From contig JAWCQE010000001.1 of NCBI GenBank assembly GCA_038869895.1, forward strand, positions 121,879 through 185,878: DNA of 64,000 nt. Reading direction: 5' to 3'. Source of the DNA: Candidatus Pacearchaeota archaeon. Its GTDB lineage: Archaea > Nanobdellota > Nanobdellia > Pacearchaeales > GW2011-AR1. How positions within the stretch are numbered: position 1 is the first letter of the stretch; the number at the start of each line of letters is the position of its first letter. A program made the translations under genes and the position numbers. Positions 1 to 64,000 of this stretch are shown in pieces. The notes beneath the pieces were generated by a model that saw only the letters and a list, made by a program, of their open reading frames with translations, was not told the origin of the DNA and did not search any database.

Positions 1-330
1 CGAAGGGTTCTTTGGCAATTGAGTAATGGCATGAGAGCTGGAAGTGATATTAGTGTTGTTGTAAAAGAAGAGATAAAAAATCTTGGAGAGGAACAGGCAA
101 TACAGATACAAAGTTATGGAGGTAAATTAAATCCTTTGGTTATGTTTTTTATGATTATCGCAGTAATTCTTCCGACTCTGGGAACAACATTCTTAATAAT
201 AATTGCTTCAATTATTGGCATTTCCGGAAATATGGTGAAATTAATGTTTATATCAATATTCATTTTTATATTGTTTGTCCAAATAATGTTTCTTGGACTA
301 ATTAAATCTAGGAGGCCAAGCTTAATATGA
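1..330 (+). CDS. T2SS-F domain (TadB/TadC/FlaJ-like) pilus platform membrane protein, C-terminal fragment; the 5' end lies outside the window
   Basis: Frame 1 is open from nt 1 (RRVLWQLSNGMRAGSD...), so the Met at 19 is internal. A soluble loop is followed by two hydrophobic helices, as at the end of a T2SS-F repeat. The stop overlaps the next start (ATGA at 327-330). Confidence 0.55.
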   Translation, partial: RRVLWQLSNGMRAGSDISVVVKEEIKNLGEEQAIQIQSYGGKLNPLVMFFMIIAVILPTLGTTFLIIIASIIGISGNMVKLMFISIFIFILFVQIMFLGLIKSRRPSLI

Positions 331-1289
331 ATACTTTGAGATTTTATCCGGAATCTGTAAGGATAATTTACGAGAAAAATATAAAAAATTCTGGAATTAA
401 AATTTCTCCTGAAAAATTCCACAATAGGGTAATTTTAATTTCATTTTTAGCTATGGTTATTGCATCAACAATATTTTATTTTTTTAACATTAATATGTTT
501 TATTCAGTCATTATTTTTATATTACTAAATATTTTTTTCTATTTTAACATAAGTTTAAGAGCAAGCACAAGAATAAGGAAGATGGAGGAAGTTTTTCCTG
601 ACGTAATTTCTTTAACTGCAAGCAATTTGAGATCTGGGATTACTATTGATAGAGCATTTTTACTTTCCTCAAGGCCGGAATTTTCTCCTTTAGATGAAGA
701 GATTCTTAAAACTGGAAAAGATATAGCAACAGGAAAAGACATTTCATATTCTCTAAAAAAAATGAGTGAAAGAATAAATTCAGAAAAAATATCAAAAGTG
801 GTTACATTAATAACTTCTGGATTAAAATCTGGAGGGAATATTGCAGATTTGCTTGAACAGACTTCAAGTAATATGAAAGAAAAAGAATTTATAGAAAAAA
901 GAGTTGCCTCAAATATTTTAATGTACGTCATATTCATATTTTTTGCCATTGGTATTGGGGCACCAGTATTATTTGCGCTTAGTTCTGTCCTCGTTGATGT
1001 AATGCTTAATATAACTTCCAAAATTCCCGAGATACCATCCTCTCAACTTCAATTGCCTTTAACATTTAAACAAATTCCAGTTTCGCCAAATTTTGTTATG
1101 TATTTTGGTATACTTTTTATGTTAGTTACTGATTTAATATCAAGTCTTGTGATAGGATTTGTAAATAAAGGAGATGGAAAATCAGGACTTAAGTATTTTA
1201 TTCCACTTGTAACTTTTTCTTTATTAGTTTACTTTTTTGTTAAAAAAATAATCTCGAAATTTGTTATAGATTCTATCTCGGGAATCTAG
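327..1289 (+). CDS. T2SS-F domain (TadC/FlaJ-like) polytopic pilus platform membrane protein
   Basis: There are N-terminal TM helices. The cytoplasmic helical domain reads EEVFPDVISLTASNLRSGITIDRAF...ITSGLKSGGNIADLLEQTS, the typical GspF/T2SS-F signature, and is followed by C-terminal TM helices. The gene is translationally coupled to the upstream fragment. Confidence 0.65.
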   Translation: MNTLRFYPESVRIIYEKNIKNSGIKISPEKFHNRVILISFLAMVIASTIFYFFNINMFYSVIIFILLNIFFYFNISLRASTRIRKMEEVFPDVISLTASNLRSGITIDRAFLLSSRPEFSPLDEEILKTGKDIATGKDISYSLKKMSERINSEKISKVVTLITSGLKSGGNIADLLEQTSSNMKEKEFIEKRVASNILMYVIFIFFAIGIGAPVLFALSSVLVDVMLNITSKIPEIPSSQLQLPLTFKQIPVSPNFVMYFGILFMLVTDLISSLVIGFVNKGDGKSGLKYFIPLVTFSLLVYFFVKKIISKFVIDSISGI

Positions 1290-1341
1290 CTTTGTTTAAA
1301 AGGAGAGATATGTTTAAAAATGACTTTTATTTTAAATTAAT

Positions 1342-2127
1342 ATGAAATTAAGAAAAAAGAGAAGTAATTCTAAGGTAAAAATTGGTAAGAAATTAAATAA
1401 AAAAAAGCAAAGTGAAAAAAATAAAAAAATAGATGAAAAATTAAAGAGAGTGTCAAGTGGGATTAAAAAATTTGACAAAATGACTTCTGGAGGTTTTGAA
1501 GAGAATTCAACGAATCTTGTTATTGGAGGAGATGGAAGCGGGAAAACCATCTTTGCCATGAGTTTTTTAATAGAAGGGATAAAAAGAGGAGAAAATGTCC
1601 TATATATAAATTTTGAGGAATCAAAGGAAAATTTTTTTAGAAATATGTTAGGACTTGGATGGGATTTAAGCAAGTTTGAAAGTTCTGGGAGATTCACTTT
1701 TCTTGAATATTCTCCTGAAAAAATAAAAATGATGATTGATGAAGGTGGAGGGGTTGTTGAGGAGATAATATTAAAAAATAAAATAAAAAGACTCGTAATT
1801 GATAGCTTGACAAGTTTTTTGATTTTATTTCCTTCAAAGCAACTTAAAAGACAAGCTATTTCATCTTTGTTTAATCTTATAGAAAAATGGGATTGTACAA
1901 GCATTTTGACTTTGCAGGAATTTTCAGAAGAAATTAAGAACAAAAGAGATTCTGAAGCAGAAAGCCAGGCAGATAGTATAATTCTTCTCTATCTTATAAA
2001 GGTAAAAAATGAAAGAAAAAGATTTATTGAAGTCTTAAAGATGAGGGGAACAAGACATTCAACAGGAACTTATGAATTCAAAATTAAAAAAGGAATTGAA
2101 ATAGGAAATAAGAAAATAATAAAATAA
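1342..2127 (+). CDS. KaiC/RecA-superfamily single-domain ATPase (FlaH-like)
   Basis: It has a Walker A motif GGDGSGKT, then ...YINFEES..., a Walker-B-like RLVIDSL and ...LKMRGT.H.. near the C-terminus, which is the KaiC/RadA-like pattern. It also has a Lys-rich N-terminal extension. Confidence 0.65.
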   Translation: MKLRKKRSNSKVKIGKKLNKKKQSEKNKKIDEKLKRVSSGIKKFDKMTSGGFEENSTNLVIGGDGSGKTIFAMSFLIEGIKRGENVLYINFEESKENFFRNMLGLGWDLSKFESSGRFTFLEYSPEKIKMMIDEGGGVVEEIILKNKIKRLVIDSLTSFLILFPSKQLKRQAISSLFNLIEKWDCTSILTLQEFSEEIKNKRDSEAESQADSIILLYLIKVKNERKRFIEVLKMRGTRHSTGTYEFKIKKGIEIGNKKIIK

Positions 2128-2137
2128 TTAAACGTAA

Positions 2138-2569
2138 TTAAACTGCATCAACTAGGTTTCCAGTCGATGTTAAATTAAGGGCACTTCCTTGCTTTTTGTA
2201 TGTTATCTTTATGTCTCCTTGGAATTTTTGTCCTGCAGTTAGCGTGCATGGAACAGTAAATGTTGTTAAATTTCCATTATTTATGTCTTGTGGAAGAGTT
2301 GGACTTACAGTTCCTGTACATCCTGCAACAGTTATATCTGTTATAGACAATTGTTCTCCAGCTCCATGTATTAATTCTAATTGTATACCAGACGTTTCGG
2401 CAACCCCATTACATGAAAAAGGGGGGCTAAGACTACATCTATTTGGTACATAAGTTTTTGGATTGAAAACTCCAAAAAATGCAAGAGCTGCAATGACTAT
2501 AACTGCTGCTAAAATAGCCCAGCCATACGTCATCAAAAATTCCATCGCGGCCTGTCCTCTTTTTTTCAT
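2138..2569 (-). CDS. Archaeal type IV pilin-like protein (class III signal peptide)
   Basis: The N-terminus MKKRGQAAMEFLMTYGWAILAAVIVIAALAFFGVF has a basic stretch, an RG|Q processing context and about 20 hydrophobic residues. The rest is a small Thr/Gly/Cys-containing domain. Confidence 0.75.
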   Translation of the reverse strand: MKKRGQAAMEFLMTYGWAILAAVIVIAALAFFGVFNPKTYVPNRCSLSPPFSCNGVAETSGIQLELIHGAGEQLSITDITVAGCTGTVSPTLPQDINNGNLTTFTVPCTLTAGQKFQGDIKITYKKQGSALNLTSTGNLVDAV

Positions 2570-2826
2570 AAGTAACCTCCTTTGTATTAAGATAATAAAA
2601 TTATGTTAAATTCGTTTATAAACATTTCTGTTAGTTGACTCTTTTATTATTAGTTAGTAGAAGATAATAAAGAGAGAAACCTTTGTCTTTTTTATAAAAG
2701 TTAATAGTGTAAAAACTGCTAATTTTTTGAATTTTACTTTTTCAAATCTTTATTAATACTTTTATTCTTTCAAATTAATCTTTGATAGATTTTTTTAATT
2801 GACAATATCCTTTTGAAATTATTGTT

Positions 2827-3744
2827 TTAAGAGGCTGTTGCGTTGTAAATTTCTAAATGTCCTGAATCGAGCTTAAACCATGATGGCATTCCTTGTATTT
2901 GATGTGGTTGTGGATTGAGTGATGAAAAGTATATATAGTCGACGATAGATTTTTGCTTTACTTGAATCCCTTGATTTTCTAATTTTGGTAAATATACAAG
3001 AGATTCAATCCCATATTGGTTTGGAGTAATTTTTCCTTCTATTCTGTCAAGAAAACTCGGAGATAAATTCGAGGAGATATAATATGAATTTTTAGTATGT
3101 TCAATAAGTACCGAGGTATTGTTGCTTGGAAAGGCATCGTATATTGTTTTATTTATTTTATTTGAAATCTTTCCATTAGTATTTATAAAATATATTGGAT
3201 CTTCAAATCCTTCAATTGGGATTGTTGCAGTTATATTTTGGATTTTATTCCATCTTGCAAGATTAGATTTATCCTCCATAATAAAATTTGAAATGAAGGT
3301 GATTTTGACATTCCAAGGGTCACTTTGGTATACATAAATTGAAGAATTTGACATGTTAATTATAACATTAATTTTTCCAGCCTTCTCATTTATTGAGTCA
3401 ATTAAATCTCTATATCTTGCCCCAAGTAAGATGTCATTCTCTTCACCATTAACCGTTCCATTAAAAAAAGATTCATTAAAAAAATAATTTATGTCATTGA
3501 TGTAATTGCCAGATTTTATTATCTCATCTTCAGCAATGAAAATTATTCTAAATCCAGAAATAAAAATCTGTCTTTCAAGATTTAATTCAATAGAATTAAG
3601 AAAATTTTCCATTGTTGAGATTCTTGTCGCAGTTGAGTACCTTTGTTGAGATATTGAAAATACTTCAAATGTAATAAAAATAAGTATAATTAAAAATATT
3701 GCTATTAAAGTCATTACTTGTGCTTTTTTATTTTTTATTTTCAT
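2827..3744 (-). CDS. Prepilin-like (class III signal peptide) minor pilin candidate
   Basis: The N-terminus MKIKNKKAQVMTLIAIFLIILIFITFEVF has a KKA|Q context plus a hydrophobic helix. It is the last gene of a same-strand run of pilin-like genes. Confidence 0.5.
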   Translation of the reverse strand: MKIKNKKAQVMTLIAIFLIILIFITFEVFSISQQRYSTATRISTMENFLNSIELNLERQIFISGFRIIFIAEDEIIKSGNYINDINYFFNESFFNGTVNGEENDILLGARYRDLIDSINEKAGKINVIINMSNSSIYVYQSDPWNVKITFISNFIMEDKSNLARWNKIQNITATIPIEGFEDPIYFINTNGKISNKINKTIYDAFPSNNTSVLIEHTKNSYYISSNLSPSFLDRIEGKITPNQYGIESLVYLPKLENQGIQVKQKSIVDYIYFSSLNPQPHQIQGMPSWFKLDSGHLEIYNATAS

Positions 3745-3745
3745 T

Positions 3746-6208
3746 TTATCTCCAAACTCTTACTTGTACTTCTGTATCCCATGTGAAAGGTATGCCTTGT
3801 ATTTCCGAAGTGGTTAATGAAATGTCATTCTCTGTAAATTTAGTTTCAATTTTATTGTTTGAATTTAAATCAAGGTTTGTTAGAAGTCTATAAATTGCGA
3901 GATTTATTGCATCATTATTATTATATGCTATTGAATGAGAAGTATAGGAGCATTCATTTTGGCCAGAGTAGTTTGACGGAACTAATATTGTTGAATTCTC
4001 TCCATTTTCAAATTCAATATTCCATGCACATCCTTCGGCACTTGCTACTATTGGGGAGAATGATAACATTTTTTTGACTACTCTGTAAATTATTTTATTG
4101 TGTTCAGAACCCCCTGTTGAATTGTTTGGATTTAGCGCTGTTGATATTCTTATTTTATTTTCTCCGCTTAATATTTTTTCTGAAGGAATATTGACTGCAA
4201 ATGGATCTCCTAAAAATATATATGGAAGATTAAATTTTGACAAGTCGAAAATTTCTTCCCAGATACTTAAATTATAATTGTAAATTTGGACTTTATCTGT
4301 CCATTTTGAGCCAGAATATGAGATTGCAATAATTTCATATGGAGTTACATCTTCTGGAATAAATAATTCTCCTTCTGAAATTGTATTCCCGAACTCTTCA
4401 GTTTCGGCACTTATTATTAATCCATAAGGTGTTGAATCGCTATAATTTAGTTTAATGTATGAATCTGGATAGAGTGTTGATTTTATATTTTCAGAAATAA
4501 TTGTCTGCTCAAAATAAAGTGAATTTAGGATATCTTCCGCTATTTCAGAATATACAGATATTAATTCTTCAATATTTGAATGATAATAATTACCATTCCC
4601 ACATGATGCCATTGATTGAAGTGTTGTTTCATCCGCATTATCTCCAAAACCAACTGTATGTATTGTAATATTATGGTTATTGTATGCTTCACAAGCTGCT
4701 CTTATTGCATCTGCTGTAGCGCTGTTACTTCCAGGATAACATGTTCCTTGCATATTTCCGTCAGTCATTACAATCATAAATTTTTTTCTTGATTGCATTG
4801 ACTGAGCGACGAAACTTCCTGTGGCATTTATTACCCCACAACATACACAATTTCCAGCTTTTGTAGTCCATGAATTTATTGTATTATTTAATGAAATTAT
4901 GTTATTTGAAAGAGGATGATAATTGTTTGGATTTACTCCGCTGTTGTATCCAACTAAACCAACTCTATTTAAATCTAATTCTAAAACTATCTCTATAAGT
5001 CTTCTATTGGCATTTCTTGCTAAATCTATCATTTTTATTCCAAGAGAAGGAATATTACTATTCATGCTTGAGGATAAATCAGTCACTGAAAAAATATCCG
5101 CCCCTATATTTTGAGTTATTTGATAAGAAACATTTTCAAGTCCGAGCCTCAAAGGGATTGTTTTTCTGCTTAATTTTGAATAATCAAACATTTGTGTTAA
5201 ATTTGAATTTGGTATGATAATCTCAAAATCCCTCCCTCCGCTATTTCCATTATAAATTGTTATATTTCCAATTGTCATAAAAATATTTTGTGAACTATTG
5301 TAATGCAGAAAAATTTCCATTGATGTAAGATTTCCTAAAATGTAAAAGCTATCATAAATATTAATTAGTCCATCTATTCCCGGTAAATTTTTTTTTGATT
5401 CAAGTGTAGTAAGTTCTTCTTCATTATAAATTATCTTAACAAATCCCCCTCCGATGAATAAATTTCCGTTTTTCCCAACAAAAGTTAATTTATTTTTTTC
5501 GTTGTTAACTTGTGATAGATTTCCGAGTATGACGAATTTGTAAATTTCATTTGATTGAATATCGTGTTCTCCTACAAACTGGTTATTTATATATAAATAA
5601 AAGTCTTCAGAGAATATAGCTTCAACATATATACTCTCTATTTTACCATCACTTTCGAGAGTTATATTGCCATCACCAACATAACCCCCAAAATAAATAT
5701 ATTTTACTTTACTTGAAGATGATAAAAAGGCTCTTGAAGAATATCCTTTAACAGATTCTCCTTGTTTTATCCCAGATATTATTTGACGAGATGTCCAAAC
5801 ATCTTCTGCTTCTGATATTTCTTTTGATGAATTTTCTGCAATTAAAACATTACTAAAATAAATGGCTATATTATCATTTAAATTTATTTCATTTAAAATC
5901 TCTTGAGTCATAAGTGTTGCTTCAGGTTTTGACAACGCATAAAATTCTCCAATTTGTTCGAGAACTGATTGATTCAAATCTTTTATTTTTCCTTCAGAGA
6001 TTAATTGATTCACATAATCATTATCAATTTTTCCTATTTCAAGAGATGAAAGAGAATTTAATAAATCTTGTTGGACATATTTTTGTGTTATTTTTTGGTT
6101 GGTAGGAGGAGTTACACTTAGAATCACGATAATTATAATTATTAGGGCTATAAGTGCATCTAAACTAAAATAATATCCTTTCTTCCCATTTATAAGGTTA
6201 AATTTCAT
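3746..6208 (-). CDS. Large prepilin-like protein with von Willebrand factor A (vWA) domain; candidate pilus-associated adhesin
   Basis: The N-terminus KKGYYFSLDALIALIIIIIVILSV is pilin-like. Residues ~370-560 read ...IFSVTDLSSSM...VGLVGYNS...FMIVMTDGN...IHTVGFG, which gives a DxSxS...T...D MIDAS pattern and the alternating beta-strand hydrophobics of a vWA fold. Confidence 0.65.
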   Translation of the reverse strand: MKFNLINGKKGYYFSLDALIALIIIIIVILSVTPPTNQKITQKYVQQDLLNSLSSLEIGKIDNDYVNQLISEGKIKDLNQSVLEQIGEFYALSKPEATLMTQEILNEINLNDNIAIYFSNVLIAENSSKEISEAEDVWTSRQIISGIKQGESVKGYSSRAFLSSSSKVKYIYFGGYVGDGNITLESDGKIESIYVEAIFSEDFYLYINNQFVGEHDIQSNEIYKFVILGNLSQVNNEKNKLTFVGKNGNLFIGGGFVKIIYNEEELTTLESKKNLPGIDGLINIYDSFYILGNLTSMEIFLHYNSSQNIFMTIGNITIYNGNSGGRDFEIIIPNSNLTQMFDYSKLSRKTIPLRLGLENVSYQITQNIGADIFSVTDLSSSMNSNIPSLGIKMIDLARNANRRLIEIVLELDLNRVGLVGYNSGVNPNNYHPLSNNIISLNNTINSWTTKAGNCVCCGVINATGSFVAQSMQSRKKFMIVMTDGNMQGTCYPGSNSATADAIRAACEAYNNHNITIHTVGFGDNADETTLQSMASCGNGNYYHSNIEELISVYSEIAEDILNSLYFEQTIISENIKSTLYPDSYIKLNYSDSTPYGLIISAETEEFGNTISEGELFIPEDVTPYEIIAISYSGSKWTDKVQIYNYNLSIWEEIFDLSKFNLPYIFLGDPFAVNIPSEKILSGENKIRISTALNPNNSTGGSEHNKIIYRVVKKMLSFSPIVASAEGCAWNIEFENGENSTILVPSNYSGQNECSYTSHSIAYNNNDAINLAIYRLLTNLDLNSNNKIETKFTENDISLTTSEIQGIPFTWDTEVQVRVWR

Positions 6209-6672
6209 TTCCAGACATAAAGATTAAATTTAATTAGTTTATTTTTATAGACGCTGATTCTTTCTATTTTTATTAAATTCTCAATTTTGGTTGAATTTAT
6301 TCTTCCAATATATTCTTTTTGAGTTCCATTGATTTCAAGATTGTCTATTGTAAAATAGAAATCGTCTTTGACTCCAAGACGTCTCTTTAGTAATTCATAA
6401 TTTGAATTGTAGAAGTTTTCTAATTTAGTTTGATTTATTATATTATCTGATAGAATTCCGCTTTCATCATTATTTAATATCAATTCTGAAGCAGTTCTTC
6501 CTTGATTAAGTAAGTCGTCAAGTTGATTCCCTGCTTGATTTGCATAGTTGATTGTAAATATAAAAAGCATGATTATGCCAGATGTAAATATAATCATTGC
6601 AATAATTATATCCAGACTCCATGCCTGTGCTTTCTTTTTATTTCCTTTATTGATTAAGATAAACTTCACCAT
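6205..6672 (-). CDS. Prepilin-like protein
   Basis: The N-terminus ...KGNKKKAQAWSLDIIIAMIIFTSGIIMLFIF has a KKA|Q context plus a hydrophobic helix. It overlaps both neighbouring genes, giving an operon-like arrangement. Confidence 0.5.
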   Translation of the reverse strand: MVKFILINKGNKKKAQAWSLDIIIAMIIFTSGIIMLFIFTINYANQAGNQLDDLLNQGRTASELILNNDESGILSDNIINQTKLENFYNSNYELLKRRLGVKDDFYFTIDNLEINGTQKEYIGRINSTKIENLIKIERISVYKNKLIKFNLYVWK

Positions 6673-7036
6673 TTTCTTTCTTTATAATATTTTCTCCTTT
6701 TAGTATCTCTCCGTTTACAGGAACAATATTATAAAGAACTCCAGTATCTTCAGTATACACATATATGCTGTTGTTTACAATTTTTACTTCATAGTTTTTT
6801 CCAATTATAGTTTGAGGGAGATTAAATTTTCGGGAATAACCATTTGATGATTTTGATGCAAGAGCTATTTCCTCTCTGACATTAAGAGCTATATTTTGGA
6901 CAATTATGTTTTCTTTTTCTTTGTTCTTTTCATTTATATTTCCAGATATCACTCCAAGGAATAAAACAAAGAAGAAAAGTATAGCTCCAAAAATAACAAT
7001 GAATTCTATAATCCCTTGTCCTCTTTTATTTTTCAT
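6647..7036 (-). CDS. Prepilin-like protein (class III signal peptide)
   Basis: The N-terminus MKNKRGQGIIEFIVIFGAILFFFVLFLGV has an RG|Q context. It is the first gene of the minus-strand pilin run. Confidence 0.6.
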   Translation of the reverse strand: MKNKRGQGIIEFIVIFGAILFFFVLFLGVISGNINEKNKEKENIIVQNIALNVREEIALASKSSNGYSRKFNLPQTIIGKNYEVKIVNNSIYVYTEDTGVLYNIVPVNGEILKGENIIKKENGEVYLNQ

Positions 7037-7090
7037 TTAATATATTAAGATAACAGTTGATATGATTATATAAAAATTGCCTTAATAGAA

Positions 7091-8221
7091 TTACTTTAGT
7101 CCAAGATTAGCGAGAAGTTCTTCTTTTGAAAATTTTTCTAAATTTTTGTAATCTTGCCCTGTCCCTAGGAATAAGATTGGTTTTCCAGTTATATACCCTA
7201 TTGAGATTGCAGTTCCCCCTTTTTCATCTATGTCTGCTTTGGTTAAAATAGAACCATTAATTTCAAATAATTCATTGAATGATTTTGCCTGTTCAACAGC
7301 ATCATTACCTGTTATTGACTCAGCTATAAAAAGTTTTATATCAGGTTTGCAGACTCTTATTATCTTCTCCATCTCTTTCATTAGATTACTCTTAGTGTGC
7401 ATTCTTCCTGCAGTATCTATCATAACCACTTTTATCCCGTGTGATTTTGCATAAGAAATTGCGTCAAATGCAACTGCTGCTGGATCAGAACCATACTCAT
7501 GACTTATAACTTTAATCCCGAGGTTGTCACCATGCTTTTTTAGTTGTTCTATTGATGCTGCTCTGAAAGTATCTGAAGCTGCAAACACACACGAGATTTT
7601 GTGTTCATTGAGATAATATGCAAGTTTTGAAATAGTTGTTGTTTTGCCACTTCCGTTTATCCCAAAAAATAAAATAACAAAAGGGCCTTCTTTTTTCTCT
7701 CTTATTTTTTCAATAATATCAAATGGTTCTACAAGAATTCTTTTTATAGATTCTTTCAAAGAATTTTTGATTTCACTTTCAATTTCAGATTTTTTAATTT
7801 CAATATTCACAATATCCTTTTCCATATCTTCTTTTATTTTATCAACAACATTTAATGCTACATTATTCTCCAATAAAAGTGATTCCAATTCTTCAAAGAA
7901 TTCATCAAATATTTCCTTTGTTAAGCGCGATGTTGTAAATCTTCTTTTAATTCTTTCAAAAAATCCTTGTTCTTTTTCTAATTCAGGCTCTCCGATTTTT
8001 TCTTCAACTTGTTCTATTGAGTGTTCAAGTTTAATTGCGTTATCTTCTTTTAGTTTCTCTAAATCCTTTTTTTGTTTTTCAACACCTTCATATTTTTTTT
8101 CAGGTTCCTTTTCAATTTTTTCTTTTTTCTTGTCTTTTTCGTACTCTTCAGATTTTTCATCTTCTTTTTTTCCAAAGAATTTTGAAAGCTTTTCCTTTAA
8201 TGATTTGAACATTTTCTTCAA
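7091..8221 (-). CDS. ftsY: Signal recognition particle receptor FtsY
   Basis: The SRP-GTPase motifs GINGSGKTTT, DTAGR and TKAD.D.KGG are present. An acidic/Lys-rich N-terminal A-domain is also present. Confidence 0.9.
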   Translation of the reverse strand: MKKMFKSLKEKLSKFFGKKEDEKSEEYEKDKKKEKIEKEPEKKYEGVEKQKKDLEKLKEDNAIKLEHSIEQVEEKIGEPELEKEQGFFERIKRRFTTSRLTKEIFDEFFEELESLLLENNVALNVVDKIKEDMEKDIVNIEIKKSEIESEIKNSLKESIKRILVEPFDIIEKIREKKEGPFVILFFGINGSGKTTTISKLAYYLNEHKISCVFAASDTFRAASIEQLKKHGDNLGIKVISHEYGSDPAAVAFDAISYAKSHGIKVVMIDTAGRMHTKSNLMKEMEKIIRVCKPDIKLFIAESITGNDAVEQAKSFNELFEINGSILTKADIDEKGGTAISIGYITGKPILFLGTGQDYKNLEKFSKEELLANLGLK

Positions 8222-8335
8222 TATTGTATCTCCGAAAGATATATATATATTTCCATTGAATTAATATAAACGTTAGTACGAGTATAACCGGAAATATAAT
8301 CAGACAGAGTGATAATCCACAAGGAACTTATCAGA

Positions 8336-8371
8336 TTTATACTAAGTCTGAGGTTTATACTAAGTCTGAGG
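8336..8371. repeat. Perfect 18-nt tandem duplication (tttatactaagtctgagg x2)
   Basis: Read directly from the sequence at 8336-8353 and 8354-8371. In frame 1 it encodes YTKSEV twice, and each unit also contains a TTTATA box-like element. Confidence 0.9.
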
Positions 8372-8466
8372 TAGATACGATTGTTCGGAACACTAAAAAT
8401 AATCTGTCTGCTTTCAACGATAGAATAGATCAAAAGATAAATTCATTAGATTATTATATCAGAGAA

Positions 8467-8757
8467 ATGGATTCCAAAATATATTCATGTGGTGCAAATT
8501 CGCCACAAGACTTTAATTTCAGAAGTGGAGAGAGTGTTTTTACCTCAGATGGAAAAGAAATCTCTGTTATTACTAAATATAATAATGGGACCGTGGTTTT
8601 TAAAGTTTCGGCACAGGATATTAATGAGACAATAGTTTCCATGGAAAAAAAGGGAACTTCTGCTTTAATCGACGGTAGTAAAATACAGCTTCATTCAGTC
8701 CAAACAGTAACCTCTCCTTATCGAATTTCTTATTACGATAAGTCTTGTAACATATAA
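8467..8757 (+). CDS. Hypothetical protein; the frame is open upstream to 8260 without a canonical start
   Basis: This is a 96-aa ORF from the first ATG. The same frame is open for 69 more codons upstream. No family was recognised. Confidence 0.3.
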   Translation: MDSKIYSCGANSPQDFNFRSGESVFTSDGKEISVITKYNNGTVVFKVSAQDINETIVSMEKKGTSALIDGSKIQLHSVQTVTSPYRISYYDKSCNI

Positions 8758-8875
8758 TTTCCCTTTGACTAATCTATTTATTTTTTTCTTCTTTTTCTTT
8801 TTTAAATAAACCTTCCAGTTCTATTTAAATTGCAAACAAATTTAAACCCTAGAACACTTTATTTTAAAAGAGGGA

Positions 8876-9307
8876 ATGAATGATATGGCTCCAAATAATC
8901 CAGTTGATATCTCATATGATTTTGCACTAAAACTTAGAGATTTAGAAGAATCGCAGAAATTATCAAAAGAAAGACTTTTGCTTATAGGACAGAATCTAAT
9001 TGAAGCACAAGAGAAAAATATATCTGACATAACAGAGATTAAGAAGGCTATACAGAGTTTAAATGATGAATTAAAGAGAATAAAAAGTATTGTTTCAAAT
9101 TTGAGCGAGGAGATTTCAAAATCAGCGAGAAAAGAAGAACTTTCTATGGTTATAAAGCAGTGGAAAATGTTTGAACCTTTAGAGTTTGTTAGAATAAAAG
9201 ATTTGGATAGAGAAATAGATAAAAGATTAAAACACCATGGTAAGGAAACTTCGAAAGAAGAAACAAAAGAAAATGAAAAATATAAGTTTTGGTCAGGAAA
9301 ATTATAA
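8876..9307 (+). CDS. Hypothetical coiled-coil protein
   Basis: The sequence has heptad-like charged and Leu/Ile residues throughout. No family was recognised. Confidence 0.4.
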   Translation: MNDMAPNNPVDISYDFALKLRDLEESQKLSKERLLLIGQNLIEAQEKNISDITEIKKAIQSLNDELKRIKSIVSNLSEEISKSARKEELSMVIKQWKMFEPLEFVRIKDLDREIDKRLKHHGKETSKEETKENEKYKFWSGKL

Positions 9308-9332
9308 AATGGAAATTCTTAGGAATTGGTAA

Positions 9333-10091
9333 ATGGCAGTGATAGATCAAGTCCGTCAGTTGAAGAGTCAAGGGATGGGAGATTCAGAGATAATAGGAAT
9401 TTTGCAAGAACAAGGAATTTCTCCGAGGGAGATAAATGATGCACTAACACGTTCAAAAATAAAAGAGGCAGTTTATACAAATTCATTTGATGATGAATCA
9501 GAACAAGGAATGCAAGAAGGAATGGAGCCTTCAGTATTAAGTGAATATCAAGAAGCTCCTCTTGAGCCGCTTCCACAAGAAGGCCCCTATGCTCAGGAAA
9601 TTGGGTATGGTGGAAATTTAAATGCACCAATTCCCGGGCAAGCAGATTACTCACATTCTTCAGAAAAGTATCCTCAGGAATTTCAAGGTTATGGATATCC
9701 TGATGAAAATATTAGTCAATATCCTGCACAAAGTCAGGGATATTCTTCTCAAGATATGATTAGTGAGATTGCTGATCAAATGATTTCTGAAAAAACAAAA
9801 GATATTTTGAAAAAAATATCAGAACTATCTGAGATTAAAACACTTCTTTCTTCAAAAGTTGATAAAATAGACCAGAGGCTTACAAGAATAGAATCAATAA
9901 TAGACCAACTACAGGCTTCGCTTTTGAGAAATTCGACACAGCAAGAACAGACACTTTCAGACATAAAAACAGAGATGGAAATGATGCAAGAGAGTTTTTC
10001 AAAAGTACTTAATCCTTTAATTGATATTGAAAGAGAAATTGAAAGACCTAAAGTAAAGTCTAAAACTTACAAGAAACATACAAAAAAATAG
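9333..10091 (+). CDS. Hypothetical protein: small N-terminal helical domain, Q/E/P/Y-rich linker, C-terminal coiled coil
   Basis: The N-terminus is VIDQVRQLKSQGMGDSEIIGILQEQGISPREINDAL, followed by a low-complexity middle and a coiled-coil tail. The N-domain resembles that of ORF 62481-62855. Confidence 0.45.
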   Translation: MAVIDQVRQLKSQGMGDSEIIGILQEQGISPREINDALTRSKIKEAVYTNSFDDESEQGMQEGMEPSVLSEYQEAPLEPLPQEGPYAQEIGYGGNLNAPIPGQADYSHSSEKYPQEFQGYGYPDENISQYPAQSQGYSSQDMISEIADQMISEKTKDILKKISELSEIKTLLSSKVDKIDQRLTRIESIIDQLQASLLRNSTQQEQTLSDIKTEMEMMQESFSKVLNPLIDIEREIERPKVKSKTYKKHTKK

Positions 10092-10631
10092 TTATGGTTT
10101 TTTCCATGAAATCTCGTAATATGTCACATCCCCCTCGCTGTCAACAACTCCAATCAAGAGATTTTTATTTGTTGAATGCGCTACCCTATTCTTTGCTGAA
10201 AATTCATGCCATGTAAGTTCGTCACTTTCACTTACAGAATATAAAATCCATTTTGCATGTTCATTTTTAGGTTTTAAACCTTTGTCATAAACTCTGAAAT
10301 CAGCACCAAATTTTAAGGCAGTTTTCAATAAATATCCTTTATCTCTTAAGTCTTTGTAAGTAATATATTTTACAGAAATTTTCCTGTCAACTTTTTTACA
10401 TTTTTCCATTAATTGATTAAAATTGAGTTTTTTAGTATTTGTATAGACTTCCATTTTTTTCTTTTCAACTAAATATAGTGCTTCTGGTAATGAATAGTGG
10501 ATTTTTCCTGAAATATGTTCTCCAAAAAGCCTGTTTCCATAAAGTTCTTTTGCTTCTTTTGAACTTGAAACAATATATTCCTCACTGAAGAGTCCCCTTA
10601 TTAATTTTCTTTTAGTATTTTTTGCTGGCAT
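10092..10631 (-). CDS. endA: tRNA-splicing endonuclease (homotetramer-type, ~179 aa)
   Basis: The C-terminal catalytic domain reads ...KFGADFRVYDKG....HAKWILYSV...., followed by ...AHSTNKNLLIGVVD..G.VTYYEISW. This matches the EndA Y/H/K catalytic-region pattern. Confidence 0.85.
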   Translation of the reverse strand: MPAKNTKRKLIRGLFSEEYIVSSSKEAKELYGNRLFGEHISGKIHYSLPEALYLVEKKKMEVYTNTKKLNFNQLMEKCKKVDRKISVKYITYKDLRDKGYLLKTALKFGADFRVYDKGLKPKNEHAKWILYSVSESDELTWHEFSAKNRVAHSTNKNLLIGVVDSEGDVTYYEISWKKP

Positions 10632-10722
10632 AAAATTAAGAGAGAAATAAATTATTTAAATCTTAACTACATATTTACTATACTATCAAAAAATTTAAAT
10701 ACTATTAAAAGGAAACAAAATT

Positions 10723-10923
10723 ATGGGAAGGATAAAATCTATTGCAATAAAAAAAGCTGCAAAAGTCCTTATTTTGCGTGAACAGGGATTAACTCATAGT
10801 TTTGCAAAGAATAAAGAAATACTTAAAAAGTATGAATTCCCTGATAAAGGAACTAGGAATAAAATTGCCGGGTATATTTCAAGAGTAAAAAGATATGAAG
10901 AGCAGAAGAACATAAAGGGATAA
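10723..10923 (+). CDS. rps17e: 30S ribosomal protein S17e (eS17)
   Basis: MGRIKSIAIKKAAKVL.......F..NKEILKKY......TRNKIAGYISRVKR matches the eS17 pattern, and the size is typical. Confidence 0.85.
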   Translation: MGRIKSIAIKKAAKVLILREQGLTHSFAKNKEILKKYEFPDKGTRNKIAGYISRVKRYEEQKNIKG

Positions 10924-10924
10924 C

Positions 10925-11224
10925 ATGGATAAAGAGAATAACAAAAGAAGTGAAACGAATGAAATTTTCATAGGAAACAAACCTTTTATAAAATATGTTA
11001 TTGCGACAATGATGCAATTAAAGGATAATAATTCTGCTATAATTAAAGCTCGCGGGAAATTTATCTCAAGAGGAGTTGATGTTGCAGAAGTTGTAAAAAA
11101 ACGCCTTAAGGAAACAGAATCAATTGAATTGAAAAACCAGATAAAAACAGGAACAGAGGAATTTAAAAATACTGATGGCAAACAAATTAATATTTCTACA
11201 ATAGATATAATTTTAAGCAAATAA
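10925..11224 (+). CDS. albA: Alba DNA/RNA-binding chromatin protein
   Basis: IFIGNKPFIKYVIATMMQL...NSAIIKARGKFISRGVDVAEVVKKR is the canonical Alba core. The size is ~99 aa. Confidence 0.85.
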   Translation: MDKENNKRSETNEIFIGNKPFIKYVIATMMQLKDNNSAIIKARGKFISRGVDVAEVVKKRLKETESIELKNQIKTGTEEFKNTDGKQINISTIDIILSK

Positions 11225-11455
11225 TTATTTTTTGTTTAGAAGTTTATCCAATTTTTTATTTGTTATATCAATTCCATCTTTGATGTTTTTCAGAAGCTTG
11301 AATCTTTTTAACTCTATTAAAAAATTGACTATCCATAGGATTACGTAAATTGCAATAACCCCTCCTAAAATCTGGAGAATTCTTGTTAATGTTTTAATAC
11401 TCTCTTCAAGAGGAGGAACATTGTTTATTAATCCTTGAATTACATTCTCTTCCAT
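11225..11455 (-). CDS. Small single-pass membrane protein, hypothetical
   Basis: It has one central TM helix (ILGGVIAIYVILWIVNFLI) and a basic C-terminus. Confidence 0.35.
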   Translation of the reverse strand: MEENVIQGLINNVPPLEESIKTLTRILQILGGVIAIYVILWIVNFLIELKRFKLLKNIKDGIDITNKKLDKLLNKK

Positions 11456-11525
11456 GGTATATTCTAAATAGGAAAAGCAATTTAAATAACTTTTTAAATT
11501 ATCTAAACAAGTTATAATAGCTTAC

Positions 11526-11597
11526 GGCTGCTTAGCTTAGTGGTAAAGCGCCGCTCTCATGAGGCGGAGATCCTGGGTTCAATCCCCAGAGCAGCCA
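11526..11597 (+). tRNA. tRNA-Met (anticodon CAT); an Ile2-type CAU tRNA cannot be excluded
   Basis: Hand-folded cloverleaf. The acceptor is GGCTGCT/AGCAGCC, the anticodon stem is CCGCT/GGCGG with loop CTCATGA, the T arm is CTGGG-TTCAATC-CCCAG, and the discriminator is A. No CCA is encoded. Confidence 0.85.
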
Positions 11598-11652
11598 TTT
11601 TAGATAATATTTTAATGTTCTCTTTTGTTCCATAAAAATAAGTTAAAAATCA

Positions 11653-12003
11653 TTATCCAATAATTTTGATGCCATCGTTTTTCCTTCTTGGAAGAAAGTG
11701 AAAATGAGCATGCATTATTACTTGTCCTGCAATGGGAAAATTATTTTGTAAGATATTAAATCCTTCAATGTCTTTTTCTTTCAATTTTTTTTCAGCAATT
11801 ATCTTAATAGTTTCAATAATCTCGTTGCCTAAACTTGTAGGCATATCCAATGAATTTGTAAAATGTTTTTTAGAAATTATTAAAGTGTGTCCTTTTGTTT
11901 TTGGATTAGCATCAGGAAAAGCAAGGAAATTCTTATTTTCATATATAATTTCTGTTTTTATTTCCTTATTTGCAATTTTACAGAAAATACAATCTTTCTC
12001 CAT
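11653..12003 (-). CDS. HIT-family (histidine triad) nucleotide hydrolase/transferase
   Basis: It has the histidine triad HAHFHFLPR near the C-terminus and an N-terminal CIFCKI... zinc-motif region. Confidence 0.85.
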   Translation of the reverse strand: MEKDCIFCKIANKEIKTEIIYENKNFLAFPDANPKTKGHTLIISKKHFTNSLDMPTSLGNEIIETIKIIAEKKLKEKDIEGFNILQNNFPIAGQVIMHAHFHFLPRRKNDGIKIIG

Positions 12004-12057
12004 TTTTAATTAAAGAAAAGATTAAACTTTAAAAAAGTTGCTGTAATTAGTATTTAA

Positions 12058-12128
12058 GGGCACTTAGTTTAATGGTAAAACATTCGGCTGGCAGTCGAGT
12101 AATCCGCGTTCGATTCGCGGAGTGTCCA
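12058..12128 (+). tRNA. tRNA-Ala (anticodon GGC)
   Basis: Hand-folded cloverleaf. The acceptor GGGCACT/AGTGTCC contains the G3:U70 alanine identity pair. The anticodon loop is CTGGCAG and the T arm is CGCG-TTCGATT-CGCG region. Confidence 0.85.
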
Positions 12129-12256
12129 TTTTAAATTTTATAAAAGTATGAGAATAAAGATGTAAAATTATGTAAATCTATTCGCTAGGTTAGCATTTAT
12201 GACAAGTCACTTTTTTTAACAAGGATATTTTTAAACCTATTTGATATATTTATATT

Positions 12257-12487
12257 ATGAGAACTCATTCATTAAATTCTATTTTGATTGTTCTTGGAAT
12301 TTTCTTATCTATTTTTATTCTTGCTTCTCTGACTAATTTTTCTCCCCCAAACAAAAAAGATGTAAGGTTAAGTGAAGATGATAGAGGAACTACAACTTAT
12401 GAGGCAACTGCCACAGGAATGACTTTAATCTCTTCATTGCAATCTTCAGCATCATCTAGTGGTGATAGTCAAATCAACCAGTTATAG
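12257..12487 (+). CDS. Small signal-anchored protein; probably the N-terminal part of a frameshifted Cys-rich secreted protein
   Basis: It has an N-terminal hydrophobic signal/anchor (ILIVLGIFLSIFILASL) followed by a Ser/Thr-rich linker. It ends at TAG 12485-12487, while the frame-1 ORF is already open from 12469. Confidence 0.4.
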   Translation: MRTHSLNSILIVLGIFLSIFILASLTNFSPPNKKDVRLSEDDRGTTTYEATATGMTLISSLQSSASSSGDSQINQL

Positions 12488-12834
12488 ATTCTCCTAAGAG
12501 TGGTGATTTATGTTGTGGTGAAAGAAAACCTAAGGAAGTGTGGTGTGAGGACAATATATTTCACATATGTAAATCTGATTGTTTGATAGCAAAGGTAAAT
12601 TGTAGTGAATATGGAAAAATCTGCGGGATTAGTCCTCTTGATAAGGAATTATATGGTTCAGAAGAAATAAAATGCTGCTCTCCATGTCCTTATCCGGAAG
12701 GAACCAAAGTGTGTTCTTATGATAAAACTAAAATTTATGAGTGTGTTAAAGATTATCAATTAAAGCTAGCGGAAACTTGTCCTGATGGAAAAATATGTTT
12801 TGTTGATATAAATAATAATGCAGTTTGTATTTAA
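12469..12834 (+). CDS. Cys-rich secreted-type domain lacking its own ATG and signal peptide; probable 3' part of a frameshifted gene
   Basis: The open frame runs from 12469. The first candidate start is only GTG at 12538. There are about 19 Cys in ~115 residues (CCGE..WCEDN..HICKSDC...). No signal peptide is present. Confidence 0.4.
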   Translation, partial: SNQPVIDSPKSGDLCCGERKPKEVWCEDNIFHICKSDCLIAKVNCSEYGKICGISPLDKELYGSEEIKCCSPCPYPEGTKVCSYDKTKIYECVKDYQLKLAETCPDGKICFVDINNNAVCI

Positions 12835-12920
12835 AGCCTTATTTTCTTATCAATCATATCTAAATAAAAACCCTTATAAAGCAGAATTCTTTTAATTATG
12901 TGTTAACATATTATTAGGAA

Positions 12921-12968
12921 TATGTAAAATAATATGTTAAATAATATGTAAAATAATATGTTAAATAA
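12921..12968. repeat. 24-nt tandem repeat x2 with a 12-nt sub-period TATGTWAAATAA (x4) and a fifth degenerate copy
   Basis: Read directly from the sequence: tatgtaaaataatatgttaaataa at 12921-12944 and again at 12945-12968. The repeat overlaps the predicted start of the wHTH ORF. Confidence 0.85.
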
Positions 12969-13155
12969 TATGAATATTAATAATAAAGAGATATTAGATT
13001 TTGTAAAAAGTAAAAAGATAGTTACAAGTTCAGAAGTTGCGAAAAAATTTAATATTTCATGGAATACTGCAGATAAATATCTTCTTGAACTCGCATTTAA
13101 TGATAAAATCGAAAGAATTAAAAAAGAAGGGGTGAATTTATGGATTTTAAAATAA
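12958..13155 (+). CDS. Small winged-helix DNA-binding protein (65 aa)
   Basis: ...ILDFVKSKKIVTSSEVAKKFNISWNTADKYLLELAFNDKIERIKKEGVNLWIL follows the HTH-plus-wing pattern of small archaeal wHTH regulators. The start is ambiguous (ATG at 12958 or 12970). Confidence 0.5.
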   Translation: MLNNMNINNKEILDFVKSKKIVTSSEVAKKFNISWNTADKYLLELAFNDKIERIKKEGVNLWILK

Positions 13156-13970
13156 AAAGTCAGATAAGTAAAAAATCAGCTTGCAAGAAAGGACAGGTGA
13201 CAATTTTTGTTATTATCTCTCTTCTTCTTGTTGTTGCAATAATCCTATTATTTATCCTTTACAAAAATCAGCAGATTCCTGGAGTAAGAGTCGAAAAAAC
13301 TTCTGGCGAGGAACTCGAGTCTTGTATTAAATCTTATCTTGAAGAAGCAGTCGATTTAATTTTTGAAAATTCTGGGTATATTGAACTGCCGGAATTAACT
13401 TATCAAATAAGAAATATTTATGGATATTACAAACAAGAAAATGAAAAGAAAATCCCTTATTTGTGTTATACTGCAATTAATTATGTAAGATGCATTCCGC
13501 AAGAGCCTTTTTTTGTAAACCATATAGAAGATGAAATAAAAAATTTCATAATTCCAAAAGTTGAGATATGTTTTGAGAATTTAAGGAATAGATTGCAAGA
13601 AAGAAATTATGAAACAATGTTTGGTATAACAAAAAATTTAGATGTTGAATTAAATGAAAGAGGAGTCCAAATTTATATTGAAAAAGAAATTTCGCAAACA
13701 AAAGCAGAGAAAGAAGAACGTTTTAGCGAATTTAAGTCTAATTATAAGACAAGATTGTATGATGTAGCAAAAATATCTGAAAAAATTATCACAGAGGAGG
13801 TTAAATTTTGCAATTCTGATTATGTTGAAGTGATGAGAAATAATAAATTAATTGAAATAACAAAATTTCAGACAGGAGATGATGTTAAAGTTTATTCTGT
13901 TAAGGATTTACCTTCAAAGAAAGAATTTAAATTTGCTGTAAGGAACTGTGTCCTTGCAACTCCATCTTAA
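13140..13970 (+). CDS. Prepilin-like protein, module A; paralog of 17934-18734
   Basis: The N-terminus ...SACKKGQVTIFVIISLLLVVAIILLFILY has a KG|Q context plus a hydrophobic helix. It appears to align end to end with the 17934 ORF, for example at ...PYLCYT..NY..C..Q and at the C-terminal F(K/N)FAVR. Confidence 0.55.
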   Translation: MDFKIKSQISKKSACKKGQVTIFVIISLLLVVAIILLFILYKNQQIPGVRVEKTSGEELESCIKSYLEEAVDLIFENSGYIELPELTYQIRNIYGYYKQENEKKIPYLCYTAINYVRCIPQEPFFVNHIEDEIKNFIIPKVEICFENLRNRLQERNYETMFGITKNLDVELNERGVQIYIEKEISQTKAEKEERFSEFKSNYKTRLYDVAKISEKIITEEVKFCNSDYVEVMRNNKLIEITKFQTGDDVKVYSVKDLPSKKEFKFAVRNCVLATPS

Positions 13971-13971
13971 A

Positions 13972-16900
13972 ATGAATAAAAAGTTTATCGCAGGAATTGA
14001 AATTTTTCTTGTCATAAGCATGGCTGTTTCATTTTCATGGATTCTAGGAAATATTTATGGGACTTCTCCAGATATAAAAAGTTTATTAGAATTTATAACA
14101 ATAATTCCAAGTGTTTCTGCCCAAACAACTACATCATGTTGTCTTAATTTGAAAAGCGGAGCCAGTTGTACTGACATTCCATCTGATTCATGTTCTGATA
14201 TTTGTGATGGAAATTGTGTTTCAGGGACAACATGTTCTCAACTAAGGGAATGCAATCTTGGATGTGGATTTAATTCTGATGAAGGAACATGCACTCCAAA
14301 TACTCCAAGGGTACTATGTGAAGGAGATGAGGGCTGTGAATTTCTTGATGACCCTTTTTGCAACAATCAAAAATGTGAAATTGGATGTTGTGTTCTTGGA
14401 TTGAGTGCGAATTTGGAGACGAGAACTGGATGTGAAATACAATCTTTAAGAAGAGGAGTATCATTTGAATTTGACAGTTCAATAAAAGATGGCGTTCAAT
14501 GTTTGAATAAGGGTAAAACAAGTGAGGGAGCTTGTGTTGTAAATTTTGGAGAAGAAAAAAATAACTGCATTTTTACAACACAAAGTGAGTGTGTCAACAA
14601 TATAAAAGGAGTTTTTTATGAAGGCTATCTTTGTTCTCATCCAGAACTTAAAACAATATGTGTGAAGCAGTCAAGAGTAAGTTGTTTTGACAATAGGGAT
14701 GAGGTATATTGGTATGATTCATGTGGGAATAGAGAAAATATTTATTCATCAAATAGGGCAAGTTCATGGAATAATGGATTCGTCTTATCGAAAGAGAAAT
14801 CATGCAATCCTAATTCTTCAAATGAAAATTCAGGAAGCTGTGGAAATTGTAATTATAATCTTGGAAGTATATGCGGAGAGTTTAGGCCTGGAGTTGATTC
14901 TGGAAATATGGAAGGTTATACTTGTAGAAATTTAAACTGCATTGATTCAAAAGGAAAACAAAGAACAAACGGAGAATCATGGTGTGTTTATGATGGAACT
15001 ATAGGCGGAGGAAGTATACTTGAAGGGAAGAGTGGGGGATTATTATCAAAAATAGCTGGAGGATTATTGGAGGGAGAGGTTGCATTATTAAGCACTGATT
15101 TAGTAGGGAGCAGACATTTTAGGCAGGTATGTGTTAATGGAAAAGTAGAGGTAGAACCATGCGCTGATTATAGGAAGGAGATATGTGTCCAGAATGATAA
15201 ATCCCTTGATAATGGAAGAAAGATTGATAATGCAATATGTAGGATGAATTTATGGGAACAATGTATTTCATACAATCAAGGAAATGAGGGATGTGGGCCA
15301 GGATGTTTAACCAAATGTGTGAAAAATCCAGATTGTAGGATTCATCCTGTTTTTGTTGACTCTCGTTTTAAATTTAATGCTTGTGTCCCAAAATATCCTC
15401 CTGGATTTGATTTAGGAAGTACAAGCGGAGTAGATAGTTTTGTAAGAAATTATGTATCAAGTTCTATTAGTGATTTGGATGGAGGTGGGGTTCTTTCAAA
15501 ATTATCAGGAAGTTTAAGTTCTGAGAATTCTGCAGGAAGCATTTGTTCTTTAGCATCGCAAAAATGCACTAGTATATGGACTAAGACATGCGGACTATCA
15601 GGAATTCATTGGGAATGCACGAAAAACTGCAAATGCCATACTGAATCTTTTACAATTCAGATGAATAATCTTTGTGTTTCTCTTGGAGATTGTGGAGTTT
15701 ATGCAAATTATGAAGGAAAGGTTACTCCTGGTGGAGCTTATGTAACAAAGAAAGGAGGACATGGAAGGACCCCTCTACAACCATTTATTTTGATTCCAGT
15801 TTATGCTGTTTTAGTTAAAATATTAAAACCAACTCCTCCAAGTGGTGGATTTTTTCGAGATGAGAAAGACATAGTGAATTTTCCAACTGAAATTATTGAT
15901 CCATTCTTAGGAGGGTATAATAGAATAGATGTAGGGAAACTGCCAAGTCAGTTGGATAATATGCTTGGAAGCCAGTTAGGAACAACTATCGGAGCAGGAG
16001 TTGCTGGAGGACTTGTAGGAGGGGTAGTTGCAGGACTAGGAGGAGTTACAGCTGCAGGTCTTGGAGTTATTGGGGCTGCTACACAAGGAATATTATGGGC
16101 ACCAATTATTTTTCCAACAGGGGGGGTGGGTATGTTACAAATACCAGTTACTTTTTATGCTCCCACTAACAATATCCTTTCAACTGTATTTCACGGACAT
16201 TATTTAGGTAAACCATTTTTCGGATTTGATCCTTTATCAATTGCAATTGGAATCGCAGTTGGAATCGCGATTACTTATCTTATTGGATGTGGAAAAGTTA
16301 AGACAGTTGATATCAAATTTCAGTGTTTACCTTGGCAAAGGCCAAAAGGCGGGACTGATTGTGAGAAATGTGATGATGACCCTTTGAAACCATGTTCAAG
16401 GTATAGGTGTGAATCTCTTGGAGCAAGATGCACTTTGATAAATGAAGGAAAAGGAGATGTATGCGTAAGTGTTTCTGGGGAAAGTTCTATACCAGTAATT
16501 AGTCCATGGGAAGAGATACTCAATACCTCTTTTTATAGGTATGAAGACATAAGTCCTAATGGATTTAAAATAAGAACAAAAGATGGACAGTGTATACAGG
16601 CATTTACTTATTTAGTTTTTGGAGTTGAAACAGATGTTTATTCGGAGTGTTTCTGGAGTTTAGAACCATTTGCATATGAAAATAAATCAGAGGCAAATTT
16701 ATTTTTAGAAGGAAATCTTTTAACTAAAAATCATACAATGCTAACTTTATTGCCAAGTGTTGAAAGTTTATTGGCTAATGAAATTAATAACCAAGAAGAA
16801 TTGGGACAGGCATTGGAAACAACAACAGAACAGGACATCAGCGCCAGGCAATACATATTAAATCGATTAGGAGATTTAAATATCTATGTAAAATGCGCAA

Positions 16901-17898
16901 ACCTTGATGGAAAAGCCAACGACCAGGATTATAAAATAAACTTCTGTGTGTCTCCTGGGCCAGATATACAAGAACCGGTAATAATTGCGTCTTCTCCTCC
17001 GCAGAACAACTTCACAAAATTTGATGCAACAGAACAAGAAGCTTTCTTTTTTATTTCAGAACCAGCTGAATGTAGATGGGATAGTACGAGGCAAGTTATA
17101 TCAAATGAATTAGAATCATATAATTCATTGAGAAATGAAATGGAATGTAGTGTTGATTTAGATGAAAGTACAATACTTGGATGGCCGTGCAATGCAACTC
17201 TTCCAATAACAGGCGAGGAAAATAGATTTTTTATTCAATGTCGAGACCAGCCGTGGCTTGGAAATAATAACTCAAGAAACATAGGAGACATTTTTGAATA
17301 TTCGTTAAAAAGAAGTAATTCTGAATTAAAAATAACTTCTATTAAACCTAATGAAAAAGTCTTTGCAGGAAGTGAACCTATTATGATTGAATTGGAAGTT
17401 GAGACATCAGGAGGAGTTGAAAATGGAAACGCTTTCTGCAAATATAGTTTTGACAATAATCAATTTGTAAATTTCAGAATTACAGGCGAGAAAGTTCATA
17501 GCCAAATTCTAAATCAGATGAGAAAAGGAGATTATAAAGTTTATATTCAGTGTAATGATTTTGCAGGAAATGTTGCAGAAGGCATTGGGGAGTTCTCATT
17601 AGAACTTGATACTAAAGCCCCTGTTATAACAAGAGTTTTTAGTAATGCTAACACTTTATTCATTACAACAGATGAAGAGGCAAAGTGTTTTTATAAGAAT
17701 GAATCTGATGTAGGATGTAATTTTCCGTTAAATAATGTTACTGAATTTAATATTACTGAATTTACAAAGAATGGAAATATTCACTCAACTCCTTTAATAA
17801 AAGGAAAGAGTTACTATATAAAATGCGAAGATATTTGGAGCAATAGAGCTGAGAGTTGTTCTATTGTTGTAAGGAGTTTTGAAAATTTTGCAAGTTAA
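13972..17898 (+). CDS. Giant Cys-rich envelope protein (fused form): signal peptide, Cys-rich ectodomain, Gly-rich TM region, Cys-knot-like segment and four beta-sandwich-like repeats
   Basis: The ORF-track frame is 13948-17898. I prefer the ATG at 13972, directly after the upstream stop, which gives MNKKFIAGIEIFLVISMAVSF. The predicted cleavage is VSA|QTTTSCC. Its halves are homologous to the 618-aa and 694-aa ORFs downstream. No family was recognised. Confidence 0.7.
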   Translation: MNKKFIAGIEIFLVISMAVSFSWILGNIYGTSPDIKSLLEFITIIPSVSAQTTTSCCLNLKSGASCTDIPSDSCSDICDGNCVSGTTCSQLRECNLGCGFNSDEGTCTPNTPRVLCEGDEGCEFLDDPFCNNQKCEIGCCVLGLSANLETRTGCEIQSLRRGVSFEFDSSIKDGVQCLNKGKTSEGACVVNFGEEKNNCIFTTQSECVNNIKGVFYEGYLCSHPELKTICVKQSRVSCFDNRDEVYWYDSCGNRENIYSSNRASSWNNGFVLSKEKSCNPNSSNENSGSCGNCNYNLGSICGEFRPGVDSGNMEGYTCRNLNCIDSKGKQRTNGESWCVYDGTIGGGSILEGKSGGLLSKIAGGLLEGEVALLSTDLVGSRHFRQVCVNGKVEVEPCADYRKEICVQNDKSLDNGRKIDNAICRMNLWEQCISYNQGNEGCGPGCLTKCVKNPDCRIHPVFVDSRFKFNACVPKYPPGFDLGSTSGVDSFVRNYVSSSISDLDGGGVLSKLSGSLSSENSAGSICSLASQKCTSIWTKTCGLSGIHWECTKNCKCHTESFTIQMNNLCVSLGDCGVYANYEGKVTPGGAYVTKKGGHGRTPLQPFILIPVYAVLVKILKPTPPSGGFFRDEKDIVNFPTEIIDPFLGGYNRIDVGKLPSQLDNMLGSQLGTTIGAGVAGGLVGGVVAGLGGVTAAGLGVIGAATQGILWAPIIFPTGGVGMLQIPVTFYAPTNNILSTVFHGHYLGKPFFGFDPLSIAIGIAVGIAITYLIGCGKVKTVDIKFQCLPWQRPKGGTDCEKCDDDPLKPCSRYRCESLGARCTLINEGKGDVCVSVSGESSIPVISPWEEILNTSFYRYEDISPNGFKIRTKDGQCIQAFTYLVFGVETDVYSECFWSLEPFAYENKSEANLFLEGNLLTKNHTMLTLLPSVESLLANEINNQEELGQALETTTEQDISARQYILNRLGDLNIYVKCANLDGKANDQDYKINFCVSPGPDIQEPVIIASSPPQNNFTKFDATEQEAFFFISEPAECRWDSTRQVISNELESYNSLRNEMECSVDLDESTILGWPCNATLPITGEENRFFIQCRDQPWLGNNNSRNIGDIFEYSLKRSNSELKITSIKPNEKVFAGSEPIMIELEVETSGGVENGNAFCKYSFDNNQFVNFRITGEKVHSQILNQMRKGDYKVYIQCNDFAGNVAEGIGEFSLELDTKAPVITRVFSNANTLFITTDEEAKCFYKNESDVGCNFPLNNVTEFNITEFTKNGNIHSTPLIKGKSYYIKCEDIWSNRAESCSIVVRSFENFAS

Positions 17899-17933
17899 AT
17901 TTATAAAGAAATTTGTTTTTAGAAGGTAATAGA

Positions 17934-18734
17934 ATGATTAAATCAAAAAACAAAAGAGGACAGACAACAATCTTTGTTATCTTAGCAGTAGTTATTGTTG
18001 CAGTCATAGTGATTTTTTTTGCAGTTACGGATATAGGGAGAGAAACTTTTGAAAAAATCTCTAATATTGTTGGCAGTGATGAGATTAATGTTAAAGAAGA
18101 ATTGAATAAATGTTTTATTGATAACAGCGAAATCAATAAAAAAATAAATCTAATTATGTCACAGGGAGGAAGTATTGAACCTTCTTTATTTTTTCTTCAT
18201 AATGGAACGAAATTAAGTTATTTATGTTATACTAATGAATTTTATAAGACATGTGTAAATCAGCAGCCTTTAATATTACAACATACAAAGAATGAGATAA
18301 ATAGGGCAATTCTTCCAGAAATAGATAAATGTATTTCTTCATTAAAAGCCAATTTTGAAAAAAGAGGATATCAAATAAGAGGACAGAATTTCGAGAGTTC
18401 AATAGATATAATTCACAACAACATAATTATTAAAATAAATTTCCCTCTAACTATCAAAAAGGGGGATTTAACACAGACATTTGAAAATTTTGAAATAAAA
18501 AAACATAGCCAGTATTATCAATTATTAAGTGTTGCAACATCAATTGTAAATTTTGAATCCCAATATGGCGATAGTGATCCAGTTTTATATATGTCTCTTT
18601 ATCCGAATACAAGAGTTGAAAAATTAAAACAAGGAGATGGGACAACAATTTATAAGATTAGTGATAGGGAAACAATGGAAACTTTTAACTTTGCTGTAAG
18701 AAGTTTGGCTTTGCCTATAGGATATGGATTATAA
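17934..18734 (+). CDS. Prepilin-like protein, module B; paralog of 13140-13970
   Basis: The N-terminus is MIKSKNKRGQTTIFVILAVVIVAVIVIFFAV, with an RG|Q context. The ATG at 17934 is preceded by GAAGGT. The ORF-track start at 17913 is a TTG. Confidence 0.55.
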   Translation: MIKSKNKRGQTTIFVILAVVIVAVIVIFFAVTDIGRETFEKISNIVGSDEINVKEELNKCFIDNSEINKKINLIMSQGGSIEPSLFFLHNGTKLSYLCYTNEFYKTCVNQQPLILQHTKNEINRAILPEIDKCISSLKANFEKRGYQIRGQNFESSIDIIHNNIIIKINFPLTIKKGDLTQTFENFEIKKHSQYYQLLSVATSIVNFESQYGDSDPVLYMSLYPNTRVEKLKQGDGTTIYKISDRETMETFNFAVRSLALPIGYGL

Positions 18735-18750
18735 ATTCAAATAGTTAAAA

Positions 18751-20607
18751 ATGGTGATTGAAAAAAAAGAAGAAAAATTGAAGAGAAAATTTACAAGTAA
18801 TTACTTTTTAGGTTTTAGTCTGTTTATTTTTTTTATTTTATTTTTTTCATCTTATGTCACGGCGCAGACAACGACAGTATGCTGTGAAAAAACTTTAAAT
18901 GGAGCTTACTGCCAGAATTCCATTCAAAGCCAGTGTGATTCAAGATTTTTAAGTTCACAAACAAGCTGTGATGCGACTTCTTTCTGTCAATTAGGAGTTT
19001 GTTATGATAGTGATGATGGATTATGTATGAATAATGTTCCTCAAAGGGCATGTGAAGAAGCAAACGGATTGTGGACAAGTGATGCAAATCCTCCCCAATG
19101 CAATTTAGGATGTTGTATTCTTGGGCAGCAGGCTTCTTTTACAACTCTTCAAAGATGTAAGAAATTATCTGGAACTTACGGACTTCAAGTGGATTTCAGA
19201 ACAGACATCAAAGACGAAGTTTCTTGTATTGCAGTTGCAAATGCACAAGACATTGGAGCTTGTGTTTTTGAGTCAGAATTTACAAGAACCTGTAAATTTG
19301 TTACAAGAGCTGAATGTGGCACTTCAATGAACTCAACAAATTCAGGAGTAGTTCCTAATACGCAATTTTTCAAGGATTTTTTATGTACTTCAGAACAGCT
19401 TAATACAAACTGCCAGAGAACCTCAAAAACTTCTTGTTTTGAAGGAGAGGATGAAGTTTATTTTATTGATAGCTGTGGGAATAAGGCTAATATTTATGAT
19501 GCTTCAAGAATAAATGATAAAAATTATTGGGAAAAAAGAGTTCCTAAAAGTCAGAGCTGCACTGCCTCTAGGAATTCTAGAAGTTGTGGAAACTGCGATT
19601 ATCTTGAAGGAAGTATTTGTTCTAAAGCTAAAGATTCTGGTGTTAAGCCAGCTTATGGCGAATTTATCTGTAGGGATATAAATTGTTATAGTACTTCAAA
19701 TGGAAAAAATTACAAAAATGGGGAGTCATGGTGTTTTTACGACAATAATAATAAAGGGGATGATAGGGTTGGAAGTAGACATTTTAGGCATATTTGTTTT
19801 ATGGGAGAGGAAATTGTAGAACCATGCGCTGATTATAGGCAAGAAACATGCATTGAAGATTCGATAAATGTTGAGGGCGGTGGAACTTTTCTACAAGCAG
19901 GATGTGTTGTGAATAGGTGGCATGATTGTTTGTTGCAGAAAAGAATTGAAGATTGCCAAAATACTGATTTAAGAGATTGTAAATGGATTCCGGTTTCTGA
20001 AGAACCTGAAGAGATAGCAAAAGGGATAATTGATGCATCTTTAAATAAAATTACAAATGGATTTTCTGGATTATTAATGAATGTTATTGAAAAAGATGAA
20101 AGAGATAAAGGGGCTTGTGTTCCAGATATTGCTCCAGGACTTGAATTTTGGGGGGAGTCGGCGGCATCTCAGTGTGACTTAGTAAGTTCAAGTTGTGTTA
20201 TAACTTATGAAAAGACGTTAATTGGAGGAAAAAAGTGTGTTAAGAATTGCTTTTGTGATATAAAAGAAAACCCACAAACAGCAATTCAGGCATTGAATAT
20301 ATGTTCCTCTATAGGAGACTGCGGACCAGGAGCAAATTATATAGGAAAATTTGTTAATAATGGTTATGAACTAAGAATAGATGACAAAAAAATAGGTCCT
20401 GAACTTAATTTAGGAATTTTTACTGCTTCTCCTGTTCAAAGTGGAAGTCCTGCAAATCCCTCTACAAATCCCTCTTTTGAACAAAGAAGAGAATTTTCAA
20501 CAGCAACACAACAGACATTTCAAACTCAAACCTCAACTGCAACTTCAACAACAGGAAATATTATCAAAGATATAATAACTGAAACATATAAACAACTTGG
20601 AAAATAA
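18751..20607 (+). CDS. Cys-rich secreted protein, homolog of the N-terminal half of the 13972-17898 protein
   Basis: The signal peptide ends ...YVTA|QTTTVCC. It shares the motifs GCCILG, CGNCDY, NGESWCFYD and VGSRHFRHICFMGEEIVEPCADYRQETC. It has a T/Q/S-rich low-complexity C-terminus. Confidence 0.7.
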   Translation: MVIEKKEEKLKRKFTSNYFLGFSLFIFFILFFSSYVTAQTTTVCCEKTLNGAYCQNSIQSQCDSRFLSSQTSCDATSFCQLGVCYDSDDGLCMNNVPQRACEEANGLWTSDANPPQCNLGCCILGQQASFTTLQRCKKLSGTYGLQVDFRTDIKDEVSCIAVANAQDIGACVFESEFTRTCKFVTRAECGTSMNSTNSGVVPNTQFFKDFLCTSEQLNTNCQRTSKTSCFEGEDEVYFIDSCGNKANIYDASRINDKNYWEKRVPKSQSCTASRNSRSCGNCDYLEGSICSKAKDSGVKPAYGEFICRDINCYSTSNGKNYKNGESWCFYDNNNKGDDRVGSRHFRHICFMGEEIVEPCADYRQETCIEDSINVEGGGTFLQAGCVVNRWHDCLLQKRIEDCQNTDLRDCKWIPVSEEPEEIAKGIIDASLNKITNGFSGLLMNVIEKDERDKGACVPDIAPGLEFWGESAASQCDLVSSSCVITYEKTLIGGKKCVKNCFCDIKENPQTAIQALNICSSIGDCGPGANYIGKFVNNGYELRIDDKKIGPELNLGIFTASPVQSGSPANPSTNPSFEQRREFSTATQQTFQTQTSTATSTTGNIIKDIITETYKQLGK

Positions 20608-22692
20608 ATGGAGAATAAAAAGTTAAGAAGAATGAAAAAAAAGGGAATAAAAAAAAGTGAAGGATTATTTTTAATAGCGAATATTCTTTTAGGGATTTTT
20701 GCCTTTGCGTTTATTATGAACGTTGAAGTTGTTAGAGGGCAGGCGGACGGAGTAGGTTCTAATGGAGATGAGGAGGGGAAAGTTGAGGACCAGAATGGGA
20801 TTGGCAATAAGGGGGGGAAAACAGGGGAAGAAAAAGGATCTAAAAAATTTAAAATAGGTAATTTCACAAAATCAGCAAGTTATATAACAGGAGGACTTGC
20901 GTTAGGACAAATTATAAAAGAACTTGCTGGTGATGAACCATGGGGGGATGCATTAGGGAATGCGTTGGGAGTTGCTGGAGGAGTTTCAGGTTTTTCTAGT
21001 TTATTTCCTGAAAAAACCTTTTTAGGAGGTAATGCTCATTTATTAGGGGTAGGGGCAGGAATACTAACTTTTATTTTAACATACAAGAAAATTGAATATG
21101 AAACTGTTTTTTTTACATGTCAACCATGGGAAGCTCCTATTGGAGGGAATGACTGTGAGAAATGTAATGATGGAGTCCATCCATGTTCTGAATATAGGTG
21201 CAAGAGTTTAGGACAGGCTTGTGATTTAGTTAATAAAGGAACTGAAAAGGAACTCTGCGTCTGGACAAATCCAAGAGATGTAAATAGTCCTTCAATAAGG
21301 CCACTTGAAAGCGCTTTAAGTCCAGGATATAGATATGTTCCTTTAGGGGCAAGGCCTCCTAATTGGGGAACTCAAATAAAACCTTTGGGAGACGATTGTA
21401 TTCCTCCATTTACTCCAATACAATTTGGAATACAAACAGACAAACCTTCTCAATGTAAGATTGACTTTTTAATTCTTGGAGGAGCGGGAGATGTTGATGT
21501 AAAACCAAAAGGATACGATGATATGAAATTCTTTTTTGGCATGAGTAATTTATATGATTATAATCATATTCAATCTTTGAGCTTGCCAAGTCCTAATACT
21601 ATAAATAAAGTTGATGAATTAAGGCAGAATGAAACAGGAGGTTTAGAAATACAAAATGATGGCATATATAACTTATATGTGCGATGTAGAAGTGCGAATG
21701 GATTTTATAATGCAGACCCTTATAAAATAAATTTCTGTGTTCAGAAAGGGCCAGACTTAACTCCTCCAGAAATTGTTGAAACAAGCATAAGAAACGGACA
21801 GCCTATAAACTTTGAAGCGGATAATGTAACTTTAAGTGTATTTACAAACGAACCTGTAAATTGCAAATGGTCAAGAGATAATGATTTAAGTTTTGAGAGT
21901 ATGAATAATGAAATGATATGCGCTAATAACCTTCAGGATATAAGAAATAATATGCTTTATGAGTGTAGAACTAGATTGACTGGAATAAAAGATAGGCAGG
22001 ATAATTTATTTTATTTCAGATGTGAAGACCAGCCTTGGGAATCTCCAAGCAATAGAAATAAAATGTCTAGAGGATATCAATTTGTCTTAAAAGGAACACA
22101 GCCTTTGAATATTAAACAAGATTCAATAAAGCCAATATCAGGGAGCATTTTAACAGGAGCGACTTCAACAATTCCTATAACTCTGGAAGTTGAAACTCAA
22201 AATGGATTTAATGAGGGAGAATCTGTTTGTCTTTATAGTTTGAATAATGAAACTTTCATAAGATTTTTTGAAACAAATTCATTTAAGCACAAGCAGACTC
22301 AAGATTTAACTCAGGGAGAATATACTTATTATATAAGATGTGTGGATTTAGGAGGAAATCAAGATTATGGTATTACAACTTTCAGTGTTTTTGTTGACAC
22401 TCAAGCACCATTAATTACAAGAGTCCTAAATGATAATAATAAACTTAAGATAATTACAGATGAGGAAGCAGTATGTAGATATACAAATGATATAAATACA
22501 AGATGCAATTTTGACATTAACGAGGGAGAGGGAAATCCAATGCAATATCCTTCTCAAAATCAGAGAAAAGAACATCTTGCAATGTGGAATACAAAAGAGA
22601 CTTATTATATCAAATGTATGGATATTAACAATAGACAACCGAATCCGACAGAATGTTCAATAATTGTTCGTCCTGTTGAGTTAAGAGAATAA
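20608..22692 (+). CDS. Membrane-anchored Cys-rich protein, homolog of the C-terminal half of the 13972-17898 protein
   Basis: The ATG directly abuts the upstream TAA (20605-20607). It has an N-terminal anchor LFLIANILLGIFAFAFIM, a Gly-rich region, then FTCQPWEAPIGGNDCEKCNDGVHPCSEYRCKSLGQAC. These are followed by four repeats matching those of the fused protein. Confidence 0.7.
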   Translation: MENKKLRRMKKKGIKKSEGLFLIANILLGIFAFAFIMNVEVVRGQADGVGSNGDEEGKVEDQNGIGNKGGKTGEEKGSKKFKIGNFTKSASYITGGLALGQIIKELAGDEPWGDALGNALGVAGGVSGFSSLFPEKTFLGGNAHLLGVGAGILTFILTYKKIEYETVFFTCQPWEAPIGGNDCEKCNDGVHPCSEYRCKSLGQACDLVNKGTEKELCVWTNPRDVNSPSIRPLESALSPGYRYVPLGARPPNWGTQIKPLGDDCIPPFTPIQFGIQTDKPSQCKIDFLILGGAGDVDVKPKGYDDMKFFFGMSNLYDYNHIQSLSLPSPNTINKVDELRQNETGGLEIQNDGIYNLYVRCRSANGFYNADPYKINFCVQKGPDLTPPEIVETSIRNGQPINFEADNVTLSVFTNEPVNCKWSRDNDLSFESMNNEMICANNLQDIRNNMLYECRTRLTGIKDRQDNLFYFRCEDQPWESPSNRNKMSRGYQFVLKGTQPLNIKQDSIKPISGSILTGATSTIPITLEVETQNGFNEGESVCLYSLNNETFIRFFETNSFKHKQTQDLTQGEYTYYIRCVDLGGNQDYGITTFSVFVDTQAPLITRVLNDNNKLKIITDEEAVCRYTNDINTRCNFDINEGEGNPMQYPSQNQRKEHLAMWNTKETYYIKCMDINNRQPNPTECSIIVRPVELRE

Positions 22693-22848
22693 GATTAAAA
22701 GTCCATATTATAAAGAGAAATCTGATGAAGTCAAGTTTTGTTTGTTATAATTTATAATTGAACGAAGTTCCTTCTTATACGAACTAATTAAGTGGCAATA
22801 TTATAAAAAATATATAAAGGATTACAATATTTTCATTTGTGAGAATAA

Positions 22849-23541
22849 TCAAGCAAGATAATCTATAGTTAGTTTTGGTGCTATATCTAGTAAGCCAGTT
22901 CTTTGGGCAAGTTCCCTAGAAATAAATCCCACTCCGTGGTCATCGCCGCCATACCCATCATCAATGTCTCTCCCTTTAATAGTGAATCCGTAATTTGGTT
23001 CTCCAGCAACCCAACCTCGGACAGCTTGTTTAACATCCCAGTTATGGACTCTTCCATCTAAAATAATTCTTGAAGAAGAAATAAATTCCATATGATTAAA
23101 AGAAGAATTATGAGTTAAACCTCCTTCTTGCCAAGGATTTAAGGTAAGTTTATCAATATCTACTGTAGCTATTGGTTGTATACGGGACGCTGTTATTACA
23201 GAACTCATGGAAAAAATTGCACTATCAATCCTTGCATTTCTTGGGATACTTGAAACGTCAAATTTTACATACCCTCTAAAACTTGCACTACGTTGTGGAG
23301 TGTGGATTTCACCAGTTTGTATAATATCTTCTCTTCCGTAATTTGTTGCAGGATTTTCAGAACTTGTATAAGTATCTCCAATGGCATATAAAACAATGGA
23401 ATGGAACTCTCCGTTTCCACCTCCTCCTCCGCCTCCGTCTCCCCCTCCAGGGTTGCTAGAAGGACAACCTGCTATTATCCAGTAGCCTGCTAATCCTAAA
23501 GTTTTTAAAATTTCCCTTCTTGTAATTATATCCCCCTTCAT
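22849..23541 (-). CDS. Tat-signal lipoprotein with DNRLRE/CBM96-like beta-sandwich domain
   Basis: The N-terminus TRREILKTLGLAGYWIIAGC has a twin-Arg motif plus a lipobox-like Cys, followed by a poly-Gly linker. The domain reads ...GDTYTSSENPATNYG...GYVKFDVSSIP.NARIDSAIFSM...WQEGGLTHN...WDVKQAVRGWVAGEPNYGF, which fits my recollection of the DNRLRE domain. Confidence 0.55.
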   Translation of the reverse strand: MKGDIITRREILKTLGLAGYWIIAGCPSSNPGGGDGGGGGGGNGEFHSIVLYAIGDTYTSSENPATNYGREDIIQTGEIHTPQRSASFRGYVKFDVSSIPRNARIDSAIFSMSSVITASRIQPIATVDIDKLTLNPWQEGGLTHNSSFNHMEFISSSRIILDGRVHNWDVKQAVRGWVAGEPNYGFTIKGRDIDDGYGGDDHGVGFISRELAQRTGLLDIAPKLTIDYLA

Positions 23542-23838
23542 TTTTTTATTTAAAATTAAGAGTTTAAATATTTTTCCTTTTGATGTGGTTTGTAAAGTAA
23601 ATCCTTAAATCAAGTTACTTTTTTTACAAAGGGTAATTATTTTACGAAACTTATTCAGATGAATTGTAAATGAATCTTCAAATTTGATTTTATTTATAGG
23701 GCAATATCGATATCTTACAAATAGCAAGATTAGATAAGGTATTTTTATCAATATTAAATTTATTTATATATTATAGAAATTACAAATTTTACTATTTATT
23801 TTATACTTTTAAGTATAATTAATTATTATAAATAGAAT

Positions 23839-24969
23839 CTATTCTGTTCTAAAATGATGTTCTATATATTCAACCATCTCGCGAGCTGAAAGTTTAACAC
23901 TTGCTGGCCCATTTCTTATGTAAAATTCCTCTTCATTTTGAAATTTTACAAAAACAGGCTTTTTTGATTTTTGACATTCAATCTTTAGAACATGTTTATC
24001 ATCTACTGGAAAGAGTTCAAATTCAATAAAATGGAGATATTCATTTCCTATGTATTTTTTAAGAAGATTTGTGAAATGAAGATTTAGCGAATCATTATCT
24101 TTGAAATTATCCTTTTCCAATCCACATATTTTTCCATTGTCATTTACTCCTATTAATAATGTTCCTCCTTCTGTATTGAGAAAAGCAGAAATAGTTTTTA
24201 TTGTAGAATATTCGATTTTGCTATCAATCTCATTTGTATGAAGATTTGTCCTTAATGTTGATTTAAATTCGAGATTTTTTGATTCTCCAACACTTATTAT
24301 TTTTTTTATTTCATCAGAAGATTCTTCCAAAGTATTTCTAATTCTAAAAAATCGCTTATATCTCTCAATTTGTTTTGAAACAAACTTAGAGATTATTTTT
24401 ATTTCTCCATTTTGTATATATGAATATCCGATTAGTGATATTATAAACGCCCCGAATGTGTTTGTTATAATGTCTTTCATTGTGTCAATATTGGACTTTT
24501 GCATTTTGAATCCAAAGAGATTGTCAATTGAAAATTCAATTATTTCCCATAATACCCCTACAGCAATTGTAAAACAGAAAGTCAGGAATGAAATAATCAA
24601 TGGATTTGCTTTTATTTTCCTATCCCTATACAGAGCATATAATATAATAAGTCCGACAATTCCAAGAACGCTTGCTGCAATAAGATTAAGGGCAATATCC
24701 CACCACCAAAACTCAGCAAAAAATCCTCTCACTTCACTTAGAAAAAGGATTCCATAAATTGATAGTATGATTATTATTTCATAAATCGCAGGAAAATTAA
24801 CTCCAAGCGTTTTCAATACTTTTGGAACAAATGTTGCAACAAATCCTATTAACGAAAAGACCATTACAAGATTTCTTCCATAATAAATTGAACTTATGAA
24901 GGCTAAAGCAAGGAGCCCTCTTATTAAATTAATCACCAAAAATTTAACTTTCTCTCTTTCCTCTCCCAT
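23839..24969 (-). CDS. Membrane protein (about 5-6 TM) fused to a C-terminal AlbA_2/Schlafen-like putative DNA-binding domain
   Basis: The N-terminal ~200 aa are polytopic. The C-terminal part reads GESKNLEFKSTLR.N........KIEYSTIKTISAFLNTEGGTLLIGVNDNGKICGLE, the hallmark of the AlbA_2 (divergent AAA/Schlafen-type) domain. Confidence 0.6.
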   Translation of the reverse strand: MGEEREKVKFLVINLIRGLLALAFISSIYYGRNLVMVFSLIGFVATFVPKVLKTLGVNFPAIYEIIIILSIYGILFLSEVRGFFAEFWWWDIALNLIAASVLGIVGLIILYALYRDRKIKANPLIISFLTFCFTIAVGVLWEIIEFSIDNLFGFKMQKSNIDTMKDIITNTFGAFIISLIGYSYIQNGEIKIISKFVSKQIERYKRFFRIRNTLEESSDEIKKIISVGESKNLEFKSTLRTNLHTNEIDSKIEYSTIKTISAFLNTEGGTLLIGVNDNGKICGLEKDNFKDNDSLNLHFTNLLKKYIGNEYLHFIEFELFPVDDKHVLKIECQKSKKPVFVKFQNEEEFYIRNGPASVKLSAREMVEYIEHHFRTE

Positions 24970-25159
24970 CTTTTTTTAAAAATTTTTTAGTATAAATAAA
25001 TATTGGAATTGATAAAATGGTGCAATCAATAATTTTTTTAAATGCCCCTAATTTTTTTATAAATTAATCTATGAAATTTGATATGCAGGCTTAAATCTAA
25101 TATTTAATGATATATAAGATAAAAAGGTTTAATAATATGATTTTATTTTAGAATAATTA

Positions 25160-25648
25160 ATGAAAAGAGGACAATTTCAACTTGGATTTGGAATGATTTT
25201 CTCTATTATATTGATAATTGCATTTATAATTGTTGCATTTATTGCTTTCAAAGCTTTTTTTGGAGTGAGGTGTTCTACTGAACAAGGAAGATTTATTTAT
25301 GAACTTCAGAATGAAATTGACAGGATATGGAAAGGCTCGGGCGAGGATAGGATTAAGGAATTTAAAATTTTAGGATGTGATTTTGATTATGTTTGTTTTT
25401 GGGATCCAAATGTTCCTTCAAGAGGAAATTTCAGAACTTTTGAAGACGATTTCAGTATTTTTACAGGAGATGAAGGAAACCATAATTTATATTTTTATCC
25501 AAGAAAAAAAGTAGAAATTTCTTCAACCTTGATAAAGCATATTAATATGGATTTTAGAGAGAATCCTGTATGTTTTAGAAACGAGGAGAATTCTGTTAAA
25601 ATAAGACTCAGCAAAAACATTGACGAAGATTTAGTAAGAGTCTCATAA
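25160..25648 (+). CDS. Prepilin-like protein (class III signal peptide)
   Basis: The N-terminus MKRGQFQLGFGMIFSIILIIAFIIVAFIAF has an RG|Q context. It is the first gene of a tightly packed four-gene run. Confidence 0.6.
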   Translation: MKRGQFQLGFGMIFSIILIIAFIIVAFIAFKAFFGVRCSTEQGRFIYELQNEIDRIWKGSGEDRIKEFKILGCDFDYVCFWDPNVPSRGNFRTFEDDFSIFTGDEGNHNLYFYPRKKVEISSTLIKHINMDFRENPVCFRNEENSVKIRLSKNIDEDLVRVS

Positions 25649-25649
25649 A

Positions 25650-26600
25650 ATGAATAAAAATGGTTTTGAGTTCAGCTTTGCATGGCTGTTTGCGATAATT
25701 GCTGGTGCAGCTGTGCTTTTTCTTGCAATTTTTTTTGCAACAAAATATGTTTCAACAAGCGAATTTGAAATTAATACAAAAATTGCAGCCGAATTTGTAA
25801 ATGTTCTTAATCCTTTGCAAACAAGTGTTTATGATTCATCTGCAATAAATGTATTTCTCCCATCTGAAGCGAGAATTTTTACTTCATGCGATAGTGGAGG
25901 AAATTTTGGAAGAAGTATTGTAACTTTTTCCGAAAAAATAGGTTTTGGTGAAAAATTTTCAAGGGCAGGCAATCCAATCTCAACTGAAAATTCATATTTA
26001 TTTGCTGAAAATATTATTGAAGGAAAAAAGATTAATTTTCTTGTTTTCTCTTTAAAAATGCCTTACAAAATTGGGGATATTCTTATAGCTTATTCTGATT
26101 CTTACTGCTTTGTAAATGCCCCAAGAAATATTGAGAGAGAACTTGGAGATTTAACAGAAGGAAATAGTTTTGATGTCATATTCACTTCAAATAAAAATGC
26201 CTGTCCTGAAAGTAAGCCTGTGTGTTTTGGAGGTTTTGAATGTGATATAAATGTAAGATGCAACGACAATGAATGTTTAAGTGGATTTGTAAGAAAGGAT
26301 GGAATGGATAATTATTTTACTGGAAAACTTTTATACGGAGCGATATTTTCGTCAAGGGAAAATTATGAGTGTAATGTTAAGAGATTAATGAAGAGGCTTG
26401 AATCAGTTAGCACTATTTATTCTAAAAAATCCCAGTTTATAGCTTCAAGAGGATGCACTAATACAAATTTGCTTCCATTAATTGAATCTCTTAGAGAATC
26501 TTCTGGAGAATTTGAAAGGCTTGAAAACCTCCCACAAATTTCCTCTATTGCAGACGAAGTAAATGAAAAAAATAAATATCTTGAATGCCAGTTATTTTAA
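25650..26600 (+). CDS. Prepilin-like protein
   Basis: The N-terminus MNKNGFEFSFAWLFAIIAGAAVLFLAIFFA has an NG|F context. It starts 1 nt after the upstream stop. Confidence 0.55.
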   Translation: MNKNGFEFSFAWLFAIIAGAAVLFLAIFFATKYVSTSEFEINTKIAAEFVNVLNPLQTSVYDSSAINVFLPSEARIFTSCDSGGNFGRSIVTFSEKIGFGEKFSRAGNPISTENSYLFAENIIEGKKINFLVFSLKMPYKIGDILIAYSDSYCFVNAPRNIERELGDLTEGNSFDVIFTSNKNACPESKPVCFGGFECDINVRCNDNECLSGFVRKDGMDNYFTGKLLYGAIFSSRENYECNVKRLMKRLESVSTIYSKKSQFIASRGCTNTNLLPLIESLRESSGEFERLENLPQISSIADEVNEKNKYLECQLF

Positions 26601-27125
26601 ATGAAAGATAAAAAAGCCCAATTAAAGATAAAGCAGATGATTTTTATGCTTCTAGCTCTAACTATTTTTTTTGTTCTTGTTGCTTTGTTTTTTATCTCAA
26701 TAAAATCAATTAACCTTGAGAAAGAGGTTGTTGAATTAAAAAGAGATAGAGCTTCTAACTTAGTTGAAAAACTTTCTTCAACTCCGGAATTTATATTTGA
26801 AAACAAACCAAATTCAATTGATGCAGATAAACTTATTATCCTTCAAAGTGAAAGTATATATAGAACGAGAACGGATTCGACTTTTTGGGGAGTTGAGGGG
26901 ATAATAGTAAGAAGAATTTATCCGAAAGAAAGAGAGATTGAATGCACTAAATTTAACTATCCTGAATGTAATATTATCAAACTTTTTACAGAAAAAAATA
27001 CAAGTCCAACTTCAAGTTTCGTTTCATGGTGTAGAAAACAAAGTCTTGAAGGAAGGACGTATGATAAATGCGAACTTGCAGAACTTATGATAATTGAGGA
27101 AAAAATAAATGAAGCTCAAGACTAA
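26601..27125 (+). CDS. Prepilin-like protein
   Basis: The N-terminus is MKDKKAQLKIKQMIFMLLALTIFFVLVALFFI. It abuts the upstream stop. Confidence 0.5.
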   Translation: MKDKKAQLKIKQMIFMLLALTIFFVLVALFFISIKSINLEKEVVELKRDRASNLVEKLSSTPEFIFENKPNSIDADKLIILQSESIYRTRTDSTFWGVEGIIVRRIYPKEREIECTKFNYPECNIIKLFTEKNTSPTSSFVSWCRKQSLEGRTYDKCELAELMIIEEKINEAQD

Positions 27126-27609
27126 AAAATCGCAGGAAGAAATAGTCGGGTTTGTTTTAATAGTTGTCCTTATTGCTATTATCGGAGTTATATTTTTAGG
27201 GATATCCTTAAGAAAGGATTCAGGTAAGGTTAATGAAAGCCAAAAAATTGCAAGCCTTATAACTTCAATATCTCATTTGACAACTCAGTGTCAGATAAAT
27301 TCAAATTTCCAAGATGTAAGTGATTTAATAAATGGGTGTGCTAATAGAAGAATTTGCGATGATTCAAAGCCTACTTGTGAAGTCTTAAAAACCACTCTTG
27401 ATGAGGTTATGAAAGCAAGTTATGTTGTAACTGATAAAAGCTTTACAACACATTATAATTTAACAATAAATAATAAATTTGATAATACTATTTTAATAGA
27501 GCCGGTAATTTCAGGAAAAGTTGAAAGATGTCTTGGAAGAAAACTCGTAAATGAAAAAAATTTTGGCAGAGATTTATCAATGAGGATTGAAGTCTGTTTT
27601 AATGAATAA
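27109..27609 (+). CDS. Prepilin-like protein
   Basis: The N-terminus is MKLKTKKSQEEIVGFVLIVVLIAIIGVIFLGI. It overlaps the upstream gene by 17 nt. Confidence 0.5.
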   Translation: MKLKTKKSQEEIVGFVLIVVLIAIIGVIFLGISLRKDSGKVNESQKIASLITSISHLTTQCQINSNFQDVSDLINGCANRRICDDSKPTCEVLKTTLDEVMKASYVVTDKSFTTHYNLTINNKFDNTILIEPVISGKVERCLGRKLVNEKNFGRDLSMRIEVCFNE

Positions 27610-27661
27610 TTCATTAAACTTGAAATGTTGCTGGAACTCTAAGAAACCCGCTGGAGGTTTG

Positions 27662-28015
27662 TTAAATTCGCACAATAATGTTAATAGTATTGGCAGTCAA
27701 CACTGGCTTATGAGTTATCCTTCCGTTATGTTGTTCTGCTACTAAATCAATTAAGCCAAATTTTCTTAATAAAAGGACATCCTCTCTTAATGTTTTGAAA
27801 TCTCTATTTAATATTTTTGCTAAAGAGTAAAGGGATTTTGGTTGTTTCATTTTGATTGTATGTAATAATCTTGCTTTTTCATTACTTAGTAACTTCCTCA
27901 ATATTGATAAATCTTTAATGTTATAATCTTCTTTACTTCCTGTGAATTTTCTAAACACAGAGGCAAATGTCCCAGCTTTCTCGTATATATCTATTATCCT
28001 TGTTTTGTCAACCAT
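27662..28015 (-). CDS. Winged-helix transcriptional regulator
   Basis: ...ARLLHTIKMKQPKSLYSLAKILNRDFKTLREDVLLLRKFGLIDLV... follows the HTH-plus-wing pattern. The gene is divergent from the candidate S-layer gene. Confidence 0.55.
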   Translation of the reverse strand: MVDKTRIIDIYEKAGTFASVFRKFTGSKEDYNIKDLSILRKLLSNEKARLLHTIKMKQPKSLYSLAKILNRDFKTLREDVLLLRKFGLIDLVAEQHNGRITHKPVLTANTINIIVRI

Positions 28016-28084
28016 TTTTTTTGCCTTGTATTTCCATTTTTATTTTCTTTGGCTAAATTTTTTCACCAATAAATTTAATTATTT

Positions 28085-28111
28085 TATATATGGTTTTCTT
28101 TGCCATATATA
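28085..28111. promoter_or_regulatory. Palindromic operator candidate 1: TATATATGG-N9-CCATATATA
   Basis: Read directly from the sequence. The 9-bp perfect inverted arms lie at 28085-28093 and 28103-28111. The site is about 70 bp upstream of the HTH regulator start. Confidence 0.5.
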
Positions 28112-28147
28112 TTTAATTTCTTTATAAATTAAATTATTATTTTATTA

Positions 28148-28170
28148 TATATGGTTACAAAAACCATATA
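28148..28170. promoter_or_regulatory. Palindromic operator candidate 2: TATATGG-N9-CCATATA (arms extend to TATATGGTT/AACCATATA)
   Basis: Read directly from the sequence. It has the same half-sites and the same 9-nt core spacing as site 1, and lies 61 bp further on. It is followed by a TATA-like tatataaa at about 28173-28180. Confidence 0.5.
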
Positions 28171-28460
28171 CCTATATAAATGTTTCTTTTTATTTATTGA
28201 AAAATCTGTCTTCTTATATAATAGTAACATAATATTTATAAATAACTGGCTAAAAAGAGGGGACTTTAGAATATTTTAGAGAAAAACTTTATAAATGGGT
28301 TTTTCTTGTATCTTTTGTCGTGCCGATGACAAGCTTTGGCTTTTGCTTTAGCTTATAATTGCTCAAGGTAATTGAACAATGAGAAAATAAAATTGCCTTG
28401 GGGATGCCGATACCTAAATTGGTATTGACAAATGATTAAAATAATGAAAGGAGGTTTAAT

Positions 28461-31115
28461 ATGAAAATTAATTTTAGAAAAGTCGGTTCAGTTATTGCGA
28501 GTGCAGCTATGCTTGGAAGCACAATGGGAATTGCTGTTGCAGCCTCTTATCCTGGTGCGTTTACTGCAGGAGGGGCTGGAGGAGTAGCAATAGTTACAGG
28601 AAGTATTGCAGCTTCAAGTGATTTTGTTGCAGCAACAGAGATAGGTTCAAATTTAAACAGTGCGATTGCTGCAGGTATAATTACTACTGGTGGAAGTGTT
28701 ACAACTAGTGGAGAAACAAAAGCACTTTTTACAGGTTCCTCAAAAATATATATGAATGATAGTATAAGCATAAATAAAGCTACTTTAACGAAAACTGATT
28801 TGCCAACTATTCTTGCAGATGGTGAATTTAATGGAAATGTTGATTCTGAATATACACAAAGAATTATTCTTGGTTCTTATCCAAGAGTTATTTTTGGAAA
28901 AATGCCAACAACTGAGAATGATCCTTTAACAGGAATCAACCTTGGCACAACAGTTACAACACAATATTTATATAATATGACAGTTACATTTGACGAAGCA
29001 GTTAACTTTACCCACTCTGATTCAAAAACAAAAGGGACTGAAATTACTTTATTTGGACAGAAATTTACAGTGGCTGGAGCTACAGATTCTAGTAAATTGG
29101 TATTATTGAAGTCAGCTCAAAAAATTACTTTGGGTCTTGGAGGAAACAATCCTAATCCAGTTCAATCTGTAACAGTTAATGATAGGACGTATACAGTAGA
29201 ACTTACAAATGTTCAAGATGATGAGGCCATAATTAAAGTAACTGATAGTAATGGACAAAGTTCAACAGCAAGAATTAGTGAAGGGGCTTCAAGAAAAGTT
29301 CAAGGATTAGAAGTTGCAGTTAACATAGCTACAGAATCAACTGCATTGAGTAGTGCATGGGCAGATATTATTGTTGGAACCTCAAAAGTTACTCTTCAAG
29401 ATGGAGAGCCTGTGAAAGTAGGTTCTGAGGATAAGATAATTGATGGTACTCAAGTTGATTTTGTTGATACCACATATACTGGGAATATAACTAGACTTGT
29501 TGTCCAAGTTGCAGCACCTGAAAGTGATAAAGATGCGATAACTCCTGCAATGTCATTTGTTGACCCTGTTTTTGGAGGTTTCAAAGTTGATTTTCCTGGA
29601 TTAAATATTGCAAATGAAGATGAAACTGCCAGAGAAATGATTGAAGTCAAGAATTCAGGAAGTGACAAAATGACTGTAAAATTTACAGACTATAATAAAG
29701 GTGAGATAACCTTTAATTGGGTCTATAACAGATCTAATTCACAGGGAGGAATTATGAGATTAGCAGATTCAAACAACAGAAGGATAATTGTTGCTGAAAT
29801 GTCTCCTATAAATAAATCAGAATATGTTATGGTTGGAAATGAAGATGAAGGAGGATTGTACCAAGTTGTAACAATCACAAATTCTTCGGGATTTTCAGAT
29901 GATTCAGTTGAATTAAGAGATGTTATTACAGGAAAAACTGAAAAAGCTTCTATTACTGCTGAAGGTTCTGGAACTATTGTCCTTAATGGAAAGACATATG
30001 AGGTAAGTTATTTTGCACCAAACACTTTAACTGACACAGCAAGAACCATAAGATTAAATTATCCTGACAGTTCAGGCAATAGTGTAATCTTATATCCTAC
30101 AATTGAAACGTCAAAAGGAGCAAAAATTGCTTTCTATGAACCATTAACTATAGATCTGATGACTCAACATGCTGGAGGCAATTTATCTGGACATAATATA
30201 AAATTTCCAGATGGAGATGGTTATACTGACGCCGCAGTTGTTATTGTAAATACAACTACTGGAATGGTGACTATAGATGGGAACAATCTTAATACAGGTG
30301 CTTCAGATGGAGCAAGTTCTACAACTAAAACTGTCGGAAGATTAACTTACAATTTCACAAGTACAGGTGTTGGTAACAATACGAAGGTCTATCTTCAAGC
30401 AATTCCAGGAGTAAATATTGTAAGGCCTGCAATAATCCTTTTTGAAGAAAAAGATGACCAAAATAATTACGAGGCTGTAGTTATTACATTAGATTCAGGT
30501 TATGACGGAGATAGTGCAGGAATCGGAGTCCAAAATGTTATAAGAACATGGGGGCTTGATGGTTCTAATGGAGATTCAGATGCATGGAATGATGTAAGAC
30601 TTGAAAGCAATGATGACTTGTATCAAGACATGGATAGATGGGGAACAATAATCACTGCTGATAAATCTGATAGTGATCAAACAAGGGCTGTAATAAGCTA
30701 CCCAGATGAACAAGTATATGCACAAGTCTATGTATCTTCATCAAATGCAGTCGTGTCTTCAGGAAATGGAGGAGCAGGAACCGTAATGGTTGTGAGAGAT
30801 AATGAAGTTGACAACATTGCAAACAAGAATCTGATTGTTGTTGGGGGTAGCTGTGTAAATACATTAGCTGCTGAATTGCTTGGAAGTTCAAATCCTTTAT
30901 GTGGAAGGGATTTCACTGCAAGAACAAATGTCGGTGTTGGAGAATACCTAATTGAAACTTTCTCACGAACTGACGGAAAAATTGCTACCTTAGTCGCAGG
31001 ATATGAAGCTGATGATACAAGGGCTGCAGCAAGGTCTTTGGTAACAAATAATCCAGAGATTGCTTCTGGTGTCAAGTATAAAGGTTCGACTTCAGGCTCA
31101 TTCACAAGAGCGTAA
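28461..31115 (+). CDS. Candidate S-layer / major surface glycoprotein (884 aa)
   Basis: A strong SD (GGAGGT, 5 nt before the ATG) precedes a signal peptide ending ...MGIAVAAS. The protein is Thr/Ser/Asn/Gly-rich with many N-x-S/T sequons. Its only two Cys sit in the C-terminal NLIVVGGSCVNTLAAELLG...LCG segment. I recall that motif type from archaeal S-layer proteins. A long T-rich tract follows the stop. Confidence 0.6.
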   Translation: MKINFRKVGSVIASAAMLGSTMGIAVAASYPGAFTAGGAGGVAIVTGSIAASSDFVAATEIGSNLNSAIAAGIITTGGSVTTSGETKALFTGSSKIYMNDSISINKATLTKTDLPTILADGEFNGNVDSEYTQRIILGSYPRVIFGKMPTTENDPLTGINLGTTVTTQYLYNMTVTFDEAVNFTHSDSKTKGTEITLFGQKFTVAGATDSSKLVLLKSAQKITLGLGGNNPNPVQSVTVNDRTYTVELTNVQDDEAIIKVTDSNGQSSTARISEGASRKVQGLEVAVNIATESTALSSAWADIIVGTSKVTLQDGEPVKVGSEDKIIDGTQVDFVDTTYTGNITRLVVQVAAPESDKDAITPAMSFVDPVFGGFKVDFPGLNIANEDETAREMIEVKNSGSDKMTVKFTDYNKGEITFNWVYNRSNSQGGIMRLADSNNRRIIVAEMSPINKSEYVMVGNEDEGGLYQVVTITNSSGFSDDSVELRDVITGKTEKASITAEGSGTIVLNGKTYEVSYFAPNTLTDTARTIRLNYPDSSGNSVILYPTIETSKGAKIAFYEPLTIDLMTQHAGGNLSGHNIKFPDGDGYTDAAVVIVNTTTGMVTIDGNNLNTGASDGASSTTKTVGRLTYNFTSTGVGNNTKVYLQAIPGVNIVRPAIILFEEKDDQNNYEAVVITLDSGYDGDSAGIGVQNVIRTWGLDGSNGDSDAWNDVRLESNDDLYQDMDRWGTIITADKSDSDQTRAVISYPDEQVYAQVYVSSSNAVVSSGNGGAGTVMVVRDNEVDNIANKNLIVVGGSCVNTLAAELLGSSNPLCGRDFTARTNVGVGEYLIETFSRTDGKIATLVAGYEADDTRAAARSLVTNNPEIASGVKYKGSTSGSFTRA

Positions 31116-31291
31116 AAACAATTTATTTTTACTTTTTCTTTTATTTTTTATTTATAAAATAATTATATATTAATTAAATTATAAAAAGTCAATAAACTAA
31201 TGTATCGTTCATTTAAAAAATAAAACTTGTTAAGAGATTATTGAATAATTTTATTAATAAACTTTTTAAACAAGATTTGATATTTTATAAA

Positions 31292-31885
31292 ATGAGAAGA
31301 ATTGAGACAAAAGAAGATGCTGAAAAGAGGAAGAGAAGAAACCAGATAATTATTGCATTTGTTTTTATTAGTATTCTTACAAGTAGCACTATAGGATTTG
31401 TTTTTGTATTTAAAAATCCAGAATTTGATTCAAGTGAAAATAAGGAAAGTATAGATTATAATGGAATTAATTTTGTAAGAAACCAGCGAGGATATTGGCA
31501 ATTTAATTCTCACAATAGTACCTTTTTTACTTTATTTAATCCAAAAGAAACAGAAAATATTTCTTTTGAAGGAGAGGTAAATGTTAACGATTTTGTTAAT
31601 AAACCTCTTTATTATTCATCTGGAAATATGACTGCAGCACTTTCAGAACTAATGAGAAACATTGGAAGTTTCTCACTTAGGTATCAAGAAGTATGTGTTG
31701 AGAATTATGAATGTAAGAATGAAGGACTGCCTATAAAAGACTGTTCAAATGATATTATTATATTAAAATTATCAGATGAAATAAAAGCTTATAAACAGGA
31801 AAAATGTATTTTCCTTGAAGGAACTGAGGAAGAATTAATTTTGCTTGCAGATAAATTAATCTATAAATCTTTAGGTATTCAATAA
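31292..31885 (+). CDS. N-terminally membrane-anchored hypothetical protein; paralog of the next gene
   Basis: The ATG at 31292 gives MRRIETKEDAEKRKRRNQIIIAFVFISILTSS, whereas the ORF-track start at 31241 is a TTG. It shares a C-terminal pattern with ORF 31885: ...C....(I/L)(I/Y)L......K......KC.(F/V)L......EL. Confidence 0.45.
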   Translation: MRRIETKEDAEKRKRRNQIIIAFVFISILTSSTIGFVFVFKNPEFDSSENKESIDYNGINFVRNQRGYWQFNSHNSTFFTLFNPKETENISFEGEVNVNDFVNKPLYYSSGNMTAALSELMRNIGSFSLRYQEVCVENYECKNEGLPIKDCSNDIIILKLSDEIKAYKQEKCIFLEGTEEELILLADKLIYKSLGIQ

Positions 31886-32562
31886 TGAAAGAACAAAAAG
31901 AGATTAAAAAGGAATCTTTAGAAAATAGAACAAAGGAAGAAGATAAAGACTCTTATCAGGAAGTAGGAGTTAAATGGCTCTTTATAATCCTTGCGTTTTT
32001 AGTTACTTCATTGATTATTGTTGGATGGATTTTATCAGAATCAAAGAAATCTGATTATATTGGACTGACTTTTAAAAAAGAGAATTTTGGTGAAATTCCA
32101 ATTTATACAACTTCTCTTACAGGATATGGTGTTAATGGAAAACCAATTGATTTTAAATTAATATTGAGAAATAATCCTAAAGAATCAAAAATACCAGTAA
32201 TTGGAGAAGTTGATTTTGTAATTGGTAAACCCATATATCTTTCTCTTAACATGGAAGGAGAATTATACAAATGTGGTTCTACTCCTTTAGTTGCCTTTGG
32301 CCAGTTTATGGATGCAATGGGTTTTAATATACAAACTGGAATAAGCACAGAAGATAAGGCAAATGAATTTCAAAGAGAATATATAACATGCCTTAATACT
32401 CCAGATGCTACGGTTTTATATCTTACTGAAGGCAATGAAAGTAAAATAGAAAGAGTTGACGATAAGTGCTATGTTTTAAGTGTAAATAATTGCGAACTTA
32501 CAGAAGTTCTTGAGAGGTTTGAGATAGCAACACTTTCAACATTAACAGGAAAATCGCTTTAA
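31885..32562 (+). CDS. N-terminally membrane-anchored hypothetical protein
   Basis: It has an acidic/Lys-rich N-terminus, a single TM helix (WLFIILAFLVTSLIIVGWIL) and an extracytoplasmic domain. Its start overlaps the upstream stop (ATAATG). Confidence 0.45.
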   Translation: MKEQKEIKKESLENRTKEEDKDSYQEVGVKWLFIILAFLVTSLIIVGWILSESKKSDYIGLTFKKENFGEIPIYTTSLTGYGVNGKPIDFKLILRNNPKESKIPVIGEVDFVIGKPIYLSLNMEGELYKCGSTPLVAFGQFMDAMGFNIQTGISTEDKANEFQREYITCLNTPDATVLYLTEGNESKIERVDDKCYVLSVNNCELTEVLERFEIATLSTLTGKSL

Positions 32563-32679
32563 AAATTAATTACAAAAATCATTGGAGTTTTTTATTAATG
32601 AGAATTTGATTGCTGAAACAAGTGAAATAAAAATAATCTCCCAGATTATTTTTCACAAAATTAATGAGAAATTTTCTTA

Positions 32680-33219
32680 TCATTTATTTTTTATATATTT
32701 CATAAAATAATTTACATCAGAATAAATAGGAATTTCCTTTATTTCAAAAATATAAATTGCTGAAAACCATATTATGACAACAAAAATCGTGCTTAATCCA
32801 TACCAAAAAAATTTATGTGTTATATCAAAGAATTGATAATTCGATAAAAAGAGGGATGAAAGGACAATAATTCTTATAATGTTAAATCCAAGAAAAACTG
32901 CGAATAGATAAATAAGTGAGTAAAGTCTTTTTTTATTTTCCATAGGTGTTGAGAGGTTTAGAATTAAAATAAGATAATATGCAGAGCCCGCGATACATGA
33001 TTCTATTAAGTTAATTGTTACGTTGTCTACAATTATACTTATTCCAGAAATATTTGTTGAGTAAAATAATTTTAATACATAAAAAACTGGATAAATTGTA
33101 AGAGGAGTTAACACTTTGTAGATTATCCAAAGATTTCCAATCCCAATAACAGCAAGAAAAATATATCTAAAGAGAATATTATAATAATTATAATTATTTG
33201 GCACCTTTCTTTTTTTCAT
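32680..33219 (-). CDS. Miniature exosortase/archaeosortase-family protein (candidate transpeptidase)
   Basis: It is a 179-aa all-TM protein. A Cys in ...NLIESCIAGSAYY..., an Arg in ...GFNIIRIIV... 41 residues later and a His in ...DITHKFFWYG... resemble the Cys/Arg/His signature arrangement of the family. Confidence 0.5.
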   Translation of the reverse strand: MKKRKVPNNYNYYNILFRYIFLAVIGIGNLWIIYKVLTPLTIYPVFYVLKLFYSTNISGISIIVDNVTINLIESCIAGSAYYLILILNLSTPMENKKRLYSLIYLFAVFLGFNIIRIIVLSSLFLSNYQFFDITHKFFWYGLSTIFVVIIWFSAIYIFEIKEIPIYSDVNYFMKYIKNK

Positions 33220-33259
33220 TTAATACTATATTAAGATTAACTAGTTTAAAAACCTTATA

Positions 33260-34897
33260 TTATCTTTTTGCTATCCTTATGGCAACGATAATTATTAATA
33301 TTATTAATACAACATTAATAATAGCTATTAGCCAGATAATCCAATTTTCCCTTATATTGTTGGCAATTGAACTTCCTGTGAGTCCTTTTATTCCACTCCA
33401 ACCAACTTTTGGCTGAATGTTTGGAACACTTATTTTTTTTTCAGTTACTCTTCCATTGTGAGATACTTGGAGTGTAAAATCGTTATTTCCTGAGACGTCG
33501 CTATTTGGAGTTAAGGAAATTACAACCTCTCTTGAACTTCCTGCATCCAATGTTATTGTTCTTGGCTCAATTGAATTTAATGATGCCCATGTATCGTAAT
33601 TTAGGGCTGAAATTTGATATAATGTCTGTTCAGTTCCTGTGTTTGTTATTGTTGTTTTTATTATAAGATTTTGTCCTGCTACAGCACCAGACTCAAGTCT
33701 TGCTGAAATCCCCACAGAACTCTGTGAAGTTGTTGTAGTGGATCCCTGGCAATTTCCTTTGATTGTGAGAGGAATTGTAAATATTGATTCTTTTTCATCA
33801 GCATCTTCAAAATAATTTCCGTCTTCGTCATAAACCTCAAATCTCAAATTATATGTGCCTTCCCTAATATTTTTTGGAATTTCAAGAAGGAATGAAGTTC
33901 TTTTATCATCTAATGAATCTATATCCCCAAGTTCAATTATTTTCTGAAATCCAAATTCATTTACACTAACTTTTAATTCTACATCATCTTGGTTATCACT
34001 TCCAATATTCCAAAATGTTGCAGCAGTTACATCTACACTTGAACCACATTGCAAAGTTTCTGGCAGACTTAATTTATTGAAGTCCAAAATTATGAAATCT
34101 TCATCTATAAGTTCTGCTTCTTTTGTTTCATAAGCACATTGGACGTTTTCTCCAACATCATCACTAAATGCTTTTACAATGAGCATTAAGTTATCTCCTA
34201 AATCATCTTCACTGAAATCGTCAGGGTCTAGTTTAATTTTGATTGTTAGAATTTTGTTTTTTCCGTCGCTTAAATCAAATTCTTCTTCATCATTTTCATC
34301 AATTATTTTCCCTGTATTTTTATTAATAAGCATCCATTCAACAATTATGTCCCTTATTTTTTCATCATCTCTATTATCAACTTTAACTTCAAGTTCAATT
34401 TCATCTAATAAATACCATTCATCATCTTTTCCGTGTCCATTGTTATTTATGTGAAGTCTTACTCTTAAATCCCCCACATTGCCAACACTACAGAAAGTAT
34501 TTGTAAATGATACTGAAACATTTATTTTTTTTGTATTATTTGGACTTGCAACTTCCACAGCTTCAATTTCAATATTTTTTGTCTGTTGGATAAATGAAAA
34601 TCCATCCTCAATATTTAATACTGAAATTTTAAATCTTGCTGTTTTGACGTCTGTTATTGATGTTTCATTTATTATGGAAAGAGTAGCTTTTTTATCATTA
34701 TTATCTGTTATTTGCACTGATGAAGGGAAATTAAAATTTACAGACACATTATTTGTCACTGAAATTGTAAAAGTAGTAGTTGATGATTTGCTTACTATAG
34801 GTGATGGAGTTGTAGAACTTAAAACAGGTTCTACTGCGGATACAAATGAAATTATAAAAATGCTTGCCAAAAAAATTGATAGTACTTTTGATTTCAT
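33260..34897 (-). CDS. Secreted surface protein with beta-sandwich (CARDB-like) repeats and a C-terminal TM + basic sorting-type tail
   Basis: The signal peptide ends MKSKVLSIFLASIFIISFVSA|VEP. The C-terminus is ...IRENWIIWLIAIINVVLIILIIIVAIRIAKR. The segment ...TLDAGSSREVVISLTPNSDVSGNNDFTLQVSH is CARDB-like. Confidence 0.6.
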   Translation of the reverse strand: MKSKVLSIFLASIFIISFVSAVEPVLSSTTPSPIVSKSSTTTFTISVTNNVSVNFNFPSSVQITDNNDKKATLSIINETSITDVKTARFKISVLNIEDGFSFIQQTKNIEIEAVEVASPNNTKKINVSVSFTNTFCSVGNVGDLRVRLHINNNGHGKDDEWYLLDEIELEVKVDNRDDEKIRDIIVEWMLINKNTGKIIDENDEEEFDLSDGKNKILTIKIKLDPDDFSEDDLGDNLMLIVKAFSDDVGENVQCAYETKEAELIDEDFIILDFNKLSLPETLQCGSSVDVTAATFWNIGSDNQDDVELKVSVNEFGFQKIIELGDIDSLDDKRTSFLLEIPKNIREGTYNLRFEVYDEDGNYFEDADEKESIFTIPLTIKGNCQGSTTTTSQSSVGISARLESGAVAGQNLIIKTTITNTGTEQTLYQISALNYDTWASLNSIEPRTITLDAGSSREVVISLTPNSDVSGNNDFTLQVSHNGRVTEKKISVPNIQPKVGWSGIKGLTGSSIANNIRENWIIWLIAIINVVLIILIIIVAIRIAKR

Positions 34898-35137
34898 TTT
34901 GTTGTAATTTTATAATTACACCTATTTATAAATGTTTCGATTTTTATAAACTCTATTGAAATTAAACTCAAATTTATCGATGATAAATTAAGACTTGTGT
35001 TTTTTGTGAAAAATTGAAAAATTTTGAATTAAAGTTTTACAGACAGACTAAACATAACTTTAATATAGTTTTGTTTTAAAAGAAATTTAATATTTTTAGA
35101 TAGTAAGATTTATAATATTAGCAGATTTAGATATTTT

Positions 35138-35506
35138 GTGAAATCAAAAGAGAATTTATTTGGTGCTTATGTTCTCCTTTCGGGAGTTATTATAGCGCTT
35201 GTTTTAGGTTTTTTTCAGGCAAGTATTCTTTCAGGATATAAGCCATGGATATATTTGCTTCTTGCTATTTTAGGAATTATTGTTGGAGCTGCGAGCGTTC
35301 GTGCGGATTCAAGAGAAGCAACAACTTTTCTATTAGCTTCGATTTCAATAGTTATTGTAAGTTCAATAGGACAGGTTAATTTAATCTTAGTTGGGAATAT
35401 TGGTGTAAAAATAGTTGTTATCCTTAATGCATTATTAACAATGTTTATTCCTGCAACTATTGTTGTTGCATTAAAAACAGTTTTTTCTGTAGCAAGTGTA
35501 AAATGA
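35138..35506 (+). CDS. Small polytopic membrane protein, hypothetical (GTG start)
   Basis: It has four predicted hydrophobic helices. No family was recognised. Confidence 0.4.
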   Translation: MKSKENLFGAYVLLSGVIIALVLGFFQASILSGYKPWIYLLLAILGIIVGAASVRADSREATTFLLASISIVIVSSIGQVNLILVGNIGVKIVVILNALLTMFIPATIVVALKTVFSVASVK

Positions 35507-35641
35507 CAAAGATACTAAGGTTTCTTTGTTGAATCTTTCTATTTTTAACTATCATTTTTTATTTTAAAATATAAAATTTGATATTTATCTCATAATTTTA
35601 TATAATATCTCTTTTAATTTTAAGATAGAATTCTTTCTTAA

Positions 35642-36019
35642 TTAGTTATTTCGTGGAGAATCTTGGATAAATCCACTAGATGTATTAATTTCCGCGAATT
35701 GTGGGGTAGCAATTATTATATTTTCTCCAAATCCCGTAATGTTTCCTTCAAGAGCTTCTGTCGTTTTTTTTAACTTTGCAACAGCTCTTTTAAGTTCAAT
35801 TACATCTTTTTTCCTTAATGCTTGAATATCTATAACAGCGATTGTATATCCTTCTCTTAGAGAATTTAATACTTCATTAATGTCTTCAAATTTTCTAAGA
35901 ACAAAAGGCCTTACACTTACTTTAGATCTTTTCTCTTCATTTCCAATGTCAATTTCAACATAATCTTCATCTGATGAACTATCTCCTCCAACCAATTTTT
36001 TTAATTTATTTAAGACCAT
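35642..36019 (-). CDS. sepF: Cell division protein SepF (FtsZ membrane anchor)
   Basis: It has an N-terminal amphipathic MVLNKLKKLV. The core is ...VRPFVLRKFEDINEVLNSLREGYTIAVIDI..L.......ELKRAV.KLK......G.I...GENIIIATP, which matches the SepF/DUF552 pattern. Confidence 0.8.
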   Translation of the reverse strand: MVLNKLKKLVGGDSSSDEDYVEIDIGNEEKRSKVSVRPFVLRKFEDINEVLNSLREGYTIAVIDIQALRKKDVIELKRAVAKLKKTTEALEGNITGFGENIIIATPQFAEINTSSGFIQDSPRNN

Positions 36020-36063
36020 AGAAAATTTAATTTGAATGAGTTTATAAAGATTTCTGTATTATA

Positions 36064-36393
36064 TCATTTAAGTTTGTTCATAATTTCTGCTCTTAGTCTT
36101 TCTATCTCTTCCTTCATTTCAAGTTCTTGTTTCTCAACAGATTTAACCTTTAAATCAAGGATTTTCTTTTTTTCACCAAGTTCTTTATTTAATGACGCCT
36201 TATCTGATTTTACCATTATCTGTCCAATAACTCTAAATACATCAGATTTTGTTTTTCCTATTTCGTTTATGGCTGTAAGAATTTCATTTATTTCTATTTG
36301 AAATGTCTGCTTCTGAAGAATAATATTCTGAAAATTTTGTTCCAATATTTGTAGGCTTTGTATTTTTTTTCCAGTTTCTTGATCAACTTCCAT
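36064..36393 (-). CDS. pfdB: Prefoldin beta subunit
   Basis: A coiled coil, beta-hairpin and second coiled coil are arranged as ...LQILEQNFQNIILQK...VFRVIGQIMVK.... The size is ~109 aa. It sits in the conserved neighbourhood with rpl37ae and rpoP. Confidence 0.8.
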   Translation of the reverse strand: MEVDQETGKKIQSLQILEQNFQNIILQKQTFQIEINEILTAINEIGKTKSDVFRVIGQIMVKSDKASLNKELGEKKKILDLKVKSVEKQELEMKEEIERLRAEIMNKLK

Positions 36394-36421
36394 TTTATTG
36401 ATATAATCTTTTATATTTTAT

Positions 36422-36559
36422 TTAAATCGCTTTTATTTTTGTAATTGATAATCTTGGTTTATAAAAAATTCTTGAATTACAAAATGGACAAGTGAATCTT
36501 TTGTCAAGTTTTTTATATGAAATTGATTTTCCACATTTGAAACATTTATATTCTACCAT
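36422..36559 (-). CDS. rpoP: DNA-directed RNA polymerase subunit P (Rpo12/RPABC4), 45 aa; below the ORF-track size cut-off
   Basis: Hand translation gives MVEYKCFKCGKSISYKKLDKRFTCPFCNSRIFYKPRLSITKIKAI. This shows a CxxC...CxxC zinc ribbon and the R.(I/L).(Y/F)K.R tail typical of RpoP. Confidence 0.75.
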   Translation of the reverse strand: MVEYKCFKCGKSISYKKLDKRFTCPFCNSRIFYKPRLSITKIKAI

Positions 36560-36591
36560 TTGTTTTATAGAACTTATTTAGTATTTAAATT

Positions 36592-36804
36592 TTATTCTAA
36601 ATAATAAGCTCCTCCGGCGAATGTTTTTCCGCATTTTTTACATTTCCATATCCCAAACGATTTTCTCTTTGCTGTTTTTTTACAGAATGGACAAATTTGT
36701 TTTTTCCTTTGTTTTGATTCAACCAAAATAAGTCTTTCTCTAACTCTTGTTCCATACCCTATTTTATATTTTCCAGATGCCTTTACTTTTTTTGTTCTAG
36801 ACAT
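36592..36804 (-). CDS. rpl37ae: 50S ribosomal protein L37Ae (eL43)
   Basis: ...GKYKIGYGTRVRERL..VE...RKKQICPFCKK.AKRKSFGIWKCKKCGKTFAGGAY is the canonical eL43 zinc ribbon. Confidence 0.9.
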   Translation of the reverse strand: MSRTKKVKASGKYKIGYGTRVRERLILVESKQRKKQICPFCKKTAKRKSFGIWKCKKCGKTFAGGAYYLE

Positions 36805-37154
36805 TTTGTATTTATATTAAGGAAAAACCACATTTTTAAATTTATGGTTATCTCGGCTCTGAATAAATCTCATTTAAGTGTTACAAAGTAAAAAGAATAT
36901 TATAAATTATATTTAGGTATAATACTTATTTTAACAAAACTGAACAAATAAATTAAAAATATTTTAAGTAACCTGCCATTTTTTAATTAAGGATATAATT
37001 ATAGAAAAAAATTTGTAAAATTCCATAATTAAAATTAAGTGATTGTTAATTATTTATTATTTATGATGGCTGTTGTATGATTTTCTTTTTTTTAATACAA
37101 GAAAATTTACTTTGAGAGTTAACTCTTTTCTATAAATAATTTTAAAACAAAGAA

Positions 37155-37171
37155 GACGGGCACAGTAATTT
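37155..37171 (-). other. 3'-flank half of the 23S rRNA processing stem
   Basis: gacgggcacagtaattt is complementary to 40031-40047, giving 17 bp with one A.C mismatch. Confidence 0.7.
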
Positions 37172-37197
37172 TTAGTGTTTAGTTTAATCCATTGAGG

Positions 37198-40020
<2,823 letters not shown>

Positions 40021-40030
40021 ATTTAGTGGG

Positions 40031-40047
40031 AAATTACTGTGCTCGTC
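40031..40047 (-). other. 5'-flank half of the 23S rRNA processing stem
   Basis: aaattactgtgctcgtc is complementary to 37155-37171. Confidence 0.7.
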
Positions 40048-41117
40048 TCATTGCTAAATATTATCCTAGTTTTGAAACATAGGTGTTCTTTTGCTCCACT
40101 CCCCCCAATTTACATGAAAAAGAGGTTCATATAATTTTTACGATGATAAATCAGAATTAATTTTCCATAAACAAAGATTTCTCTATGTTTATAGCATTAA
40201 ATATTAATTGACTGATTACCATCTAATAATCTTGAGATAAATCAAGTTTTTAAATGTTTTTGTTAATTTTGGTTTTGTAAAATAAGATATAAATAGTTTA
40301 ATTTTTTAAATAAAATTTAGTTTAAAGAAAATTTAATCTATCTGCTTTTGGGCAATTCATTTTAACTTAAACAAAATTTATAAGTCAGCTCCTACCTTTT
40401 TTCTATATACTCTTACTAAAATATGAGATTTTTTATCTGGTTTGTAAAATAATTTGGTTCTTGGTTTTACATTCTGTGCAAGTCATCTTTTCATACTACC
40501 TTTTGTTTTCTTTCATATCCAATTTAATCAAAATGCTTTTTACAAAATTACTTAATTTACAAAGCCGTTATTTTATATCGAAAATTTTTTTAACACTAAA
40601 TAATAGATTTATCAAAGATTTAATTACGAATAAGATAAATAATATTTACTTTTCTTTAATAAATAAACTTAACTATTTTTATATTCTATAATTCATTTGG
40701 TATTTAATAAAACCTTAAAGTGAATTTTGAATATGAAAAATTTAATCATTGTTATTTTTCATTGATAAATTAAATTATTGCCTTTTTAGAAAAATAAGAG
40801 AACTTTAAAATAAAATAATCAATATATTTATGTGCATTTTGTAGATATTTTTAGTAAGAAATTTAGAAAATATATATTAGAAATTTAAATGACTAAAAGT
40901 TATTTTTACTATAATAAACAAAATTACATAGATTATTTATTATAAATATAAATATTTTTTTAAAAAAATAAAATCTGAAATTGCAAGACAAATTGGACTA
41001 TATAAAAAAATGCGAAGTAAATTTACGTTCTGGATTTTTTTTAGAAATTCTTTATTTTAATTTAATGATTTTAGTAATTTTAACTATTTCTATTTTAATT
41101 ATATTTCTTCCATTCTA

Positions 41118-41198
41118 CGCCGACGCCCGGAATCGAACCGGGGGGCCCCGTAGGGCACTGGTCTCAAGCCAGTTGCAATACCACTATGCGACGTCGGC
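41118..41198 (-). tRNA. tRNA-Ser (anticodon TGA), class II with long variable arm
   Basis: Hand-folded on the reverse strand. The acceptor is GCCGACG/CGTCGGC with discriminator G. The anticodon stem is ACTGG/CCAGT with loop CTTGAGA. The variable stem-loop is GCCC-TACG-GGGC and the T arm is CCCGG-TTCGATT-CCGGG. Confidence 0.85.
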
Positions 41199-41468
41199 TT
41201 TATTTAATTCAACGACGCATAGTAAGGATTTTTATCCGTCCTATGCGATGTCCACTTCTATTTCTTAAAAAATATTTGTTAGTTTTTAAATATTAGGTTA
41301 ATTTTAACTAATTACTTATTTTTAGATTAATAATTTTTCTTAAAAATCGCTTTCCTATTAACTATTGTCTTCAATCTATTCAAATATATTGGTGAAAAAA
41401 TTTTCTTTACTCATTCCAAGTGTAACTAAAGAGATTTGTGTCTTTACTTAGTTTAGCAAAATAAAATA

Positions 41469-41765
41469 TTATCCAAATAAAGACGACAAACCTTCTGCTG
41501 CCGCGGATGCTTCTTCTTTCTTTTCTTCTTTCTTTTGCTCTTCTTTTACAATTCCGCTACTTGCTTGTGGCGTTGGAGCAACTGCTAACATCGAAGATTT
41601 TTCAAGTTCTTCATCTATATTAATGTCTTTTAAACTGCTGACAAGGAGTTTCACTTTTCCCTCGTCAACTTTAACTTCAATTGATGAAATAACTTTTTTT
41701 AAATTCTCTTCATTTATTTCTTTTCCAAGTTTGTGCAGTAAAAGAGCTGCATATACATATTCCAT
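41469..41765 (-). CDS. rpl12: 50S ribosomal stalk protein P1 (L12e)
   Basis: It shows [25 protein letters not shown]..., an Ala/Pro hinge and the acidic-tail terminus EEKKEE....GLSSLFG. Confidence 0.85.
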
Positions 41766-42581
41766 TTATTTTTCCTCCCCGGAATTTATTTGACTATTTT
41801 TTAAAAATTTTTCTAATACTTCTTTGTGGTTTGCAGCTTTTCTTAATAAAAATGGGATAGTATCTTTTGATATATAGTTTATATTAACAGCAAGATTTTG
41901 AGCTTTAATATAATTTTCTCGTATTTCATTTAATAATTCTTCTTTGTCAATGGTTAATGTTGTATAAATTTTTCCTGATTTTACATCAAATCCTACTAAA
42001 GGGATAAATCCGACGCTAAAAGGATTAATATCCAGTTTTCCCAATACACTTGCTACATTTTCACTTATTAATTCTCCTTTTTTCACAATAGTTTTTGATT
42101 TCATTATTTCAATCTTTCCACTAGTAACTTTTACCTGCAATCCGAGATTTCCAAATTCACTTACTGCAGGGCCTGCTGGAATTTCAGTTACTCCTGCTTT
42201 AATTTCAATATCTTGATTCGATATTTGCCCTGCCTTTGCTTTTATAGGACTTTTATTTTTATTAATGATACTTGCAAGTTCAAATACATCAAGATCAGAT
42301 ATTAATATAGAACTATCTTCATTAAAATATTCTTTAATTTTTTTTATTTCATTATTATTAGATGCGTCTAATACCCTAAAAAAAGTTCTTTTTTTCAGAA
42401 TTTTTATTATTGATTTATCATTCAAAGATTTTTTTATTTTCTGAAAATTTTTTGCGGGCAACCCTTTAATAGATGCGATTAAAACAGAATTTTTTGAAGA
42501 GATAAGCTCTGCTAATTCTTTTACTTGTTTTAATTTGTAATCTGGAATTTTACGCTTTCTTTTTATCATTTTATATTTCAA
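41766..42581 (-). CDS. rplP0: 50S ribosomal protein uL10 (P0)
   Basis: IPDYKLKQVKELAELISSKNSVLIASIKGLPAKNFQKIKKSL... matches the P0 N-domain pattern. The gene lies between uL1 and P1. It appears to lack the usual acidic C-terminal tail. Confidence 0.8.
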   Translation of the reverse strand: MKYKMIKRKRKIPDYKLKQVKELAELISSKNSVLIASIKGLPAKNFQKIKKSLNDKSIIKILKKRTFFRVLDASNNNEIKKIKEYFNEDSSILISDLDVFELASIINKNKSPIKAKAGQISNQDIEIKAGVTEIPAGPAVSEFGNLGLQVKVTSGKIEIMKSKTIVKKGELISENVASVLGKLDINPFSVGFIPLVGFDVKSGKIYTTLTIDKEELLNEIRENYIKAQNLAVNINYISKDTIPFLLRKAANHKEVLEKFLKNSQINSGEEK

Positions 42582-43194
42582 TTTTTATTGGTTTTCCCAT
42601 AGTTAATTTAACCATTATATTTTTTACATTCTCTTTCCCATTTGGAAGTTCATTTAAAATTGAAATATAAGCTGATTTAATGTTATCAATTATTTTTTGC
42701 CTCTCCATAGAATACTTTCCAATAGGTATTTTTACTGATGAATCTTTTGTATTTATCTTTATTGACCTATTTATTTTATCTAATATTTTCTTTATTTCAT
42801 CATCATTTTCATTTATTATTATTCCGAGTTTAGGAGAAGGCATCTTTCCTGCAGGGCCTAGGACTCTACCAAAAGTTGTTGCAACAGAAGTCATATTCTT
42901 TTCTGAAGCAATAAAAAAATCATAGTTTTTTACAAGATTTTTTAAATCTTTCTTGTCCTTATATTTTTGAAAAGCGGCTTTAGGTATTGTATCAACAATA
43001 TTACTTTGAGAATCTATAAATGCACATATTTTTTTATCTTTTATTTTATGGGGGAGGATTATAAAGACATTTATAGAATTCTTTTTTAAATCAAATTTCT
43101 TTAAATTTACAATTAATTCAATCGTCTGATCAAATTTTCTCTTTTTTTCTTTACTGAAAAATTCAAAAGCCTGTTCTAACTTCATAACTTCCAT
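42571..43194 (-). CDS. rpl1: 50S ribosomal protein uL1
   Basis: ...FDQTIELIVNLK..DLKK........LPH..........FGRVLGPAGKMPSPKLGII is the uL1 signature. It is the first gene of the L1-P0-P1 run. Confidence 0.85.
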   Translation of the reverse strand: MEVMKLEQAFEFFSKEKKRKFDQTIELIVNLKKFDLKKNSINVFIILPHKIKDKKICAFIDSQSNIVDTIPKAAFQKYKDKKDLKNLVKNYDFFIASEKNMTSVATTFGRVLGPAGKMPSPKLGIIINENDDEIKKILDKINRSIKINTKDSSVKIPIGKYSMERQKIIDNIKSAYISILNELPNGKENVKNIMVKLTMGKPIKIEI

Positions 43195-43499
43195 TTTAAA
43201 TGTTTACCAAACTTTTATCTCCTACCTATGCATCCAACACTTACAGAATTTTTTTTAATTCAAATGTGAATGATGTAGTCCGACATTTTATTCCAATATC
43301 CTAACTTTATAAACCTTTCTTGGATTGTATTAATTAATAAAATTATGCATTTTTTGAGTTATTAACCAGTTTAAAATTTAATGTATTTCATATTATAAAA
43401 ATATTATTTTTATGAAATTTTTTTCAAATCCGAAAATATATCTAATAGAATGATTAACTATTAGTAAACACCACTTTCTTATCAAATTTTATATCGTTT

Positions 43500-43946
43500 T
43501 TATCTTTCAAGTTCTTTTAAATATTCTTTTATTCTTTCAATATTTGGTTGTATAATAAATTTCTCAATTTTATCGTTGAATATTTTGTCCAATGATTCGA
43601 ATTCATTTAAATTATAAAGGTTATTGTTTTTTTCAACTATCATTAAATCTCTTAATCTTTTTAACTGCCTCCTTATATTACTTTCTGCAAGTCCTTTAAG
43701 TTCAAGCTTATAATTTTTTCTTAATTCTTCAACTTTAACCCTTATTTCATTTGAGTCAATTTTTTTCTTTTCTTTTTTCTGTTCAATTAAAATATATAAT
43801 ATATCAACGATAGTGTCTCTTGAATCTCCTGGTTGAAGTAATCCAATTGAAAGGCAGATTTTCTTTACTAAATCTCTTTTTTCAAGATTGTATGGTTTTT
43901 CATATTTCCTCAATATGATTTCATTTATGGGAATATCTTTAAACAT
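43500..43946 (-). CDS. Hypothetical protein, possible wHTH fold
   Basis: This is a well-formed 148-aa ORF. A helix-rich segment reads ...DTIVDILYILIEQ...SNIRRQLKRLRDLMIVEK. No family was recognised. Confidence 0.35.
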   Translation of the reverse strand: MFKDIPINEIILRKYEKPYNLEKRDLVKKICLSIGLLQPGDSRDTIVDILYILIEQKKEKKKIDSNEIRVKVEELRKNYKLELKGLAESNIRRQLKRLRDLMIVEKNNNLYNLNEFESLDKIFNDKIEKFIIQPNIERIKEYLKELER

Positions 43947-43998
43947 TTTATTATTTTTAGATATAAATACTTATAAACATAGCGATATTTCATAAATT

Positions 43999-44349
43999 AT
44001 GGAATTAGTTGCTTTGTTAAGTTCAGGTAAAGGGACATGGGGACAAGTGTCTGGACTGATTAAACGTGGAGAGTGGGATAAAATAATTATCCTTGGCAAT
44101 GATTTTGCGAAGAATTTTTCATGCGAAAAGAAATTCGAATTTATTAATTTAAATCTTGATAAGAAAATAATTGAGTTGAAGAAGGAAATTTTTGATAAAT
44201 TGAGAGGAAAACTTGATGGAACAGAAGTTGCGTTGACAATTGCATCTGGAAATGGAAAAGAACATATGGCGATTATTTCTGCCTTACTTTCTTTGCCTGT
44301 GGGAGTAAGATTTGTTGTGTTAACAAAAGAAGGAATAATTTATTTGTAA
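43999..44349 (+). CDS. Hypothetical small alpha/beta protein
   Basis: This is a 116-aa ORF with a Rossmann-like alternation (LVALLSSGKGTW...IIILGN...VALTIASGNGKEHM...VVL). No family was recognised. Confidence 0.35.
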   Translation: MELVALLSSGKGTWGQVSGLIKRGEWDKIIILGNDFAKNFSCEKKFEFINLNLDKKIIELKKEIFDKLRGKLDGTEVALTIASGNGKEHMAIISALLSLPVGVRFVVLTKEGIIYL

Positions 44350-44621
44350 AAAATAAAAAAGAAATAGACCCAATATCAAAAATAAAAAATAATTTATTTT
44401 AAGAAGATTTATCTTCTTTTTTTCTTTGCTGCCTTTTTTTTTGCCATTTTCAAAAACCTCTTTTTAAATTAATTATATTTAATAACGAATTATTATTTAA
44501 ATATCTTTCTATATTAAAAGATTTTTTTCTTAAGGTAATCTTTTTCGTCGATAAAATTTAAAAATTAATTAATAAAAAATAATTTTTTCTACAATTTTTT
44601 AGTAGATTTTATTAAAAACTT

Positions 44622-46043
44622 TTAAAGTGCAATTATCCAACTTAATAAAAGTGCAAAGAGTATGAACAATAATATTATAACTATCCATTTATAAACTGCT
44701 TTTGATATTTTTTCTGATTTCGTCAAGCTTAAAATTGCAAGATAAAAAAATCTCCCTCCATCTAAAATTCCGACTGGAAGCATATTGAATAAAGCAACAA
44801 AAAAATTTATTACTACTATCCACCAAATTAGATAATATATAAAGACGAGAAAATTATTTTTTTCACTATAATATATCGCAGGTTCTTTGAAGAAAAGGGT
44901 ATTTGAAACAATTCTTCTAAATCCCTTAGAATCTACGGCATTTATATTTATTCCAAGGAAAGCTTTTTCTTTATTTATTGGATTTTCTACTAATATAATT
45001 TCATATGTATTTACTTTATTTTTTTCTATAGTTTCTATTATTATATTATCTCCTGGTTTTTTTACGGATAAAATTAAATTCAAATCTTCAATTGATTTTA
45101 TTTTATTGCCGTCGATTTTTGAAATTGCCCCACTGAGGTTATTTTTTAATGCAGGAGAATCAAAATAGAGTCTTAAAATACCTAGGTTATTTTGTTCATT
45201 GTATTTAATTTGCTCCCGCAGAATTTTTGGAGGGATTAAATAATTTTTATCATTTGAATTTATACTTACAAAATTTTCGTTGTCATCAAATATAAAGTTT
45301 CCATCAAATTCTATACCATTGATGCTTTTTATCTCATTTATTGGAACTAAAGACGAAGCGTATGAATATATTATGATACCAGAAGGTTCAAAGGCAAAAA
45401 CGAACACGCCCCATAAAAAAAGAAAAAAAATTCCAGCAGTTATTATATTTGCAAAAACTCCTGCTGAGAGTATCGACATTTGTTCAAAATTTTTTTTCTT
45501 TGCCATTTTTATTTCATCCGGTTCAACGAATGCGCCGAGAATAGGACCTAAAAATGCAAAACCTGTACTTTTTATTTTTACATTATGGTATTTAGCAAAA
45601 ATTCCGTGTGAAAATTCATGAACTACTGCCACTACTAATATTGCTATTATCCAATATGTGAAATATAATGGAGGGAAAAAACTTTGCAATCCAAATATCG
45701 ATGGAAAATATGGTATTAAGGGAAGTAGTGGAGGTGCTTTTACAATATCTGTTATTTGTGGAAATTTTACATATGTATATAAAGTCATAAGAAATAAGAA
45801 TAAAATTGAAATCATAAGTATAAATCCTGTTGCTACTGAGAGATATTTAGAAATTTTTATTGTCTTTCTATATTTTTTCCCGACGTAATTAATAAATTTT
45901 ATCCCAAGTTTTGTCCTATATAGGTAGATTATTCCTTCTCTTTTTAAATTATGCTTTCTCGTATAAAGAAACCAGATAACCCAGATTGTAAATATTATGA
46001 GAAACAAAATATCATAGAATAAAAAATTATTTAAAATACTCAT
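44622..46043 (-). CDS. Site-2 protease family (M50) intramembrane metalloprotease with PDZ-like insert
   Basis: It has an HEFSHG (HExxH) motif in a TM helix and NMLPVGILDGG (NxxPxxxLDG) in a later TM helix. A soluble insert lies between them. Confidence 0.85.
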   Translation of the reverse strand: MSILNNFLFYDILFLIIFTIWVIWFLYTRKHNLKREGIIYLYRTKLGIKFINYVGKKYRKTIKISKYLSVATGFILMISILFLFLMTLYTYVKFPQITDIVKAPPLLPLIPYFPSIFGLQSFFPPLYFTYWIIAILVVAVVHEFSHGIFAKYHNVKIKSTGFAFLGPILGAFVEPDEIKMAKKKNFEQMSILSAGVFANIITAGIFFLFLWGVFVFAFEPSGIIIYSYASSLVPINEIKSINGIEFDGNFIFDDNENFVSINSNDKNYLIPPKILREQIKYNEQNNLGILRLYFDSPALKNNLSGAISKIDGNKIKSIEDLNLILSVKKPGDNIIIETIEKNKVNTYEIILVENPINKEKAFLGININAVDSKGFRRIVSNTLFFKEPAIYYSEKNNFLVFIYYLIWWIVVINFFVALFNMLPVGILDGGRFFYLAILSLTKSEKISKAVYKWIVIILLFILFALLLSWIIAL

Positions 46044-46044
46044 T

Positions 46045-46194
46045 TTAGTGCTTTTTCATTGCTCTGAATGCTTTTCCAGAACATCTCCTGCATTTAATTT
46101 TACCACTAAGTATTTTTTTTGAATCTAATCTAACCTTTAATCCACATTTTTTACATAAAAATACATTCTTAAACAATCTTTGCTGGGCCGCCAT
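46045..46194 (-). CDS. rpl40e: 50S ribosomal protein L40e (eL40), 49 aa; below the ORF-track size cut-off
   Basis: Hand translation gives MAAQQRLFKNVFLCKKCGLKVRLDSKKILSGKIKCRRCSGKAFRAMKKH. It shows CxxC-N18-CxxC with basic flanks, as in archaeal eL40. Confidence 0.65.
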   Translation of the reverse strand: MAAQQRLFKNVFLCKKCGLKVRLDSKKILSGKIKCRRCSGKAFRAMKKH

Positions 46195-46205
46195 TAGTTT
46201 TGCCA

Positions 46206-46595
46206 TTATAATCTTCTCTTTATTATTTTTTTACCATCTATTTCCCAGTATTCGATTTCATCTCCTTCATTTATTCCTTCTTCAATTTCACTATCTAATG
46301 TTAAGTCGAAATTCTCGTAGCTCTCTATGTCCATTACATTTATATCATTGTTTTTTATCGAAAGAACTTGAGCTTTTCTTTTGTTGATTAACGGAACTTC
46401 AAACCTTTCATGTCCGGGTCTTGCAATGACTCTTTTTTTTCCATCTATAATTCCTGTGGCTTCTATTCTTGCTTTTGCATGTCCATGTTTTCCAGTCTTG
46501 CTTATATCAATACTTTTGACAATGCATGGCTCTCCGTCAATAATTATGGCGCTTCCACTTCTTACACTAGTTGCATCAATAATTTTATAAGCCAT
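46206..46595 (-). CDS. eif5a: Translation initiation/elongation factor aIF5A
   Basis: The hypusine loop ISKTGKHGHAKARIE is present. I chose the start at MAYKIIDATSVRSG (ATG complement at 46593-46595). The longer track ORF would run into the divergent FKBP gene. Confidence 0.9.
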   Translation of the reverse strand: MAYKIIDATSVRSGSAIIIDGEPCIVKSIDISKTGKHGHAKARIEATGIIDGKKRVIARPGHERFEVPLINKRKAQVLSIKNNDINVMDIESYENFDLTLDSEIEEGINEGDEIEYWEIDGKKIIKRRL

Positions 46596-46645
46596 GATAG
46601 TTTTGGGAAAAATATATTTATAAATATTGCCTTTCATAATGAAAA

Positions 46646-47290
46646 ATGGAAACAATAAAAAAAGATGATTTTGTTGAAATTAAATTCACTGGAAGAGTTA
46701 GAGATAGTGAAATATTTGACACAAATATAGAAGAAGATGCTGAAAAAATTGGACTTAAAATAGAAAAAAAACCATTTATAATATGCATAGGACAGAGAAT
46801 GGTTATTGAAGGACTTGATAAAGAACTCGATGGAAAAGAAATAGGAAAAAAATATAATGTAATATTAACTCCGAAGGAATCTTTTGGCGAAAGAAGAAGA
46901 GAATTAATTAATTTAATCCCAATGAAAGCATTTGCTGAAAAGAATGTTTTTCCAAAACCTGGAATGACACTTACTTTAGATAATCATTTAGTACGTATTG
47001 TGAGCGTTTCTGGTGGGAGGGTTTTAGTAGATTTTAATAATCCTTTAGCTGGAAAAGAAATTGTTTATGATTTTATAATTAAAAGGAAAATTGATAACTT
47101 AAATGAGAAAATAGATTCTTTGCTTAATTATTTTATATATAAAAATTTTATGAAGGAGAAGATTGATTTTAAATTAATTGATGGAAAAGTAGTTTTTGAG
47201 ACAGATAAATTTTTCACTCCATTGATAGAAATGATTGGAAAAAAATTTAGTGATATCCTTGGAGTAGAATTTTCAATTACAGAGATTTAA
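46646..47290 (+). CDS. FKBP-type peptidyl-prolyl cis-trans isomerase (SlyD-like, with IF insert)
   Basis: ...VEIKFTGRV..SEIFDTN... , ...IGQRMVIEGLDKELDGKEIGKKY... and ...VDFNNPLAGKEIVYDF match the archaeal FKBP pattern. Confidence 0.8.
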   Translation: METIKKDDFVEIKFTGRVRDSEIFDTNIEEDAEKIGLKIEKKPFIICIGQRMVIEGLDKELDGKEIGKKYNVILTPKESFGERRRELINLIPMKAFAEKNVFPKPGMTLTLDNHLVRIVSVSGGRVLVDFNNPLAGKEIVYDFIIKRKIDNLNEKIDSLLNYFIYKNFMKEKIDFKLIDGKVVFETDKFFTPLIEMIGKKFSDILGVEFSITEI

Positions 47291-47364
47291 GAAACTGAAA
47301 AACCTGTGAAAAGTCTTTGAAATTTAACCACAATAAACCTTATAAATTAATCGCTTTTAACTAA

Positions 47365-48495
47365 ATGATGGATGAAGAAAAAGAGGAATTATCCTACTCT
47401 AGCAAAGGTTTCCAGCATTATTCTTCAAGTAACGAAGAACTTGCTTCAATTGATAGGGAATTAGAAGAACTTATTAAAAAACAAAATGCAAAAATTAAAG
47501 TTGTCGGTATAGGTGGTGGCGGGAATAATACTTTGAGTAGGATATATGAGATAGGTGTAAAAGGAGGAGAGATGATAGCGATGAATACAGACGCTCAAGA
47601 TTTGCTTTATACTAACTCTGATAAAAAAATTCTTTTAGGGAGAGAGTTAACGCGGGGATTAGGGGCCGGAAGCAATCCACAAATAGGAGAAGAAGCTGCA
47701 AAAGAAACGGAACATGAAATAAAAAAGAAACTTGAAGGGGCAGATATGGTTTTTATAACCTGTGGATTGGGGGGGGGAACAGGAACTGGTGCTGCGCCGA
47801 TAGTTGCTGATATAGCTAAAAAACAAGGTTCTCTCGTTATAGGAGTTGTTACAATGCCATTTACAATTGAAGGAGAAAAGAGAATAGAAAATGCGCTAAT
47901 GGGCCTTGAAAAACTTGAGAATATTGTTGATACATTAATAGTAATTCCAAATGATAAACTTCTCGAAATAGTGCCAGATCTTCCACTTCAGACTGCATTT
48001 AAAGTTGCAGATGAGATTCTTACAAATGCGGTTAAAGGAATAGCTGAGATGGTTACAAAAGCGGGATTAGTCAATCTTGATTTTGCTGATATTAAAACAA
48101 TAATGTCAAATGGAGGAGTTTCATTAATAGGAGTCGGTGAGTCAGATTCAGAGAGGAGAGCATTTGAGGCTGTTGACAAAGCACTTAATAATCCTTTACT
48201 TGATGTTGATATTTCAAATTCAAAAGGAGCCCTTGTAAATATCGTCGGAGGGCCTGACTTGAGTTTAGAAGAATCAAAAATTGTTATGGAAGAAGTTGGA
48301 AAAAATTTGGGGGACAATGCAAGAATGATTTGGGGGGCCCAAATATCTCAGGATATGGAAAAGACTGTAAGAGTGACAGTTATAATAACAGGAGTAAAAA
48401 GTCCGCAGATTTTGGGATATAGACGCGAAACTACAAAAGAAGAACGTATGAAATCAGAACTTTCAAATGAACTCGGCATTAAATTTCTTAAGTGA
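47365..48495 (+). CDS. ftsZ: Cell division GTPase FtsZ
   Basis: It carries GIGGGGNN, the tubulin signature [10 protein letters not shown], and NTDAQ/T7-loop region NLDFAD. Confidence 0.95.
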
Positions 48496-48692
48496 TTTAA
48501 ATAGATAATTTATTCATATTTTTTATTTTATTATAGGTTAATATATTTGTAATTAATTAAGAATGCAAAAATGGGTGTAATTTACTTATTATATTAATAT
48601 TAAAATTAACAATAGTTTGTATCGTAGGTTGTTTATGATAATATCATCCAAAATTTAAAAATCTTTAAATACTCCTCATGATTTAATTTTTC

Positions 48693-48869
48693 ATGACATT
48701 TGATTTCAAATCATTTTTCAATAAATGCATCAGAGTATGGCACCTTTTGAAAAAACCCACAAGAGAAGAATTTATTTTAATAGCCAAAATTTCAGCAGTT
48801 GGCATAGTAATCATGGGGTTGGCAGGATTTTTAATTTCAACTGTAGTAAGATCAATCCTTCCAAGATAA
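48693..48869 (+). CDS. secE: Protein translocase subunit SecE/Sec61-gamma, 58 aa; below the ORF-track size cut-off
   Basis: Hand translation gives MTFDFKSFFNKCIRVWHLLKKPTREEFILIAKISAVGIVIMGLAGFLISTVVRSILPR. It has a KP.R.EF motif plus a single TM helix. Its position immediately upstream of spt5/nusG and rpl11 is the conserved one. Confidence 0.7.
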   Translation: MTFDFKSFFNKCIRVWHLLKKPTREEFILIAKISAVGIVIMGLAGFLISTVVRSILPR

Positions 48870-49037
48870 CATTAATTTATTATATTAATGAGTTGTTTTA
48901 ACCAATAATAAGTTATTGATTCTCCAAATAAATAATTTTTTTTACAATGTTCACCAAAAGTTTAATAAATACTACTAAACATTTAAAAATACTACTTCTA
49001 ATCTATTGGAAGTAGAGATAGATTTACTGGAGTTTAA

Positions 49038-49508
49038 ATGATTTTTGTTGTTAAAGTAACCACAAACAAAGAAGATAAAATAGTTGAAATGATAGCTTCG
49101 CAAGTTATGAAGAAGAGGCTTTATGTTTATGCAGTTGTTAGGCCAAAGGGACTTAGAGGATATGTATTACTTGAAGCAAGAGATAGGGATAGTGCAGAAG
49201 AAGCATGCTTTAATCTCCCTTATGTAAAGGGAATTATAGGGAAAACAGTCGAATATGATGAGATAAAAAATATGGTTGAGCCAAAAATAAGCGTAATTAA
49301 TATTGAGAAAGAAGATATTGTTGAAATTTTGTCAGACCCCTTTAAAAAAGAGAAAGCCAAAGTTGTTAGGATTGATAAACAGAAGGGAGAAGTAGTGGTA
49401 AGTCTTCTCGGAGCTGTTGTACAAATTCCTTTAACCCTCCCAATAGAGAATGTGAAAGTAATAAGAAGAAACATTGATAAAGCAGAGGAGATAAAAAATG
49501 ATAGTTAA
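49038..49508 (+). CDS. spt5: Transcription elongation factor Spt5 (NusG)
   Basis: The NGN domain reads IFVVKVTTNKE......RGYVLLEA. The C-terminal KOW region reads ...AKVVRIDKQKGEVVVSLLGAVVQIPLTL. Confidence 0.85.
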   Translation: MIFVVKVTTNKEDKIVEMIASQVMKKRLYVYAVVRPKGLRGYVLLEARDRDSAEEACFNLPYVKGIIGKTVEYDEIKNMVEPKISVINIEKEDIVEILSDPFKKEKAKVVRIDKQKGEVVVSLLGAVVQIPLTLPIENVKVIRRNIDKAEEIKNDS

Positions 49509-50169
49509 ACTTCTTATAGAAGGGGGAAATATGGCTCCCTCTCCTGTAATTGCACAGCAATTAGGTCCTATTGGAATAAATATCGGACAATTAATTTCAA
49601 AAGTTAATGAGGCTACAAAGGAGTTTAAGGGAATTAAAGTTCCAGTTGAATTAGATATTGATCCAGGAAAGAAAAATTTTACTATAAATATTAAATCCCC
49701 TCCTGTTGCAGAATTAATTAAAAAAGAGTTGGGTTTGGAAAAAGGTTCTGGAGACCATAAAAATCTTAAGGTAGGCAATATTGCTATTGAACAAATTATT
49801 AAAATAGCAAAAATGAAGCTTCCTGAAATGCTTGAAAGAGATTTGAAGGCAATGGTTAAAACAATTGTAGGGTGTTGTGTAAGTTTAGGAGTTTTAATTG
49901 ACAATAAAAATCCTATTGATGTTGAAAGAGAAATTTCAGAAGGCAGATATGATAGAGAAATAAAGAGTGAAAAGACAGAAGTGGATGATAAAAAGAAGAA
50001 AGAACTTGATAGATTCTTTTCTGATATAAAAAGAAAGCAAGATGCCAGACTAAAAGCTGAAGAAGAGGCGAAAGCGGCTAAAGAATCTAAAGAGACTACT
50101 ACAAAAGTAGAAAAAGATAATATGGATAAAACAAAAGTAAAGACAATAACAGAAACAAAGAAAAAATAG
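49498..50169 (+). CDS. rpl11: 50S ribosomal protein uL11 with a ~70-aa Lys/Glu-rich C-terminal extension
   Basis: The core carries ...GG.MAPSPVIAQQLGPIGINIGQ... and ...IKSPPVAELIKKELG.EKGSG... . The tail DDKKKKELDRFF...KAEEEAKAAKESKE...KKK is additional to the usual ~160-aa protein. Confidence 0.9.
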   Translation: MIVKLLIEGGNMAPSPVIAQQLGPIGINIGQLISKVNEATKEFKGIKVPVELDIDPGKKNFTINIKSPPVAELIKKELGLEKGSGDHKNLKVGNIAIEQIIKIAKMKLPEMLERDLKAMVKTIVGCCVSLGVLIDNKNPIDVEREISEGRYDREIKSEKTEVDDKKKKELDRFFSDIKRKQDARLKAEEEAKAAKESKETTTKVEKDNMDKTKVKTITETKKK

Positions 50170-50337
50170 ATTTTTTACAATATTTTATCTAACGGAAATA
50201 AATTTGTTAAATAAGAATTGACAGATTAATTTAAAATAATTTATGTGGGGGAATTACTTTTGATAATTTGTAATTAAATCCATTAAATCCTACAGCAAGA
50301 TTTATTAATGAAATAAAATCATAGAAATTATATATTT

Positions 50338-50411
50338 GGGGCCATGGGCTAGTCTGGTTATGCTTCGAGGTTTGGGACTTCGCGACCCCGGTTCAAATCC
50401 GGGTGGCCCCA
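50338..50411 (+). tRNA. tRNA-Pro (anticodon TGG)
   Basis: Hand-folded cloverleaf. The acceptor is GGGGCCA/TGGCCCC with discriminator A. The anticodon stem is CGAGG/CTTCG with loop TTTGGGA (G37). The T arm is CCCGG-TTCAAAT-CCGGG. Confidence 0.85.
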
Positions 50412-50440
50412 TTTTCAGAGCCAATCATTTAAAAAATTTA

Positions 50441-50989
50441 TTAGTTAATAGATTTTCTTTTTTCAAGTATTTTTTTTAACTTCAACCATTTATCTTTGCT
50501 TACAATATATCCTATACAATTTTCAGCTTTGCAATAGCATGGGTGTTTCTCAAAATCATCAATATTATATCCATAGTCATAACTTAATTCTTCGCCATTT
50601 TTTATATTCCTTAGTGATTTAATCCAGATTTTTCCGTTAATAATTTCTGCTTCGCAGTTTGGATTGCATGAATGATTTATAAATCTGGCAGAGTTATATG
50701 GAACATTGCCATCTATATCATATTTTTTATTAAGTTCAAAAATATAAACCGCCCCTTTATTTTTATCAGATTTATTTTTTTTAAAATCCCTTTTTGCGAT
50801 TTTTTCAGACGCTTTTTTTGTAATTTTTCTGCCGATATATTCTATAATTTTCGTTCCTTTTGGAATGTCTTTAACTGCAAAAACTCCAAAATTATGTATG
50901 GAAGAATTTTTTATTTCAATAAATTCATTTGTTGTTCGAATTTCTTTATTTTTAATCTCGTTATTTTTTTGTATATTTATTTGTTTCAT
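50441..50989 (-). CDS. SET-domain protein lysine methyltransferase with post-SET Cys cluster
   Basis: ...IHNFGVFA..DI.KGT.IIEYIG..I... , ...ARFINHSCNPNC... and ...GEELSYDYGY...HPCYCKAENCIGYI give the canonical SET (NHSC, ELxYDY) and post-SET CxCxxxxC motifs. Confidence 0.8.
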   Translation of the reverse strand: MKQINIQKNNEIKNKEIRTTNEFIEIKNSSIHNFGVFAVKDIPKGTKIIEYIGRKITKKASEKIAKRDFKKNKSDKNKGAVYIFELNKKYDIDGNVPYNSARFINHSCNPNCEAEIINGKIWIKSLRNIKNGEELSYDYGYNIDDFEKHPCYCKAENCIGYIVSKDKWLKLKKILEKRKSIN

Positions 50990-51070
50990 ATTTAAATTTA
51001 AAAAATTTTATTATTAATCAGAAATTTTTTATTTAAAAAGTTTTATAAATATTCTATAAATATTTAATTT

Positions 51071-51994
51071 ATGAATAAAGTTCATATTTTGCTGTTTTAT
51101 AAGTTTGTAGATATAAAATATCCCGAAACATTTAGAAAAAGACATTTAAAATTACTAAATATCCTTGGTGTTAAAGGAAGGGTTCTAATCGCTAAAGAAG
51201 GGATAAATGGAAGCATTTCTGGGAGCAGGGAACAGATTGAAAAATACAAAGAAGAATTAAAAAAGGATAAAAGATTTGAAGATATAACTTTTAAGGAAGA
51301 AGTAGGATTAGAACATCCTTTTAGAAGAACGAAAGTCTTAGTAAGGAAGGAAATTGTTGCAATAGGAAAAAAAATTGATTTGAACAATAAGGCTCCTTAT
51401 ATTTCTGCAGAGGAACTTAAACAATTATATGGTTCTGGCGCGGACTTTGTAATTTTAGATGCAAGGAATTATTATGAATATGAAGTTGGTAAATTTGAAA
51501 GTGCAATTCACCTTAATATTAAAACATTTCGCGAATTTCCACAAGCTATTAGAAAAATTGAAAATTTAAAAGATAAAAAAATAATAACTTATTGCACAGG
51601 CGGTATTAGATGCGAGAAAGCCAGTGCTGTTTTAAAATTGAATGGTTTTAAAGAGGTTTATCAATTGAAGGACGGGATAATTAACTTTGCACAAAAATTT
51701 CCAAATACCTATTGGGTAGGGAAATGTTTCGTTTTTGATAAGAGGCTCGTGAGTGATGTCAATAATACTGGGGAGACGATAAGTAATTGTCTTACTTGCA
51801 ATGTTTCAAGTGATTTATATAGAAACTGCAGAAATATTCATTGTGACAGACTATTTATTCAGTGCAAAAAATGTCAAGAAAGTTTTAGTGGTTGTTGTTC
51901 AAAAGAATGTCTTGAAGTATTTAAAATCCAATGCTTAGTTAAAAGTATTAAGAATCAAGGAAGAAAAATAAAGGAGAATGAAACATTAGAATAA
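51071..51994 (+). CDS. trhO: Rhodanese-domain protein of the UPF0176/TrhO (YceA) family with a C-terminal Cys-rich tail
   Basis: ...ILLFYKF......RVLIAKEGINGSISG... is followed by the rhodanese active-site loop YCTGGIRCEKAS. The C-terminal region is rich in CxxC motifs. Confidence 0.8.
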   Translation: MNKVHILLFYKFVDIKYPETFRKRHLKLLNILGVKGRVLIAKEGINGSISGSREQIEKYKEELKKDKRFEDITFKEEVGLEHPFRRTKVLVRKEIVAIGKKIDLNNKAPYISAEELKQLYGSGADFVILDARNYYEYEVGKFESAIHLNIKTFREFPQAIRKIENLKDKKIITYCTGGIRCEKASAVLKLNGFKEVYQLKDGIINFAQKFPNTYWVGKCFVFDKRLVSDVNNTGETISNCLTCNVSSDLYRNCRNIHCDRLFIQCKKCQESFSGCCSKECLEVFKIQCLVKSIKNQGRKIKENETLE

Positions 51995-52449
51995 ATTTTT
52001 AATTATTTGGTTATTTTTTATGTATTTTATAAGAAGAATAGTTCTTTATTTTACCTCACTCTTAGGGTTCTTATTTAAAGAACATTTCCTATTCGTAGGC
52101 AAGGCATCATTTTAAAATTTTTTATCTTCATTAACCACGATTATACTTTTGTTTCCATACTTAAAACAATTCTAATATTGCTAAATTATATATGACTTAT
52201 CTATATAAAGCAGAACAATATTTATCAATAATTCTGGCTGGTAAAAGATGAGATACTCTTTCTAATCTCCCTTAACAATTTTAGTTTTATATTATGGTAT
52301 TAGTTTTAATTATCTATTCTTCTGATGCACCTATATCAAACTTCACGAAAATTGTGTGGAATAAATGTTCACATCCACTGCAGTTGCCTCTGTCTGAGAA
52401 CTAATCTTTTTTAAGACAAATTCCTAATTCTTCTTTTGAAACTTTTATT

Positions 52450-53238
52450 TTACTTTGTATTTTTTATTGCCTTATCGAATAAGTCTGTAAAAGATTGAAC
52501 AAAAAAAGGAGATGAAAACCATACAGCCATTTGTTCATTGTTATCGTCGCTGTCATTAAGCATGAAAAGAACATTATTTCTGTCAGAAATATAGAATGAG
52601 GAATTTATACCCACTTTTTTAGCTTTTATCCCGAGTTTTTCATTTATTGATTTTATTTCGTCATCTACTCCATTGAGAGCAACAATAAGTTTTACATTTG
52701 ATTTTGAAATCTGTTTAAGGATTGGTTCAAGAAGTTTTATCCTTTTTTTTATTTCTGTAACAGGCCCGCATATAATTATTTCTTTGCTTCCAGATGTTAT
52801 CAAATCAGAAATATGTGAGTTTATATTTGTTCTTCCTTTTATTGTTCCAGACACGTCCTGTTTTTTTATAAGATTAGTCGTAGTTGAATGAAGCATTTCA
52901 AGTTCTTTGTATTCATTCGTATCTTTTATATTTGAGAGCATATCAAGTTTTTCATTCATTTCATCAAGAGCATTTTTCTTAAGTTTTTCTATGACAATAG
53001 TTGGTTTCACTGCAAAATACTTTACTGGTTTACCTATTTTTTGCATTGCAAATCCTTGCTTTTCCAATGATTCCAAAACATCATAAGTTCTGCTTCTTGG
53101 CACTCCTGAGAGTTCTGCGATTTCTCCCGCAGAGGCCATACCTTTTGAAAGCAAAGCAAGCCAAACTTTAGTTTCATAAATATTAAGATTAAAATAATTT
53201 TTCACTTTATTTACTAGTTCTTGTTTTATTATTGTCAT
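52450..53238 (-). CDS. TrmB-family transcriptional regulator
   Basis: The N-terminal wHTH reads LNIYETKVWLALLSKGMASAGEIAELSGVPRSRTYDVLESLEKQGF. The size is ~260 aa, with a C-terminal effector-type domain. Confidence 0.8.
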   Translation of the reverse strand: MTIIKQELVNKVKNYFNLNIYETKVWLALLSKGMASAGEIAELSGVPRSRTYDVLESLEKQGFAMQKIGKPVKYFAVKPTIVIEKLKKNALDEMNEKLDMLSNIKDTNEYKELEMLHSTTTNLIKKQDVSGTIKGRTNINSHISDLITSGSKEIIICGPVTEIKKRIKLLEPILKQISKSNVKLIVALNGVDDEIKSINEKLGIKAKKVGINSSFYISDRNNVLFMLNDSDDNNEQMAVWFSSPFFVQSFTDLFDKAIKNTK

Positions 53239-53681
53239 TTTATCACACCTAGTCTATTTAATCCCTCTAAATAGTTTTCTTCAATGTCCCTAGGATTCAT
53301 TAAGATTATTTTTTCATTGTCTGTTTCAATCATTCCTACATAAAAAACAGGAATTTCATGATTTCCTAATTTACCATAAAATCCAATTTCACCCATGCCA
53401 TAAAATTTAATTGGACTTTTATTTTCCAATGAAAAAACTTTTTTTAAATTAGAAAATAAATCCATTTTTCCTTGACTTATACAATAAATTGGTTTGTCTT
53501 TGTTATAAATTAACCATGAAATAATTCCATCTTCATTATAATTTAATGCTATTGGGGCCCCATCAATCATTTCTTTATATGAGTTTTTGTCAATTCCATT
53601 GCACCCCCAAATAATTCTTGCTAATCCTAGTATTCCCATTGCCTTAAGAAAATGTCTCCTATCCATAGGTTTTTTTGTCAT
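53235..53681 (-). CDS. Tat-signal putative lipoprotein, hypothetical
   Basis: I prefer the start at MTKKPMDRRHFLKAMGILGLARIIWGC, which has a twin-Arg motif plus Cys and is preceded by AAAGGT. Its stop overlaps the TrmB start by 4 nt. Confidence 0.45.
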   Translation of the reverse strand: MTKKPMDRRHFLKAMGILGLARIIWGCNGIDKNSYKEMIDGAPIALNYNEDGIISWLIYNKDKPIYCISQGKMDLFSNLKKVFSLENKSPIKFYGMGEIGFYGKLGNHEIPVFYVGMIETDNEKIILMNPRDIEENYLEGLNRLGVIK

Positions 53682-53894
53682 ACCTTTCAAGTGAAAAATA
53701 GTATTTATAAATCTTTCCATTTTGTTACTTTTTATAAGTAAAGACAAGCTTAAAAAGCTAAAAAATTATAAATGTTTAATGCAAATAAAATATATAGGAT
53801 TTTTAAATTTAAATGAACAAAAGAGAGAAAGTTATAAAATTGGGGTATTTTTAATTTGAAAATAAAAAAATCGATTTATTATTAGAATAATAAG

Positions 53895-54245
53895 ATGAAT
53901 CTGAGAGAATCTTTAAAGACTTTAATTTTAAGTGAATATAGAAATACAATTTTAGAGCTAAAGTTATTAAAATATTTAGAAGATTCAATAGAGTTTTATA
54001 ATGAAATAGTAGAAGAAAAAGTAGATAATACGCAAAATTATGGGCAGATTTATGATAATATTTATTATATGAAAGAAAAAGTAGAGTTGTATGCAAGAAA
54101 AAGTTGGAGACTGAAATATAAAAATGATGGTGAGAGAAGAAATAAAATTATATCTATACAGCAACTATATTTTATTGCCTCAAATATTTTGCAGGATATT
54201 CAAAATGAAATTAAGAGTATGAAAAATATCCAGAAAAATAGCTAG
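53895..54245 (+). CDS. Hypothetical helical protein
   Basis: This is a 116-aa ORF. No family was recognised, and its composition is close to the AT-rich background. Confidence 0.3.
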   Translation: MNLRESLKTLILSEYRNTILELKLLKYLEDSIEFYNEIVEEKVDNTQNYGQIYDNIYYMKEKVELYARKSWRLKYKNDGERRNKIISIQQLYFIASNILQDIQNEIKSMKNIQKNS

Positions 54246-54904
54246 ATACAATAAAAACTATTTGAAAATAGTTAAAAATAAAATTTATAAAATTGTGTTT
54301 AGGTATGGTAAAATGAGAAAGGCAATGTTAATTTTGTCAATATTTTTATTATCTCTTTTTTTTATTTTTTTATAATTTTAGTTTCATCCAAATTAAACAT
54401 AAATGAATAATGGATAAATGAAATTGGATGTGAAGGATTGGGATTAATAGTATAGGAGATTTAATAACGAAAATAGAACATGTAAACATATTTTTAGAAG
54501 AATGTAAAATTTTTCTGCCGAAAAAATTGCAAAATTTGTTGGATATGGAGATATAGAAATAAAAATGACTGACGACTCGACAGAATGTTATATGCAAACC
54601 TTGATGACAATCAGATTAAAAGCGTAAATCTTGAAAATATATCAAAGGAAGGATACTCAATTTTAATTGAGCAAGAAATTGCAAATTCAATTATAAAACA
54701 AGAAAACATGCCAATCACAAAATTTTGATGGTATATAAAGAGAAAAAAACTATTAATGGGAGCACTTTTATTAATAAAACGAAGATATTAATCATTAAAT
54801 TTTTTATCTGAATTATAAGTTAATAATTATTGCTAATCTTCTTCATAGAGTATCTCTAATTTATTTTGTTATTACCTAAATTAGAAAAATTAATTTATCT
54901 AAAA

Positions 54905-55873
54905 TTAAATTAGATATGCGACAATCATCCCCGCAAATAATCCGCCAGTTATAAACGGCATTGCAGGATAAAATTTACCTTTTTGTGAGTAAATAAATAA
55001 AAGCAACAATGCTATAGTAGCTCCAAGAACGACTACTAAAGCATGAAAAATTCCGAGAGAACGTAAAATAATGCCTGCAGTTATTATTGGAAAGACAACA
55101 TCTCCCCCACCAAGTATTGCGAGATTAATTCTTATTTTTTTCTCGTCTATTTTTTTACCTTTTTTCATTTCCTTTTTTGCCTCTCTAATTTTTTCCCTTT
55201 GTTTTTTGTTTAAATAAGGAATAAAAAACCCTCCAAAAATTTTTAGTTCATTAATCTGAAATTTTGCCATTTTCTGCATAAATCCAGAATGCCATACTGC
55301 CCATGCATCATATAAAGAGATTAAAATTAAAAGGATAATTATTGTCCAAACAGAAAGCAAAGGAACGAAAACCGCTGCGATTCCTGGATAAATTAAAAGT
55401 TCTGTAAAGTTATGGACTAAAATATTTCTTTTGAAAATTTTGTAAATTGCAAGGGGGAGTGCAATAACTAGGGCTAGTAAGGCCGAAATAGAATAGTTAT
55501 AGTTGCCTATTAAAAATGAATTTGGAATAATCTGTATAAGGAAAGCATTAAAAGTTATTCCTAATACTAAAGTTACGATGATAAAAAACCATGCCTTAAT
55601 GAATATTGCTGCCTTGAATTTCATAAGAATTAGAATTATAAATATTGCAATTACAAATGCTATAATAATTGAAGTTAAAGAAGTTTTTTTATTTATTTCT
55701 TCAGGCGGCTCTAAATTGTATGGTAGCGGATTTGTTGTTACATTGACAATATTTCCATCAACTTCCACTTGTTTTACATTTGGAGTATATGCATAAATAA
55801 CAGCCAACCCTATTAACTGGGTTATTAAAAACATTAAAATTAAAATAAATGTTATTTTAATATTGTGTTTCAT
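54905..55873 (-). CDS. Presenilin/signal-peptide-peptidase homolog (A22 intramembrane aspartyl protease)
   Basis: It is polytopic, with LISLYDAWAVW (YD), a Lys-rich loop, LGGGDVVFP (GxGD) and a C-terminal YPAMPFITGG (PAL-like) motif. Confidence 0.75.
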   Translation of the reverse strand: MKHNIKITFILILMFLITQLIGLAVIYAYTPNVKQVEVDGNIVNVTTNPLPYNLEPPEEINKKTSLTSIIIAFVIAIFIILILMKFKAAIFIKAWFFIIVTLVLGITFNAFLIQIIPNSFLIGNYNYSISALLALVIALPLAIYKIFKRNILVHNFTELLIYPGIAAVFVPLLSVWTIIILLILISLYDAWAVWHSGFMQKMAKFQINELKIFGGFFIPYLNKKQREKIREAKKEMKKGKKIDEKKIRINLAILGGGDVVFPIITAGIILRSLGIFHALVVVLGATIALLLLFIYSQKGKFYPAMPFITGGLFAGMIVAYLI

Positions 55874-56022
55874 TTTTTACTCACAATAAAAACAAGGAAA
55901 AGTTAGTTTTTAAAGTTTGGCGAGATTTATTTAGTATGTTAAACATTATTGTTTAAACAAAATTTAATTTTTGCATTAAATAGATTTTAATTACTTATTA
56001 AATAATTTTGGTTTTTAATCAT

Positions 56023-57897
56023 TTATTTTAATCTTAACGTTTCTAAATTTCTCGGAACATTTGTTTCAATTCTTTCTATCTTGTAGATAGAACTTGCTAA
56101 GTCTAAGCATTTTGAAGCCTCTCCATGATTTATTATGACTCTTTTTGGTTTTGGGCGACAATTTTTAATAAAGTTTAGAAGTTCTGTTCTTCCTGCATGG
56201 GCGGAAAATCCAGAAATTGTGTAAGGTTCAAGATTTATTGGAATAACTTCTCCTTCATCTGTTTTCCATTCTTTTAGCCCTTCTTGTATTTGCCTTCCTA
56301 GAGAGCCAACTCCTTGATAGCAGACAAAAACAAGAGAATTATTTTTGTTTGATGCAAAATTTTTGAGGTATTCAACACTTGCGCCTCCAACAAGCATTCC
56401 ACTTGTCGCAAGGACAATACAAGGGCCGCCTTCAATCACTTCTTTTCTTTCTTGTGAAGAGCCAACTCTCTTAAATATATCTGATACAAATGGATTTTTA
56501 TCTTGGAAAACTAAATTCTTTACGCTATTGGATAAAAAATCTGGATAAGCTGTATGAATTGCATTAATATCCCAAATCATGCCATCAATATAAACAGGAA
56601 TTTCTTGGAGTTTTCCTGAACGTATAGCGTCTTCTAAAATAAGCATTGTTTCTTGAGCCCTTCCTAATCCTAGTTCTGGAATTAAAATTTTTCCTCCGCG
56701 ATCAATTGTTTTTTTGATAATTTCAAGAAGATAGTTTTCTGATTCAATTCTTGAAGGCATCACATCATTTTTTCCGCCATAAGTCGATTCTATAATTATT
56801 GTTTCTACCCTAGGAAAATTTGTTACAGCTTGGTCTAAGAGCCTTGTTTTTTGGTATTTTATATCAGCTCCATAAATTAAATTATGTGCCCCATTACCTA
56901 TATTTATATGTGTCATTGCGCTTCCAAGAGCATGTCCTGCATTATAAAATGTTATTCTTATGTCTGGAGTTACATCTGTTACTTCATTGTAATTTAACAC
57001 TATTGAGTGTTTTACCATTTCTTTTATATCTGTTGAACTGAAAAGGGGAGTAGTGGCCTGCTTGTAAGCAACACCAATAAAATCTAATCCCAATAGGGCT
57101 GCAATATCTCTCGTTGGATGAGTCATATAAGTTGGGCCCTTATAACCCATCTTGTAAAGATATGGTATTAAAGCGCAATGATCAAGGTGGGCATGACTTA
57201 AGATTACAGCATCAATCGTTGAAATGTCAAATTCAGGAATGTCAAAATAAGGAAATTTTTCTTTCCCATATGCAGCAACATCAATTCCACAATCTAAAAG
57301 TATTTTTGACATTTGTGTCTGCAAAAGCAAACAACTTCTTCCAACCTGCCTTCCACTTCCAAGAAAAGTAAGTCTTATCCAACATTCTTTTTTTTCAGAA
57401 TTCCAATCTTTGTAGATTTTTTTACCTATTTCATCAAGAAATTTTCTTCTATAGTTATTGTTTGCATATAAAACACTCCTTATATTATCAGTAATTTTGC
57501 TTGGTATTGAAGAACTTCTTTGAACATAAGGGGACCAATAAGTTTTTTCTTTTATCTCTTGAAGGACAGTTCCCTGCTTTCCTATAACCAGTCCAGGTTT
57601 TTTTGCTTCTATGACAACAACAGCCCTTTTTGAATCAAAAAGAATATTCATTACTTCTGCTTCTTCGGGAATTGTTTTTTTGATAATTTCTTCGGTTTTT
57701 TCTTGTGATTCAAGAATTTTTTCATCTGCCCTAAGTTCTATTCTTTTTTTAAATTTGTTGACGAGTTCTTTTATTTTAGCTTCTCCAGTACGAAAAAATT
57801 CTGCATTGTCAGTATATAATACAATATTTGCAGCTTCAAATCCAGCGTCAACAATAACTTTTGGAAGTGAGTCAGTTATTTCTTTTAAAATATCCAT
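56023..57897 (-). CDS. aCPSF1: KH-domain + metallo-beta-lactamase + beta-CASP ribonuclease (archaeal transcription termination factor FttA)
   Basis: The N-terminal KH-type segments include ...LVIGKQGTVLQEIK.... The MBL motif HAHLDH is present, and the beta-CASP and C-terminal motifs include ...SGFSAHAG... . The size is ~624 aa. Confidence 0.9.
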   Translation of the reverse strand: MDILKEITDSLPKVIVDAGFEAANIVLYTDNAEFFRTGEAKIKELVNKFKKRIELRADEKILESQEKTEEIIKKTIPEEAEVMNILFDSKRAVVVIEAKKPGLVIGKQGTVLQEIKEKTYWSPYVQRSSSIPSKITDNIRSVLYANNNYRRKFLDEIGKKIYKDWNSEKKECWIRLTFLGSGRQVGRSCLLLQTQMSKILLDCGIDVAAYGKEKFPYFDIPEFDISTIDAVILSHAHLDHCALIPYLYKMGYKGPTYMTHPTRDIAALLGLDFIGVAYKQATTPLFSSTDIKEMVKHSIVLNYNEVTDVTPDIRITFYNAGHALGSAMTHINIGNGAHNLIYGADIKYQKTRLLDQAVTNFPRVETIIIESTYGGKNDVMPSRIESENYLLEIIKKTIDRGGKILIPELGLGRAQETMLILEDAIRSGKLQEIPVYIDGMIWDINAIHTAYPDFLSNSVKNLVFQDKNPFVSDIFKRVGSSQERKEVIEGGPCIVLATSGMLVGGASVEYLKNFASNKNNSLVFVCYQGVGSLGRQIQEGLKEWKTDEGEVIPINLEPYTISGFSAHAGRTELLNFIKNCRPKPKRVIINHGEASKCLDLASSIYKIERIETNVPRNLETLRLK

Positions 57898-57911
57898 TTT
57901 ATCTTAGAATA

Positions 57912-58571
57912 TTATTTCCTTTCTACAAAAGCTGACTGAATGTCTTGCGCAATAACGTGGGTTATCCCATCTTTTGTTATTGTAAATACGTCTATTCCGT
58001 TTCCAGAGCCAGTATCTCTTTCCATAGAAGATTTTATACATTCTTGGGCAAGTTCGATTCCTTCTTTTACACTCATATCTTTTTTATATCTTCTTTCCAA
58101 TAACCCAAGAATATATGGCATTCCACTTGAGAAATTTGCATCATAATCCTCAACAGGATAAACCCCTCCAGCAGGTTCAACAGTATAAAGTGCAGTAGAA
58201 CCATCTGGATTAATACCAGCAACAAGAAGTCCAACAATACTTGGCACCATTGATGGAGTCCTTATATTTCTATATATTATCATGCCCGCCAACGAAGCTG
58301 ATTCTTTTACATTAGGACGTTGTCTTGACCTTAATTCTTTTAACTTAAGTTCAGCAGCGAGAACTCTTTGATTCATGTCAATATCTGATGCTATTCCAGT
58401 TCCTGAGATGACTATATATTCATTAATTTTCACAACTTTTGGAGAACGTTTAGAGAGAACTATTCCTCCAGCAGTAGAACGCCTGTCTCCTGCCATAACT
58501 ATTCCATCTTTACATACAATTCCTACAATACTTGTTCCAGATTTTAGAACAGATTTTTTAATATCATCCAT
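57912..58571 (-). CDS. psmB: Proteasome beta subunit
   Basis: A short propeptide precedes G|TSIVGIVCKDGIVMAGDRR... (catalytic Thr context). The fold pattern is Ntn-hydrolase-like throughout. Confidence 0.9.
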   Translation of the reverse strand: MDDIKKSVLKSGTSIVGIVCKDGIVMAGDRRSTAGGIVLSKRSPKVVKINEYIVISGTGIASDIDMNQRVLAAELKLKELRSRQRPNVKESASLAGMIIYRNIRTPSMVPSIVGLLVAGINPDGSTALYTVEPAGGVYPVEDYDANFSSGMPYILGLLERRYKKDMSVKEGIELAQECIKSSMERDTGSGNGIDVFTITKDGITHVIAQDIQSAFVERK

Positions 58572-58702
58572 TTTATTATTTTGCTCAATAAAACACTGAG
58601 AATTTATATTAGTATATATAAGATATTTATAAATCTTTCGTTTATGGATTCTGAGTTTTATACGTATTTATAATTTAATCACCTTATACAATTTAAGGAA
58701 AA

Positions 58703-60745
58703 TTATGAGATAACTTTTGTTGTCAGATTGTCTTTTTTTAATTTTATAATATGGTCTACGAAGGATTCCATTTTTTGGTCATGGGAAACTATAATTAATT
58801 GATTAACGTCAAGTTGTTTAAGAACATCCCTCATTTTATCAAGTTGTTGCTGAGAAAATCCTTCTGTCGGCTCATCTAAAATTACAATTCCTTTTGTTTT
58901 TATCTCACTTAACATTGAGTTTATTGTTTGATTTAATGCAAGCCTATATGCAAGAGCAATTGCTGTTCTTTCTCCTCCAGAGAGATAGGAGTAATCAAGT
59001 TCATAATCTTGTTGTTCAATTATCGGAGTAAAAGAATCATCAAGTTTTACATTGAAAATATCCGGTACTAAAATACTAAACCAATCATTGAACAATTTTG
59101 AAAATTCGTTCTTTAATTTTATCATTACTCTTTTTTCAATAGATGAAATAAGTTCTAAGAAATCGTTTGAAAGCCAGTTTTCAAGTTCATTTAAATATAT
59201 AATTTTTTCCTTTATTTTATCTTTTTCGAAAATTTCCCTTTCAATCTTTTCAATCTCTATTTTTCCAATCTCAATCTCTTTTAATATTTTAGCCTTATTT
59301 ATTTCTAATTCCTTTTCCTTAGATAAAATCTCATTAAATTCGTTTAATTTTATTTCCATTGAAGCGTCAAATTTCTTCATTGAACTTACCATTTCTTTAA
59401 GAGTTTTAATTTGTTCTTCAAGAATTAAAATATCTTTTTTAAGCAATTCAATTTGTTTTTCAATTTCATTTTTTTTAATTTTATCCTCTTCAATTGATTG
59501 GATTTTTATTTTTATCTCATGGAGTATTAACTTTTTATTCTCGAGTTTTTTAAGTTCCTCTGATATTGCTAAAAATTCATTTTCGTATTTATTCCTTTCA
59601 TTTTCAAAATTTGCTTTTTCCAAATCAATATTTAAAATTTCATTTTCGATTTTTGATAAAATAGATTTTTTATGTTTTTCAGAAACTTCTTGAAGGCATG
59701 TCGGGCAAGTTTTAAGATGAGATATTCTTTCTTTAAGCGATGAAAGTTCTTTGATTTTTGATGATATTAATGATATTTTAAGCAATATTTCATTCAAATT
59801 TATGCTAACTTTATCTTTTGAGTTTTTGATTTTTTCAATTTCATTGTTCAGTAAATTAAATCCAATATTGTCGAAATAAGAAGCACTTTTTATTTTTTCG
59901 TTAATCGAATAACTCTCTTTTTGTAGTCTTAAAAGATTTTCTTTTTTAGTTCCAAGAAGTATAGTTGTCTTTTCTATTTCATTGTCATACTTTCTTTTTT
60001 CTTCAATTTTCTCTTTAATTTCGTTTATTTCTGATTGCTTGTCTAATTTTTTTAATAAAATATCTGCGAGACTTTTTTCAATCAAAGGAATAGATTCTTT
60101 TATTTTTTCTAGAATTTTTTTTCTTTCATCTATTTTTAATTTCATTATTTCTAAATCAGAAACCTCTGCTTGTTTAAATCTTATTTTTTCCCTCAATTTT
60201 GATATTAATATCTCGTTGTTTTCTTTTATCCTTTTATATTTATTAATTCCGAAAACATGTCTTAATGTATTAAGCCTAGATTCAGGATCTTCAAGTATTA
60301 TTTGTTTCATATTTTCTTGCGGAGTATAAACTGTAAATCTATAAAGCATATTTGTTCTTTTTGCAAATTCCAAAGGATAGTTTAATTTTTGTAATACAAA
60401 GTTTTTCATTTCTGTTATTGACTTTTCTTCAGATTTTCCATTGACAATTACAAAAGAATATTCTTGAGATACTGTTTTTTTTCTTTTTAGGGCCCTTTTT
60501 AAAATTATCTTTTCTCCTTCTATTTCGATTTCAAGTTCTACAAAACCTTCGTCAGAATCTTTCCTTAACAATGACGCTCCTTTTTGTCCTGGTTGGAGCC
60601 CAAAGAGAGCAAATTCTATGGCAAGTAAAATAGACGTCTTTCCAACACCAATATCTCCGGATAGTAAGACACTTCCCATTGGAAAAGTTATTTCTTCATT
60701 TTCATAACTTCTTATATTTCTCATTTTTATTTTTTTAAAAATCAT
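58703..60745 (-). CDS. rad50: DNA double-strand break repair ATPase Rad50 (short, 680 aa)
   Basis: Walker A is GDIGVGKTS. Long coiled coils carry a central zinc hook, LKTCPTCLQ (CxxC). The signature motif is LSGGERTAIALA and Walker B is IVILDEPTEG. Confidence 0.9.
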   Translation of the reverse strand: MIFKKIKMRNIRSYENEEITFPMGSVLLSGDIGVGKTSILLAIEFALFGLQPGQKGASLLRKDSDEGFVELEIEIEGEKIILKRALKRKKTVSQEYSFVIVNGKSEEKSITEMKNFVLQKLNYPLEFAKRTNMLYRFTVYTPQENMKQIILEDPESRLNTLRHVFGINKYKRIKENNEILISKLREKIRFKQAEVSDLEIMKLKIDERKKILEKIKESIPLIEKSLADILLKKLDKQSEINEIKEKIEEKRKYDNEIEKTTILLGTKKENLLRLQKESYSINEKIKSASYFDNIGFNLLNNEIEKIKNSKDKVSINLNEILLKISLISSKIKELSSLKERISHLKTCPTCLQEVSEKHKKSILSKIENEILNIDLEKANFENERNKYENEFLAISEELKKLENKKLILHEIKIKIQSIEEDKIKKNEIEKQIELLKKDILILEEQIKTLKEMVSSMKKFDASMEIKLNEFNEILSKEKELEINKAKILKEIEIGKIEIEKIEREIFEKDKIKEKIIYLNELENWLSNDFLELISSIEKRVMIKLKNEFSKLFNDWFSILVPDIFNVKLDDSFTPIIEQQDYELDYSYLSGGERTAIALAYRLALNQTINSMLSEIKTKGIVILDEPTEGFSQQQLDKMRDVLKQLDVNQLIIVSHDQKMESFVDHIIKLKKDNLTTKVIS

Positions 60746-60747
60746 TT

Positions 60748-61908
60748 TTAAAAATCAATTATAGTTTTAACTTCTTCTAAAAGTCTTTCCTCAAAAATCT
60801 GATTTTTTTCATCTTCATTTTTTTCAATAGCGAGGGCTTTTAATATCAATAGAGCTTTTTCAGAAAATTTAGATTTATTTTTCTCAAAATATTCTTTAAT
60901 TAAAACATTTTCAACTTTATTCATGTCTATATCAATAAATTCTATATTTGATTCTTCTGTCATAAGTTTTGATGTATTTCTCACTACAACGTAGGCTCCA
61001 TTTTCTTTTATAAACGACTCAATTTCATTAAATTTTATGTCTGAAATCCTACCATTTTGCAGATTTCCCTCGAGTCTTAATAGAATTATTTTATCTTTTA
61101 AATCATATTTTGAAATTTCTGAAATTATTTTCTCAGTGCCTTTAACCGAATTTTCAATTTTAATATTGATGGTTAAAACTTCTTTTAATTTTATAGGAAT
61201 TGTTTTCCTTTTTACAATTCCTCCCAAAACTTCAACTACCTGAAACCTTCCATACCTTAGTTCCTCAAGTTCTTCAAAATTGTTTGGAAATAATGGTCCT
61301 GAGTAAGCGATGTTTGTTTTTCCAAAGTCAACATGCAAATGGCCTAATGCATAATAATCTGCTTTTGGAAGTTCATCTAAAGATATTGAATTCATTTCAA
61401 TATCCCCAATTGCTTCTTTTAAAGCAGTATGTAACATAAATATTTTGAAGAAACCTGGAGAATCTTGAAGTTTAACTCTTTTTAATCCATTAATTTCAAG
61501 TCCAGATTTCATTCCGGGATATCCATAAAGAGAATAATTTTTGTATATTGTTGGATGAAGAATTATTTTGTTGTCTCTTTCCTCACCGGAGAATACATTT
61601 TTGCAGAATCCAGCATGTTCAAGCACATCGAGAAATGTCTTTCCTGAAACGCTGTAATCATGACTTCCAGCAATTATGAAACAAGGAATGTTTGCATCGT
61701 GTAATTTTTTGAATTCCTTAAAAACTCTTTTTAATATTTCTATTGGTGGGTAAGCTGAATCAAAAATATCTCCAGCCATTAAAACCATGTCGACTTTTTC
61801 CTTTATAGCAAAATCAAGAGCTATTGAGAAAGATTGCATATTTATTTCTTGAAGTTCTGGATAGCGCCAGCTTCCTAAGTGGCAGTCTCCTGTATGCAAG
61901 AATTTCAT
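60748..61908 (-). CDS. mre11: DNA double-strand break repair nuclease Mre11
   Basis: The phosphoesterase motifs are HTGDCHLG, AGDIFDS, GSHD and GHLH. The gene lies immediately upstream of rad50. Confidence 0.9.
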   Translation of the reverse strand: MKFLHTGDCHLGSWRYPELQEINMQSFSIALDFAIKEKVDMVLMAGDIFDSAYPPIEILKRVFKEFKKLHDANIPCFIIAGSHDYSVSGKTFLDVLEHAGFCKNVFSGEERDNKIILHPTIYKNYSLYGYPGMKSGLEINGLKRVKLQDSPGFFKIFMLHTALKEAIGDIEMNSISLDELPKADYYALGHLHVDFGKTNIAYSGPLFPNNFEELEELRYGRFQVVEVLGGIVKRKTIPIKLKEVLTINIKIENSVKGTEKIISEISKYDLKDKIILLRLEGNLQNGRISDIKFNEIESFIKENGAYVVVRNTSKLMTEESNIEFIDIDMNKVENVLIKEYFEKNKSKFSEKALLILKALAIEKNEDEKNQIFEERLLEEVKTIIDF

Positions 61909-61930
61909 ATTCGCAGAAGATAGTTAAATT

Positions 61931-62488
61931 TTATAAAGATTGTTGCATTATTTCCCAAACAAATAATTCCTCAAAAAACAATTTTTTGCTGGAAATTTTA
62001 TTAACTTTCAAGTTTTTTTGTTTTGCTATTTTAATCCACTTGTTATTTGGGGTATGGGAAGATGTGATTAATAATGAAAATCCTTTTGGAGTTAAATGTT
62101 CTTTTAAATCTTGAATGAAATTTATTATTGTTTCGTCTCCAATTTTCCCACCAGTTATATCTAATTCTTTGTCAAATTTATGTTCAGGAAGGTATGGCGG
62201 ATTAAAAATAATCAAATCATATTTTTCATAAATTTTTTCGAACAAATTTGATTTTCTTGTCTTGATTCCTAACTTTTTGACTTCATTTAATGCTTCTTGA
62301 TTTATATCGCTTGCAGTTATATTATTTTTTTTTATTCCATTCTCTAATAGGGTTTTTGACTGAATTCCAGAACCTGTCCCTAAATCTAGTATTTTAATGT
62401 TTTTATTTTTTATTTTTTTTATAACCGCATCTGCAAGAATAAATGAATCATCTGAAGGGATGTAAAAAGTATCTTGCATGTTATCCAA
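61931..62488 (-). CDS. HemK/PrmC-related (Mtq2-like) SAM-dependent methyltransferase
   Basis: The SAM-binding motif is ILDLGTGSGIQS and the substrate motif is IIFNPPYLP. The size is ~185 aa. Confidence 0.75.
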   Translation of the reverse strand: MDNMQDTFYIPSDDSFILADAVIKKIKNKNIKILDLGTGSGIQSKTLLENGIKKNNITASDINQEALNEVKKLGIKTRKSNLFEKIYEKYDLIIFNPPYLPEHKFDKELDITGGKIGDETIINFIQDLKEHLTPKGFSLLITSSHTPNNKWIKIAKQKNLKVNKISSKKLFFEELFVWEIMQQSL

Positions 62489-62855
62489 TTATATTTTTAA
62501 AAAAATCAACTAGTTGTTCTTTAAATAATATAGAAATAATTAAAAAACCAACAAGAACAAGAAGAATAAATATTAGGAAAACTAATAAAAAAGGAAATTT
62601 TTTTTCTTTATTTATTTTATGAGATTGATTTTGAGCAGGCGTTCTAATATTTTGAAGATTTTGTTGTTGCGGATTTACTTGCAGATAATTTTGAATGTTC
62701 TGCCTAATATTAGGTGTTCCAAGTAGGTAGTTTGTAGCTTCATCGATATCGTTTTGAGAATACCCCGAATTTAAGAGAGTTTGTTTTGCCTGTTGTAAAG
62801 AATATCCTCTTTCAACGGCATTTTTTAATCCAGCAATAATATCTATTCTTACCAT
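62481..62855 (-). CDS. Hypothetical protein: small N-terminal helical domain, Q/N-rich linker, C-terminal TM helix
   Basis: The ATG at 62855 gives MVRIDIIAGLKNAVERGYSLQQAKQTLLNSGYSQNDIDEATNYL; the track start is a TTG. The TM helix is FPFLLVFLIFILLVLVGFLIISI. Confidence 0.4.
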   Translation of the reverse strand: MVRIDIIAGLKNAVERGYSLQQAKQTLLNSGYSQNDIDEATNYLLGTPNIRQNIQNYLQVNPQQQNLQNIRTPAQNQSHKINKEKKFPFLLVFLIFILLVLVGFLIISILFKEQLVDFFKNIIG

Positions 62856-62942
62856 TTTATTTAATAACAAGTGTAGTTAATAAAGTTTGTTTTTATAGAA
62901 CCAAAGCGCAATGGTTAAAAATACGGCAATCTTAAAGAAAAT

Positions 62943-64000
62943 ATGACAAAAATAGGACTTGAAATTCATGGTTATTTAAATACAAAAGAGAAATTATTTT
63001 GTCAATGTAGGAATTTTCAAAGTGAAAAAGAAAATGTAGCTATTTGTCCTATTTGCACGGGCCAGCCAGGAAGCAAACCAATGTTGCCAAATTCAGAAGC
63101 GATTAAAAAATCCATTCAGATAGCTCTTATGGTAGATGCAAAAATAAATACTATAGAAAATGGAAAAAAACTTGTATGGCAAAGAAAGCATTATGACTGG
63201 CCGGATTTGCCAAAAGGATATCAGAATACTCTTTCTGGGACTTATGCATTTCCCATTGGTGAAAATGGGAGATTTTTAGGTATAAAAATTAAAGAATTAC
63301 ATTTAGAGGAAGACCCGGCTGCGTGGAATCCAGAGACAGGATTTATTGATTACAACCGGAGTGGGAGTCCTTTAATTGAAATTGTGACAGAGCCTGATTT
63401 TAAATCAAGTGATGAAGTTAAGGAATGGATAAAAAAATTGATAATAACTTTCTCTTATATAAAAGCAATAAATAAAAAAGCCGGTATAAAAGCTGATGTC
63501 AATATAAGCTTTGAGGATACTAAAATAAAAACAGAAAGAACAGAAGTAAAAAATATTAATTCAATAAAAGAAATAAGCAAAGTAATAGATTATGAGATTA
63601 GAAGGCATAAAAGAGAATTTCCAAAATTAAGAGAAACAAGAAGATGGAATGTTGAAGAAGGAAAAACAGAACTTATGAGACAGAAAGAAAGCCATGCTGA
63701 TTATCGTTTCATAAATGATCCTGATCTCCCAATTATTAAAATAACTAACATTAAAGTTGAAAAGATAAAAAGTTCACTTCCTGAAACTCCGCAGGAAAAA
63801 TTAAGTAAATTAATAAAAAAATATAAAATTTCAAGAGAACACGCAGAAACCTTATCAAAAAATCTTGATATTGTAGAATTTTTTGAAGGAGTTGCGAAAA
63901 AAATAAACCCAGAATTCGCACTTCCTTGGATAAACGTTGAACTCCTTAGAGTTTTAAATTACAATAAAAAAACTCTTGACGAAGTTTCAATAGAAATAAA
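62943..64000 (+). CDS. gatB: Asp/Glu-tRNA amidotransferase subunit B (GatB), 3' end outside the window
   Basis: The frame is open from the ATG at 62943 to the window end. It carries GLEIHGYLNT..KLFCQC, ICPICTGQPGSKPMLN-type, RKHYDWPDLPKGYQNT and SGSPLIEIVTEPD. The YxxPDLPKGYQ motif favours GatB over GatE. Confidence 0.85.
   Translation, partial: MTKIGLEIHGYLNTKEKLFCQCRNFQSEKENVAICPICTGQPGSKPMLPNSEAIKKSIQIALMVDAKINTIENGKKLVWQRKHYDWPDLPKGYQNTLSGTYAFPIGENGRFLGIKIKELHLEEDPAAWNPETGFIDYNRSGSPLIEIVTEPDFKSSDEVKEWIKKLIITFSYIKAINKKAGIKADVNISFEDTKIKTERTEVKNINSIKEISKVIDYEIRRHKREFPKLRETRRWNVEEGKTELMRQKESHADYRFINDPDLPIIKITNIKVEKIKSSLPETPQEKLSKLIKKYKISREHAETLSKNLDIVEFFEGVAKKINPEFALPWINVELLRVLNYNKKTLDEVSIEI

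Follow-up and report, generated by a model that had tools for sequence, protein, structure and literature searches.

Split platforms and linked KaiC genes are already known among archaeal type IV pili (PMC4858521, PMC6668835, 10.64898/2026.04.22.720090). The Epd pilus of Methanococcus maripaludis ("System 1 / clade 1") has two tandem platform genes with one T2SSF domain each, and several prepilins (DUF361/UPF0333) whose signal ends in Gly or Ala and is followed by Gln at +1 and Glu at +5 (PMC6668835, PMC3875500). The Q+1/E+5 pair is the signature of pilins processed by EppA (PMC3875500). Multiple minor pilins, a large adhesin-like class III protein, EppA itself and a FleN/MinD ATPase complete the Epd system, the major pilin of which is only about 70 aa long and has no globular domain. 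Epd/System 1 pili have been reported in DPANN at census level (PMC6668835, PMC3875500, 10.64898/2026.04.22.720090). Euryarchaeal adhesion pili of "clade 2 / System 2" (Haloferax volcanii PilB3-PilC3 and PilB4; A. fulgidus GspE) have loci to which genes for ATPases of the KaiC family and for large adhesin-like proteins are linked, and many of these loci carry two tadC-like genes (PMC4858521); according to a 2026 census, System 2 platforms are single genes (10.64898/2026.04.22.720090). The bacterial Tad/Flp system (TadA/CpaF, TadB, TadC, TadG), thought to be derived from an Epd-like archaeal system (PMC6668835), also has a platform of two single-domain proteins, and includes a vWA-containing pseudopilin, TadG (PMC4858521).

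Here, we describe a gene cluster from a Candidatus Pacearchaeota archaeon that looks like a complete type IV pilus locus of a non-archaellar archaeal kind and is a candidate device for attachment to a host or a surface. It lies at the start of a 64-kb stretch of DNA (the window), whose bases 1-7036 probably make up the larger part of an 11-gene pilus module. A public contig, L001, is 100% identical to window 1-1420 over 1420 nt and carries the genes that precede base 1: a predicted secretion ATPase, the full T2SSF1, a winged-helix-like membrane protein and a sixth prepilin, pil135. The features of the window are as follows.

1..330, plus strand: 3' part of T2SSF1 (last 109 codons; the gene begins upstream), open from base 1 and cut at the window edge
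327..1289, plus strand: T2SSF2, platform gene, 320 aa (Pfam T2SSF)
1342..2127, plus strand: single-domain KaiC-like (RecA-superfamily) ATPase, 261 aa (Pfam KaiC)
2138..2569, minus strand: pil143, major pilin candidate, 143 aa (Q+1/E+5 and AF2 fold)
2570..2826, minus strand: spacer 5' of pil143, 257 nt (sequence reading)
2827..3744, minus strand: pil305, prepilin-like, 305 aa (class III-like motif)
3746..6208, minus strand: vWA820, giant prepilin-like adhesin candidate, 820 aa (predicted cleavage and vWA domain)
6205..6672, minus strand: pil155, prepilin-like minor pilin, 155 aa (Q+1/D+6)
6647..7036, minus strand: pil129, prepilin-like minor pilin, 129 aa (Q+1/E+5 and near-cutoff DUF7266)

Re-reading the open reading frames returned every coordinate of the original prediction between 1 and 7036. 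Its account of the minus strand holds in part. The four genes that it took for an overlapping run do overlap at two junctions (by 4 nt and 26 nt), the third junction being a 1-nt gap; five genes in the window do encode class III N-termini, but the locus has six, the sixth lying upstream of base 1; and the pilin at 2138-2569, described as stand-alone and indeed separate in the window, is in relatives the conserved last gene of the pilin block. The gene set was found again in at least 78 loci, from Pacearchaeota, Woesearchaeota, Nanoarchaeia, Aenigmatarchaeota and Nanohalarchaeota, and loci with the module span at least five DPANN lineages. All 11 families are present in 21 of the 32 loci with full context, while the ATPase, both T2SSF proteins, vWA820, pil305, pil129 and pil135 are kept together in 28 of the 32, 22 of which also keep KaiC.

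The organization of the platform is a link to Epd. Complete T2SSF1 (292 aa; L001 9126-10004) scores 56.9 bits against Pfam T2SSF and T2SSF2 scores 58.9 bits (cutoff 25.2), so that the two adjacent, separate T2SS-F proteins of the original prediction passed an HMM search; the T2SSF1 fragment within the window (1-330) stays under the cutoff at 20.4 bits. The start of T2SSF2 and the stop of T2SSF1 share 4 nt (ATGA), and the two genes adjoin in 56-57 related loci. In NCBIfam alignments T2SSF1 matches the N-terminal half of UpsF (positions 29-246 of 484) and T2SSF2 the C-terminal half of ArlJ/FlaJ (positions 269-553 of 555), and the two families are paralogous (hhalign probability 98.8%, 17% identity). 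The platform is encoded by two genes with one T2SSF domain each, fission halves arranged colinearly as N-half then C-half, whereas in Tad it is TadB that resembles the C-half and TadC the N-half (PMC6668835). A fused two-domain platform was considered for the long T2SSF2 ORFs of some loci and ruled out, as these contain a single T2SSF2 domain only. PDB sequence searches with both T2SSF proteins gave no meaningful match.

The secretion ATPase that had been presumed to lie just upstream of base 1 is there: its gene (L001 7745-9124) ends 1 nt before T2SSF1, and the product belongs to the T2SSE/VirB11 family (Pfam T2SSE, 115.3 bits), with Walker A, Asp box, Walker B and His box intact as read from the sequence. 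The best PDB match is A. fulgidus GspE (2OAP, 243 bits), followed by FlaI (190 bits) and CpaF, which at 165 bits matches less well than the archaeal ATPases. A PilB3-like C-terminal domain (PilB3_C), a difference from Epd, is found in 28 of 45 orthologues and, together with the first place of 2OAP in the PDB search, hints at clade 2. By these sequence comparisons the ATPase resembles PilB3 and A. fulgidus GspE, and the label Epd/Tad-like does not suit it. A single ATPase is also what Tad has, and no PilT-like paralogue was seen at this locus. A bacterial Tad system was nevertheless rejected as a reading of the locus: the TadA model, with a cutoff of 373 bits, gives 172, and neither the window nor the scanned ORFs of L001 yielded a short pilin of the Flp type, TadV, TadZ, a secretin or TadD.

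A split or inactive motor is possible in this genome, because an in-frame TAA (L001 7727-7729) stands where relatives have Gln (L003), separating the N-terminal 109 codons from the ATPase core. As the pilin block is also inverted, giving a gene order unlike that of any of the 78 related loci, the whole locus could be decaying and non-functional here. We think this improbable. The base in question is covered by one assembly only, and the remaining genes are all intact and of full length. The region that aligns to positions 114-517 of FlaI lies within the 459-aa core, in which every motif is kept. Furthermore, an ATG lies 5 codons past the stop and the N-terminal fragment is still well conserved; two ATPase polypeptides could therefore be made.

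The KaiC-like ATPase assigned after the platform genes is borne out by a Pfam KaiC (PF06745) score of 183.4 bits (cutoff 26.6), and its gene is found directly 3' of T2SSF2 in 22 of the 32 full-context loci. The sequence reads as a single domain, unlike the CI+CII duplication of clock KaiC, with a Walker A GGDGSGKT, an EE pair in INFEES and a Walker B RLVIDS. ArlH/FlaH is likewise a single-domain RecA/KaiC-like ATPase encoded in the same operon as a filament ATPase and a platform; ArlH binds ArlI, and autophosphorylation controls the binding (10.1101/2021.03.19.436134). The protein described here, however, falls well short of the ArlH model (57.6 bits; cutoff 215), is far nearer to the CI domains of KaiC, and has a Lys-rich N-terminal tail. 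Its best PDB matches are KaiC CI domains, PH0186, PH0284 and SSO2452, with no FlaH structure among the matches. It is likely to be a regulator or partner of the pilus ATPase. The 212-aa membrane protein encoded upstream of the ATPase gave scattered weak winged-helix matches (HTH_11, MarR, DeoR and Lrs14, the last at 19.9 bits) and no match in a PDB search. We had considered it as a seventh pilin, but it is not counted as one because it has no conserved class III motif.

In each of the five minus-strand proteins a basic stretch leads to [KR][GA], after which a hydrophobic helix follows; the class III signals were called by a regular expression combined with a hydrophobicity test. The motifs go far beyond chance, since they are conserved in 57-83 orthologues in each of the six families, and the prepilin-type N-termini that the original prediction had put forward are to this extent upheld. 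For pil143, cleavage is predicted between MKKRG and QAAMEFLMTYGWAILAA, with Q+1 and E+5 in 57 of 57 orthologues; for pil129, between MKNKRG and QGIIEFIVIFGA (Q+1 and E+5 in 63 of 66); for pil155, between KKKA and QAWSLDIIIAMII (Q+1 and D+6 in 67 of 67). Q+1 and E+5 recur in 61 of 64 orthologues of pil135, encoded upstream of the window. The sole family with no acidic residue at +5 or +6 is pil305, with predicted cleavage between KKA and QVMTLIAIFL, and its class III-like motif is kept in 75 of 78 orthologues. Haloferax pilins do not have Glu+5 (PMC3875500), in contrast to three families here.

Known families capture this pilin set poorly, a further difference from clade 2. The window's own prepilins score 11-13 bits against PF04021 (cutoff 23.7), and pil129, which in this respect resembles clade 2, reaches 26.3 bits against Pfam DUF7266, slightly below the cutoff of 27.6. 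DUF7266 and Class_IIIsignal PF04021 are each matched by 18 of the 73 proteins in the combined set of pil129 and pil135 (E <= 0.01). No Pfam or NCBIfam family was found for pil155 or pil305, the scan also covering 73 orthologues. Their position is nonetheless conserved: the pil155 gene occurs in 67 of 83 loci, directly ahead of the vWA gene, and the pil305 gene in 77 of 83, invariably just 3' of it.

pil143 is the candidate major pilin. Its residues 6-22 are invariant across 73 aligned homologues, and the family has 4192 matches, many of them named "UPF0333 family" by JGI. The AF2 model (pLDDT 90.7) is a lollipop, with a helix at 3-31 and an eight-strand beta-sandwich; the best PDB fold matches are archaeal pilins (8Q30, 8FK7) and are weak (E about 4e-3, TM 0.3-0.4). 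The Epd major pilin has no such head, and no short class III ORF of the Flp/Epd type was found at the locus. In the spacer ahead of pil143, a GGAGGT Shine-Dalgarno sequence lies 7 nt before the ATG, and about 45 nt upstream a TTTATAAA box, read by eye in DNA of 28% G+C, would be the promoter.

An enzyme to process these prepilins would be encoded elsewhere. No A24-family prepilin peptidase (PibD/FlaK/EppA) was found in the 64-kb window or in the 9.7 kb upstream on L001 (73.7 kb in total), nor was a conserved one present among 1218 clustered neighbouring ORFs of the 78 related loci. The only GxGD protease of the window, a 322-aa protein at 54905-55873, was discarded as the peptidase because it is a presenilin/SPP homologue. 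The missing peptidase weighs against the pilus reading, as do the in-frame TAA in the ATPase gene, the weak fold matches of pil143 and the lack of a recognised family for pil155 and pil305. A FleN/MinD ATPase is likewise absent from the window and L001, and a MinD-like ORF is near only 5 of the 78 related loci. Where Epd has EppA and FleN/MinD, this locus has the KaiC-like ATPase and the winged-helix-like membrane protein. The label Tad/Epd-like, under which the locus was originally placed, therefore fits in its split platform and in the G-Q(+1)...E(+5) signature, both of which match Epd, and does not fit the GspE/PilB3-like ATPase, the 143-aa globular pilin or the lack of EppA, TadZ and a secretin in the window and on L001.

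The large vWA protein noticed among the prepilin-like genes proved to be just that, with a Pfam VWA domain (44 bits, residues 371-544) and an intact MIDAS. Cleavage is predicted between GKKG and YYFSLDALIALI, and the MIDAS motif (DxSxS...T...D) is complete, invariant and carried on a pilin-type N-terminus. In a confident structure model the vWA domain sits between beta-rich domains, and the structures closest to vWA820 are adhesins from pilus tips and PilB, a minor pilin of S. sanguinis that bears a vWA domain. PilB (7B7P, 7BA2) is bimodular, its vWA module being grafted onto a pilin. At twice that size, vWA820 holds its vWA domain between a helical domain and several beta-rich domains, and shares about 15% identity with PilB; the simplest reading of the likeness is that the two came to use this module by convergence. 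Relatives carry a LamG module of about 270 aa within the vWA domain, which is what one would expect if the binding surface varies. Replacement of vWA by LamG in the longer relatives was ruled out, since LamG lies inside a retained vWA domain. By analogy with these structures, vWA820 is a candidate adhesin that may be located at the pilus tip.

Based on these observations, we propose the following course of assembly. Six prepilins (pil135, pil129, pil155, vWA820, pil305 and pil143) would enter the membrane, where a prepilin peptidase encoded elsewhere would cleave after [KR][GAS], exposing Gln+1 and an acidic residue at +5 or +6. The ATPase encoded directly upstream of base 1, presumably a hexamer of the VirB11/PilB family, would dock on a heterodimeric platform of the two single-T2SSF-domain proteins, which are the counterparts of the two halves (N and C) of FlaJ/UpsF-type proteins, and push pilins from the membrane into the filament. 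The presumably co-transcribed pil129-pil155-vWA820-pil305 set could prime assembly and finish at the tip, presenting a metal-dependent (MIDAS) vWA adhesin, and pil143, with its invariant N-terminal helix, own spacer and strong ribosome-binding site, would build the shaft. The KaiC-like ATPase and the winged-helix-like membrane protein may modulate or scaffold the motor. Attachment to host cells or surfaces is the likely role.

The same genes could instead make a short pseudopilus, of the bindosome or type II secretion kind, that holds vWA820 and further class III proteins at the cell surface or displays them there, or that secretes proteins, without a long adhesive filament. In the 2026 census, the display of class III binding proteins is put forward as a widespread use of archaeal type IV filament machineries (10.64898/2026.04.22.720090), and many more class III-like proteins are encoded beside an S-layer gene at 13140-31115 of the window; in a relative, however, this second class III cluster is unlinked to the ATPase genes. 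The ATPase does match the bindosome BasE model, but at 144.9 bits, far under the cutoff of 1000. The features of pil143 are those typical of a major pilin that polymerises: an N-terminus invariant over 17 residues, E+5, a family thousands strong, its own spacer and a strong Shine-Dalgarno sequence. We therefore hold a pseudopilus to be unlikely.

A pilus serving chiefly DNA uptake (natural transformation) or nutrient scavenging, and not adhesion, has about the same small chance of being correct. Type IV-like pilus genes are reportedly among those required in a transformation screen of M. maripaludis, which would favour DNA uptake. The screen itself was a transposon search for transformation genes (PMC10133366). 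Competence and pilin-like genes have also been reported together in ultra-small genomes (PMC9938205). Against this, no ComEC- or DprA-like gene was seen at the locus or in the ORFs scanned, and the accessory conserved best is a vWA protein with a MIDAS, of the pilus-tip adhesin kind; moreover, uptake and adhesion can coexist. That the locus serves motility as an archaellum is very improbable and was rejected: FlaI is the top NCBIfam match of the ATPase and T2SSF2 aligns to ArlJ, but the FlaI (291.6 bits against 550), ArlJ (30.3 against 550) and ArlH scores fall far below their cutoffs, the platform is split over two genes, and among the pilin-like proteins there is no match to a model for archaellin, ArlF/G or ArlC/D/E/X, in agreement with the non-archaellar pilus originally read from the lack of an archaellin N-terminus.

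The adhesive type IV pilus thus remains our preferred reading, and it mixes Epd-like traits (split platform, Q+1/E+5) with System-2-like ones (PilB3-type ATPase, KaiC partner, large adhesin), a combination that bears on the origin of the Epd/Tad lineage. Split platforms and KaiC linkage were already known in archaeal pili; what is new is a module, spread across DPANN, that includes a giant vWA pilin. The abundant, uncultured and ultra-small Pacearchaeota and Woesearchaeota are thought to live attached to other cells. A module kept nearly intact over at least five DPANN lineages, in which the accessory conserved best is a MIDAS vWA prepilin bearing lineage-specific insertions, offers a concrete candidate for their contact apparatus. 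We tentatively suggest, as a possibility with less than even chances, that the Pacearchaeota/Woesearchaeota branch, together with some Aenigmatarchaeota and Nanohalarchaeota, has in this module its main organelle for attachment to hosts; vWA820 at the tip would then set the host or surface bound, and the MIDAS vWA domain, LamG-bearing in some lineages, would be the binding surface. DPANN genomes have been said to be without type IV pilus components, so that pili would distinguish CPR from DPANN in cryo-EM (10.1101/2020.05.14.094862). The module shows that pili on ultra-small cells are unsafe as a marker of CPR bacteria. If true, the host-attachment reading would contradict that published absence, and it would provide a sequence handle for the prediction of host range.

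The genes at 1-7036 of the window belong to a non-archaellar type IV pilus system. The window itself (G+C ~28%) is archaeal, as its complete archaeal 23S rRNA gene attests. Upstream sequence came from contig JAWCSC010000008.1 of assembly GCA_038868955.1 (L001), which was found through the exact 320-aa T2SSF2 platform protein; since the terminal 1420 nt of L001 equal window 1-1420 at 100% identity, the window could be extended 9.7 kb upstream. The combined layout is as follows, with Pfam scores in bits.

L001 6350-6757, strand opposite to the ATPase side: pil135, sixth prepilin, 135 aa, N-terminus MRKGG|QAGIEYLIIIGF
L001 6820-7458: membrane protein with C-terminal winged-helix-like domain, 212 aa
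L001 7745-9124: secretion ATPase core, T2SSE/VirB11-family, 459 aa, 115 bits
L001 9126-10004: T2SSF1, full gene, 292 aa, T2SSF 56.9 bits; one base after the ATPase stop
1-330, +: T2SSF1, 3' part, open from base 1, T2SSF 20.4 bits for the truncated ORF
327-1289, +: T2SSF2, 4-nt overlap with the preceding ORF, T2SSF 58.9 bits
1342-2127, +: KaiC-like ATPase, KaiC 183.4 bits
2138-2569, -: pil143, 143 aa
2827-3744, -: pil305, 305 aa
3746-6208, -: vWA820, 820 aa, VWA 44 bits at residues 371-544
6205-6672, -: pil155, 155 aa
6647-7036, -: pil129, 129 aa
7091-8221, -: FtsY, next after pil129

Every ORF of the original prediction was found at its coordinates. The two separate T2SS-F platform genes, the KaiC-like ATPase following them and the 820-aa vWA protein of the minus-strand run all have the Pfam domains claimed, and the secretion ATPase presumed to lie upstream of nt 1 is there on L001.

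In alignments T2SSF1 corresponds to UpsF's N-terminal half, T2SSF2 to the C-terminal half of ArlJ. By hhalign (probability 98.8%, 17% identity) the families are paralogous, though distantly. Denise et al. (PMC6668835) describe split platforms of this sort for Epd and Tad and attribute them to a gene fission common to both; at the present locus the halves are colinear, in T2SSF1-T2SSF2 order. Among PDB structures the ATPase ranks closest to A. fulgidus GspE (2OAP, 243 bits), ahead of FlaI (190) and CpaF (165). It scores under all NCBIfam cutoffs (FlaI, 291.6 vs 550; TadA, 172 vs 373), and Pfam PilB3_C matches 28/45 of its orthologues. An in-frame TAA at L001 7727-7729, ~1.95 kb 5' of the window's first base, interrupts the ATPase gene at a Gln codon of relatives (GEITDQKS in the related locus L003 vs GEIID*KS in L001), cutting off 109 conserved N-terminal codons from the 459-aa core; an ATG stands 5 codons past it. 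The TAA, at a site covered by one assembly only, could mean that the gene is split, that it is a pseudogene or that the assembly is wrong. That the locus is decaying in the window genome seems improbable to us.

The KaiC-like protein comprises one domain, in which Walker A, Walker B and the catalytic EE pair are present. Its nearest matches are KaiC CI domains and three archaeal proteins, PH0186, PH0284 and SSO2452. It is not ArlH (57.6 bits vs a cutoff of 215). The archaellum reading of the locus is excluded. Within L001 1-2604, ~7.1-9.7 kb upstream of the window, another T2SSE ATPase is encoded; it is longer (746 aa up to the locus edge, which truncates it) and adjoins a 759-aa surface protein with fn3 and double LamG/pentraxin-like domains. 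The genome therefore has at least 2 type IV filament ATPases.

A class III test (a basic residue, then G/A, then ~20 hydrophobic residues) picked out all five minus-strand proteins claimed to be prepilin-like, and the motifs are kept in orthologues gathered from 78 related loci.

pil143: [KR]G|QAAMEFLMTYGWAILAA; Q+1 and E+5 in 57/57 orthologues
pil129: [KR][AGS]|Q..IEF; kept in 63/66
pil135: [KR][GAS]|Q.S.EY; kept in 61/64
pil155: [KR][AGS]|QAWG.D; Q+1 and D+6 in 67/67
vWA820: [KR][GA]|[YIVF]FFS.D; D+6 in 79/83
pil305: [KR][GAS]|[QIMV].FT; neither +5 nor +6 acidic

The EppA-processed DUF361 pilins of Methanococcus carry a glycine-ended signal peptide, Gln+1 and Glu+5, a signature that the pilins of Sulfolobus and Haloferax lack (PMC3875500). 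Pfam Class_IIIsignal and DUF7266 each match 18/73 relatives of pil129/pil135. The pil143 family exceeds 4000 proteins, many labelled UPF0333 by JGI, and residues 6-22 do not vary across 73 homologues. Its AlphaFold model (pLDDT 90.7) is a beta-sandwich bearing a long N-terminal helix, with the S. acidocaldarius Aap pilin and a P. calidifontis pilin as top, albeit weak, PDB fold matches (E ~4e-3). The 257-nt spacer 5' of the gene contains GGAGGT, a ribosome-binding site, as well as a TTTATAAA box. Based on motif conservation, family size, predicted fold and this spacer, we read pil143 as the candidate major subunit and the four-gene run pil129-pil155-vWA820-pil305 as candidate minor pilins. The label "Epd/Tad-like" needs narrowing: it holds for the platform and signal peptides and does not hold for the ATPase and major pilin. 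Apart from that scope, the original interpretation is supported. A prepilin-processing enzyme was not found in the 73.7 kb examined. The sole GxGD aspartyl protease of the window, at 54905-55873 (-), has YD...GGGD...PAMP motifs and scores 54 bits with Pfam SPP; being a homologue of presenilin and signal peptide peptidase, it was rejected as a prepilin peptidase.

The vWA820 family (>350 proteins, 40-73% identity) is conserved over its full length, and its MIDAS residues D377, S379, S381 and D483 are invariant, with T453 conserved in >=90%. The predicted model (pLDDT 88, pTM 0.70) runs from an N-terminal hydrophobic helix (residues 16-32) through a helical domain (45-108) and a beta-rich domain (113-332) to the vWA domain (~370-565) and C-terminal beta-rich domains. 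Many relatives, among them longer ones with a LamG annotation, carry a ~270-aa LamG (Laminin_G_3) insertion within the vWA domain near residue 470 (e.g. P0115, L006 10001-13366 and others >1000 aa); they retain the domain and its MIDAS residues, and Pfam misses the vWA domain so split. Any function assigned to the locus is putative and drawn by analogy. A short display or secretion pseudopilus appears unlikely, and a pilus for DNA uptake equally so.

Relatives of vWA820, sought in one genome per GTDB species, numbered at least 113, and 78 loci were retained, spanning Pacearchaeota, Woesearchaeota, Nanoarchaeia/Nanoarchaeota, Aenigmatarchaeota and Nanohalarchaeota. The ORFs of all were searched with the window's proteins. 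Thirty-two non-redundant loci offer 20 kb of context or more. The ATPase, both T2SSF genes, vWA820, pil305, pil129 and pil135 occur together in 28 of them, KaiC additionally in 22 of those 28, and the complete set of 11 families in 21/32. Most commonly one strand reads KaiC-T2SSF2-T2SSF1-ATPase-(membrane wHTH protein) and the divergent one pil135-pil129-pil155-vWA-pil305-pil143. The window genome has the block from pil129 to pil143 inverted and convergent to KaiC, with pil135 left upstream, an order found in 0/78 related loci; the 10 nt (2128-2137) between the stop codons of the KaiC-like and pil143 genes are specific to it. A ~210-aa membrane protein with a Gly-rich stretch and Cys residues occurs in or near the module of 19 related loci (e.g. 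L046 14353-14985; between pil135 and pil129 at L005 8413-9045 and L006 8251-8880), and a MinD-like ATPase near 5; homologues of both are missing from the window and from L001.

Elsewhere, a second conserved cluster (13140-27609 and 28461-31115, both +), matching no Pfam or NCBIfam family, alternates giant Cys-rich proteins (1316, 618 and 694 aa, the first resembling a fusion of the other two) with small proteins (276, 273, 162, 316, 174 and 166 aa) having class III-like N-termini (e.g. KKG|QVTIFVI, KRG|QTTIFVI, MKRG|QFQLGFGMIF); an S-layer-like gene follows. The order is repeated in the relative L086 (857-kb contig), and the 694-aa family has >450 members in Pacearchaeota and Nanoarchaeota. 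Midway, at 22849-24969 (-), a 230-aa CBM96 carbohydrate-binding protein and a 376-aa Schlafen/AlbA_2 membrane protein, a pair unmatched among the genes listed for L086, look like an insertion. Side by side at 32680-34897 (-) lie a 179-aa pacearchaeosortase (202 bits vs a cutoff of 80) and its putative S-layer substrate, a 545-aa PACE-CTERM protein (377 bits vs 110), together an independent Pacearchaeota marker. The 23S rRNA gene (37181-40015, -) is solitary. Neither a 16S nor a 5S gene reached threshold in any part of the 64 kb, which suggests that the rRNA genes are unlinked.

Archaeal type IV pilus loci with two tadC-like genes are known from clade 1 and many of clade 2, which includes nanoarchaeal members, as are pilus-linked KaiC-family ATPases (Makarova et al., PMC4858521). 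A 2026 preprint (10.64898/2026.04.22.720090) counts DPANN among "System 1" carriers and records two platform genes in certain DPANN 4A loci. Given these reports and that of Denise et al., this kind of pilus locus is already known; an account of this DPANN-wide module was not found in the searchable literature. The module is set apart by its giant vWA prepilin, KaiC-like partner and membrane winged-helix protein, and also by pilins without curated families (four minor, two small E+5). A groundwater study, which identified CPR cells by their pili, states that DPANN genomes lack type IV pilus components (10.1101/2020.05.14.094862). The pilus locus described here argues against that claimed absence in DPANN.

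Follow-up and report, generated by a model that had tools for sequence, protein, structure and literature searches.

Two consecutive same-strand modules in a Candidatus Pacearchaeota genome, each pairing a small prepilin-like protein with very large Cys-rich proteins, raise the question of what such a gene set builds and whether any of its components is already known. We analysed the cluster and its neighbours in the window, the whole 64,000-nt stretch of DNA, and compared them with related loci. No part of the cluster belongs to a described family, and for this reason it probably builds an uncharacterised cell-surface structure. As a tentative reading, the cluster might be the core of a type-IV-filament-related (TFF), S-layer-associated cell-envelope complex, whose function is unproven.

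Gene order and paralogy of the cluster

The six ORFs of the two modules were recovered at the coordinates and on the plus strand given by the sequence-only reading (Table 1), and the giant A ORF is 100% identical to P0001 over 1308 aa. Gaps or overlaps between genes measure 0-35 nt, including a 16-nt overlap of the tiny wHTH gene with the start of small A and a 17-nt overlap of p174 with p166, so that the packing is operon-like. That reading carried the modules to 22692 but missed four further pilin-like genes at 25160-27609. The tiny wHTH protein scored 23.6 bits with PF04703 (FaeA-like; cut-off 20.7, E=6.5e-5). Beyond the S-layer-type gene, a second neighbour at 33260-34897 also matched S-layer models (S_layer_C / PACE-CTERM-type models or a sortase-type C-terminal signal).

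Table 1. Features of the cluster and its downstream neighbours, with coordinates in the window (the bar in the N-terminal motif marks the putative cleavage site).
Feature	Position	Strand	Length (aa)	N-terminal motif	Cys	Remark
Tiny wHTH protein	12958..13155	+	65			Head of cluster
Small A, prepilin-like	13140..13970	+	276	KKG|QVTIFVI		
Giant A, fused form	13972..17898	+	1308		72	ATG start
Giant A N-half	14119..15741	+				Residues 50-590
Giant A middle region	15742..16311	+				Residues 591-780
Giant A C-half	16312..17898	+				Residues 781-1308
Small B, prepilin-like	17934..18734	+	266	KRG|QTTIFVI		Paralogue of small A
N-half B	18751..20607	+	618		43	
C-half B	20608..22692	+	694		21	
p162, pilin-like	25160..25648	+	162	KRG|QFQLGFGMIFSIILI		
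p316, pilin-like	25650..26600	+	316	KNG|FEFSFAWLFAII	10	
p174, pilin-like	26601..27125	+	174	KKA|QLKIKQMIFML		
p166, pilin-like	27109..27609	+	166	KKS|QEEIVGFVLIV		
HVO_A0114-type wHTH protein	27662..28015	-				PF25212, E=8e-14
S-layer-type protein	28461..31115	+	884			PF05124 S_layer_C, 33.1 bits vs cut-off 23.9

The cluster is specific to Pace- and Woesearchaeota (DPANN) and is present in hundreds of genomes. Relatives of the giants are encoded by no fewer than 568 GTDB species genomes, nearly all of them under the labels Pace-, Woese- or Nanoarchaeota, and at E<=1e-10 the N-half has 1,211 cluster representatives. The order tiny wHTH, small protein, fused giant, small protein, N-half, C-half was seen in about 80 fetched loci. 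About half of the loci fetched have in their cluster a homologue of the tiny wHTH protein, about 61 aa long (E<1e-5); this is the best conserved gene of the cluster, with a median identity of 61% among the 38 homologues covering more than half of the query. The downstream part is looser. p162 directly follows the C-half in 15 of the 25 loci with enough downstream sequence, and the four p-genes are not adjacent in 10 of 25. A wHTH gene comes after p166 in 23 of 26 loci, the HVO_A0114-type gene usually being placed between the pilin-like set and the S-layer gene. An S-layer match was found downstream in 12 of the 13 loci with enough sequence; in one sub-clade the core cluster has no S-layer gene beside it.

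BLASTP shows small A and small B, which had been aligned by eye, to be paralogues (E=7e-21, 26% identity over 220 aa). Pairwise alignment matched the 618-aa protein to giant A residues 48-588 (E=1e-67, 33% identity) and the 694-aa protein to residues 759-1304 (E=6e-80, 35% identity), confirming the proposal that they are the N- and C-halves of the giant. The motifs quoted for these proteins were all found, and across 80 homologues most of them vary little or not at all. The two halves of module B share one frame, with a single TAA between them and an ATG immediately next. The N-half/C-half split nevertheless recurs in most loci, where both ORFs are intact and have leaders of their own, and module B is not a broken pseudogene because the split is kept in other genomes.

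The best match in another locus was of the same type in 237 of 239 cases (C-domains, fused 65/66 and split 24/24; N-domains, fused 86/87 and split 62/62). Paralogues within a locus share 34-36% identity, compared with 56-60% for the best match in another locus. Fused and split forms fall into different orthologous groups, the split N-halves and the split C-halves each forming a group of their own. The paralogy of the two modules is old and spans the clade, with both the fused and the split form fixed, and is no recent tandem duplication. The description of a tandemly duplicated module thus holds for the paralogy but not for a local duplication, the gene order and orthologous groups being clade-wide.

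Domain architecture of the giant proteins

Giant A opens with a hydrophobic leader at its N-terminus; then come the N-half, rich in Cys, the hydrophobic and Gly-rich middle, a Cys knot and, last, four Ig-like domains. The N-half contains four tandem mini-domains of about 45 aa each, of hairpin/helix/strand type with a β-hairpin, followed by larger disulfide-rich domains. Its AlphaFold model was confident and had no fold match in the PDB or among viral proteins. The C-half opens with a 7-Cys knot (C.PW..P.GG..C..C...) and continues with four Ig-like β-sandwich domains, which carry a.D..GN strand motif and weak Big_13 matches. In module B, the N-half has a plain Sec-type signal peptide and no membrane anchor, differing in its leader from the giant and the C-half. 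C-half B has a hydrophobic N-terminal leader like that of the giant, as well as a Gly-rich loop, a hydrophobic helix, the Cys knot and the Ig-like domains.

The variable Cys residues of the N-half are gained and lost in pairs, and in the C-half 21 Cys are conserved in at least 98% of 90 sequences. The Lys fraction is about 0.05, as in the S-layer protein, against 0.085-0.16 in cytoplasmic proteins. Because the variable Cys are paired and the composition resembles that of secreted proteins, these sequences support the suggestion that the giants, each with dozens of Cys, are secreted, disulfide-rich and extracellular in character.

The middle region is Gly/Ala-rich, hydrophobic and of low complexity, and its sequence is the least conserved part of the giant. 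In giant A it is closed by one conserved, strongly hydrophobic helix (residues 752-775), and Gly-rich loops also occur inside the N-half. The sequence-only reading had pointed to Gly-rich transmembrane segments; the hydrophobic segment directly before the C-half is indeed universal, but it is the only universal part of the Gly-rich region, the rest being mostly non-conserved low-complexity sequence. In the simplest interpretation of hydropathy (a cleaved leader plus one strong transmembrane segment), the Ig-like C-half would lie in the cytoplasm.

Searches of Pfam, NCBIfam and PDB sequences assigned no family to the giants or the small proteins, in line with the earlier failure to place them by eye. 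Several candidates were rejected individually. A PilY1-type tip adhesin disagrees with the Ig-like sandwiches of the C-half, the matchless N-half and the lack of any VWA or PilY1 Pfam match. The three-domain, β-rich ectodomain fold with fusion loops of class II fusogens or fusexins (HAP2, Fsx1) was not found. The giants are not S-layer proteins of S_layer_C / PACE-CTERM type, since neither model matched them while both downstream neighbours do match. For Big_13 and its relatives the score in C-half B was 18.4 bits, where 27 is the cut-off, and the best E-value in a set of 38 giants was 8.9e-5; all matches to Big_13, Big_3_3, DUF4625 and Y_Y_Y fell under the Pfam gathering scores. The Ig-like fold itself is present in the C-half despite these sub-threshold scores, and its domains carry invariant Cys, atypical of those families. 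The sole PDB sequence match of giant A was the hydrophobic region of AopB, in the middle region (E=0.13, 13 bits, not significant); it covered only a compositionally biased Gly/Ala-rich stretch, and T3SS hydrophobic translocators (AopB/YopB/IpaB) were therefore discarded. Small disulfide-rich modules of Kazal/follistatin type are counted among the closest known systems.

Prepilin-type proteins and nearby filament genes

Each of the six small proteins carries a site of [KR][GA]|Q type ahead of an apolar helix, with G|F in p316. The leader is short and positively charged and ends in [KR][GA], the apolar helix that comes directly after it measures about 20 residues, and this arrangement is kept across 26-82 loci. 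The sites are conserved in small A/B, p162, p174 and p166, and in the [KR]G|F form in p316; Gln stands at +1 in five of the six families, and Phe or Tyr in p316. The two prepilin-type N-termini first recognised by eye belong to a family-wide motif, K[KR][GAS]Q.T.F.I, in which Q19 and T21 are invariant in 30 sequences. In p162, p316, p174 and p166, polar residues occur between +2 and +6, and only the small A/B family fits what we take to be the strict FlaFind-type pattern. Behind its N-terminus, small A has a globular domain of about 230 aa in which four Cys are invariant.

No curated pilin or class III signal model in Pfam or NCBIfam matched the six small proteins or 58 family members, and profile searches of the small proteins against PDB sequences found nothing. 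Individually, small A had no match in Pfam, NCBIfam or the PDB, p316 none in Pfam or the PDB, and p162 no family match. The [KR][GA]|Q sites do, however, match those of the EppA substrates EpdA-E, which are processed at RA|QI, KG|QV, KG|QL and KG|QI and require Gln at +1 (PMC4371748); p316, with G|F, departs from this.

The conserved cluster contains no secretion ATPase, platform protein or prepilin peptidase, and no A24 peptidase was seen in about 75 kb of sequence examined. About 6-13 kb upstream lies a locus of TFF system-1 type that includes a KaiC-like ATPase; the T2SSE ATPase and the two T2SSF platform genes are placed 11-15 kb upstream. Positions 1-7036 of the window hold a KRG|Q pilin together with four other genes for pilin-like proteins, one of which has a VWA domain. 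A 'TFF system 1' of matching layout has been reported in DPANN (preprint 10.64898/2026.04.22.720090). The linkage is not conserved, as the genes upstream of loci L001 and L003 are unrelated.

Possible nature of the surface structure

In the TFF-related complex that we tentatively propose, Sec would export the giant and its split counterpart, and the hydrophobic segment(s) between the halves would hold the giants in the membrane, leaving exposed a novel disulfide-rich head (N-half) and a stalk of four Ig-like domains (C-half). The proteins with a class III N-terminus would be the two partners of about 270 aa, each directly upstream of its own giant, together with p162, p316, p174 and p166. An EppA/PibD-type prepilin peptidase would cut all six after [KR][GA], and TFF machinery encoded elsewhere (here in the upstream locus) would assemble them through their hydrophobic N-terminal helices. 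The product might be a short pseudopilus or minor-pilin-like stem coupled to the two giants. Such a complex could stand in or pass through the S-layer and serve as a surface anchor or contact structure. A role as pilus-tip cargo seems less fitting, since the predicted membrane anchor of the giants suits an extending pilus poorly. The proposal also has to accommodate the absence of ATPase, platform and peptidase genes from the conserved cluster, the variable linkage to the TFF locus, the polar residues near the sites of the four p-proteins, the lack of a pilin Pfam match in the six proteins, the cytoplasmic placement of the Ig-like C-half by simple hydropathy, and the loci in which the four p-genes are not adjacent.

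Known systems resemble the cluster in part. The Epd-type pilins of Methanococcus maripaludis (TFF system 1) share the basic leader ending in [KR][GA], the Gln at +1, the apolar helix of about 20 residues, the presence of several different pilin-like genes per operon and, here, a system-1-type ATPase with two platform genes in the same genome region. They differ in that the conserved cluster has no ATPase, platform or peptidase gene, its six small proteins match no pilin model, and their globular domains are unrelated by sequence to each other and to known structures. Giant Cys-rich membrane proteins accompany the pilin-like genes here, and Epd loci lack them. The bacterial minor-pilin/PilY1 tip complex and the GspH-I-J-K pseudopilus tip of the T2SS offer a functional analogy, a small pilin-like set with very large non-pilin surface proteins. 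By analogy, four pilin-like proteins would be co-transcribed with very large proteins in the present cluster as well. The giants, however, have no β-propeller or VWA domain and no sequence homology to those proteins, they appear to be membrane-anchored, and the organism is an archaeon with an S-layer. A third likeness is to the SlaB stalk and to the Ig-fold, S-layer-like accessory proteins of TFF and archaellum loci (for example arCOG05057), envelope Ig-like chains linked to TFF and/or S-layer genes. One proposal is that such accessories of archaeal TFF loci anchor the S-layer or adapt it so that filaments can pass (preprint 10.64898/2026.04.22.720090). Here the Ig-like chain is preceded by the 7-Cys knot and is fused, or paired in module B, with a disulfide-rich head of about 540 aa without a fold match; the likeness is one of architecture and gene neighbourhood.

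The regular presence of an S-layer gene after the cluster would also suit an arrangement in which no filament is made. The giants would then be membrane-anchored, SlaB-like stalks that tether or space the lattice, and the pilin-like proteins, cleaved or uncleaved, would be membrane-anchored S-layer binders functionally like ArlF/ArlG. The S-layer protein here shows no obvious membrane anchor of its own, the stalk is made of Ig-like domains, and the cluster, present almost throughout the clade, contains neither an ATPase nor a platform gene. The median identity of the giants' halves (35-44%, against 29% for the S-layer protein) suggests a housekeeping partner. We regard this arrangement as somewhat unlikely, because strict [KR][GA]|Q sites in six distinct families would be difficult to account for if the proteins were not processed and assembled as prepilins. 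The sub-clade that has no adjacent S-layer gene also speaks against it, and no likeness to SlaB or ArlF/G in sequence or fold was detected, short of a direct comparison. That neither a complex nor a joint system exists, the genes being unrelated neighbours or module B a decaying duplicate, is scarcely credible. The single stop codon between the 618-aa and 694-aa ORFs would invite that view, but the fixed gene order across about 80 genomes, the intact split ORFs with separate leaders and their own orthologous groups all oppose it.

Two further possibilities concern what the surface parts might do. A bindosome-like device for nutrient capture, with class III-signal proteins displayed as surface binders by TFF machinery and the giants as scaffolds, is very unlikely. 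Archaeal substrate-binding proteins do use class III signal peptides (preprint 10.64898/2026.04.22.720090; PMC4371748), but the small proteins match no SBP family, and about 80 loci showed no ABC transporter or permease genes in or beside the cluster. A host-contact, bridging or translocon device, whose heads bind a partner cell and whose Gly/Ala-rich segments insert as a pore or fusion bridge, seems improbable, though less so. The long Gly/Ala/Val/Ile-rich hydrophobic stretches between the halves and the Gly-rich loops of the N-half recall a glycine zipper or fusion peptide, and the only PDB sequence match is to a translocator. That match is biased by composition, however, no part of the giant is less conserved than the Gly-rich region, and the high conservation of the heads is contrary to recognition of variable hosts. 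Judged from these sequences, the better conservation of the heads than of the S-layer protein fits a housekeeping role in the envelope at least as well as host adhesion.

Gene order and paralogy of the core cluster

The six plus-strand open reading frames (ORFs) that the sequence-only reading had placed at 12958-22692 were all present as listed (see the table). They are tightly packed, with spacings from a 16-nt overlap to a 35-nt gap. At the boundary of the 618-aa and 694-aa ORFs, a single TAA is followed immediately by an ATG in the same frame. Module A consists of a small protein and a fused giant protein, and module B of a second small protein followed by separate N-half and C-half proteins. 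Small A and small B aligned with an E-value of 7e-21. The 618-aa protein matched residues 48-588 of giant A (E=1e-67), and the 694-aa protein matched residues 759-1304 (E=6e-80). The motifs first picked out by eye were invariant or nearly so in an 80-sequence alignment. Given these E-values, the Cys counts and the motif invariance, the similarity between the two modules is real and far beyond chance.

Features of the cluster and its surroundings. The bar in a motif marks the predicted cleavage site; all motifs of the small and p-genes were strictly conserved.
Feature	Position	Strand	Evidence or N-terminal motif
T2SSE ATPase	L084 (sequence upstream of the window start)		
Two T2SSF platform genes	19-330 (cut) and 327-1289		
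KaiC/ArlH-like ATPase	1342-2127		
Pilin	2138-2569	-	KRG|QAAMEF
Four pilin-like genes, one an 820-aa protein with a VWA domain	2827-7036	-	
wHTH protein, 65 aa	12958-13155	+	PF04703, 23.6 bits against a cut-off of 20.7
Small A, 276 aa	13140-13970	+	ORF call; K[KR][GA]|Q[IV]T[IL]F[VI]I
Giant A, 1308 aa, 72 Cys	13972-17898	+	ORF call
Small B, 266 aa, start ATG 17934	17934-18734	+	ORF call; motif as for small A
N-half B, 618 aa, 43 Cys	18751-20607	+	ORF call
C-half B, 694 aa, 21 Cys	20608-22692	+	ORF call
Secreted protein, 230 aa, poly-Gly linker	within 22849-24969	-	CBM96 domain
Membrane protein, 376 aa	within 22849-24969	-	Schlafen/AlbA_2 domain
p162	25160-25648	+	[KR]G|Q[MF][QK][LI]SFGMIFSIILI
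p316	25650-26600	+	[KR]G|[FY]E[FI]SFAW[LI]FAII
p174	26601-27125	+	K[GA]|QLKIQQMAFML
p166	27109-27609	+	K[GA]|QEE[IM]VGF
Pacearchaeosortase and adjoining PACE-CTERM "putative S-layer protein"	32680-34897	-	NF033505, E=7e-60; NF033506, E=1e-112

A database search with giant A returned 546 relatives at E<=1e-3, all unnamed and with no recurrent Pfam assignment among them; the labels displayed were nearly all Pacearchaeota or Nanoarchaeota. With each GTDB species represented by a single genome, a scan placed giant relatives at 568 loci or more, and nearly all of the 80 retained loci were labeled Pace-, Woese- or Nanoarchaeota. The full HMMER search with the 618-aa protein, in which each representative stands for a cluster at 50% identity, gave 1,453, 1,211 and 729 representatives at E<=1e-3, 1e-10 and 1e-30, with lengths typical of both the split form (about 470-690 aa) and the fused form (about 1,100-1,500 aa).

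We called ORFs in 83 fetched loci and searched them with the proteins of the window. The order of tiny wHTH, small, fused giant, small, N-half and C-half was found in nearly all of them, with a small gene of about 270 aa almost always directly 5' of the giant or N-half. Variants were few: module B was a single fused protein of about 1,300 aa in L046, L057 and L081, a third small-plus-giant module was present in L038 and L064, and L080 carried two fused giants in a row. When the best match in another locus was considered, C-domains found their own type in 65 of 66 fused and all 24 split cases, and N-domains in 86 of 87 fused and all 62 split cases. Identity was 34-36% between paralogues of the same locus, versus 56-60% for the best match in another locus. 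By these sequence comparisons, fused and split forms are distinct orthologous groups, which implies that the duplication and the split are older than the divergence of the sampled lineages and that both copies have been maintained. The local tandem duplication originally proposed therefore gave way to a fixed, clade-wide architecture. The same gene order and separate groups ruled out a pseudogene or sequencing error as the origin of the 618/694 split, and on these grounds we also rejected the explanation that the genes are merely unrelated neighbors or decaying remnants.

Downstream pilin-like genes and filament machinery

The limits first set for the cluster held for its core but not for its extent, since four pilin-like genes (p162, p316, p174 and p166) continue on the same strand at 25160-27609, separated by gaps of 1 and 0 nt and then overlapping by 17 nt. 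Among loci with enough downstream sequence, they directly followed the C-half in 15 of 25, mostly within 41 nt. An HVO_A0114-type wHTH gene on the opposite strand came after p166 in 23 of 26 loci, and an S_layer_C protein then followed in 12 of the 13 loci with room. In a sub-clade variant, the core cluster stops at the C-half and housekeeping genes come next. No p162-p166 or S-layer match followed the C-half in L017, L023, L067 or L082, and the downstream ORFs read in the first three were housekeeping-looking. The whole cluster spans about 12 kb (core about 9.7 kb, p-genes 2.5 kb), a sizeable share for organisms described as genome-reduced. In the window, a minus-strand gene pair at 22849-24969 separates C-half B from p162, where most relatives have a gap of at most 41 nt. 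This pair looks like a lineage-specific insertion that split the cluster.

The prepilin-type N-termini noticed in small A and small B proved to be part of a conserved small-family motif. The predicted processing-site pattern of the pilin-like proteins in the cluster matches that of the EppA-dependent Epd pilins of Methanococcus maripaludis, whose sites are RA|QI, KG|QV, KG|QL and KG|QI and in which Gln at +1 is needed by EppA (PMC4371748). None of the six pilin-like proteins matched a pilin model in Pfam or NCBIfam, or a PDB sequence, and profile-profile comparison showed no relation between the small and p316 families beyond the leader.

No ATPase, platform or peptidase gene was found inside the cluster. 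The first 7,036 nt of the window, together with the upstream sequence, hold what appears to be a complete "system 1" locus for an archaeal type IV filament, in which an ATPase is accompanied by two platform genes; this arrangement of the type IV filament superfamily (TFF) has been reported from methanogens and DPANN archaea (preprint 10.64898/2026.04.22.720090). No A24 prepilin peptidase was found in the approximately 75 kb examined. The one intramembrane aspartyl protease noticed in the window was a presenilin/signal-peptide-peptidase homologue at 54905-55873 (minus strand; PF06550, E=2e-14).

Predicted structure and location of the giant proteins

For both giant halves, AlphaFold gave confident models from 81-sequence alignments. 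The N-half model (residues 45-600) had a mean pLDDT of 84.7 and a pTM of 0.69. It opens with four tandem mini-domains of about 45 aa, each composed of a β-hairpin, a helix and a strand. These are followed by bigger disulfide-rich domains. Gly-rich sequence is included in two stretches of low confidence. A Foldseek search of this model against BFVD gave no match. Confidence in the predicted head (about 540 aa) is high, yet no structural relative of it was found. The C-half model (residues 740-1308; mean pLDDT 89.4) contains one hydrophobic helix, a 7-Cys knot and four β-sandwich domains.

The earlier reading had not recognized the family, and searches of Pfam, NCBIfam and PDB sequences likewise assigned no named family. 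Across all cluster proteins and 38 giants, 30 small-family and 28 p316-family members, the Pfam and NCBIfam scans gave weak Ig-like matches only; these lay in the C-half, where 5-9 of the 38 giants matched Big_13, DUF4625 and Y_Y_Y and 3 matched Big_3_3. Profiles of the giant, small and p316 alignments found nothing significant among PDB sequences. A tblastn search with giant A found no match in 50,697 phage records, leaving a viral origin unsupported.

A distinctive N-terminal hydrophobic leader is common to the fused giant (13972-14050) and the split C-half (20608-20730); split N-halves carry an ordinary Sec signal peptide. A polar residue, in most cases E or Q, heads the leader in 58 of 87 fused giants and 28 of 40 split C-halves, versus 3 of 68 split N-halves, and a [VI]S[AG]-type site directly follows the giant or C-half leader in many family members. 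Since the giant shares its leader with the split C-half and not with the split N-half, it looks like a C-half-type protein into which a Cys-rich N-half was inserted past the leader. In one sub-clade the C-half leader is pilin-like (KRG-K-[IL]-A-[IL]-[ST]-[QE]-I-[LI]-I-L).

A Gly/Ala-rich hydrophobic region joins the two halves. Its sequence is unconserved, and its last hydrophobic segment alone is universal. The simplest hydropathy reading would place the C-half inside the cell, with one strong transmembrane segment between the halves. Several observations favor instead that both halves lie outside, linked by a membrane hairpin in which a marginal Gly-rich helix is paired with a strong one. 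The variable Cys residues of the N-half are gained and lost in pairs (56-88, 74-82, 98-130, 441-445 and 549-553), and all 21 Cys of the C-half are kept in at least 98% of 90 sequences. The Lys fraction is about 0.05 in both halves and 0.043 in the S-layer protein, versus 0.085-0.16 in cytoplasmic proteins of the window. The C-half domains are also Ig-like, of the type found on bacterial cell surfaces. Cys co-variation in the C-half gave no information because its Cys are nearly invariant, and counts of N-glycosylation sequons gave none on topology.

Possible role of the cluster and its surroundings

The best-supported reading is a TFF-related envelope complex. The paralogy, the synteny, the motifs, the fold classes and the TFF genes nearby were observed; cleavage, co-assembly, topology and function are inferred. 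An EppA/PibD-type peptidase would process the six proteins with class III signals, and the TFF machinery would then join these proteins by their N-terminal helices to form a short stem. Each small protein may act as the adaptor of the giant or N-half encoded next to it, and the giants would supply an Ig-like stalk anchored in the membrane as well as the disulfide-rich head. The recurrently adjacent S-layer gene suggests that the structure stands within, or traverses, the S-layer. The same adjacency also suits a pure S-layer anchor or pillar system, functioning like SlaB or ArlF/G. The Gly-rich hydrophobic segments raise the less likely alternative of a host-contact, pore or fusion device; the giants' halves, with a median identity of 35-44% versus 29% for the S-layer protein, point to a conserved partner, which may be the cell's own envelope, more than to variable host ligands. 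A bindosome-like display system is a further, unlikely candidate. The boldest version would be a previously unseen envelope-spanning machine confined to Pace- and Woesearchaeota, in which a prepilin-built stem bears two disulfide-rich giants. With their Gly-rich hydrophobic hairpins and novel-fold heads, the giants would break through the S-layer and make contact with a partner cell or form a channel into it. We consider it improbable; if true, it would be the missing hardware of DPANN cell-cell contact and exchange.

No description of the cluster was found in the literature searched. The nearest known systems are Epd-type pilins and TFF system 1, whose leader logic is the same; bacterial minor-pilin/adhesin sets, by analogy; and the Ig-fold S-layer-like accessory proteins that occur in archaeal TFF loci (preprint 10.64898/2026.04.22.720090). 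The cluster fails every sequence-model test of these families, lacks its own ATPase, platform and peptidase, and adds a giant whose predicted head is without structural relatives. We classify it as a TFF-associated surface system, and put a low probability on its being of a wholly new category.

Few uncultured archaea are as widespread as the Pace- and Woesearchaeota. Represented in no fewer than 568 species genomes and by some 1,200 protein clusters (50% identity), the cluster is among their most consistently conserved surface loci, and it bears on the way in which type IV filaments and the S-layer are fitted together in archaea. The boundaries of the cluster, the fixed combination of fused and split forms and the EppA-type prepilin signatures are now defined. 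They offer specific points of attack, namely six predicted cleavage sites, two pairs of a small protein with its giant, and one S-layer link.

The pacearchaeosortase/PACE-CTERM pair marks the 12.9-35 kb region as an envelope-gene island. Two S-layer-type candidates lie in it, one of 884 aa with S_layer_C and one of 545 aa with PACE-CTERM. Directly after the S-layer gene, 31241-32562 (plus strand) encodes two proteins, one of 214 aa and one of 225 aa; both have one N-terminal transmembrane segment and no family match. The 214-aa gene also follows the S-layer gene in L024, L042 and L070, and the 225-aa gene in the latter two. Just upstream of the wHTH gene of the cluster, 12257-12834 (plus strand) holds a 76-aa ORF with a signal or transmembrane segment and a Ser-rich tail, then a 98-aa ORF in another frame with 16 Cys and no leader. 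The two look like a single small gene for a secreted Cys-rich protein, broken by a frameshift that is either real or an assembly error; no such pair was seen in the upstream sequence of L001 and L003.

The window is archaeal, as it contains an archaeal LSU rRNA gene and the small A protein has a 100% identical counterpart in a Candidatus Pacearchaeota MAG. An Rfam gathering scan found no SSU or 5S rRNA in the 64 kb, so the rRNA genes appear to be unlinked. The LSU gene stands alone at 37181-40015 (minus strand), with a local GC of 0.43 versus about 0.29 elsewhere.

Follow-up and report, generated by a model that had tools for sequence, protein, structure and literature searches.

A DPANN surface protein encoded twice in a conserved envelope locus: as a single gene and in a probably old two-gene form

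The window (the whole stretch of 64,000 nucleotides analysed here, from a Candidatus Pacearchaeota archaeon) probably carries an old two-gene form of a surface protein of DPANN archaea (Pacearchaeota/Woesearchaeota) next to a single-gene paralog, both lying in a conserved envelope locus, with the break situated in a linker and the leader duplicated. Gene fission and gene fusion are textbook events and the bare finding is ordinary. The family concerned is large, found only in DPANN archaea, hitherto uncharacterised and located among S-layer and pilin-like genes.

The fused gene and the split pair

The two forms are encoded by tandem modules, A and B, composed of the following features.

13948-17898, + strand: fused protein of module A, 1316 aa from GTG 13948; likely start ATG 13972, which gives 1308 aa
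13972-14052, + strand: canonical family leader of the fused protein, MNKKFIAGIEIFLVISMAVSFSWILGN, assigned by leader-HMM score
14113-15735, + strand: Cys-rich N-half ectodomain (fused residues 56-596), aligned to residues 36-538 of the 618-aa protein (33% identity, E 5e-68, BLASTP)
15736-15975, + strand: variable linker (fused residues 597-676), from hydropathy and family alignment; the module B gene boundary maps here
15976-16302, + strand: Gly/Ala-rich hydrophobic membrane segment (fused residues 677-785), from the Kyte-Doolittle scale; aligned with residues 91-157 of the 694-aa protein
16324-17895, + strand: C-half ectodomain of the fused protein; fused residues 767-1312 align to residues 146-691 of the 694-aa protein (35% identity, E 6e-80, BLASTP)
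18751-20607, + strand: N-half gene of module B, 618 aa, matching the first half of the fused ORF
20605-20610, + strand: gene boundary, TAA directly followed by ATG in the same frame, read from the sequence
20608-22692, + strand: C-half gene of module B, 694 aa, matching the second half of the fused ORF
20608-20739, + strand: canonical family leader of the C-half gene, MENKKLRRMKKKGIKKSEGLFLIANILLGIFAFAFIMNVEVVRG followed by Q, assigned by leader HMM and blastp-short
20878-21087, + strand: Gly-rich/TM segment of the C-half protein (residues 91-160), from hydropathy and family alignment; counterpart of fused residues 677-785

The homology of both halves to the fused protein is far above chance. 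The order is collinear, and the two parts of the long protein have their homologs in separate short proteins, as in a composite gene and its components. The BLASTP matches of both halves bear out the earlier note, which had reported a fused and a split version in one genome; they are present as tandem paralogous modules. The ORFs 18751-20607 and 20608-22692 share one frame, and the TAA at 20605-20607 and the ATG at 20608-20610, claimed from the sequence, are all that lies between them. The T/Q/S-rich end of the upstream gene and the basic N-terminus of the downstream gene were also correctly described: the former is a Q/T/S-rich tail and the latter a basic stretch followed by LFLIANILLGIFAFAFIM.

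For the fused gene, the database gene call P0001 starts at ATG 13972 and is 100% identical to the fused protein over 1308 aa. Homologs of 1100-1400 aa number in the hundreds, in Pacearchaeota and Nanoarchaeota, and many cysteines are invariant across the family. Kyte-Doolittle hydrophobic segments of the fused protein were detected at residues 677-723 and 756-785, and the hydropathy profile shows a further hydrophobic stretch within the linker (residues 608-628). The C-half ectodomain consists of the Cys motif CxPWxxPxGGxDCxxC followed by Ig/FN3-like domains. The 618-aa protein of module B comprises a generic signal peptide (residues 1-39, ending VTA/Q, where the slash marks the predicted cleavage position), the Cys-rich ectodomain, a Q/T/S-rich tail (residues 551-602) and a C-terminal amphipathic helix (residues 603-616). 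Its AF2 model has a pLDDT of 78.7 overall, with a helix at 603-616 and values below 50 in the tail, which is disordered; the tail motif GN[IV][IV].. of the N-half is kept in 8 loci. Orthologs of the 694-aa protein share 45-67% identity with it in the loci L002, L004, L007, L008 and L011.

Position of the break

In an alignment of 69 family sequences, the boundary between the two genes of module B comes after residue 646 of the fused protein and before residue 647. The earlier note had placed it exactly at the Gly-rich TM region and had proposed a membrane-embedded junction. The peptides quoted there do lie in the ORF 13948-17898 (residues 677-722 and 763-782, nt 15976-16302); the alignment, however, puts the boundary outside the interval in which it had been sought, upstream of the Gly-rich TM segment, so that neither the exact coincidence nor a junction within the membrane is supported. 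Fused residues 677-779 have their counterpart in residues 91-157 of the 694-aa protein, and the whole Gly-rich/TM segment is therefore encoded within the downstream gene (20878-21087). The break lies 30-70 residues upstream of this segment, equivalent to about nt 15750-15890 of the fused gene. It sits in the variable linker, which is probably extracellular; in the homolog P0127 the equivalent of the linker (residues 548-646) has AF2 pLDDT values below 50.

From this map, the single-gene form would begin with the canonical leader and the Cys-rich ectodomain 1, continue through the variable linker to the Gly/Ala-rich membrane helices, and end with ectodomain 2. Both ectodomains would be outside, the chain crossing the membrane an even number of times between them. 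When two genes are present, ectodomain 1 would be secreted on its own, with an ordinary signal peptide but without an anchor, and the second gene would encode the canonical leader, the linker, the membrane helices and ectodomain 2, which sets the break in the linker upstream of the membrane helices and not within them. The helices of this segment in the C-half protein of the window are only moderately hydrophobic. The free N-half may stay attached non-covalently. Known two-protein arrangements are archaeal S-layers such as SlaA/SlaB of the Sulfolobales, and surface glycoproteins composed of one surface and one membrane subunit. An unanchored outer subunit with a membrane-anchored partner resembles the predicted 618-aa and 694-aa proteins, and the locus contains an S-layer gene; however, no similarity of sequence or fold to these systems was found. 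The comparison of fused and split forms gives a clean map of domains and topology.

Distribution of the two-gene form and authenticity of the stop codon

Conservation across related sequences indicates that the split is genuine, old and widespread and that the stop is not an artefact, since dozens of related genomes retain the split, with intergenic structures that vary from one to another. Two genes in this arrangement occur at no fewer than 36 distinct related loci, where the gap ranges from -17 to 3127 nt and other frames are also used. The survey of orthologs called for by the earlier note counted 36 distinct split loci and 15 fused ones in metagenome contigs, and the 150 cluster representatives (50% identity) nearest to the 694-aa protein include 97 stand-alone C-halves that have a leader and seven fused proteins. 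The assembly GCA_016186425.1 has the split arrangement (755 and 902 aa, 116-nt gap), as have JAGVWP010000003, CAZQGH010000005 and CAYHYE010000001. The view that the fused form is the norm and the split form rare was rejected, the census made with the C-half alone having reversed the picture for the B-type lineage; the initial impression is a ranking artefact because long proteins score higher.

It could still be supposed that the TAA at 20605-20607 stems from faulty sequencing or assembly, that it is a nonsense mutation that inactivated the gene recently, or that readthrough of it yields a fused protein. A single TAA does separate the two ORFs, which share a frame, and neither an exact protein look-up nor a degenerate 43-mer scan of metagenome contigs found a match to an independent copy of the boundary; the second assembly of the fused gene, L010, ends before it. 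Both genes nevertheless show derived features of genes that have long been split: the upstream one has the conserved tail and C-terminal helix, the downstream one opens with a Met and a basic stretch and has a full leader, and orthologs have the same end features across the whole range of gaps and frames given above. The codon TAA also terminates 43 of the 54 long ORFs in the window, a usage on which reassignment of TAA or readthrough was rejected. We consider this explanation extremely improbable, and for annotation the 618/694 boundary should be left as it is and not "repaired".

The Rosetta-stone argument, that the halves work together, had been drawn from the coexistence of the two states. 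The halves are usually adjacent and their trees are congruent, which fits a working partnership. The argument is weakened by five loci in which a C-half gene stands by itself and a search of about 5.5 kb upstream and 6 kb downstream shows no N-half.

Leader peptides of the two halves

The leader of the 694-aa protein is MENKKLRRMKKKGIKKSEG-LFLIANILLGIFAFAFIM-NVEVVRG/Q and conforms to a predicted Sec-type layout (charged n-region, h-region of about 15-20 residues, small residues at positions -3 and -1). All 51 split C-half N-termini run from a basic stretch (mean net charge +3.4) through a hydrophobic one (mean Kyte-Doolittle value 2.52) to a c-region resembling V-S-[AG]/Q. These leaders are those of the fused proteins. 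With an HMM of split C-half leaders, the median score is 26.9 bits for fused N-termini and 0.0 for 284 unrelated N-termini taken at the same loci (Mann-Whitney p 8e-55); the four high-scoring "decoys" are fragments of the family. The fused protein of the window scores 33.3 bits with this HMM (decoy N-termini, median 0.0). Reciprocally, with an HMM of 152 fused-protein leaders, the medians are 25.3 bits for C-half leaders, 6.0 for N-half leaders and 2.0 for decoys, and the 694-aa leader obtains 21.5 bits (decoy median 2.0). Overall, the leader of the downstream gene scores 21-40 bits against the leader HMMs and unrelated N-termini about 0. By blastp-short, the best match of the 694-aa leader is the N-terminus of the fused protein P0152 (E 6e-6), and 50 of the 51 split leaders have their best match within residues 1-55 of fused proteins, with E values down to 3e-9.

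The N-half leaders of split loci are short generic signal peptides, and that of the 618-aa protein scores only 3.4 bits against the leader HMM. Locus L039 has the canonical leader on both halves, its N-half leader scoring 33.1 bits. The fused and split forms are not, as had been assumed, one chain simply cut in two: the components differ from the composite cut at a single point, the C-half having an extra leader, a copy of the canonical one, and the N-half another, generic signal peptide.

In view of the unusually conserved sequence of the h-region, the leader may be a retained membrane helix. That the leader travels with the membrane part is a hint that it is functional, and it may stay there through working with that part. 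A bolder proposal, to which we give a rather small chance, is that the canonical leader is not discarded but remains as the first membrane helix, assembled with the Gly-rich helices as the membrane core of a DPANN surface complex, ectodomain 1 being a detachable module repeatedly switched between covalent and non-covalent attachment. If it were true, this switching might tune shedding, exchange or host contact, and nature would have supplied, within this family, matched "tethered" and "untethered" versions of a single machine of the envelope or of attachment.

Origin and direction of the change between fused and split states

Trees of either half were obtained by neighbour-joining on simple distances. 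The A-type proteins and the early-branching B-type proteins are all fused, and Fitch parsimony assigns the fused state to the root on both trees. The C-half tree requires 9 changes between fused and split states (8-13 across bootstraps); the independent N-half tree requires 10 (9-12), with groupings concordant with those of the C-half tree. At least 8-9 changes are indicated, fissions or re-fusions alike; their number and kind are uncertain because the trees are of the simple-distance neighbour-joining type and the monophyly of the first five split sequences has a bootstrap value of 29/100. Such repeated switching represents natural experiments on whether the two ectodomains need a covalent link.

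A transition between the two states would need more than a stop codon, namely a duplication of the leader. The latter may have come about through duplication of the whole gene with complementary losses, or the leader alone may have been copied. Composite and component ("Rosetta-stone") gene pairs are well known, as is gene fission by duplication followed by complementary degeneration. The present case resembles the former in that one long protein matches two shorter, adjacent and co-evolving products, with both states in one lineage and here even in one genome; it differs in that the distal piece has a copy of the leader and the proximal piece has swapped in a generic one, and in that at least 8-9 changes of state fall within a single subfamily. 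With its leader on both halves, L039 looks like the intermediate expected from duplication with complementary degeneration.

Two other histories were weighed against this leader duplication. In a plain fission, a stop and a start would have arisen in the linker and an internal helix, H1, ending G-V-V-S-G in B-type relatives, would have become the downstream signal peptide. Fused B-type relatives do have an amphipathic helix and a hydrophobic stretch ending GVVSG, 25-60 residues past the last N-half motif, where the split genes break, and a few close pairs are alike (P0124 and L057, Smith-Waterman score 52; P0123 and L008). When junctions were compared with shuffled ones, the crown (most derived) B-type proteins were marginal (Fisher p 0.044); stem (early-branching) B-type and A-type junctions, on the other hand, scored no higher than the shuffled controls (p 0.47 and 0.56). 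The split-leader HMM had no significant internal match in the 152 fused proteins, and the leaders are far closer to the N-terminal leader of fused proteins. Such a fission also leaves unexplained why the N-half lost its canonical leader. H1 had been favoured as the origin of the leader and was downgraded by the HMM test, the shuffle tests and the match to the N-terminal leader; we now judge a plain fission unlikely. Still less probable is an ancestral split state from which the single-gene forms arose by fusion of neighbouring genes. Among prokaryotes, fusions are commoner than fissions, the family has a great many split forms, and the in-frame TAA-ATG is one point mutation away from a fused ORF, an abutment of two ORFs found also in L054 and L069. 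Against these points stand the leaders of the fused proteins (canonical at the N-terminus, with no significant internal match to the split-leader HMM), the uniformly fused state of the A-type and early-branching B-type proteins and the fused root of both half-trees. We retain an ancestral fused gene with a later duplicated leader as the probable history.

Folds and family identity

In AF2 models both ectodomains are confident and the linker is poor. The C-half in the model of a homolog is all-beta with pLDDT above 85 over residues 660-1167, and Foldseek returned 413 PDB matches at E <= 0.001, Ig/FN3 arrays first (E 4e-13 to 1e-9, probability 1.0). These include tandem Ig/FN3 adhesion molecules (PTP-delta, NCAM, cadherins, GhpA), a likeness that is that of a generic beta-sandwich array (8-10% identity, TM-scores 0.1-0.3) and would suggest a surface or adhesion-like protein, nothing narrower. 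No fold similarity of the ectodomain to fusexins or class II fusogens (Fsx1, HAP2) was detected.

Searches of Pfam, NCBIfam and PDB sequences assigned no family to the large proteins. In Pfam at E <= 1, the 1316-aa and 618-aa proteins had no family, and the 694-aa protein gave only sub-threshold matches to Big_13 and Y_Y_Y. The literature search found no description of this surface-protein family, which is restricted to DPANN archaea (Pacearchaeota/Woesearchaeota) and comprises 2292 clusters at 50% identity. The membrane Ig-like or S-layer-linked families described by Makarova, Koonin and colleagues (PMC6393860, PMC5898192) are only loosely analogous. The Ig proteins of pfam07760/COG4743 likewise sit in archaeal membranes, expose Ig-like domains outside the cell and have S-layer and pilin-like genes close by; however, they have no counterpart of the Cys-rich N-half, and the PF07760 profile had no Pfam match in the large proteins.

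Genomic context

The neighbouring genes in the window are listed below.

13140-13970, + strand: small protein of module A, 276 aa, with a pilin-like N-terminus, KKGQ then a hydrophobic stretch (class III signal-like)
17913-18734, + strand: small pilin-like protein of module B, 273 aa from TTG; likely start ATG 17934, which gives 266 aa; KRGQ then a hydrophobic stretch
25160-27609, + strand: four small pilin-like genes (162, 316, 174 and 166 aa), a conserved downstream context
28461-31115, + strand: S-layer-like protein, 884 aa, Pfam PF05124 S_layer_C (E 5.5e-8, above the curated cutoff)

In this locus, pilin-like genes are followed by the two large-protein modules, then by four further pilin-like genes and the S-layer gene. 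The small proteins of the two modules are paralogs (26% identity, E 6e-21), and the L010 gene call for that of module B is 266 aa. The small protein of module A has no significant match in Pfam or NCBIfam; the only Pfam hint for the small proteins is Tad (E 0.059, below the cutoff), with none from NCBIfam. Their motifs, read by eye, are KKGQ-VTIFVII, KRGQ-TTIFVIL, KRGQ-FQLGFGMIF and KNG-FEFSFAWLF. The four small pilin-like genes have homologs downstream of the module in 37-50 of 90 loci, and the S-layer-like gene is present in 28 of 90. This association with S-layer and pilin-like proteins makes the family a candidate component of the envelope or of host contact.

Fused and split versions of a two-part protein

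The window has a low GC content (~29%), is of archaeal source and carries on its plus strand two tandem paralogous modules, A and B. It also contains a complete LSU rRNA gene. Neither 16S nor 5S rRNA genes were detected across the whole 64 kb, and the rRNA genes appear to be unlinked in this genome.

Features of the window
13140-13970, plus strand: module A pilin-like protein, 276 aa
13948-17898, plus strand: module A long protein, 1316 aa (longest ORF, GTG start at 13948)
17913-18734, plus strand: module B pilin-like protein, 273 aa (TTG start at 17913)
18751-20607, plus strand: module B N-half protein, 618 aa
20608-22692, plus strand: module B C-half protein, 694 aa
22849-23541 and 23839-24969, minus strand: two genes, one for a CBM96-like secreted protein (E 2e-14), the other for a Schlafen/AlbA_2-domain protein (E 1e-23)
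31241-32562, plus strand: two small genes after the S-layer gene, 214 and 225 aa, both hydrophobic near the N-terminus
37181-40015, minus strand: archaeal LSU (23S) rRNA, complete (rRNA search)

Read from its GTG start, the long-protein ORF shares its first nucleotides with the end of the preceding gene, and an ATG at 13972 directly follows the stop of that gene. The database gene call for this protein (P0001, 1308 aa) begins at ATG 13972, which is likely the true start. For the module B pilin-like gene, the real start is probably ATG 17934 and not the TTG.

The 618-aa and 694-aa ORFs share a frame and are separated by a single stop, the TAA at 20605-20607 being followed by the ATG at 20608-20610. 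With BLASTP, residues 56-596 of the long protein align with residues 36-538 of the 618-aa protein (33% identity, E 5e-68), and residues 767-1312 with residues 146-691 of the 694-aa protein (35% identity, E 6e-80). These matches go far beyond chance, so the fused/split relationship is real, and the earlier note was right that one genome holds fused and split versions of the same two-part protein.

Position of the break

A variable stretch of 170-480 residues lies between GDCG, the last conserved N-half motif, and CxPWxxPxGG, the first C-half motif, and the Gly/Ala-rich hydrophobic helices are always found at its C-terminal end. The Gly-rich and hydrophobic peptides quoted in the earlier note correspond to long-protein residues 677-722 and 763-782 (nt 15976-16302). 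The 618-aa protein continues for 97 residues beyond GDCG as a disordered Q/T/S-rich tail and then a short amphipathic helix (AF2 pLDDT <50 for residues 551-609; helix 603-616). The 694-aa protein opens with a 44-residue leader, followed by a charged Gly-rich linker of ~45 residues and by hydrophobic helices at residues 91-160. A 69-sequence alignment places the split boundary between residues 646 and 647 of the long protein and pairs 694-aa residues 91-157 with long-protein residues 677-779, the alignment being soft in the linker. By any mapping, the entire Gly-rich/TM segment is encoded by the downstream gene. The break precedes this segment by 30-70 residues and is not exactly at it, as had been proposed; a membrane-embedded junction is not supported either.

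Distribution of the fused and split states

No second assembly spanning the 20605-20610 boundary was found; L010, a second assembly of this region, takes in the fused gene only. The matter is settled, on comparative evidence, by related loci: the same two-gene state occurs in related genomes, so the stop is taken as genuine and the split as biological. Moreover, TAA ends 43 of the 54 long ORFs in the window and is therefore an ordinary stop here.

Split loci in four species-level genomes
GCA_016186425.1: 755 + 902 aa, spacer of 116 nt
JAGVWP010000003: 721 + 796 aa, small ORF in between
CAZQGH010000005: 540 + 785 aa, 1-nt spacer, halves in different frames
CAYHYE010000001: 553 + 825 aa, two small ORFs in between, 67% identity to the window

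In JBAZNV010000002, modules A and B are both fused. Scanning metagenomes with a profile built on the split C-halves gave 80 additional loci. ORF analysis of these, of the previously collected loci and of the window shows 36 distinct loci to be split and 15 to be fused; 15 contain a C-half only and 28 are interrupted by a contig end. The spacing of the half-genes ranges from -17 to 3127 nt, and L054 and L069 share the in-frame abutment of the window. With the 694-aa protein as query, an exhaustive HMMER search matched 2292 cluster representatives; the nearest 150 comprise 97 stand-alone C-halves that open with Met and a leader, 46 C-halves whose N-terminus is unclear and only 7 fused proteins. 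A reading of the fused form as the norm was dropped as a ranking artefact, since long proteins get higher scores. Named homologs of the studied proteins all come from Pacearchaeota, Woesearchaeota or Nanoarchaeota metagenome-assembled genomes.

Origin of the C-half leader

The 51 distinct C-halves that are split or stand alone all open with a basic segment (mean net charge +3.4), followed by a strongly hydrophobic stretch (mean Kyte-Doolittle 2.52) and an end of the V-S-[AG]|Q type. The equivalent internal region of the fused proteins is far less hydrophobic (1.1-1.4), with a net negative charge upstream. Recruitment of H1, the internal amphipathic helix and hydrophobic stretch in the linker of fused B-type (module B-like) relatives, as the C-half signal peptide was not borne out by HMM and shuffle tests. 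An HMM of the 51 leaders has no significant internal match in 152 fused proteins; compared with locally shuffled junctions, the Smith-Waterman signal is marginal for crown (most derived) B-type junctions (Fisher p 0.044) and null for stem (early-branching) B-type and A-type (module A-like) ones (p 0.47 and 0.56).

For 50 of the 51 leaders, the best blastp-short match is residues 1-55 of a fused protein (E down to 3e-9). Family N-termini score a median of 26.9 bits against the leader HMM (A-type 27.9, stem B-type 29.7, crown B-type 40.5; 33.3 for the long protein of the window); the median is 0.0 (95th percentile 6.7) for 284 further N-termini of these loci that contain a hydrophobic stretch, and high-scoring decoys are without exception family fragments. 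Against a reciprocal HMM built from the N-termini of the 152 fused proteins, the C-half leaders have a median of 25.3 bits (at least 15 bits in 50/51; 21.5 for the window's 694-aa protein), the split-locus N-half leaders 6.0 and decoys 2.0. The two consensuses, ...ALFQIFNLVLAIFAFSFLIGLESEVVSAQ and ...AYFQILLLIISSFAFSYLIYES....EVSAQ, almost superpose. Judged from these profiles, the counterpart of the C-half leaders in the fused proteins is the N-terminal leader and not the internal helix.

The N-half of split loci has a short, ordinary signal peptide, in the window FLGFSLFIFFILFFSSYVTA|Q (3.4 bits with the leader HMM). The N-half ORFs L001:7484-9898, L002:8481-10748 and L004:3786-5951 extend 110-150 residues upstream of the signal peptide; this Asn/Lys-rich stretch is probably an over-extended ORF and not real protein.

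The fused order is thus leader, N-half, linker, membrane helices and C-half, and the split order is generic signal peptide, N-half and tail, plus leader, linker, membrane helices and C-half. Stop gain or stop loss alone cannot interconvert the two architectures; a duplication of the leader is needed. The whole gene may have been duplicated, with complementary deletions afterwards, or the leader alone may have been duplicated. A single locus, L039, has a canonical leader on both the N-half (33.1 bits) and the C-half, as would be expected of an intermediate on the duplication route. Since the leader went along with the distal half, more than a cut was involved. Such an event is in itself familiar; new here is this variant, in a large uncharacterised DPANN surface-protein family.

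Direction and number of changes

Trees were obtained by simple distance methods for the C-half (neighbour-joining, 218 sequences, 471 columns) and independently for the N-half (72 sequences, 430 columns). In the C-half tree, A-type and stem B-type proteins are all fused and the crown B-type mixes split and fused; Fitch parsimony gives a fused root and 9 changes (8-13 across 60 bootstraps). The N-half tree gives 10 changes (9-12) and places the same split lineages beside the same fused relatives, with the window in the largest split block (21 sequences). In one early test, the monophyly of five split sequences was supported by only 29/100.

The trees do not tell several fissions apart from one fission followed by several re-fusions. 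In the window, TAA|ATG is one point mutation away from re-fusion. From the leader sequences, any re-fusion must be older than the decay of the N-half leader, because the crown-group fused proteins have the canonical leader at their N-terminus.

The congruence of the two trees shows that the halves co-evolve as partners, as expected from the earlier proposal that they work together, but the partnership is not obligatory everywhere: in five loci (L047/L061, L052, L070, L074 and L088) a C-half gene with canonical leader lacks an N-half gene over ~5.5 kb upstream and 6 kb downstream. Except at L052, the pilin-like and S-layer neighbours are missing as well, and these C-half genes are probably dispersed extra copies.

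Proposed topology and structural models

Most likely, both ectodomains would face outward, the Gly/Ala-rich helices between them crossing the membrane an even number of times. In the split form the N-half would be secreted without an anchor and presumably held non-covalently; the amphipathic helix at its C-terminus, conserved in 8 loci, is a candidate for docking. Translational coupling of the 618-aa and 694-aa genes is suggested by their abutting TAA|ATG. Only where it is joined to the membrane part has the leader kept its sequence; on the free N-half it has relaxed into a signal peptide of generic type. This suggests that the function of the leader is linked to the membrane helices: it might stay as the first membrane helix, or be needed for inserting the others.

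The large proteins have no relatives in Pfam, NCBIfam or PDB sequences. The AF2 model of the fused homolog P0127 (1167 aa, 57-sequence alignment) has a pLDDT of 81, with both ectodomains confident; the junction (residues 548-646) has a pLDDT <50, with four helices in its region. The C-half model resembles tandem Ig/FN3 arrays (Foldseek E 4e-13, 413 matches at E <= 0.001), and its predicted fold is a generic adhesion-like one. A literature search found no description of the family. DPANN-specific secreted proteins adjoining S-layer-like genes, noted by Makarova, Wolf and Koonin, and membrane-associated Ig-like S-layer-linked families, described by Makarova, Galperin and Koonin, are analogies, not matches (the two papers are PMC6393860 and PMC5898192).

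Genomic context

Downstream of the modules are four small pilin-like genes, with homologs kept in 37-50 of 90 loci, and an S-layer-like protein (PF05124, E 5.5e-8) kept in 28/90. The CBM96-like and Schlafen genes sit between module B and the pilin-like cluster, and a Schlafen gene is at the same position in 7 related loci (e.g. L008, L011). The 214-aa and 225-aa genes have a homolog in 1/90 related loci, most of which stop short of that position.

About ten related loci contain one or two small lipoprotein-like genes between the half-genes (L004:5997-6458; L008:5081-5707 and 5731-6378; L039:4997-5368; also L019, L023, L059, L064, L067 and L080); such a gene is absent from the window. Their signal peptides have a lipobox-like (A/G)GC end, and their mutual similarity is weak. 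Finally, short ORFs of L023 (4708-5124) and of the minus strand of L070 (255 and 252 aa) stop after the canonical leader, linker and first Gly-rich helices and have no C-half ectodomain; they would be either pseudogenes formed by truncation or mini-proteins that represent the membrane part.

What the first reader, a model, noticed from the sequence alone, without database searches (positions are those of the whole stretch)
25160..27609. Second stand-alone operon of four prepilin-like proteins with no assembly genes
Four tightly packed or overlapping + strand genes (162, 316, 174 and 166 aa) each begin with a short basic segment. This is followed by a G/A/S|Q/F junction and a ~20-residue hydrophobic helix (MKRGQFQLGFGMIF..., MNKNGFEFSFAWLF..., MKDKKAQLKIKQMIF..., MKLKTKKSQEEIVGFV...). 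The mature parts contain paired Cys and match no family I recognise. The operon lies between a membrane AlbA_2 protein and the HTH regulator/S-layer locus.
Basis: partly seen in the sequence, partly recalled or inferred. Interest (0 to 1): 0.5.

Follow-up and report, generated by a model that had tools for sequence, protein, structure and literature searches.

The report
Pilin-like operon beside S-layer gene
Four adjacent genes in a tiny (DPANN) archaeon encode undescribed surface proteins with the N-terminal signature of type IV pilins, and this operon sits next to the S-layer-like gene in most of the 83 related loci examined, so it is a conserved cell-envelope component, not an isolated oddity.

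Summary
Four translationally coupled + strand genes (C1 25160-25648, C2 25650-26600, C3 26601-27125, C4 27109-27609) each start with a 4-8 residue basic leader, a small residue at -1, Q or F at +1, and a hydrophobic helix.

About 76 orthologues per family confirm a class III (prepilin) junction. Position -1 is A/G/S, freely interchanged; -2 is mostly K/R. Q(+1) is invariant in C3 and C4. The N-terminal helix is the most conserved part of each protein. AlphaFold models of C2 and C4 show a long protruding N-terminal helix. Their head domains match no solved fold or curated family.

The operon is not stand-alone. In most of 83 related Pacearchaeota/Woesearchaeota loci the order is C1-C2-C3-C4, HTH regulator (-), S-layer-like protein, D1-D2, pacearchaeosortase and its target. 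The Cys-rich module often lies upstream. No assembly gene lies within 10 kb in any locus. This genome, however, has a secretion ATPase and two platform genes 18-25 kb away.

Best reading: minor-pilin-like subunits of a hetero-oligomeric envelope structure linked to the S-layer. Cleavage, assembly and function are untested. I rate it a new variant of a known kind, of moderate interest.

The parts
25160..25648 (+). C1, 162 aa: class III-type N-terminus MKRG|Q, then the conserved helix SFGMIFSIILII and a disulfide-bonded head domain
   Evidence: position -1 is G54/A8/S3 and +1 is Q45, of 76; co-varying Cys pair. Present upstream of C2 in at least 65/78 loci.
25650..26600 (+). C2, 316 aa: largest subunit. 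Family consensus is KRG|FEFSFAWLFAIIVGA. It has 8 invariant Cys and the motif AAIFSSxEIYECNVKRLMKRL.
26601..27125 (+). C3, 174 aa: KK[AGS]|QLKIQQMAF, with invariant Q(+1) and conserved K(+3) and Q(+5)
   Evidence: position -1 is A37/G30/S10; Q 78/78; K72/R4 at +3. Downstream of C2 in 74/77 loci.
27109..27609 (+). C4, 166 aa: KK[AGS]|QEE[MI]VGFVLI, with invariant Q(+1), E(+3) and G(+6); overlaps C3 by 17 nt
25100..25159 (+). Possible own promoter (BRE/TATA-like aaaaaggtttaataata, about 20-35 nt before the C1 ATG); weak evidence in 29%-GC DNA
   Evidence: sequence read only.
27662..28015 (-). HVO_A0114-family winged-HTH regulator, convergent with C4 and divergent from the S-layer-like gene; conserved partner
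   Evidence: PF25212, E 8e-14; at least 55/71.
28461..31115 (+). Secreted S-layer-like protein (PF05124) with a Sec-type signal and no C-terminal membrane anchor
   Evidence: None of 49 orthologues has a C-terminal TM. Within 7 kb of C2 in 44/52 loci. Reciprocal synteny 3/3.
31241..32562 (+). D1 (214 aa) and D2 (225 aa): paralogous N-terminally anchored Cys-containing proteins conserved after the S-layer-like gene
   Evidence: hhalign 96.5%; 44/50 and 42/50.
32680..34897 (-). Pacearchaeosortase (E1) and its PACE-CTERM target (E2), which NCBIfam names 'putative S-layer protein'; the end of the conserved envelope locus
   Evidence: NF033505, 202 bits; NF033506, 377 bits. (34/34 have a C-terminal TM plus basic tail). 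(35/44).
13140..22692 (+). Cys-rich module B: class III proteins B1 and B3 alternate with giant Cys-rich membrane proteins B2 and B4+B5. It lies directly upstream of C1 in many relatives; here an insertion separates them.
   Evidence: 23/38 within 10 kb upstream.
19..7036 (.). Candidate assembly system in the same genome: two T2SSF platform genes, a KaiC-like ATPase and pilin set A (A1-A5, including a class III + VWA protein). The T2SSE ATPase lies just before the window start.

Best explanation
C1-C4 are four non-homologous type IV pilin-like (class III signal peptide) proteins made in fixed proportion from one translationally coupled operon.

Inferred mechanism: each is inserted in the membrane through its N-terminal helix with the disulfide-bonded head outside. 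An EppA/PibD-type prepilin peptidase then cleaves after the small residue at -1. This exposes Q1 (C1, C3, C4) or F1 (C2).

The mature N-terminal helices, each distinct and highly conserved, then pack together into a hetero-oligomeric pilus-like assembly. This would be a minor-pilin or pseudopilus-type tip or base complex. Conserved charges near the new N-termini may pair between subunits: E2 in C2, K3 in C3, and E2/E3 in C4.

Assembly would use the type IV filament ATPase and platform encoded 18-25 kb away, as other archaeal pilin sets encoded outside the machinery locus do.

The operon is inherited together with the HTH regulator, the anchorless S-layer-like protein, D1/D2 and the pacearchaeosortase system. 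The structure is therefore most likely a constitutive part of the cell envelope that works with or through the S-layer.

Shown: the gene structure, the junction signature, helix conservation, the predicted architecture, the synteny, and the presence of machinery in the genome. Inferred: cleavage, co-assembly, dependence on the machinery, and the link to the S-layer.
For: Junction statistics over about 76 orthologues per family: -1 is only G/A/S (one T in C3 and C4), -2 and -3 are K/R, and Q(+1) is 78/78 in C3 and 76/76 in C4. Leaders are 4-8 aa here. This matches the reference pattern for M. maripaludis EppA substrates, a 5-13 aa leader with Q at +1 (PMC3875500).

The N-terminal helix is the most conserved region (majority frequency 0.65-0.71 against 0.41-0.50 for the rest). 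Plain-anchor controls D1 and D2 show no such excess.

AF2 models show a 48-residue N-terminal helix in C2 and a kinked helix packing on the head in C4.

Even-numbered, invariant or co-varying Cys place the heads outside the cell.

The operon is tight everywhere, with median gaps of 1, -16 and -4 nt.

Seven other proteins in the window carry the same [KR][GAS]|Q/Y junction. Some are canonical Q+1/E+5 pilins next to T2SSF platform genes, and the T2SSE ATPase is just upstream.

It is established that archaeal pilin genes lie outside machinery loci, that one ATPase/TadC pair can serve different pilin sets, and that S-layer-like proteins recur in T4P loci (PMC4858521).
Against: No assembly ATPase, platform or peptidase lies within 10 kb of the operon in any of 83 loci. 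No A24 prepilin peptidase gene was found in the window or in the 10 kb before it.

No curated pilin or class III model is matched.

The +5 Glu typical of EppA-type and bacterial pilins is absent.

No major-pilin candidate is assigned to this set. Co-assembly of the four subunits is pure inference, because no multimer model could be run.
Confidence: 0.5

Rival explanations
1. S-layer tether or scaffold. C1-C4 (possibly with D1/D2) stay in the membrane as monotopic proteins, cleaved or not. They form a fixed complex in the space under the S-layer that holds or organises the anchorless S-layer-like protein, without any filament ATPase. This would be the functional counterpart of a stalk protein such as SlaB, or of FlaF binding the S-layer.
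For: None of 49 S-layer-like orthologues has a membrane anchor of its own. The operon is adjacent to that gene in 44/52 loci, and the reciprocal test was positive 3/3. No assembly genes lie nearby in 83 loci. The locus is chromosomal, not viral, and lies beside the archaeosortase system. There is precedent for a monotopic archaellin-like protein that binds the S-layer (FlaF, PMC4425475; title and abstract seen).
Against: A plain tether does not need an invariant Q(+1) and a G/A/S-only -1 position; that is a protease-site signature. The locus also holds a second candidate S-layer protein (E2) with its own PACE-CTERM anchor, so the 884-aa protein may be an accessory S-layer-like protein. There is no direct evidence of binding.
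Confidence: 0.25
2. Ordinary Sec-inserted type II membrane proteins. The N-termini are uncleaved signal anchors, and the resemblance to prepilins is incidental.
For: No hit to curated class III or pilin HMMs. The head folds are not pilin-like. No peptidase gene was seen.
Against: The junction is conserved position by position in four unrelated families: -1 small residues only, -2 and -3 basic, and +1 Q invariant in two families. The helices are more conserved than the heads, unlike the true anchors D1 and D2 in the same locus. The same junction occurs in canonical Q+1/E+5 pilins of this genome.
Confidence: 0.1
3. Bindosome-like receptors. Class III signal proteins with ligand-binding heads are displayed on a short pilus-like stalk to capture substrates or signals, as with the sugar-binding proteins of Sulfolobales.
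Confidence: 0.07

Closest known systems
Archaeal minor pilins of the Epd / clade-1 (system 1) type IV pilus (M. maripaludis EpdA-C and other EppA substrates)
   Same: Both have a short basic leader ending in a small residue, Q at +1 and a hydrophobic helix. Both comprise several different class III proteins per system, some encoded away from the ATPase/TadC locus. This genome's machinery has two platform genes, as in that system.
   Different: There is no sequence match to DUF361/Class_IIIsignal or Pilin_N models, and no +5 Glu. The heads are larger, Cys-rich and of unknown fold. The operon is fixed next to the S-layer-like gene, not in the pilus locus.
Bacterial minor-pilin / minor-pseudopilin sets (GspH-I-J-K of type II secretion; FimU-PilV-W-X of type IVa pili)
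   Same: Both are four different pilin-like genes in one operon, with one subunit about twice the size of the others (C2, 316 aa). C2 has G|F at the junction as in bacteria, and an invariant Gly at mature position 14. The comparison with these bacterial sets rests on my own knowledge.
Class III signal substrate-binding proteins and the bindosome of Sulfolobales
   Same: Both attach class III signals to heads that are not pilin folds, and both are encoded away from the assembly genes.
   Different: There is no solute-binding fold and no ABC transporter nearby.
FlaF/FlaG (ArlF/ArlG), monotopic archaellin-like proteins that bind the S-layer
   Same: Both have an N-terminal hydrophobic helix plus an extracellular domain, and a functional link to the S-layer (PMC4425475; title and abstract seen).
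   Different: FlaF/FlaG are encoded in the archaellum operon, have beta-sandwich heads and are not part of a four-gene set. No homology was detected.

Membership tests
Class III signal peptide (type IV prepilin-like) proteins | Short positively charged leader ending in a small residue (G/A/S) at -1 with K/R at -2 | tested here: met
   In C3, -1 is A37/G30/S10/T1 and -2 is K57/R10. In C4, -1 is A30/G30/S15/T1 and -2 is K/R in 62/76. In C1, -1 is G54/A8/S3. C2's consensus is KRG.
Class III signal peptide (type IV prepilin-like) proteins | About 20 hydrophobic residues directly after the junction, forming the start of a long N-terminal alpha-helix | tested here: met
   Hydropathy. AF2 gives helix 10-57 in C2 and helices 10-33 plus 41-55 in C4. 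C1 and C3 were not modelled.
Class III signal peptide (type IV prepilin-like) proteins | Cleavage by an A24-family prepilin peptidase (PibD/FlaK/EppA) present in the genome | not testable with these tools
   No A24 peptidase in the 64-kb window or the 10 kb before it. The only intramembrane aspartyl protease seen is an SPP/presenilin homologue at 54905-55873. The rest of the genome could not be read.
Class III signal peptide (type IV prepilin-like) proteins | Match to curated N-terminal models (PF04021 Class_IIIsignal, PF07790 Pilin_N, NCBIfam archaeal pilin/flagellin N-terminal models) | tested here: not met
   Searches give none. Family-wide scans show only sub-threshold Pilin_N in 2/38 C4 members (E 0.06) and none in C2.
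EppA-type (DUF361) archaeal pilins | Conserved Gln at +1 | tested here: met
   C3 78/78, C4 76/76, C1 45/76. C2 has F instead. Reference pattern: PMC3875500.
EppA-type (DUF361) archaeal pilins | Conserved Glu at +5 | tested here: not met
   Position +5 is S in C1, F in C2, Q in C3 and V in C4. Acidic residues sit at +2 (C2) and +2/+3 (C4). Canonical Q+1/E+5 pilins do exist elsewhere in this genome.
Type IV filament system component | Secretion ATPase (T2SSE) and platform protein (T2SSF) available | tested here: met
   They are in the genome: T2SSF at 19-1289 (two genes) and a T2SSE just upstream of the window. They are not in the locus: 0 of 83 loci have a platform homologue within 10 kb.
Type IV pilin head domain | Alpha-beta roll (bacterial) or Ig-like beta-sandwich (archaeal) head packed on the C-terminal half of the N-terminal helix | tested here: inconclusive
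Minor pseudopilin/minor pilin complexes (GspHIJK, FimU-PilVWX) | Sequence or fold homology to those subunits | tested here: not met
Bindosome-type class III substrate-binding proteins | Solute-binding-protein fold and adjacent ABC transporter | tested here: not met
   No such fold in the match lists. No ABC transporter genes in the locus gene tables.

The most novel reading that the evidence does not exclude
Type IV pilin-like proteins have been recruited as the membrane root of the cell wall. After prepilin-type processing, C1-C4 would form a short hetero-tetrameric pseudopilus that tethers or threads the anchorless S-layer-like protein of Pacearchaeota/Woesearchaeota. D1/D2 and the pacearchaeosortase target would be further parts of the same envelope machine. 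This would be a new job for the type IV filament superfamily, and a lineage-wide answer to how these S-layers are held on.
Probability: 0.2. Interest if true: 0.75.

Novelty: new variant of a known kind. Interest (0 to 1): 0.45.

Why it matters
Pacearchaeota and Woesearchaeota are abundant, uncultivated, ultra-small archaea thought to live attached to other cells. Their surface is where that lifestyle is decided, yet almost none of their envelope proteins have a name.

This work defines four protein families absent from Pfam and NCBIfam. The C2 family alone has about 1,800 representatives at 50% identity. Two of the families have high-confidence models, and all four have a clear processing signature.

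It also shows that these families belong to one vertically inherited envelope locus, together with the S-layer-like protein, a regulator and the pacearchaeosortase system. That gives annotators names for these genes. It gives experimenters concrete targets: cleavage assays, multimer models, and cryo-ET labelling in enrichment cultures. It also offers a testable idea for how an anchorless S-layer-like protein is held on the cell.

Tried and rejected
- Paralogy among C1-C4, or with the window's other pilin sets, was rejected. BLASTP matches only the N-termini. hhalign on trimmed head domains gives probabilities of 2.3% or less; D1/D2, at 96.5%, served as a positive control.
- Known-family assignment failed: Pfam and NCBIfam on single proteins, Pfam family-wide for C2 and C4, and PDB sequence profiles gave nothing or only TM-helix noise.
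- A mobile or viral origin was rejected: no relatives on viral contigs, and the flanks are housekeeping genes.
- The search for a prepilin peptidase found none in the window or in the 10 kb upstream of it. The candidate at 54905-55873 is an SPP/presenilin homologue, not an A24 peptidase.
- My first regex scan for class III signals was too crude and was replaced.
- Iterated HMMs drifted through the shared helix, so I assigned each ORF to its best-scoring family.
- The literature search found no description of this operon. 'Pacearchaeosortase' and 'PACE-CTERM' do not occur in the searchable library.
Full report
**Source and context.** The window is archaeal: it holds an archaeal 23S rRNA at 37181-40015. 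GC content is about 29%. C2 is identical to a hypothetical protein of a 'Candidatus Pacearchaeota archaeon' MAG, locus tag QW727_00840, on a 221-kb contig.

**Observation.** The four ORFs lie exactly where stated. They are C1 25160-25648 (162 aa), C2 25650-26600 (316 aa), C3 26601-27125 (174 aa) and C4 27109-27609 (166 aa). The spacers are 1 nt and 0 nt, and C3 and C4 overlap by 17 nt.
- Each protein has one hydrophobic segment starting at residue 5-8.
- That segment follows a 4-8 residue basic leader and a G, A or S.
- Pfam and NCBIfam give no hit.

**Are the N-termini class III signals or plain anchors?** I collected orthologues from 83 related loci and from database searches.
- In C3, position -1 is A37/G30/S10/T1, -2 is K57/R10, +1 is Q in 78/78, +3 is K72/R4 and +5 is Q76.
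- In C4, -1 is A30/G30/S15/T1, -3 and -2 are K/R in 69 and 62 of 76, +1 is Q in 76/76, +3 is E in 76/76 and +6 is G in 76/76.
- In C1, -1 is G54/A8/S3 and +1 is Q45 of 76.
- The C2 consensus is KRG|FEFSFAWLFAIIVGA, with invariant F10, F14 and G19.

Free exchange among small residues at -1, next to an invariant +1, is what a protease site looks like. The reference pattern for M. maripaludis EppA substrates is a 5-13 residue leader ending in Gly with a conserved +1 Gln (PMC3875500).

The helix is also the most conserved part of each protein. Mean majority frequency is 0.65-0.71 for the helix against 0.41-0.50 for the rest. The plain N-terminal anchors D1 and D2 in the same locus give 0.50/0.45 and 0.34/0.41.

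Seven further proteins of the window carry the same [KR][GAS]|Q/Y junction (A1-A5, B1 and B3). These include canonical Q+1/E+5 pilins. A further canonical pilin lies next to the ATPase just upstream of the window.

**Limits of the class III assignment.**
- The +5 Glu is absent.
- Curated class III and pilin HMMs are not matched.
- No A24 peptidase gene is in the window or in the 10 kb before it.

**Heads.**
- The four head domains are unrelated to each other, to B3 and to D1/D2.
- Cysteines are conserved in even numbers. C2 has 8 invariant Cys.
- C1 has one invariant pair and one pair gained or lost together (33 both, 41 neither, 2 single). This indicates disulfides and an extracytoplasmic location.
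- The AF2 model of C2 is confident (pLDDT 92, pTM 0.86). It has a helix at 10-57, a beta-rich region at 63-155, a mixed Cys-rich part and a helical bundle at 227-309.
- The AF2 model of C4 (pLDDT 87) has helices 10-33 and 41-55 and an alpha/beta head.
- PDB sequence profiles find nothing.

So the proteins share pilin architecture at the N-terminus, but their heads are new.

**Distribution.**
- C2 has 111 clusters at 90% identity.
- A profile search of 1.84 billion representatives gives 1,798 hits at E<=1e-3 and 429 at E<=1e-30. The top 150 are all full-length proteins of 289-367 aa.
- 140 species-level genomes carry the family. Almost all are labelled Pacearchaeota, Woesearchaeota or Nanoarchaeota.
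- A few odd labels (Thorarchaeota, 'bacterium', Daviesbacteria) look like binning noise.
- There are no relatives on viral contigs.

**Synteny.** The recurrent order is [B3/B2/B4/B5] - C1 C2 C3 C4 - HTH(-) - S-layer-like protein - D1 D2 - E1(-) E2(-). The counts below are lower bounds, taken only from loci long enough to test each gene.

| Gene(s) | Loci with it / loci testable |
|---|---|
| C3 | 74/77 |
| C4 | 71/74 |
| C1 | 65/78 |
| HTH | 55/71 |
| S-layer-like protein | 44/52 |
| D1 | 44/50 |
| D2 | 42/50 |
| E1 | 35/44 |
| Any B gene within 10 kb upstream | 23/38 |

- C1 is truly missing or unrecognisable in a few loci.
- Median gaps within the operon are 1, -16 and -4 nt. The gap from B to C1 is about 110 nt.
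- As a reciprocal test I took three S-layer-like homologues chosen without regard to C2. All three have the quartet and the HTH upstream.
- E1 is the curated pacearchaeosortase, and E2 is its PACE-CTERM target, which NCBIfam names 'putative S-layer protein'. All 34 E2 orthologues end in a TM helix plus a basic tail.
- None of 49 S-layer-like orthologues has a C-terminal anchor.
- In this window a CBM96 gene and a membrane AlbA_2 gene are inserted between B5 and C1. The closest relatives share the AlbA_2 gene.
- Where B is absent, the upstream genes are housekeeping.

**Assembly genes.**
- No platform homologue lies within 10 kb of C2 in any locus.
- The window itself starts inside a type IV filament locus. 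It has two T2SSF platform genes (19-330 and 327-1289), a KaiC-like ATPase and pilin set A, which includes an 820-aa class III + VWA protein.
- An identical platform protein on another assembly has a T2SSE ATPase directly upstream, a second T2SSE further on, and another canonical pilin.
- It is established that pilin genes lie outside the machinery locus, that one ATPase/TadC pair can serve several pilin sets, and that S-layer-like proteins recur in T4P loci (PMC4858521).
- A 2026 survey of archaeal TFF systems, in the passages read, does not describe this operon. The pacearchaeosortase terms are absent from the searchable literature.

**Interpretation.** The best-supported reading is that C1-C4 are minor-pilin-like subunits. 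They would be processed at the conserved junction and joined through their distinct, conserved N-terminal helices into a hetero-oligomeric envelope structure. They would use the distant filament machinery and work with the S-layer.
- The opposite conserved charges near the mature N-termini (K3 in C3; E2/E3 in C4; E2 in C2) suggest pairing, but this is inference only.
- The main rival is a static tether for the anchorless S-layer-like protein.
- A plain signal-anchor reading fits the junction statistics poorly.
- A bindosome-like receptor reading rests only on a marginal fold hit.

**Verdict.** The feature is real and conserved, and the class III signature is convincing. The 'stand-alone' label is wrong. 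The kind of system, archaeal type IV pilin-like proteins encoded away from their machinery, is known. The four families, their head folds and their fixed place in an S-layer/archaeosortase locus of DPANN archaea appear undescribed. I rate it a new variant of a known kind with interest 0.45.

Noticed in passing
window 13140-22692 (+): Cys-rich module. A repeated unit pairs a ~275-aa class III protein (B1, B3; paralogues, E 1e-19) with a giant Cys-rich membrane protein. B2 (1316 aa, 72 Cys) equals B4 (618 aa) plus B5 (694 aa) fused. None matches Pfam or NCBIfam. It lies directly upstream of the C operon in many relatives.
   Followed up: partly
window 32680-33219 (-) and 33260-34897 (-): Pacearchaeosortase (NF033505, 202 bits) next to its PACE-CTERM target, which NCBIfam names 'putative S-layer protein' (NF033506, 377 bits). 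All 34 orthologues of the target end in a TM helix plus basic tail. Neither term occurs in the searchable literature.
   Followed up: partly
window 28461-31115 (+): The 884-aa S_layer_C protein and all 49 orthologues checked lack any C-terminal membrane anchor. The locus therefore holds two different candidate S-layer proteins, one anchorless and one sortase-anchored.
   Followed up: partly
window 31241-31885 and 31885-32562 (+): D1 and D2 are paralogues (hhalign 96.5%). They have an N-terminal anchor and conserved Cys, and they follow the S-layer-like gene in 42-44 of 50 loci. No family match.
   Followed up: partly
L001 8987-9691; L085 3802-4209: In two relatives a phosphatase gene sits inside the operon: Metallophos between C2 and C3, and LMWPc between C1 and C2. 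Unexplained.
   Followed up: no
window 22849-23541 (-) and 23839-24969 (-): A secreted CBM96 protein and a five-TM protein with a C-terminal Schlafen/AlbA_2 domain form a minus-strand insertion between B5 and C1. The AlbA_2 gene is shared by the closest relatives (L004-L006).
   Followed up: partly
window 19-7036, and L087 (10 kb before the window): A type IV filament locus: a T2SSE ATPase, two T2SSF platform genes, a KaiC-like ATPase and a minus-strand pilin set. The set includes an 820-aa class III + VWA protein and canonical Q+1/E+5 pilins. Set A and set C are organised alike: three small Q(+1) subunits plus one large subunit with an aromatic residue at +1.
   Followed up: partly
window 37181-40015 (-): The 23S rRNA gene stands alone, with no 16S or 5S gene detected in the window. 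Its GC content (about 43%) contrasts with about 29% around it.
   Followed up: no
window 54905-55873 (-): Presenilin/signal-peptide-peptidase homologue (PF06550, E 2e-14) with YD and GGGD motifs. It is an intramembrane aspartyl protease but not the A24 prepilin peptidase type.
   Followed up: no
window 25650-26600, residue G19: The invariant Gly of C2 falls at mature position 14, the position of the helix-kinking Gly14 of bacterial type IVa pilins. The comparison is from memory and was not tested.
   Followed up: no
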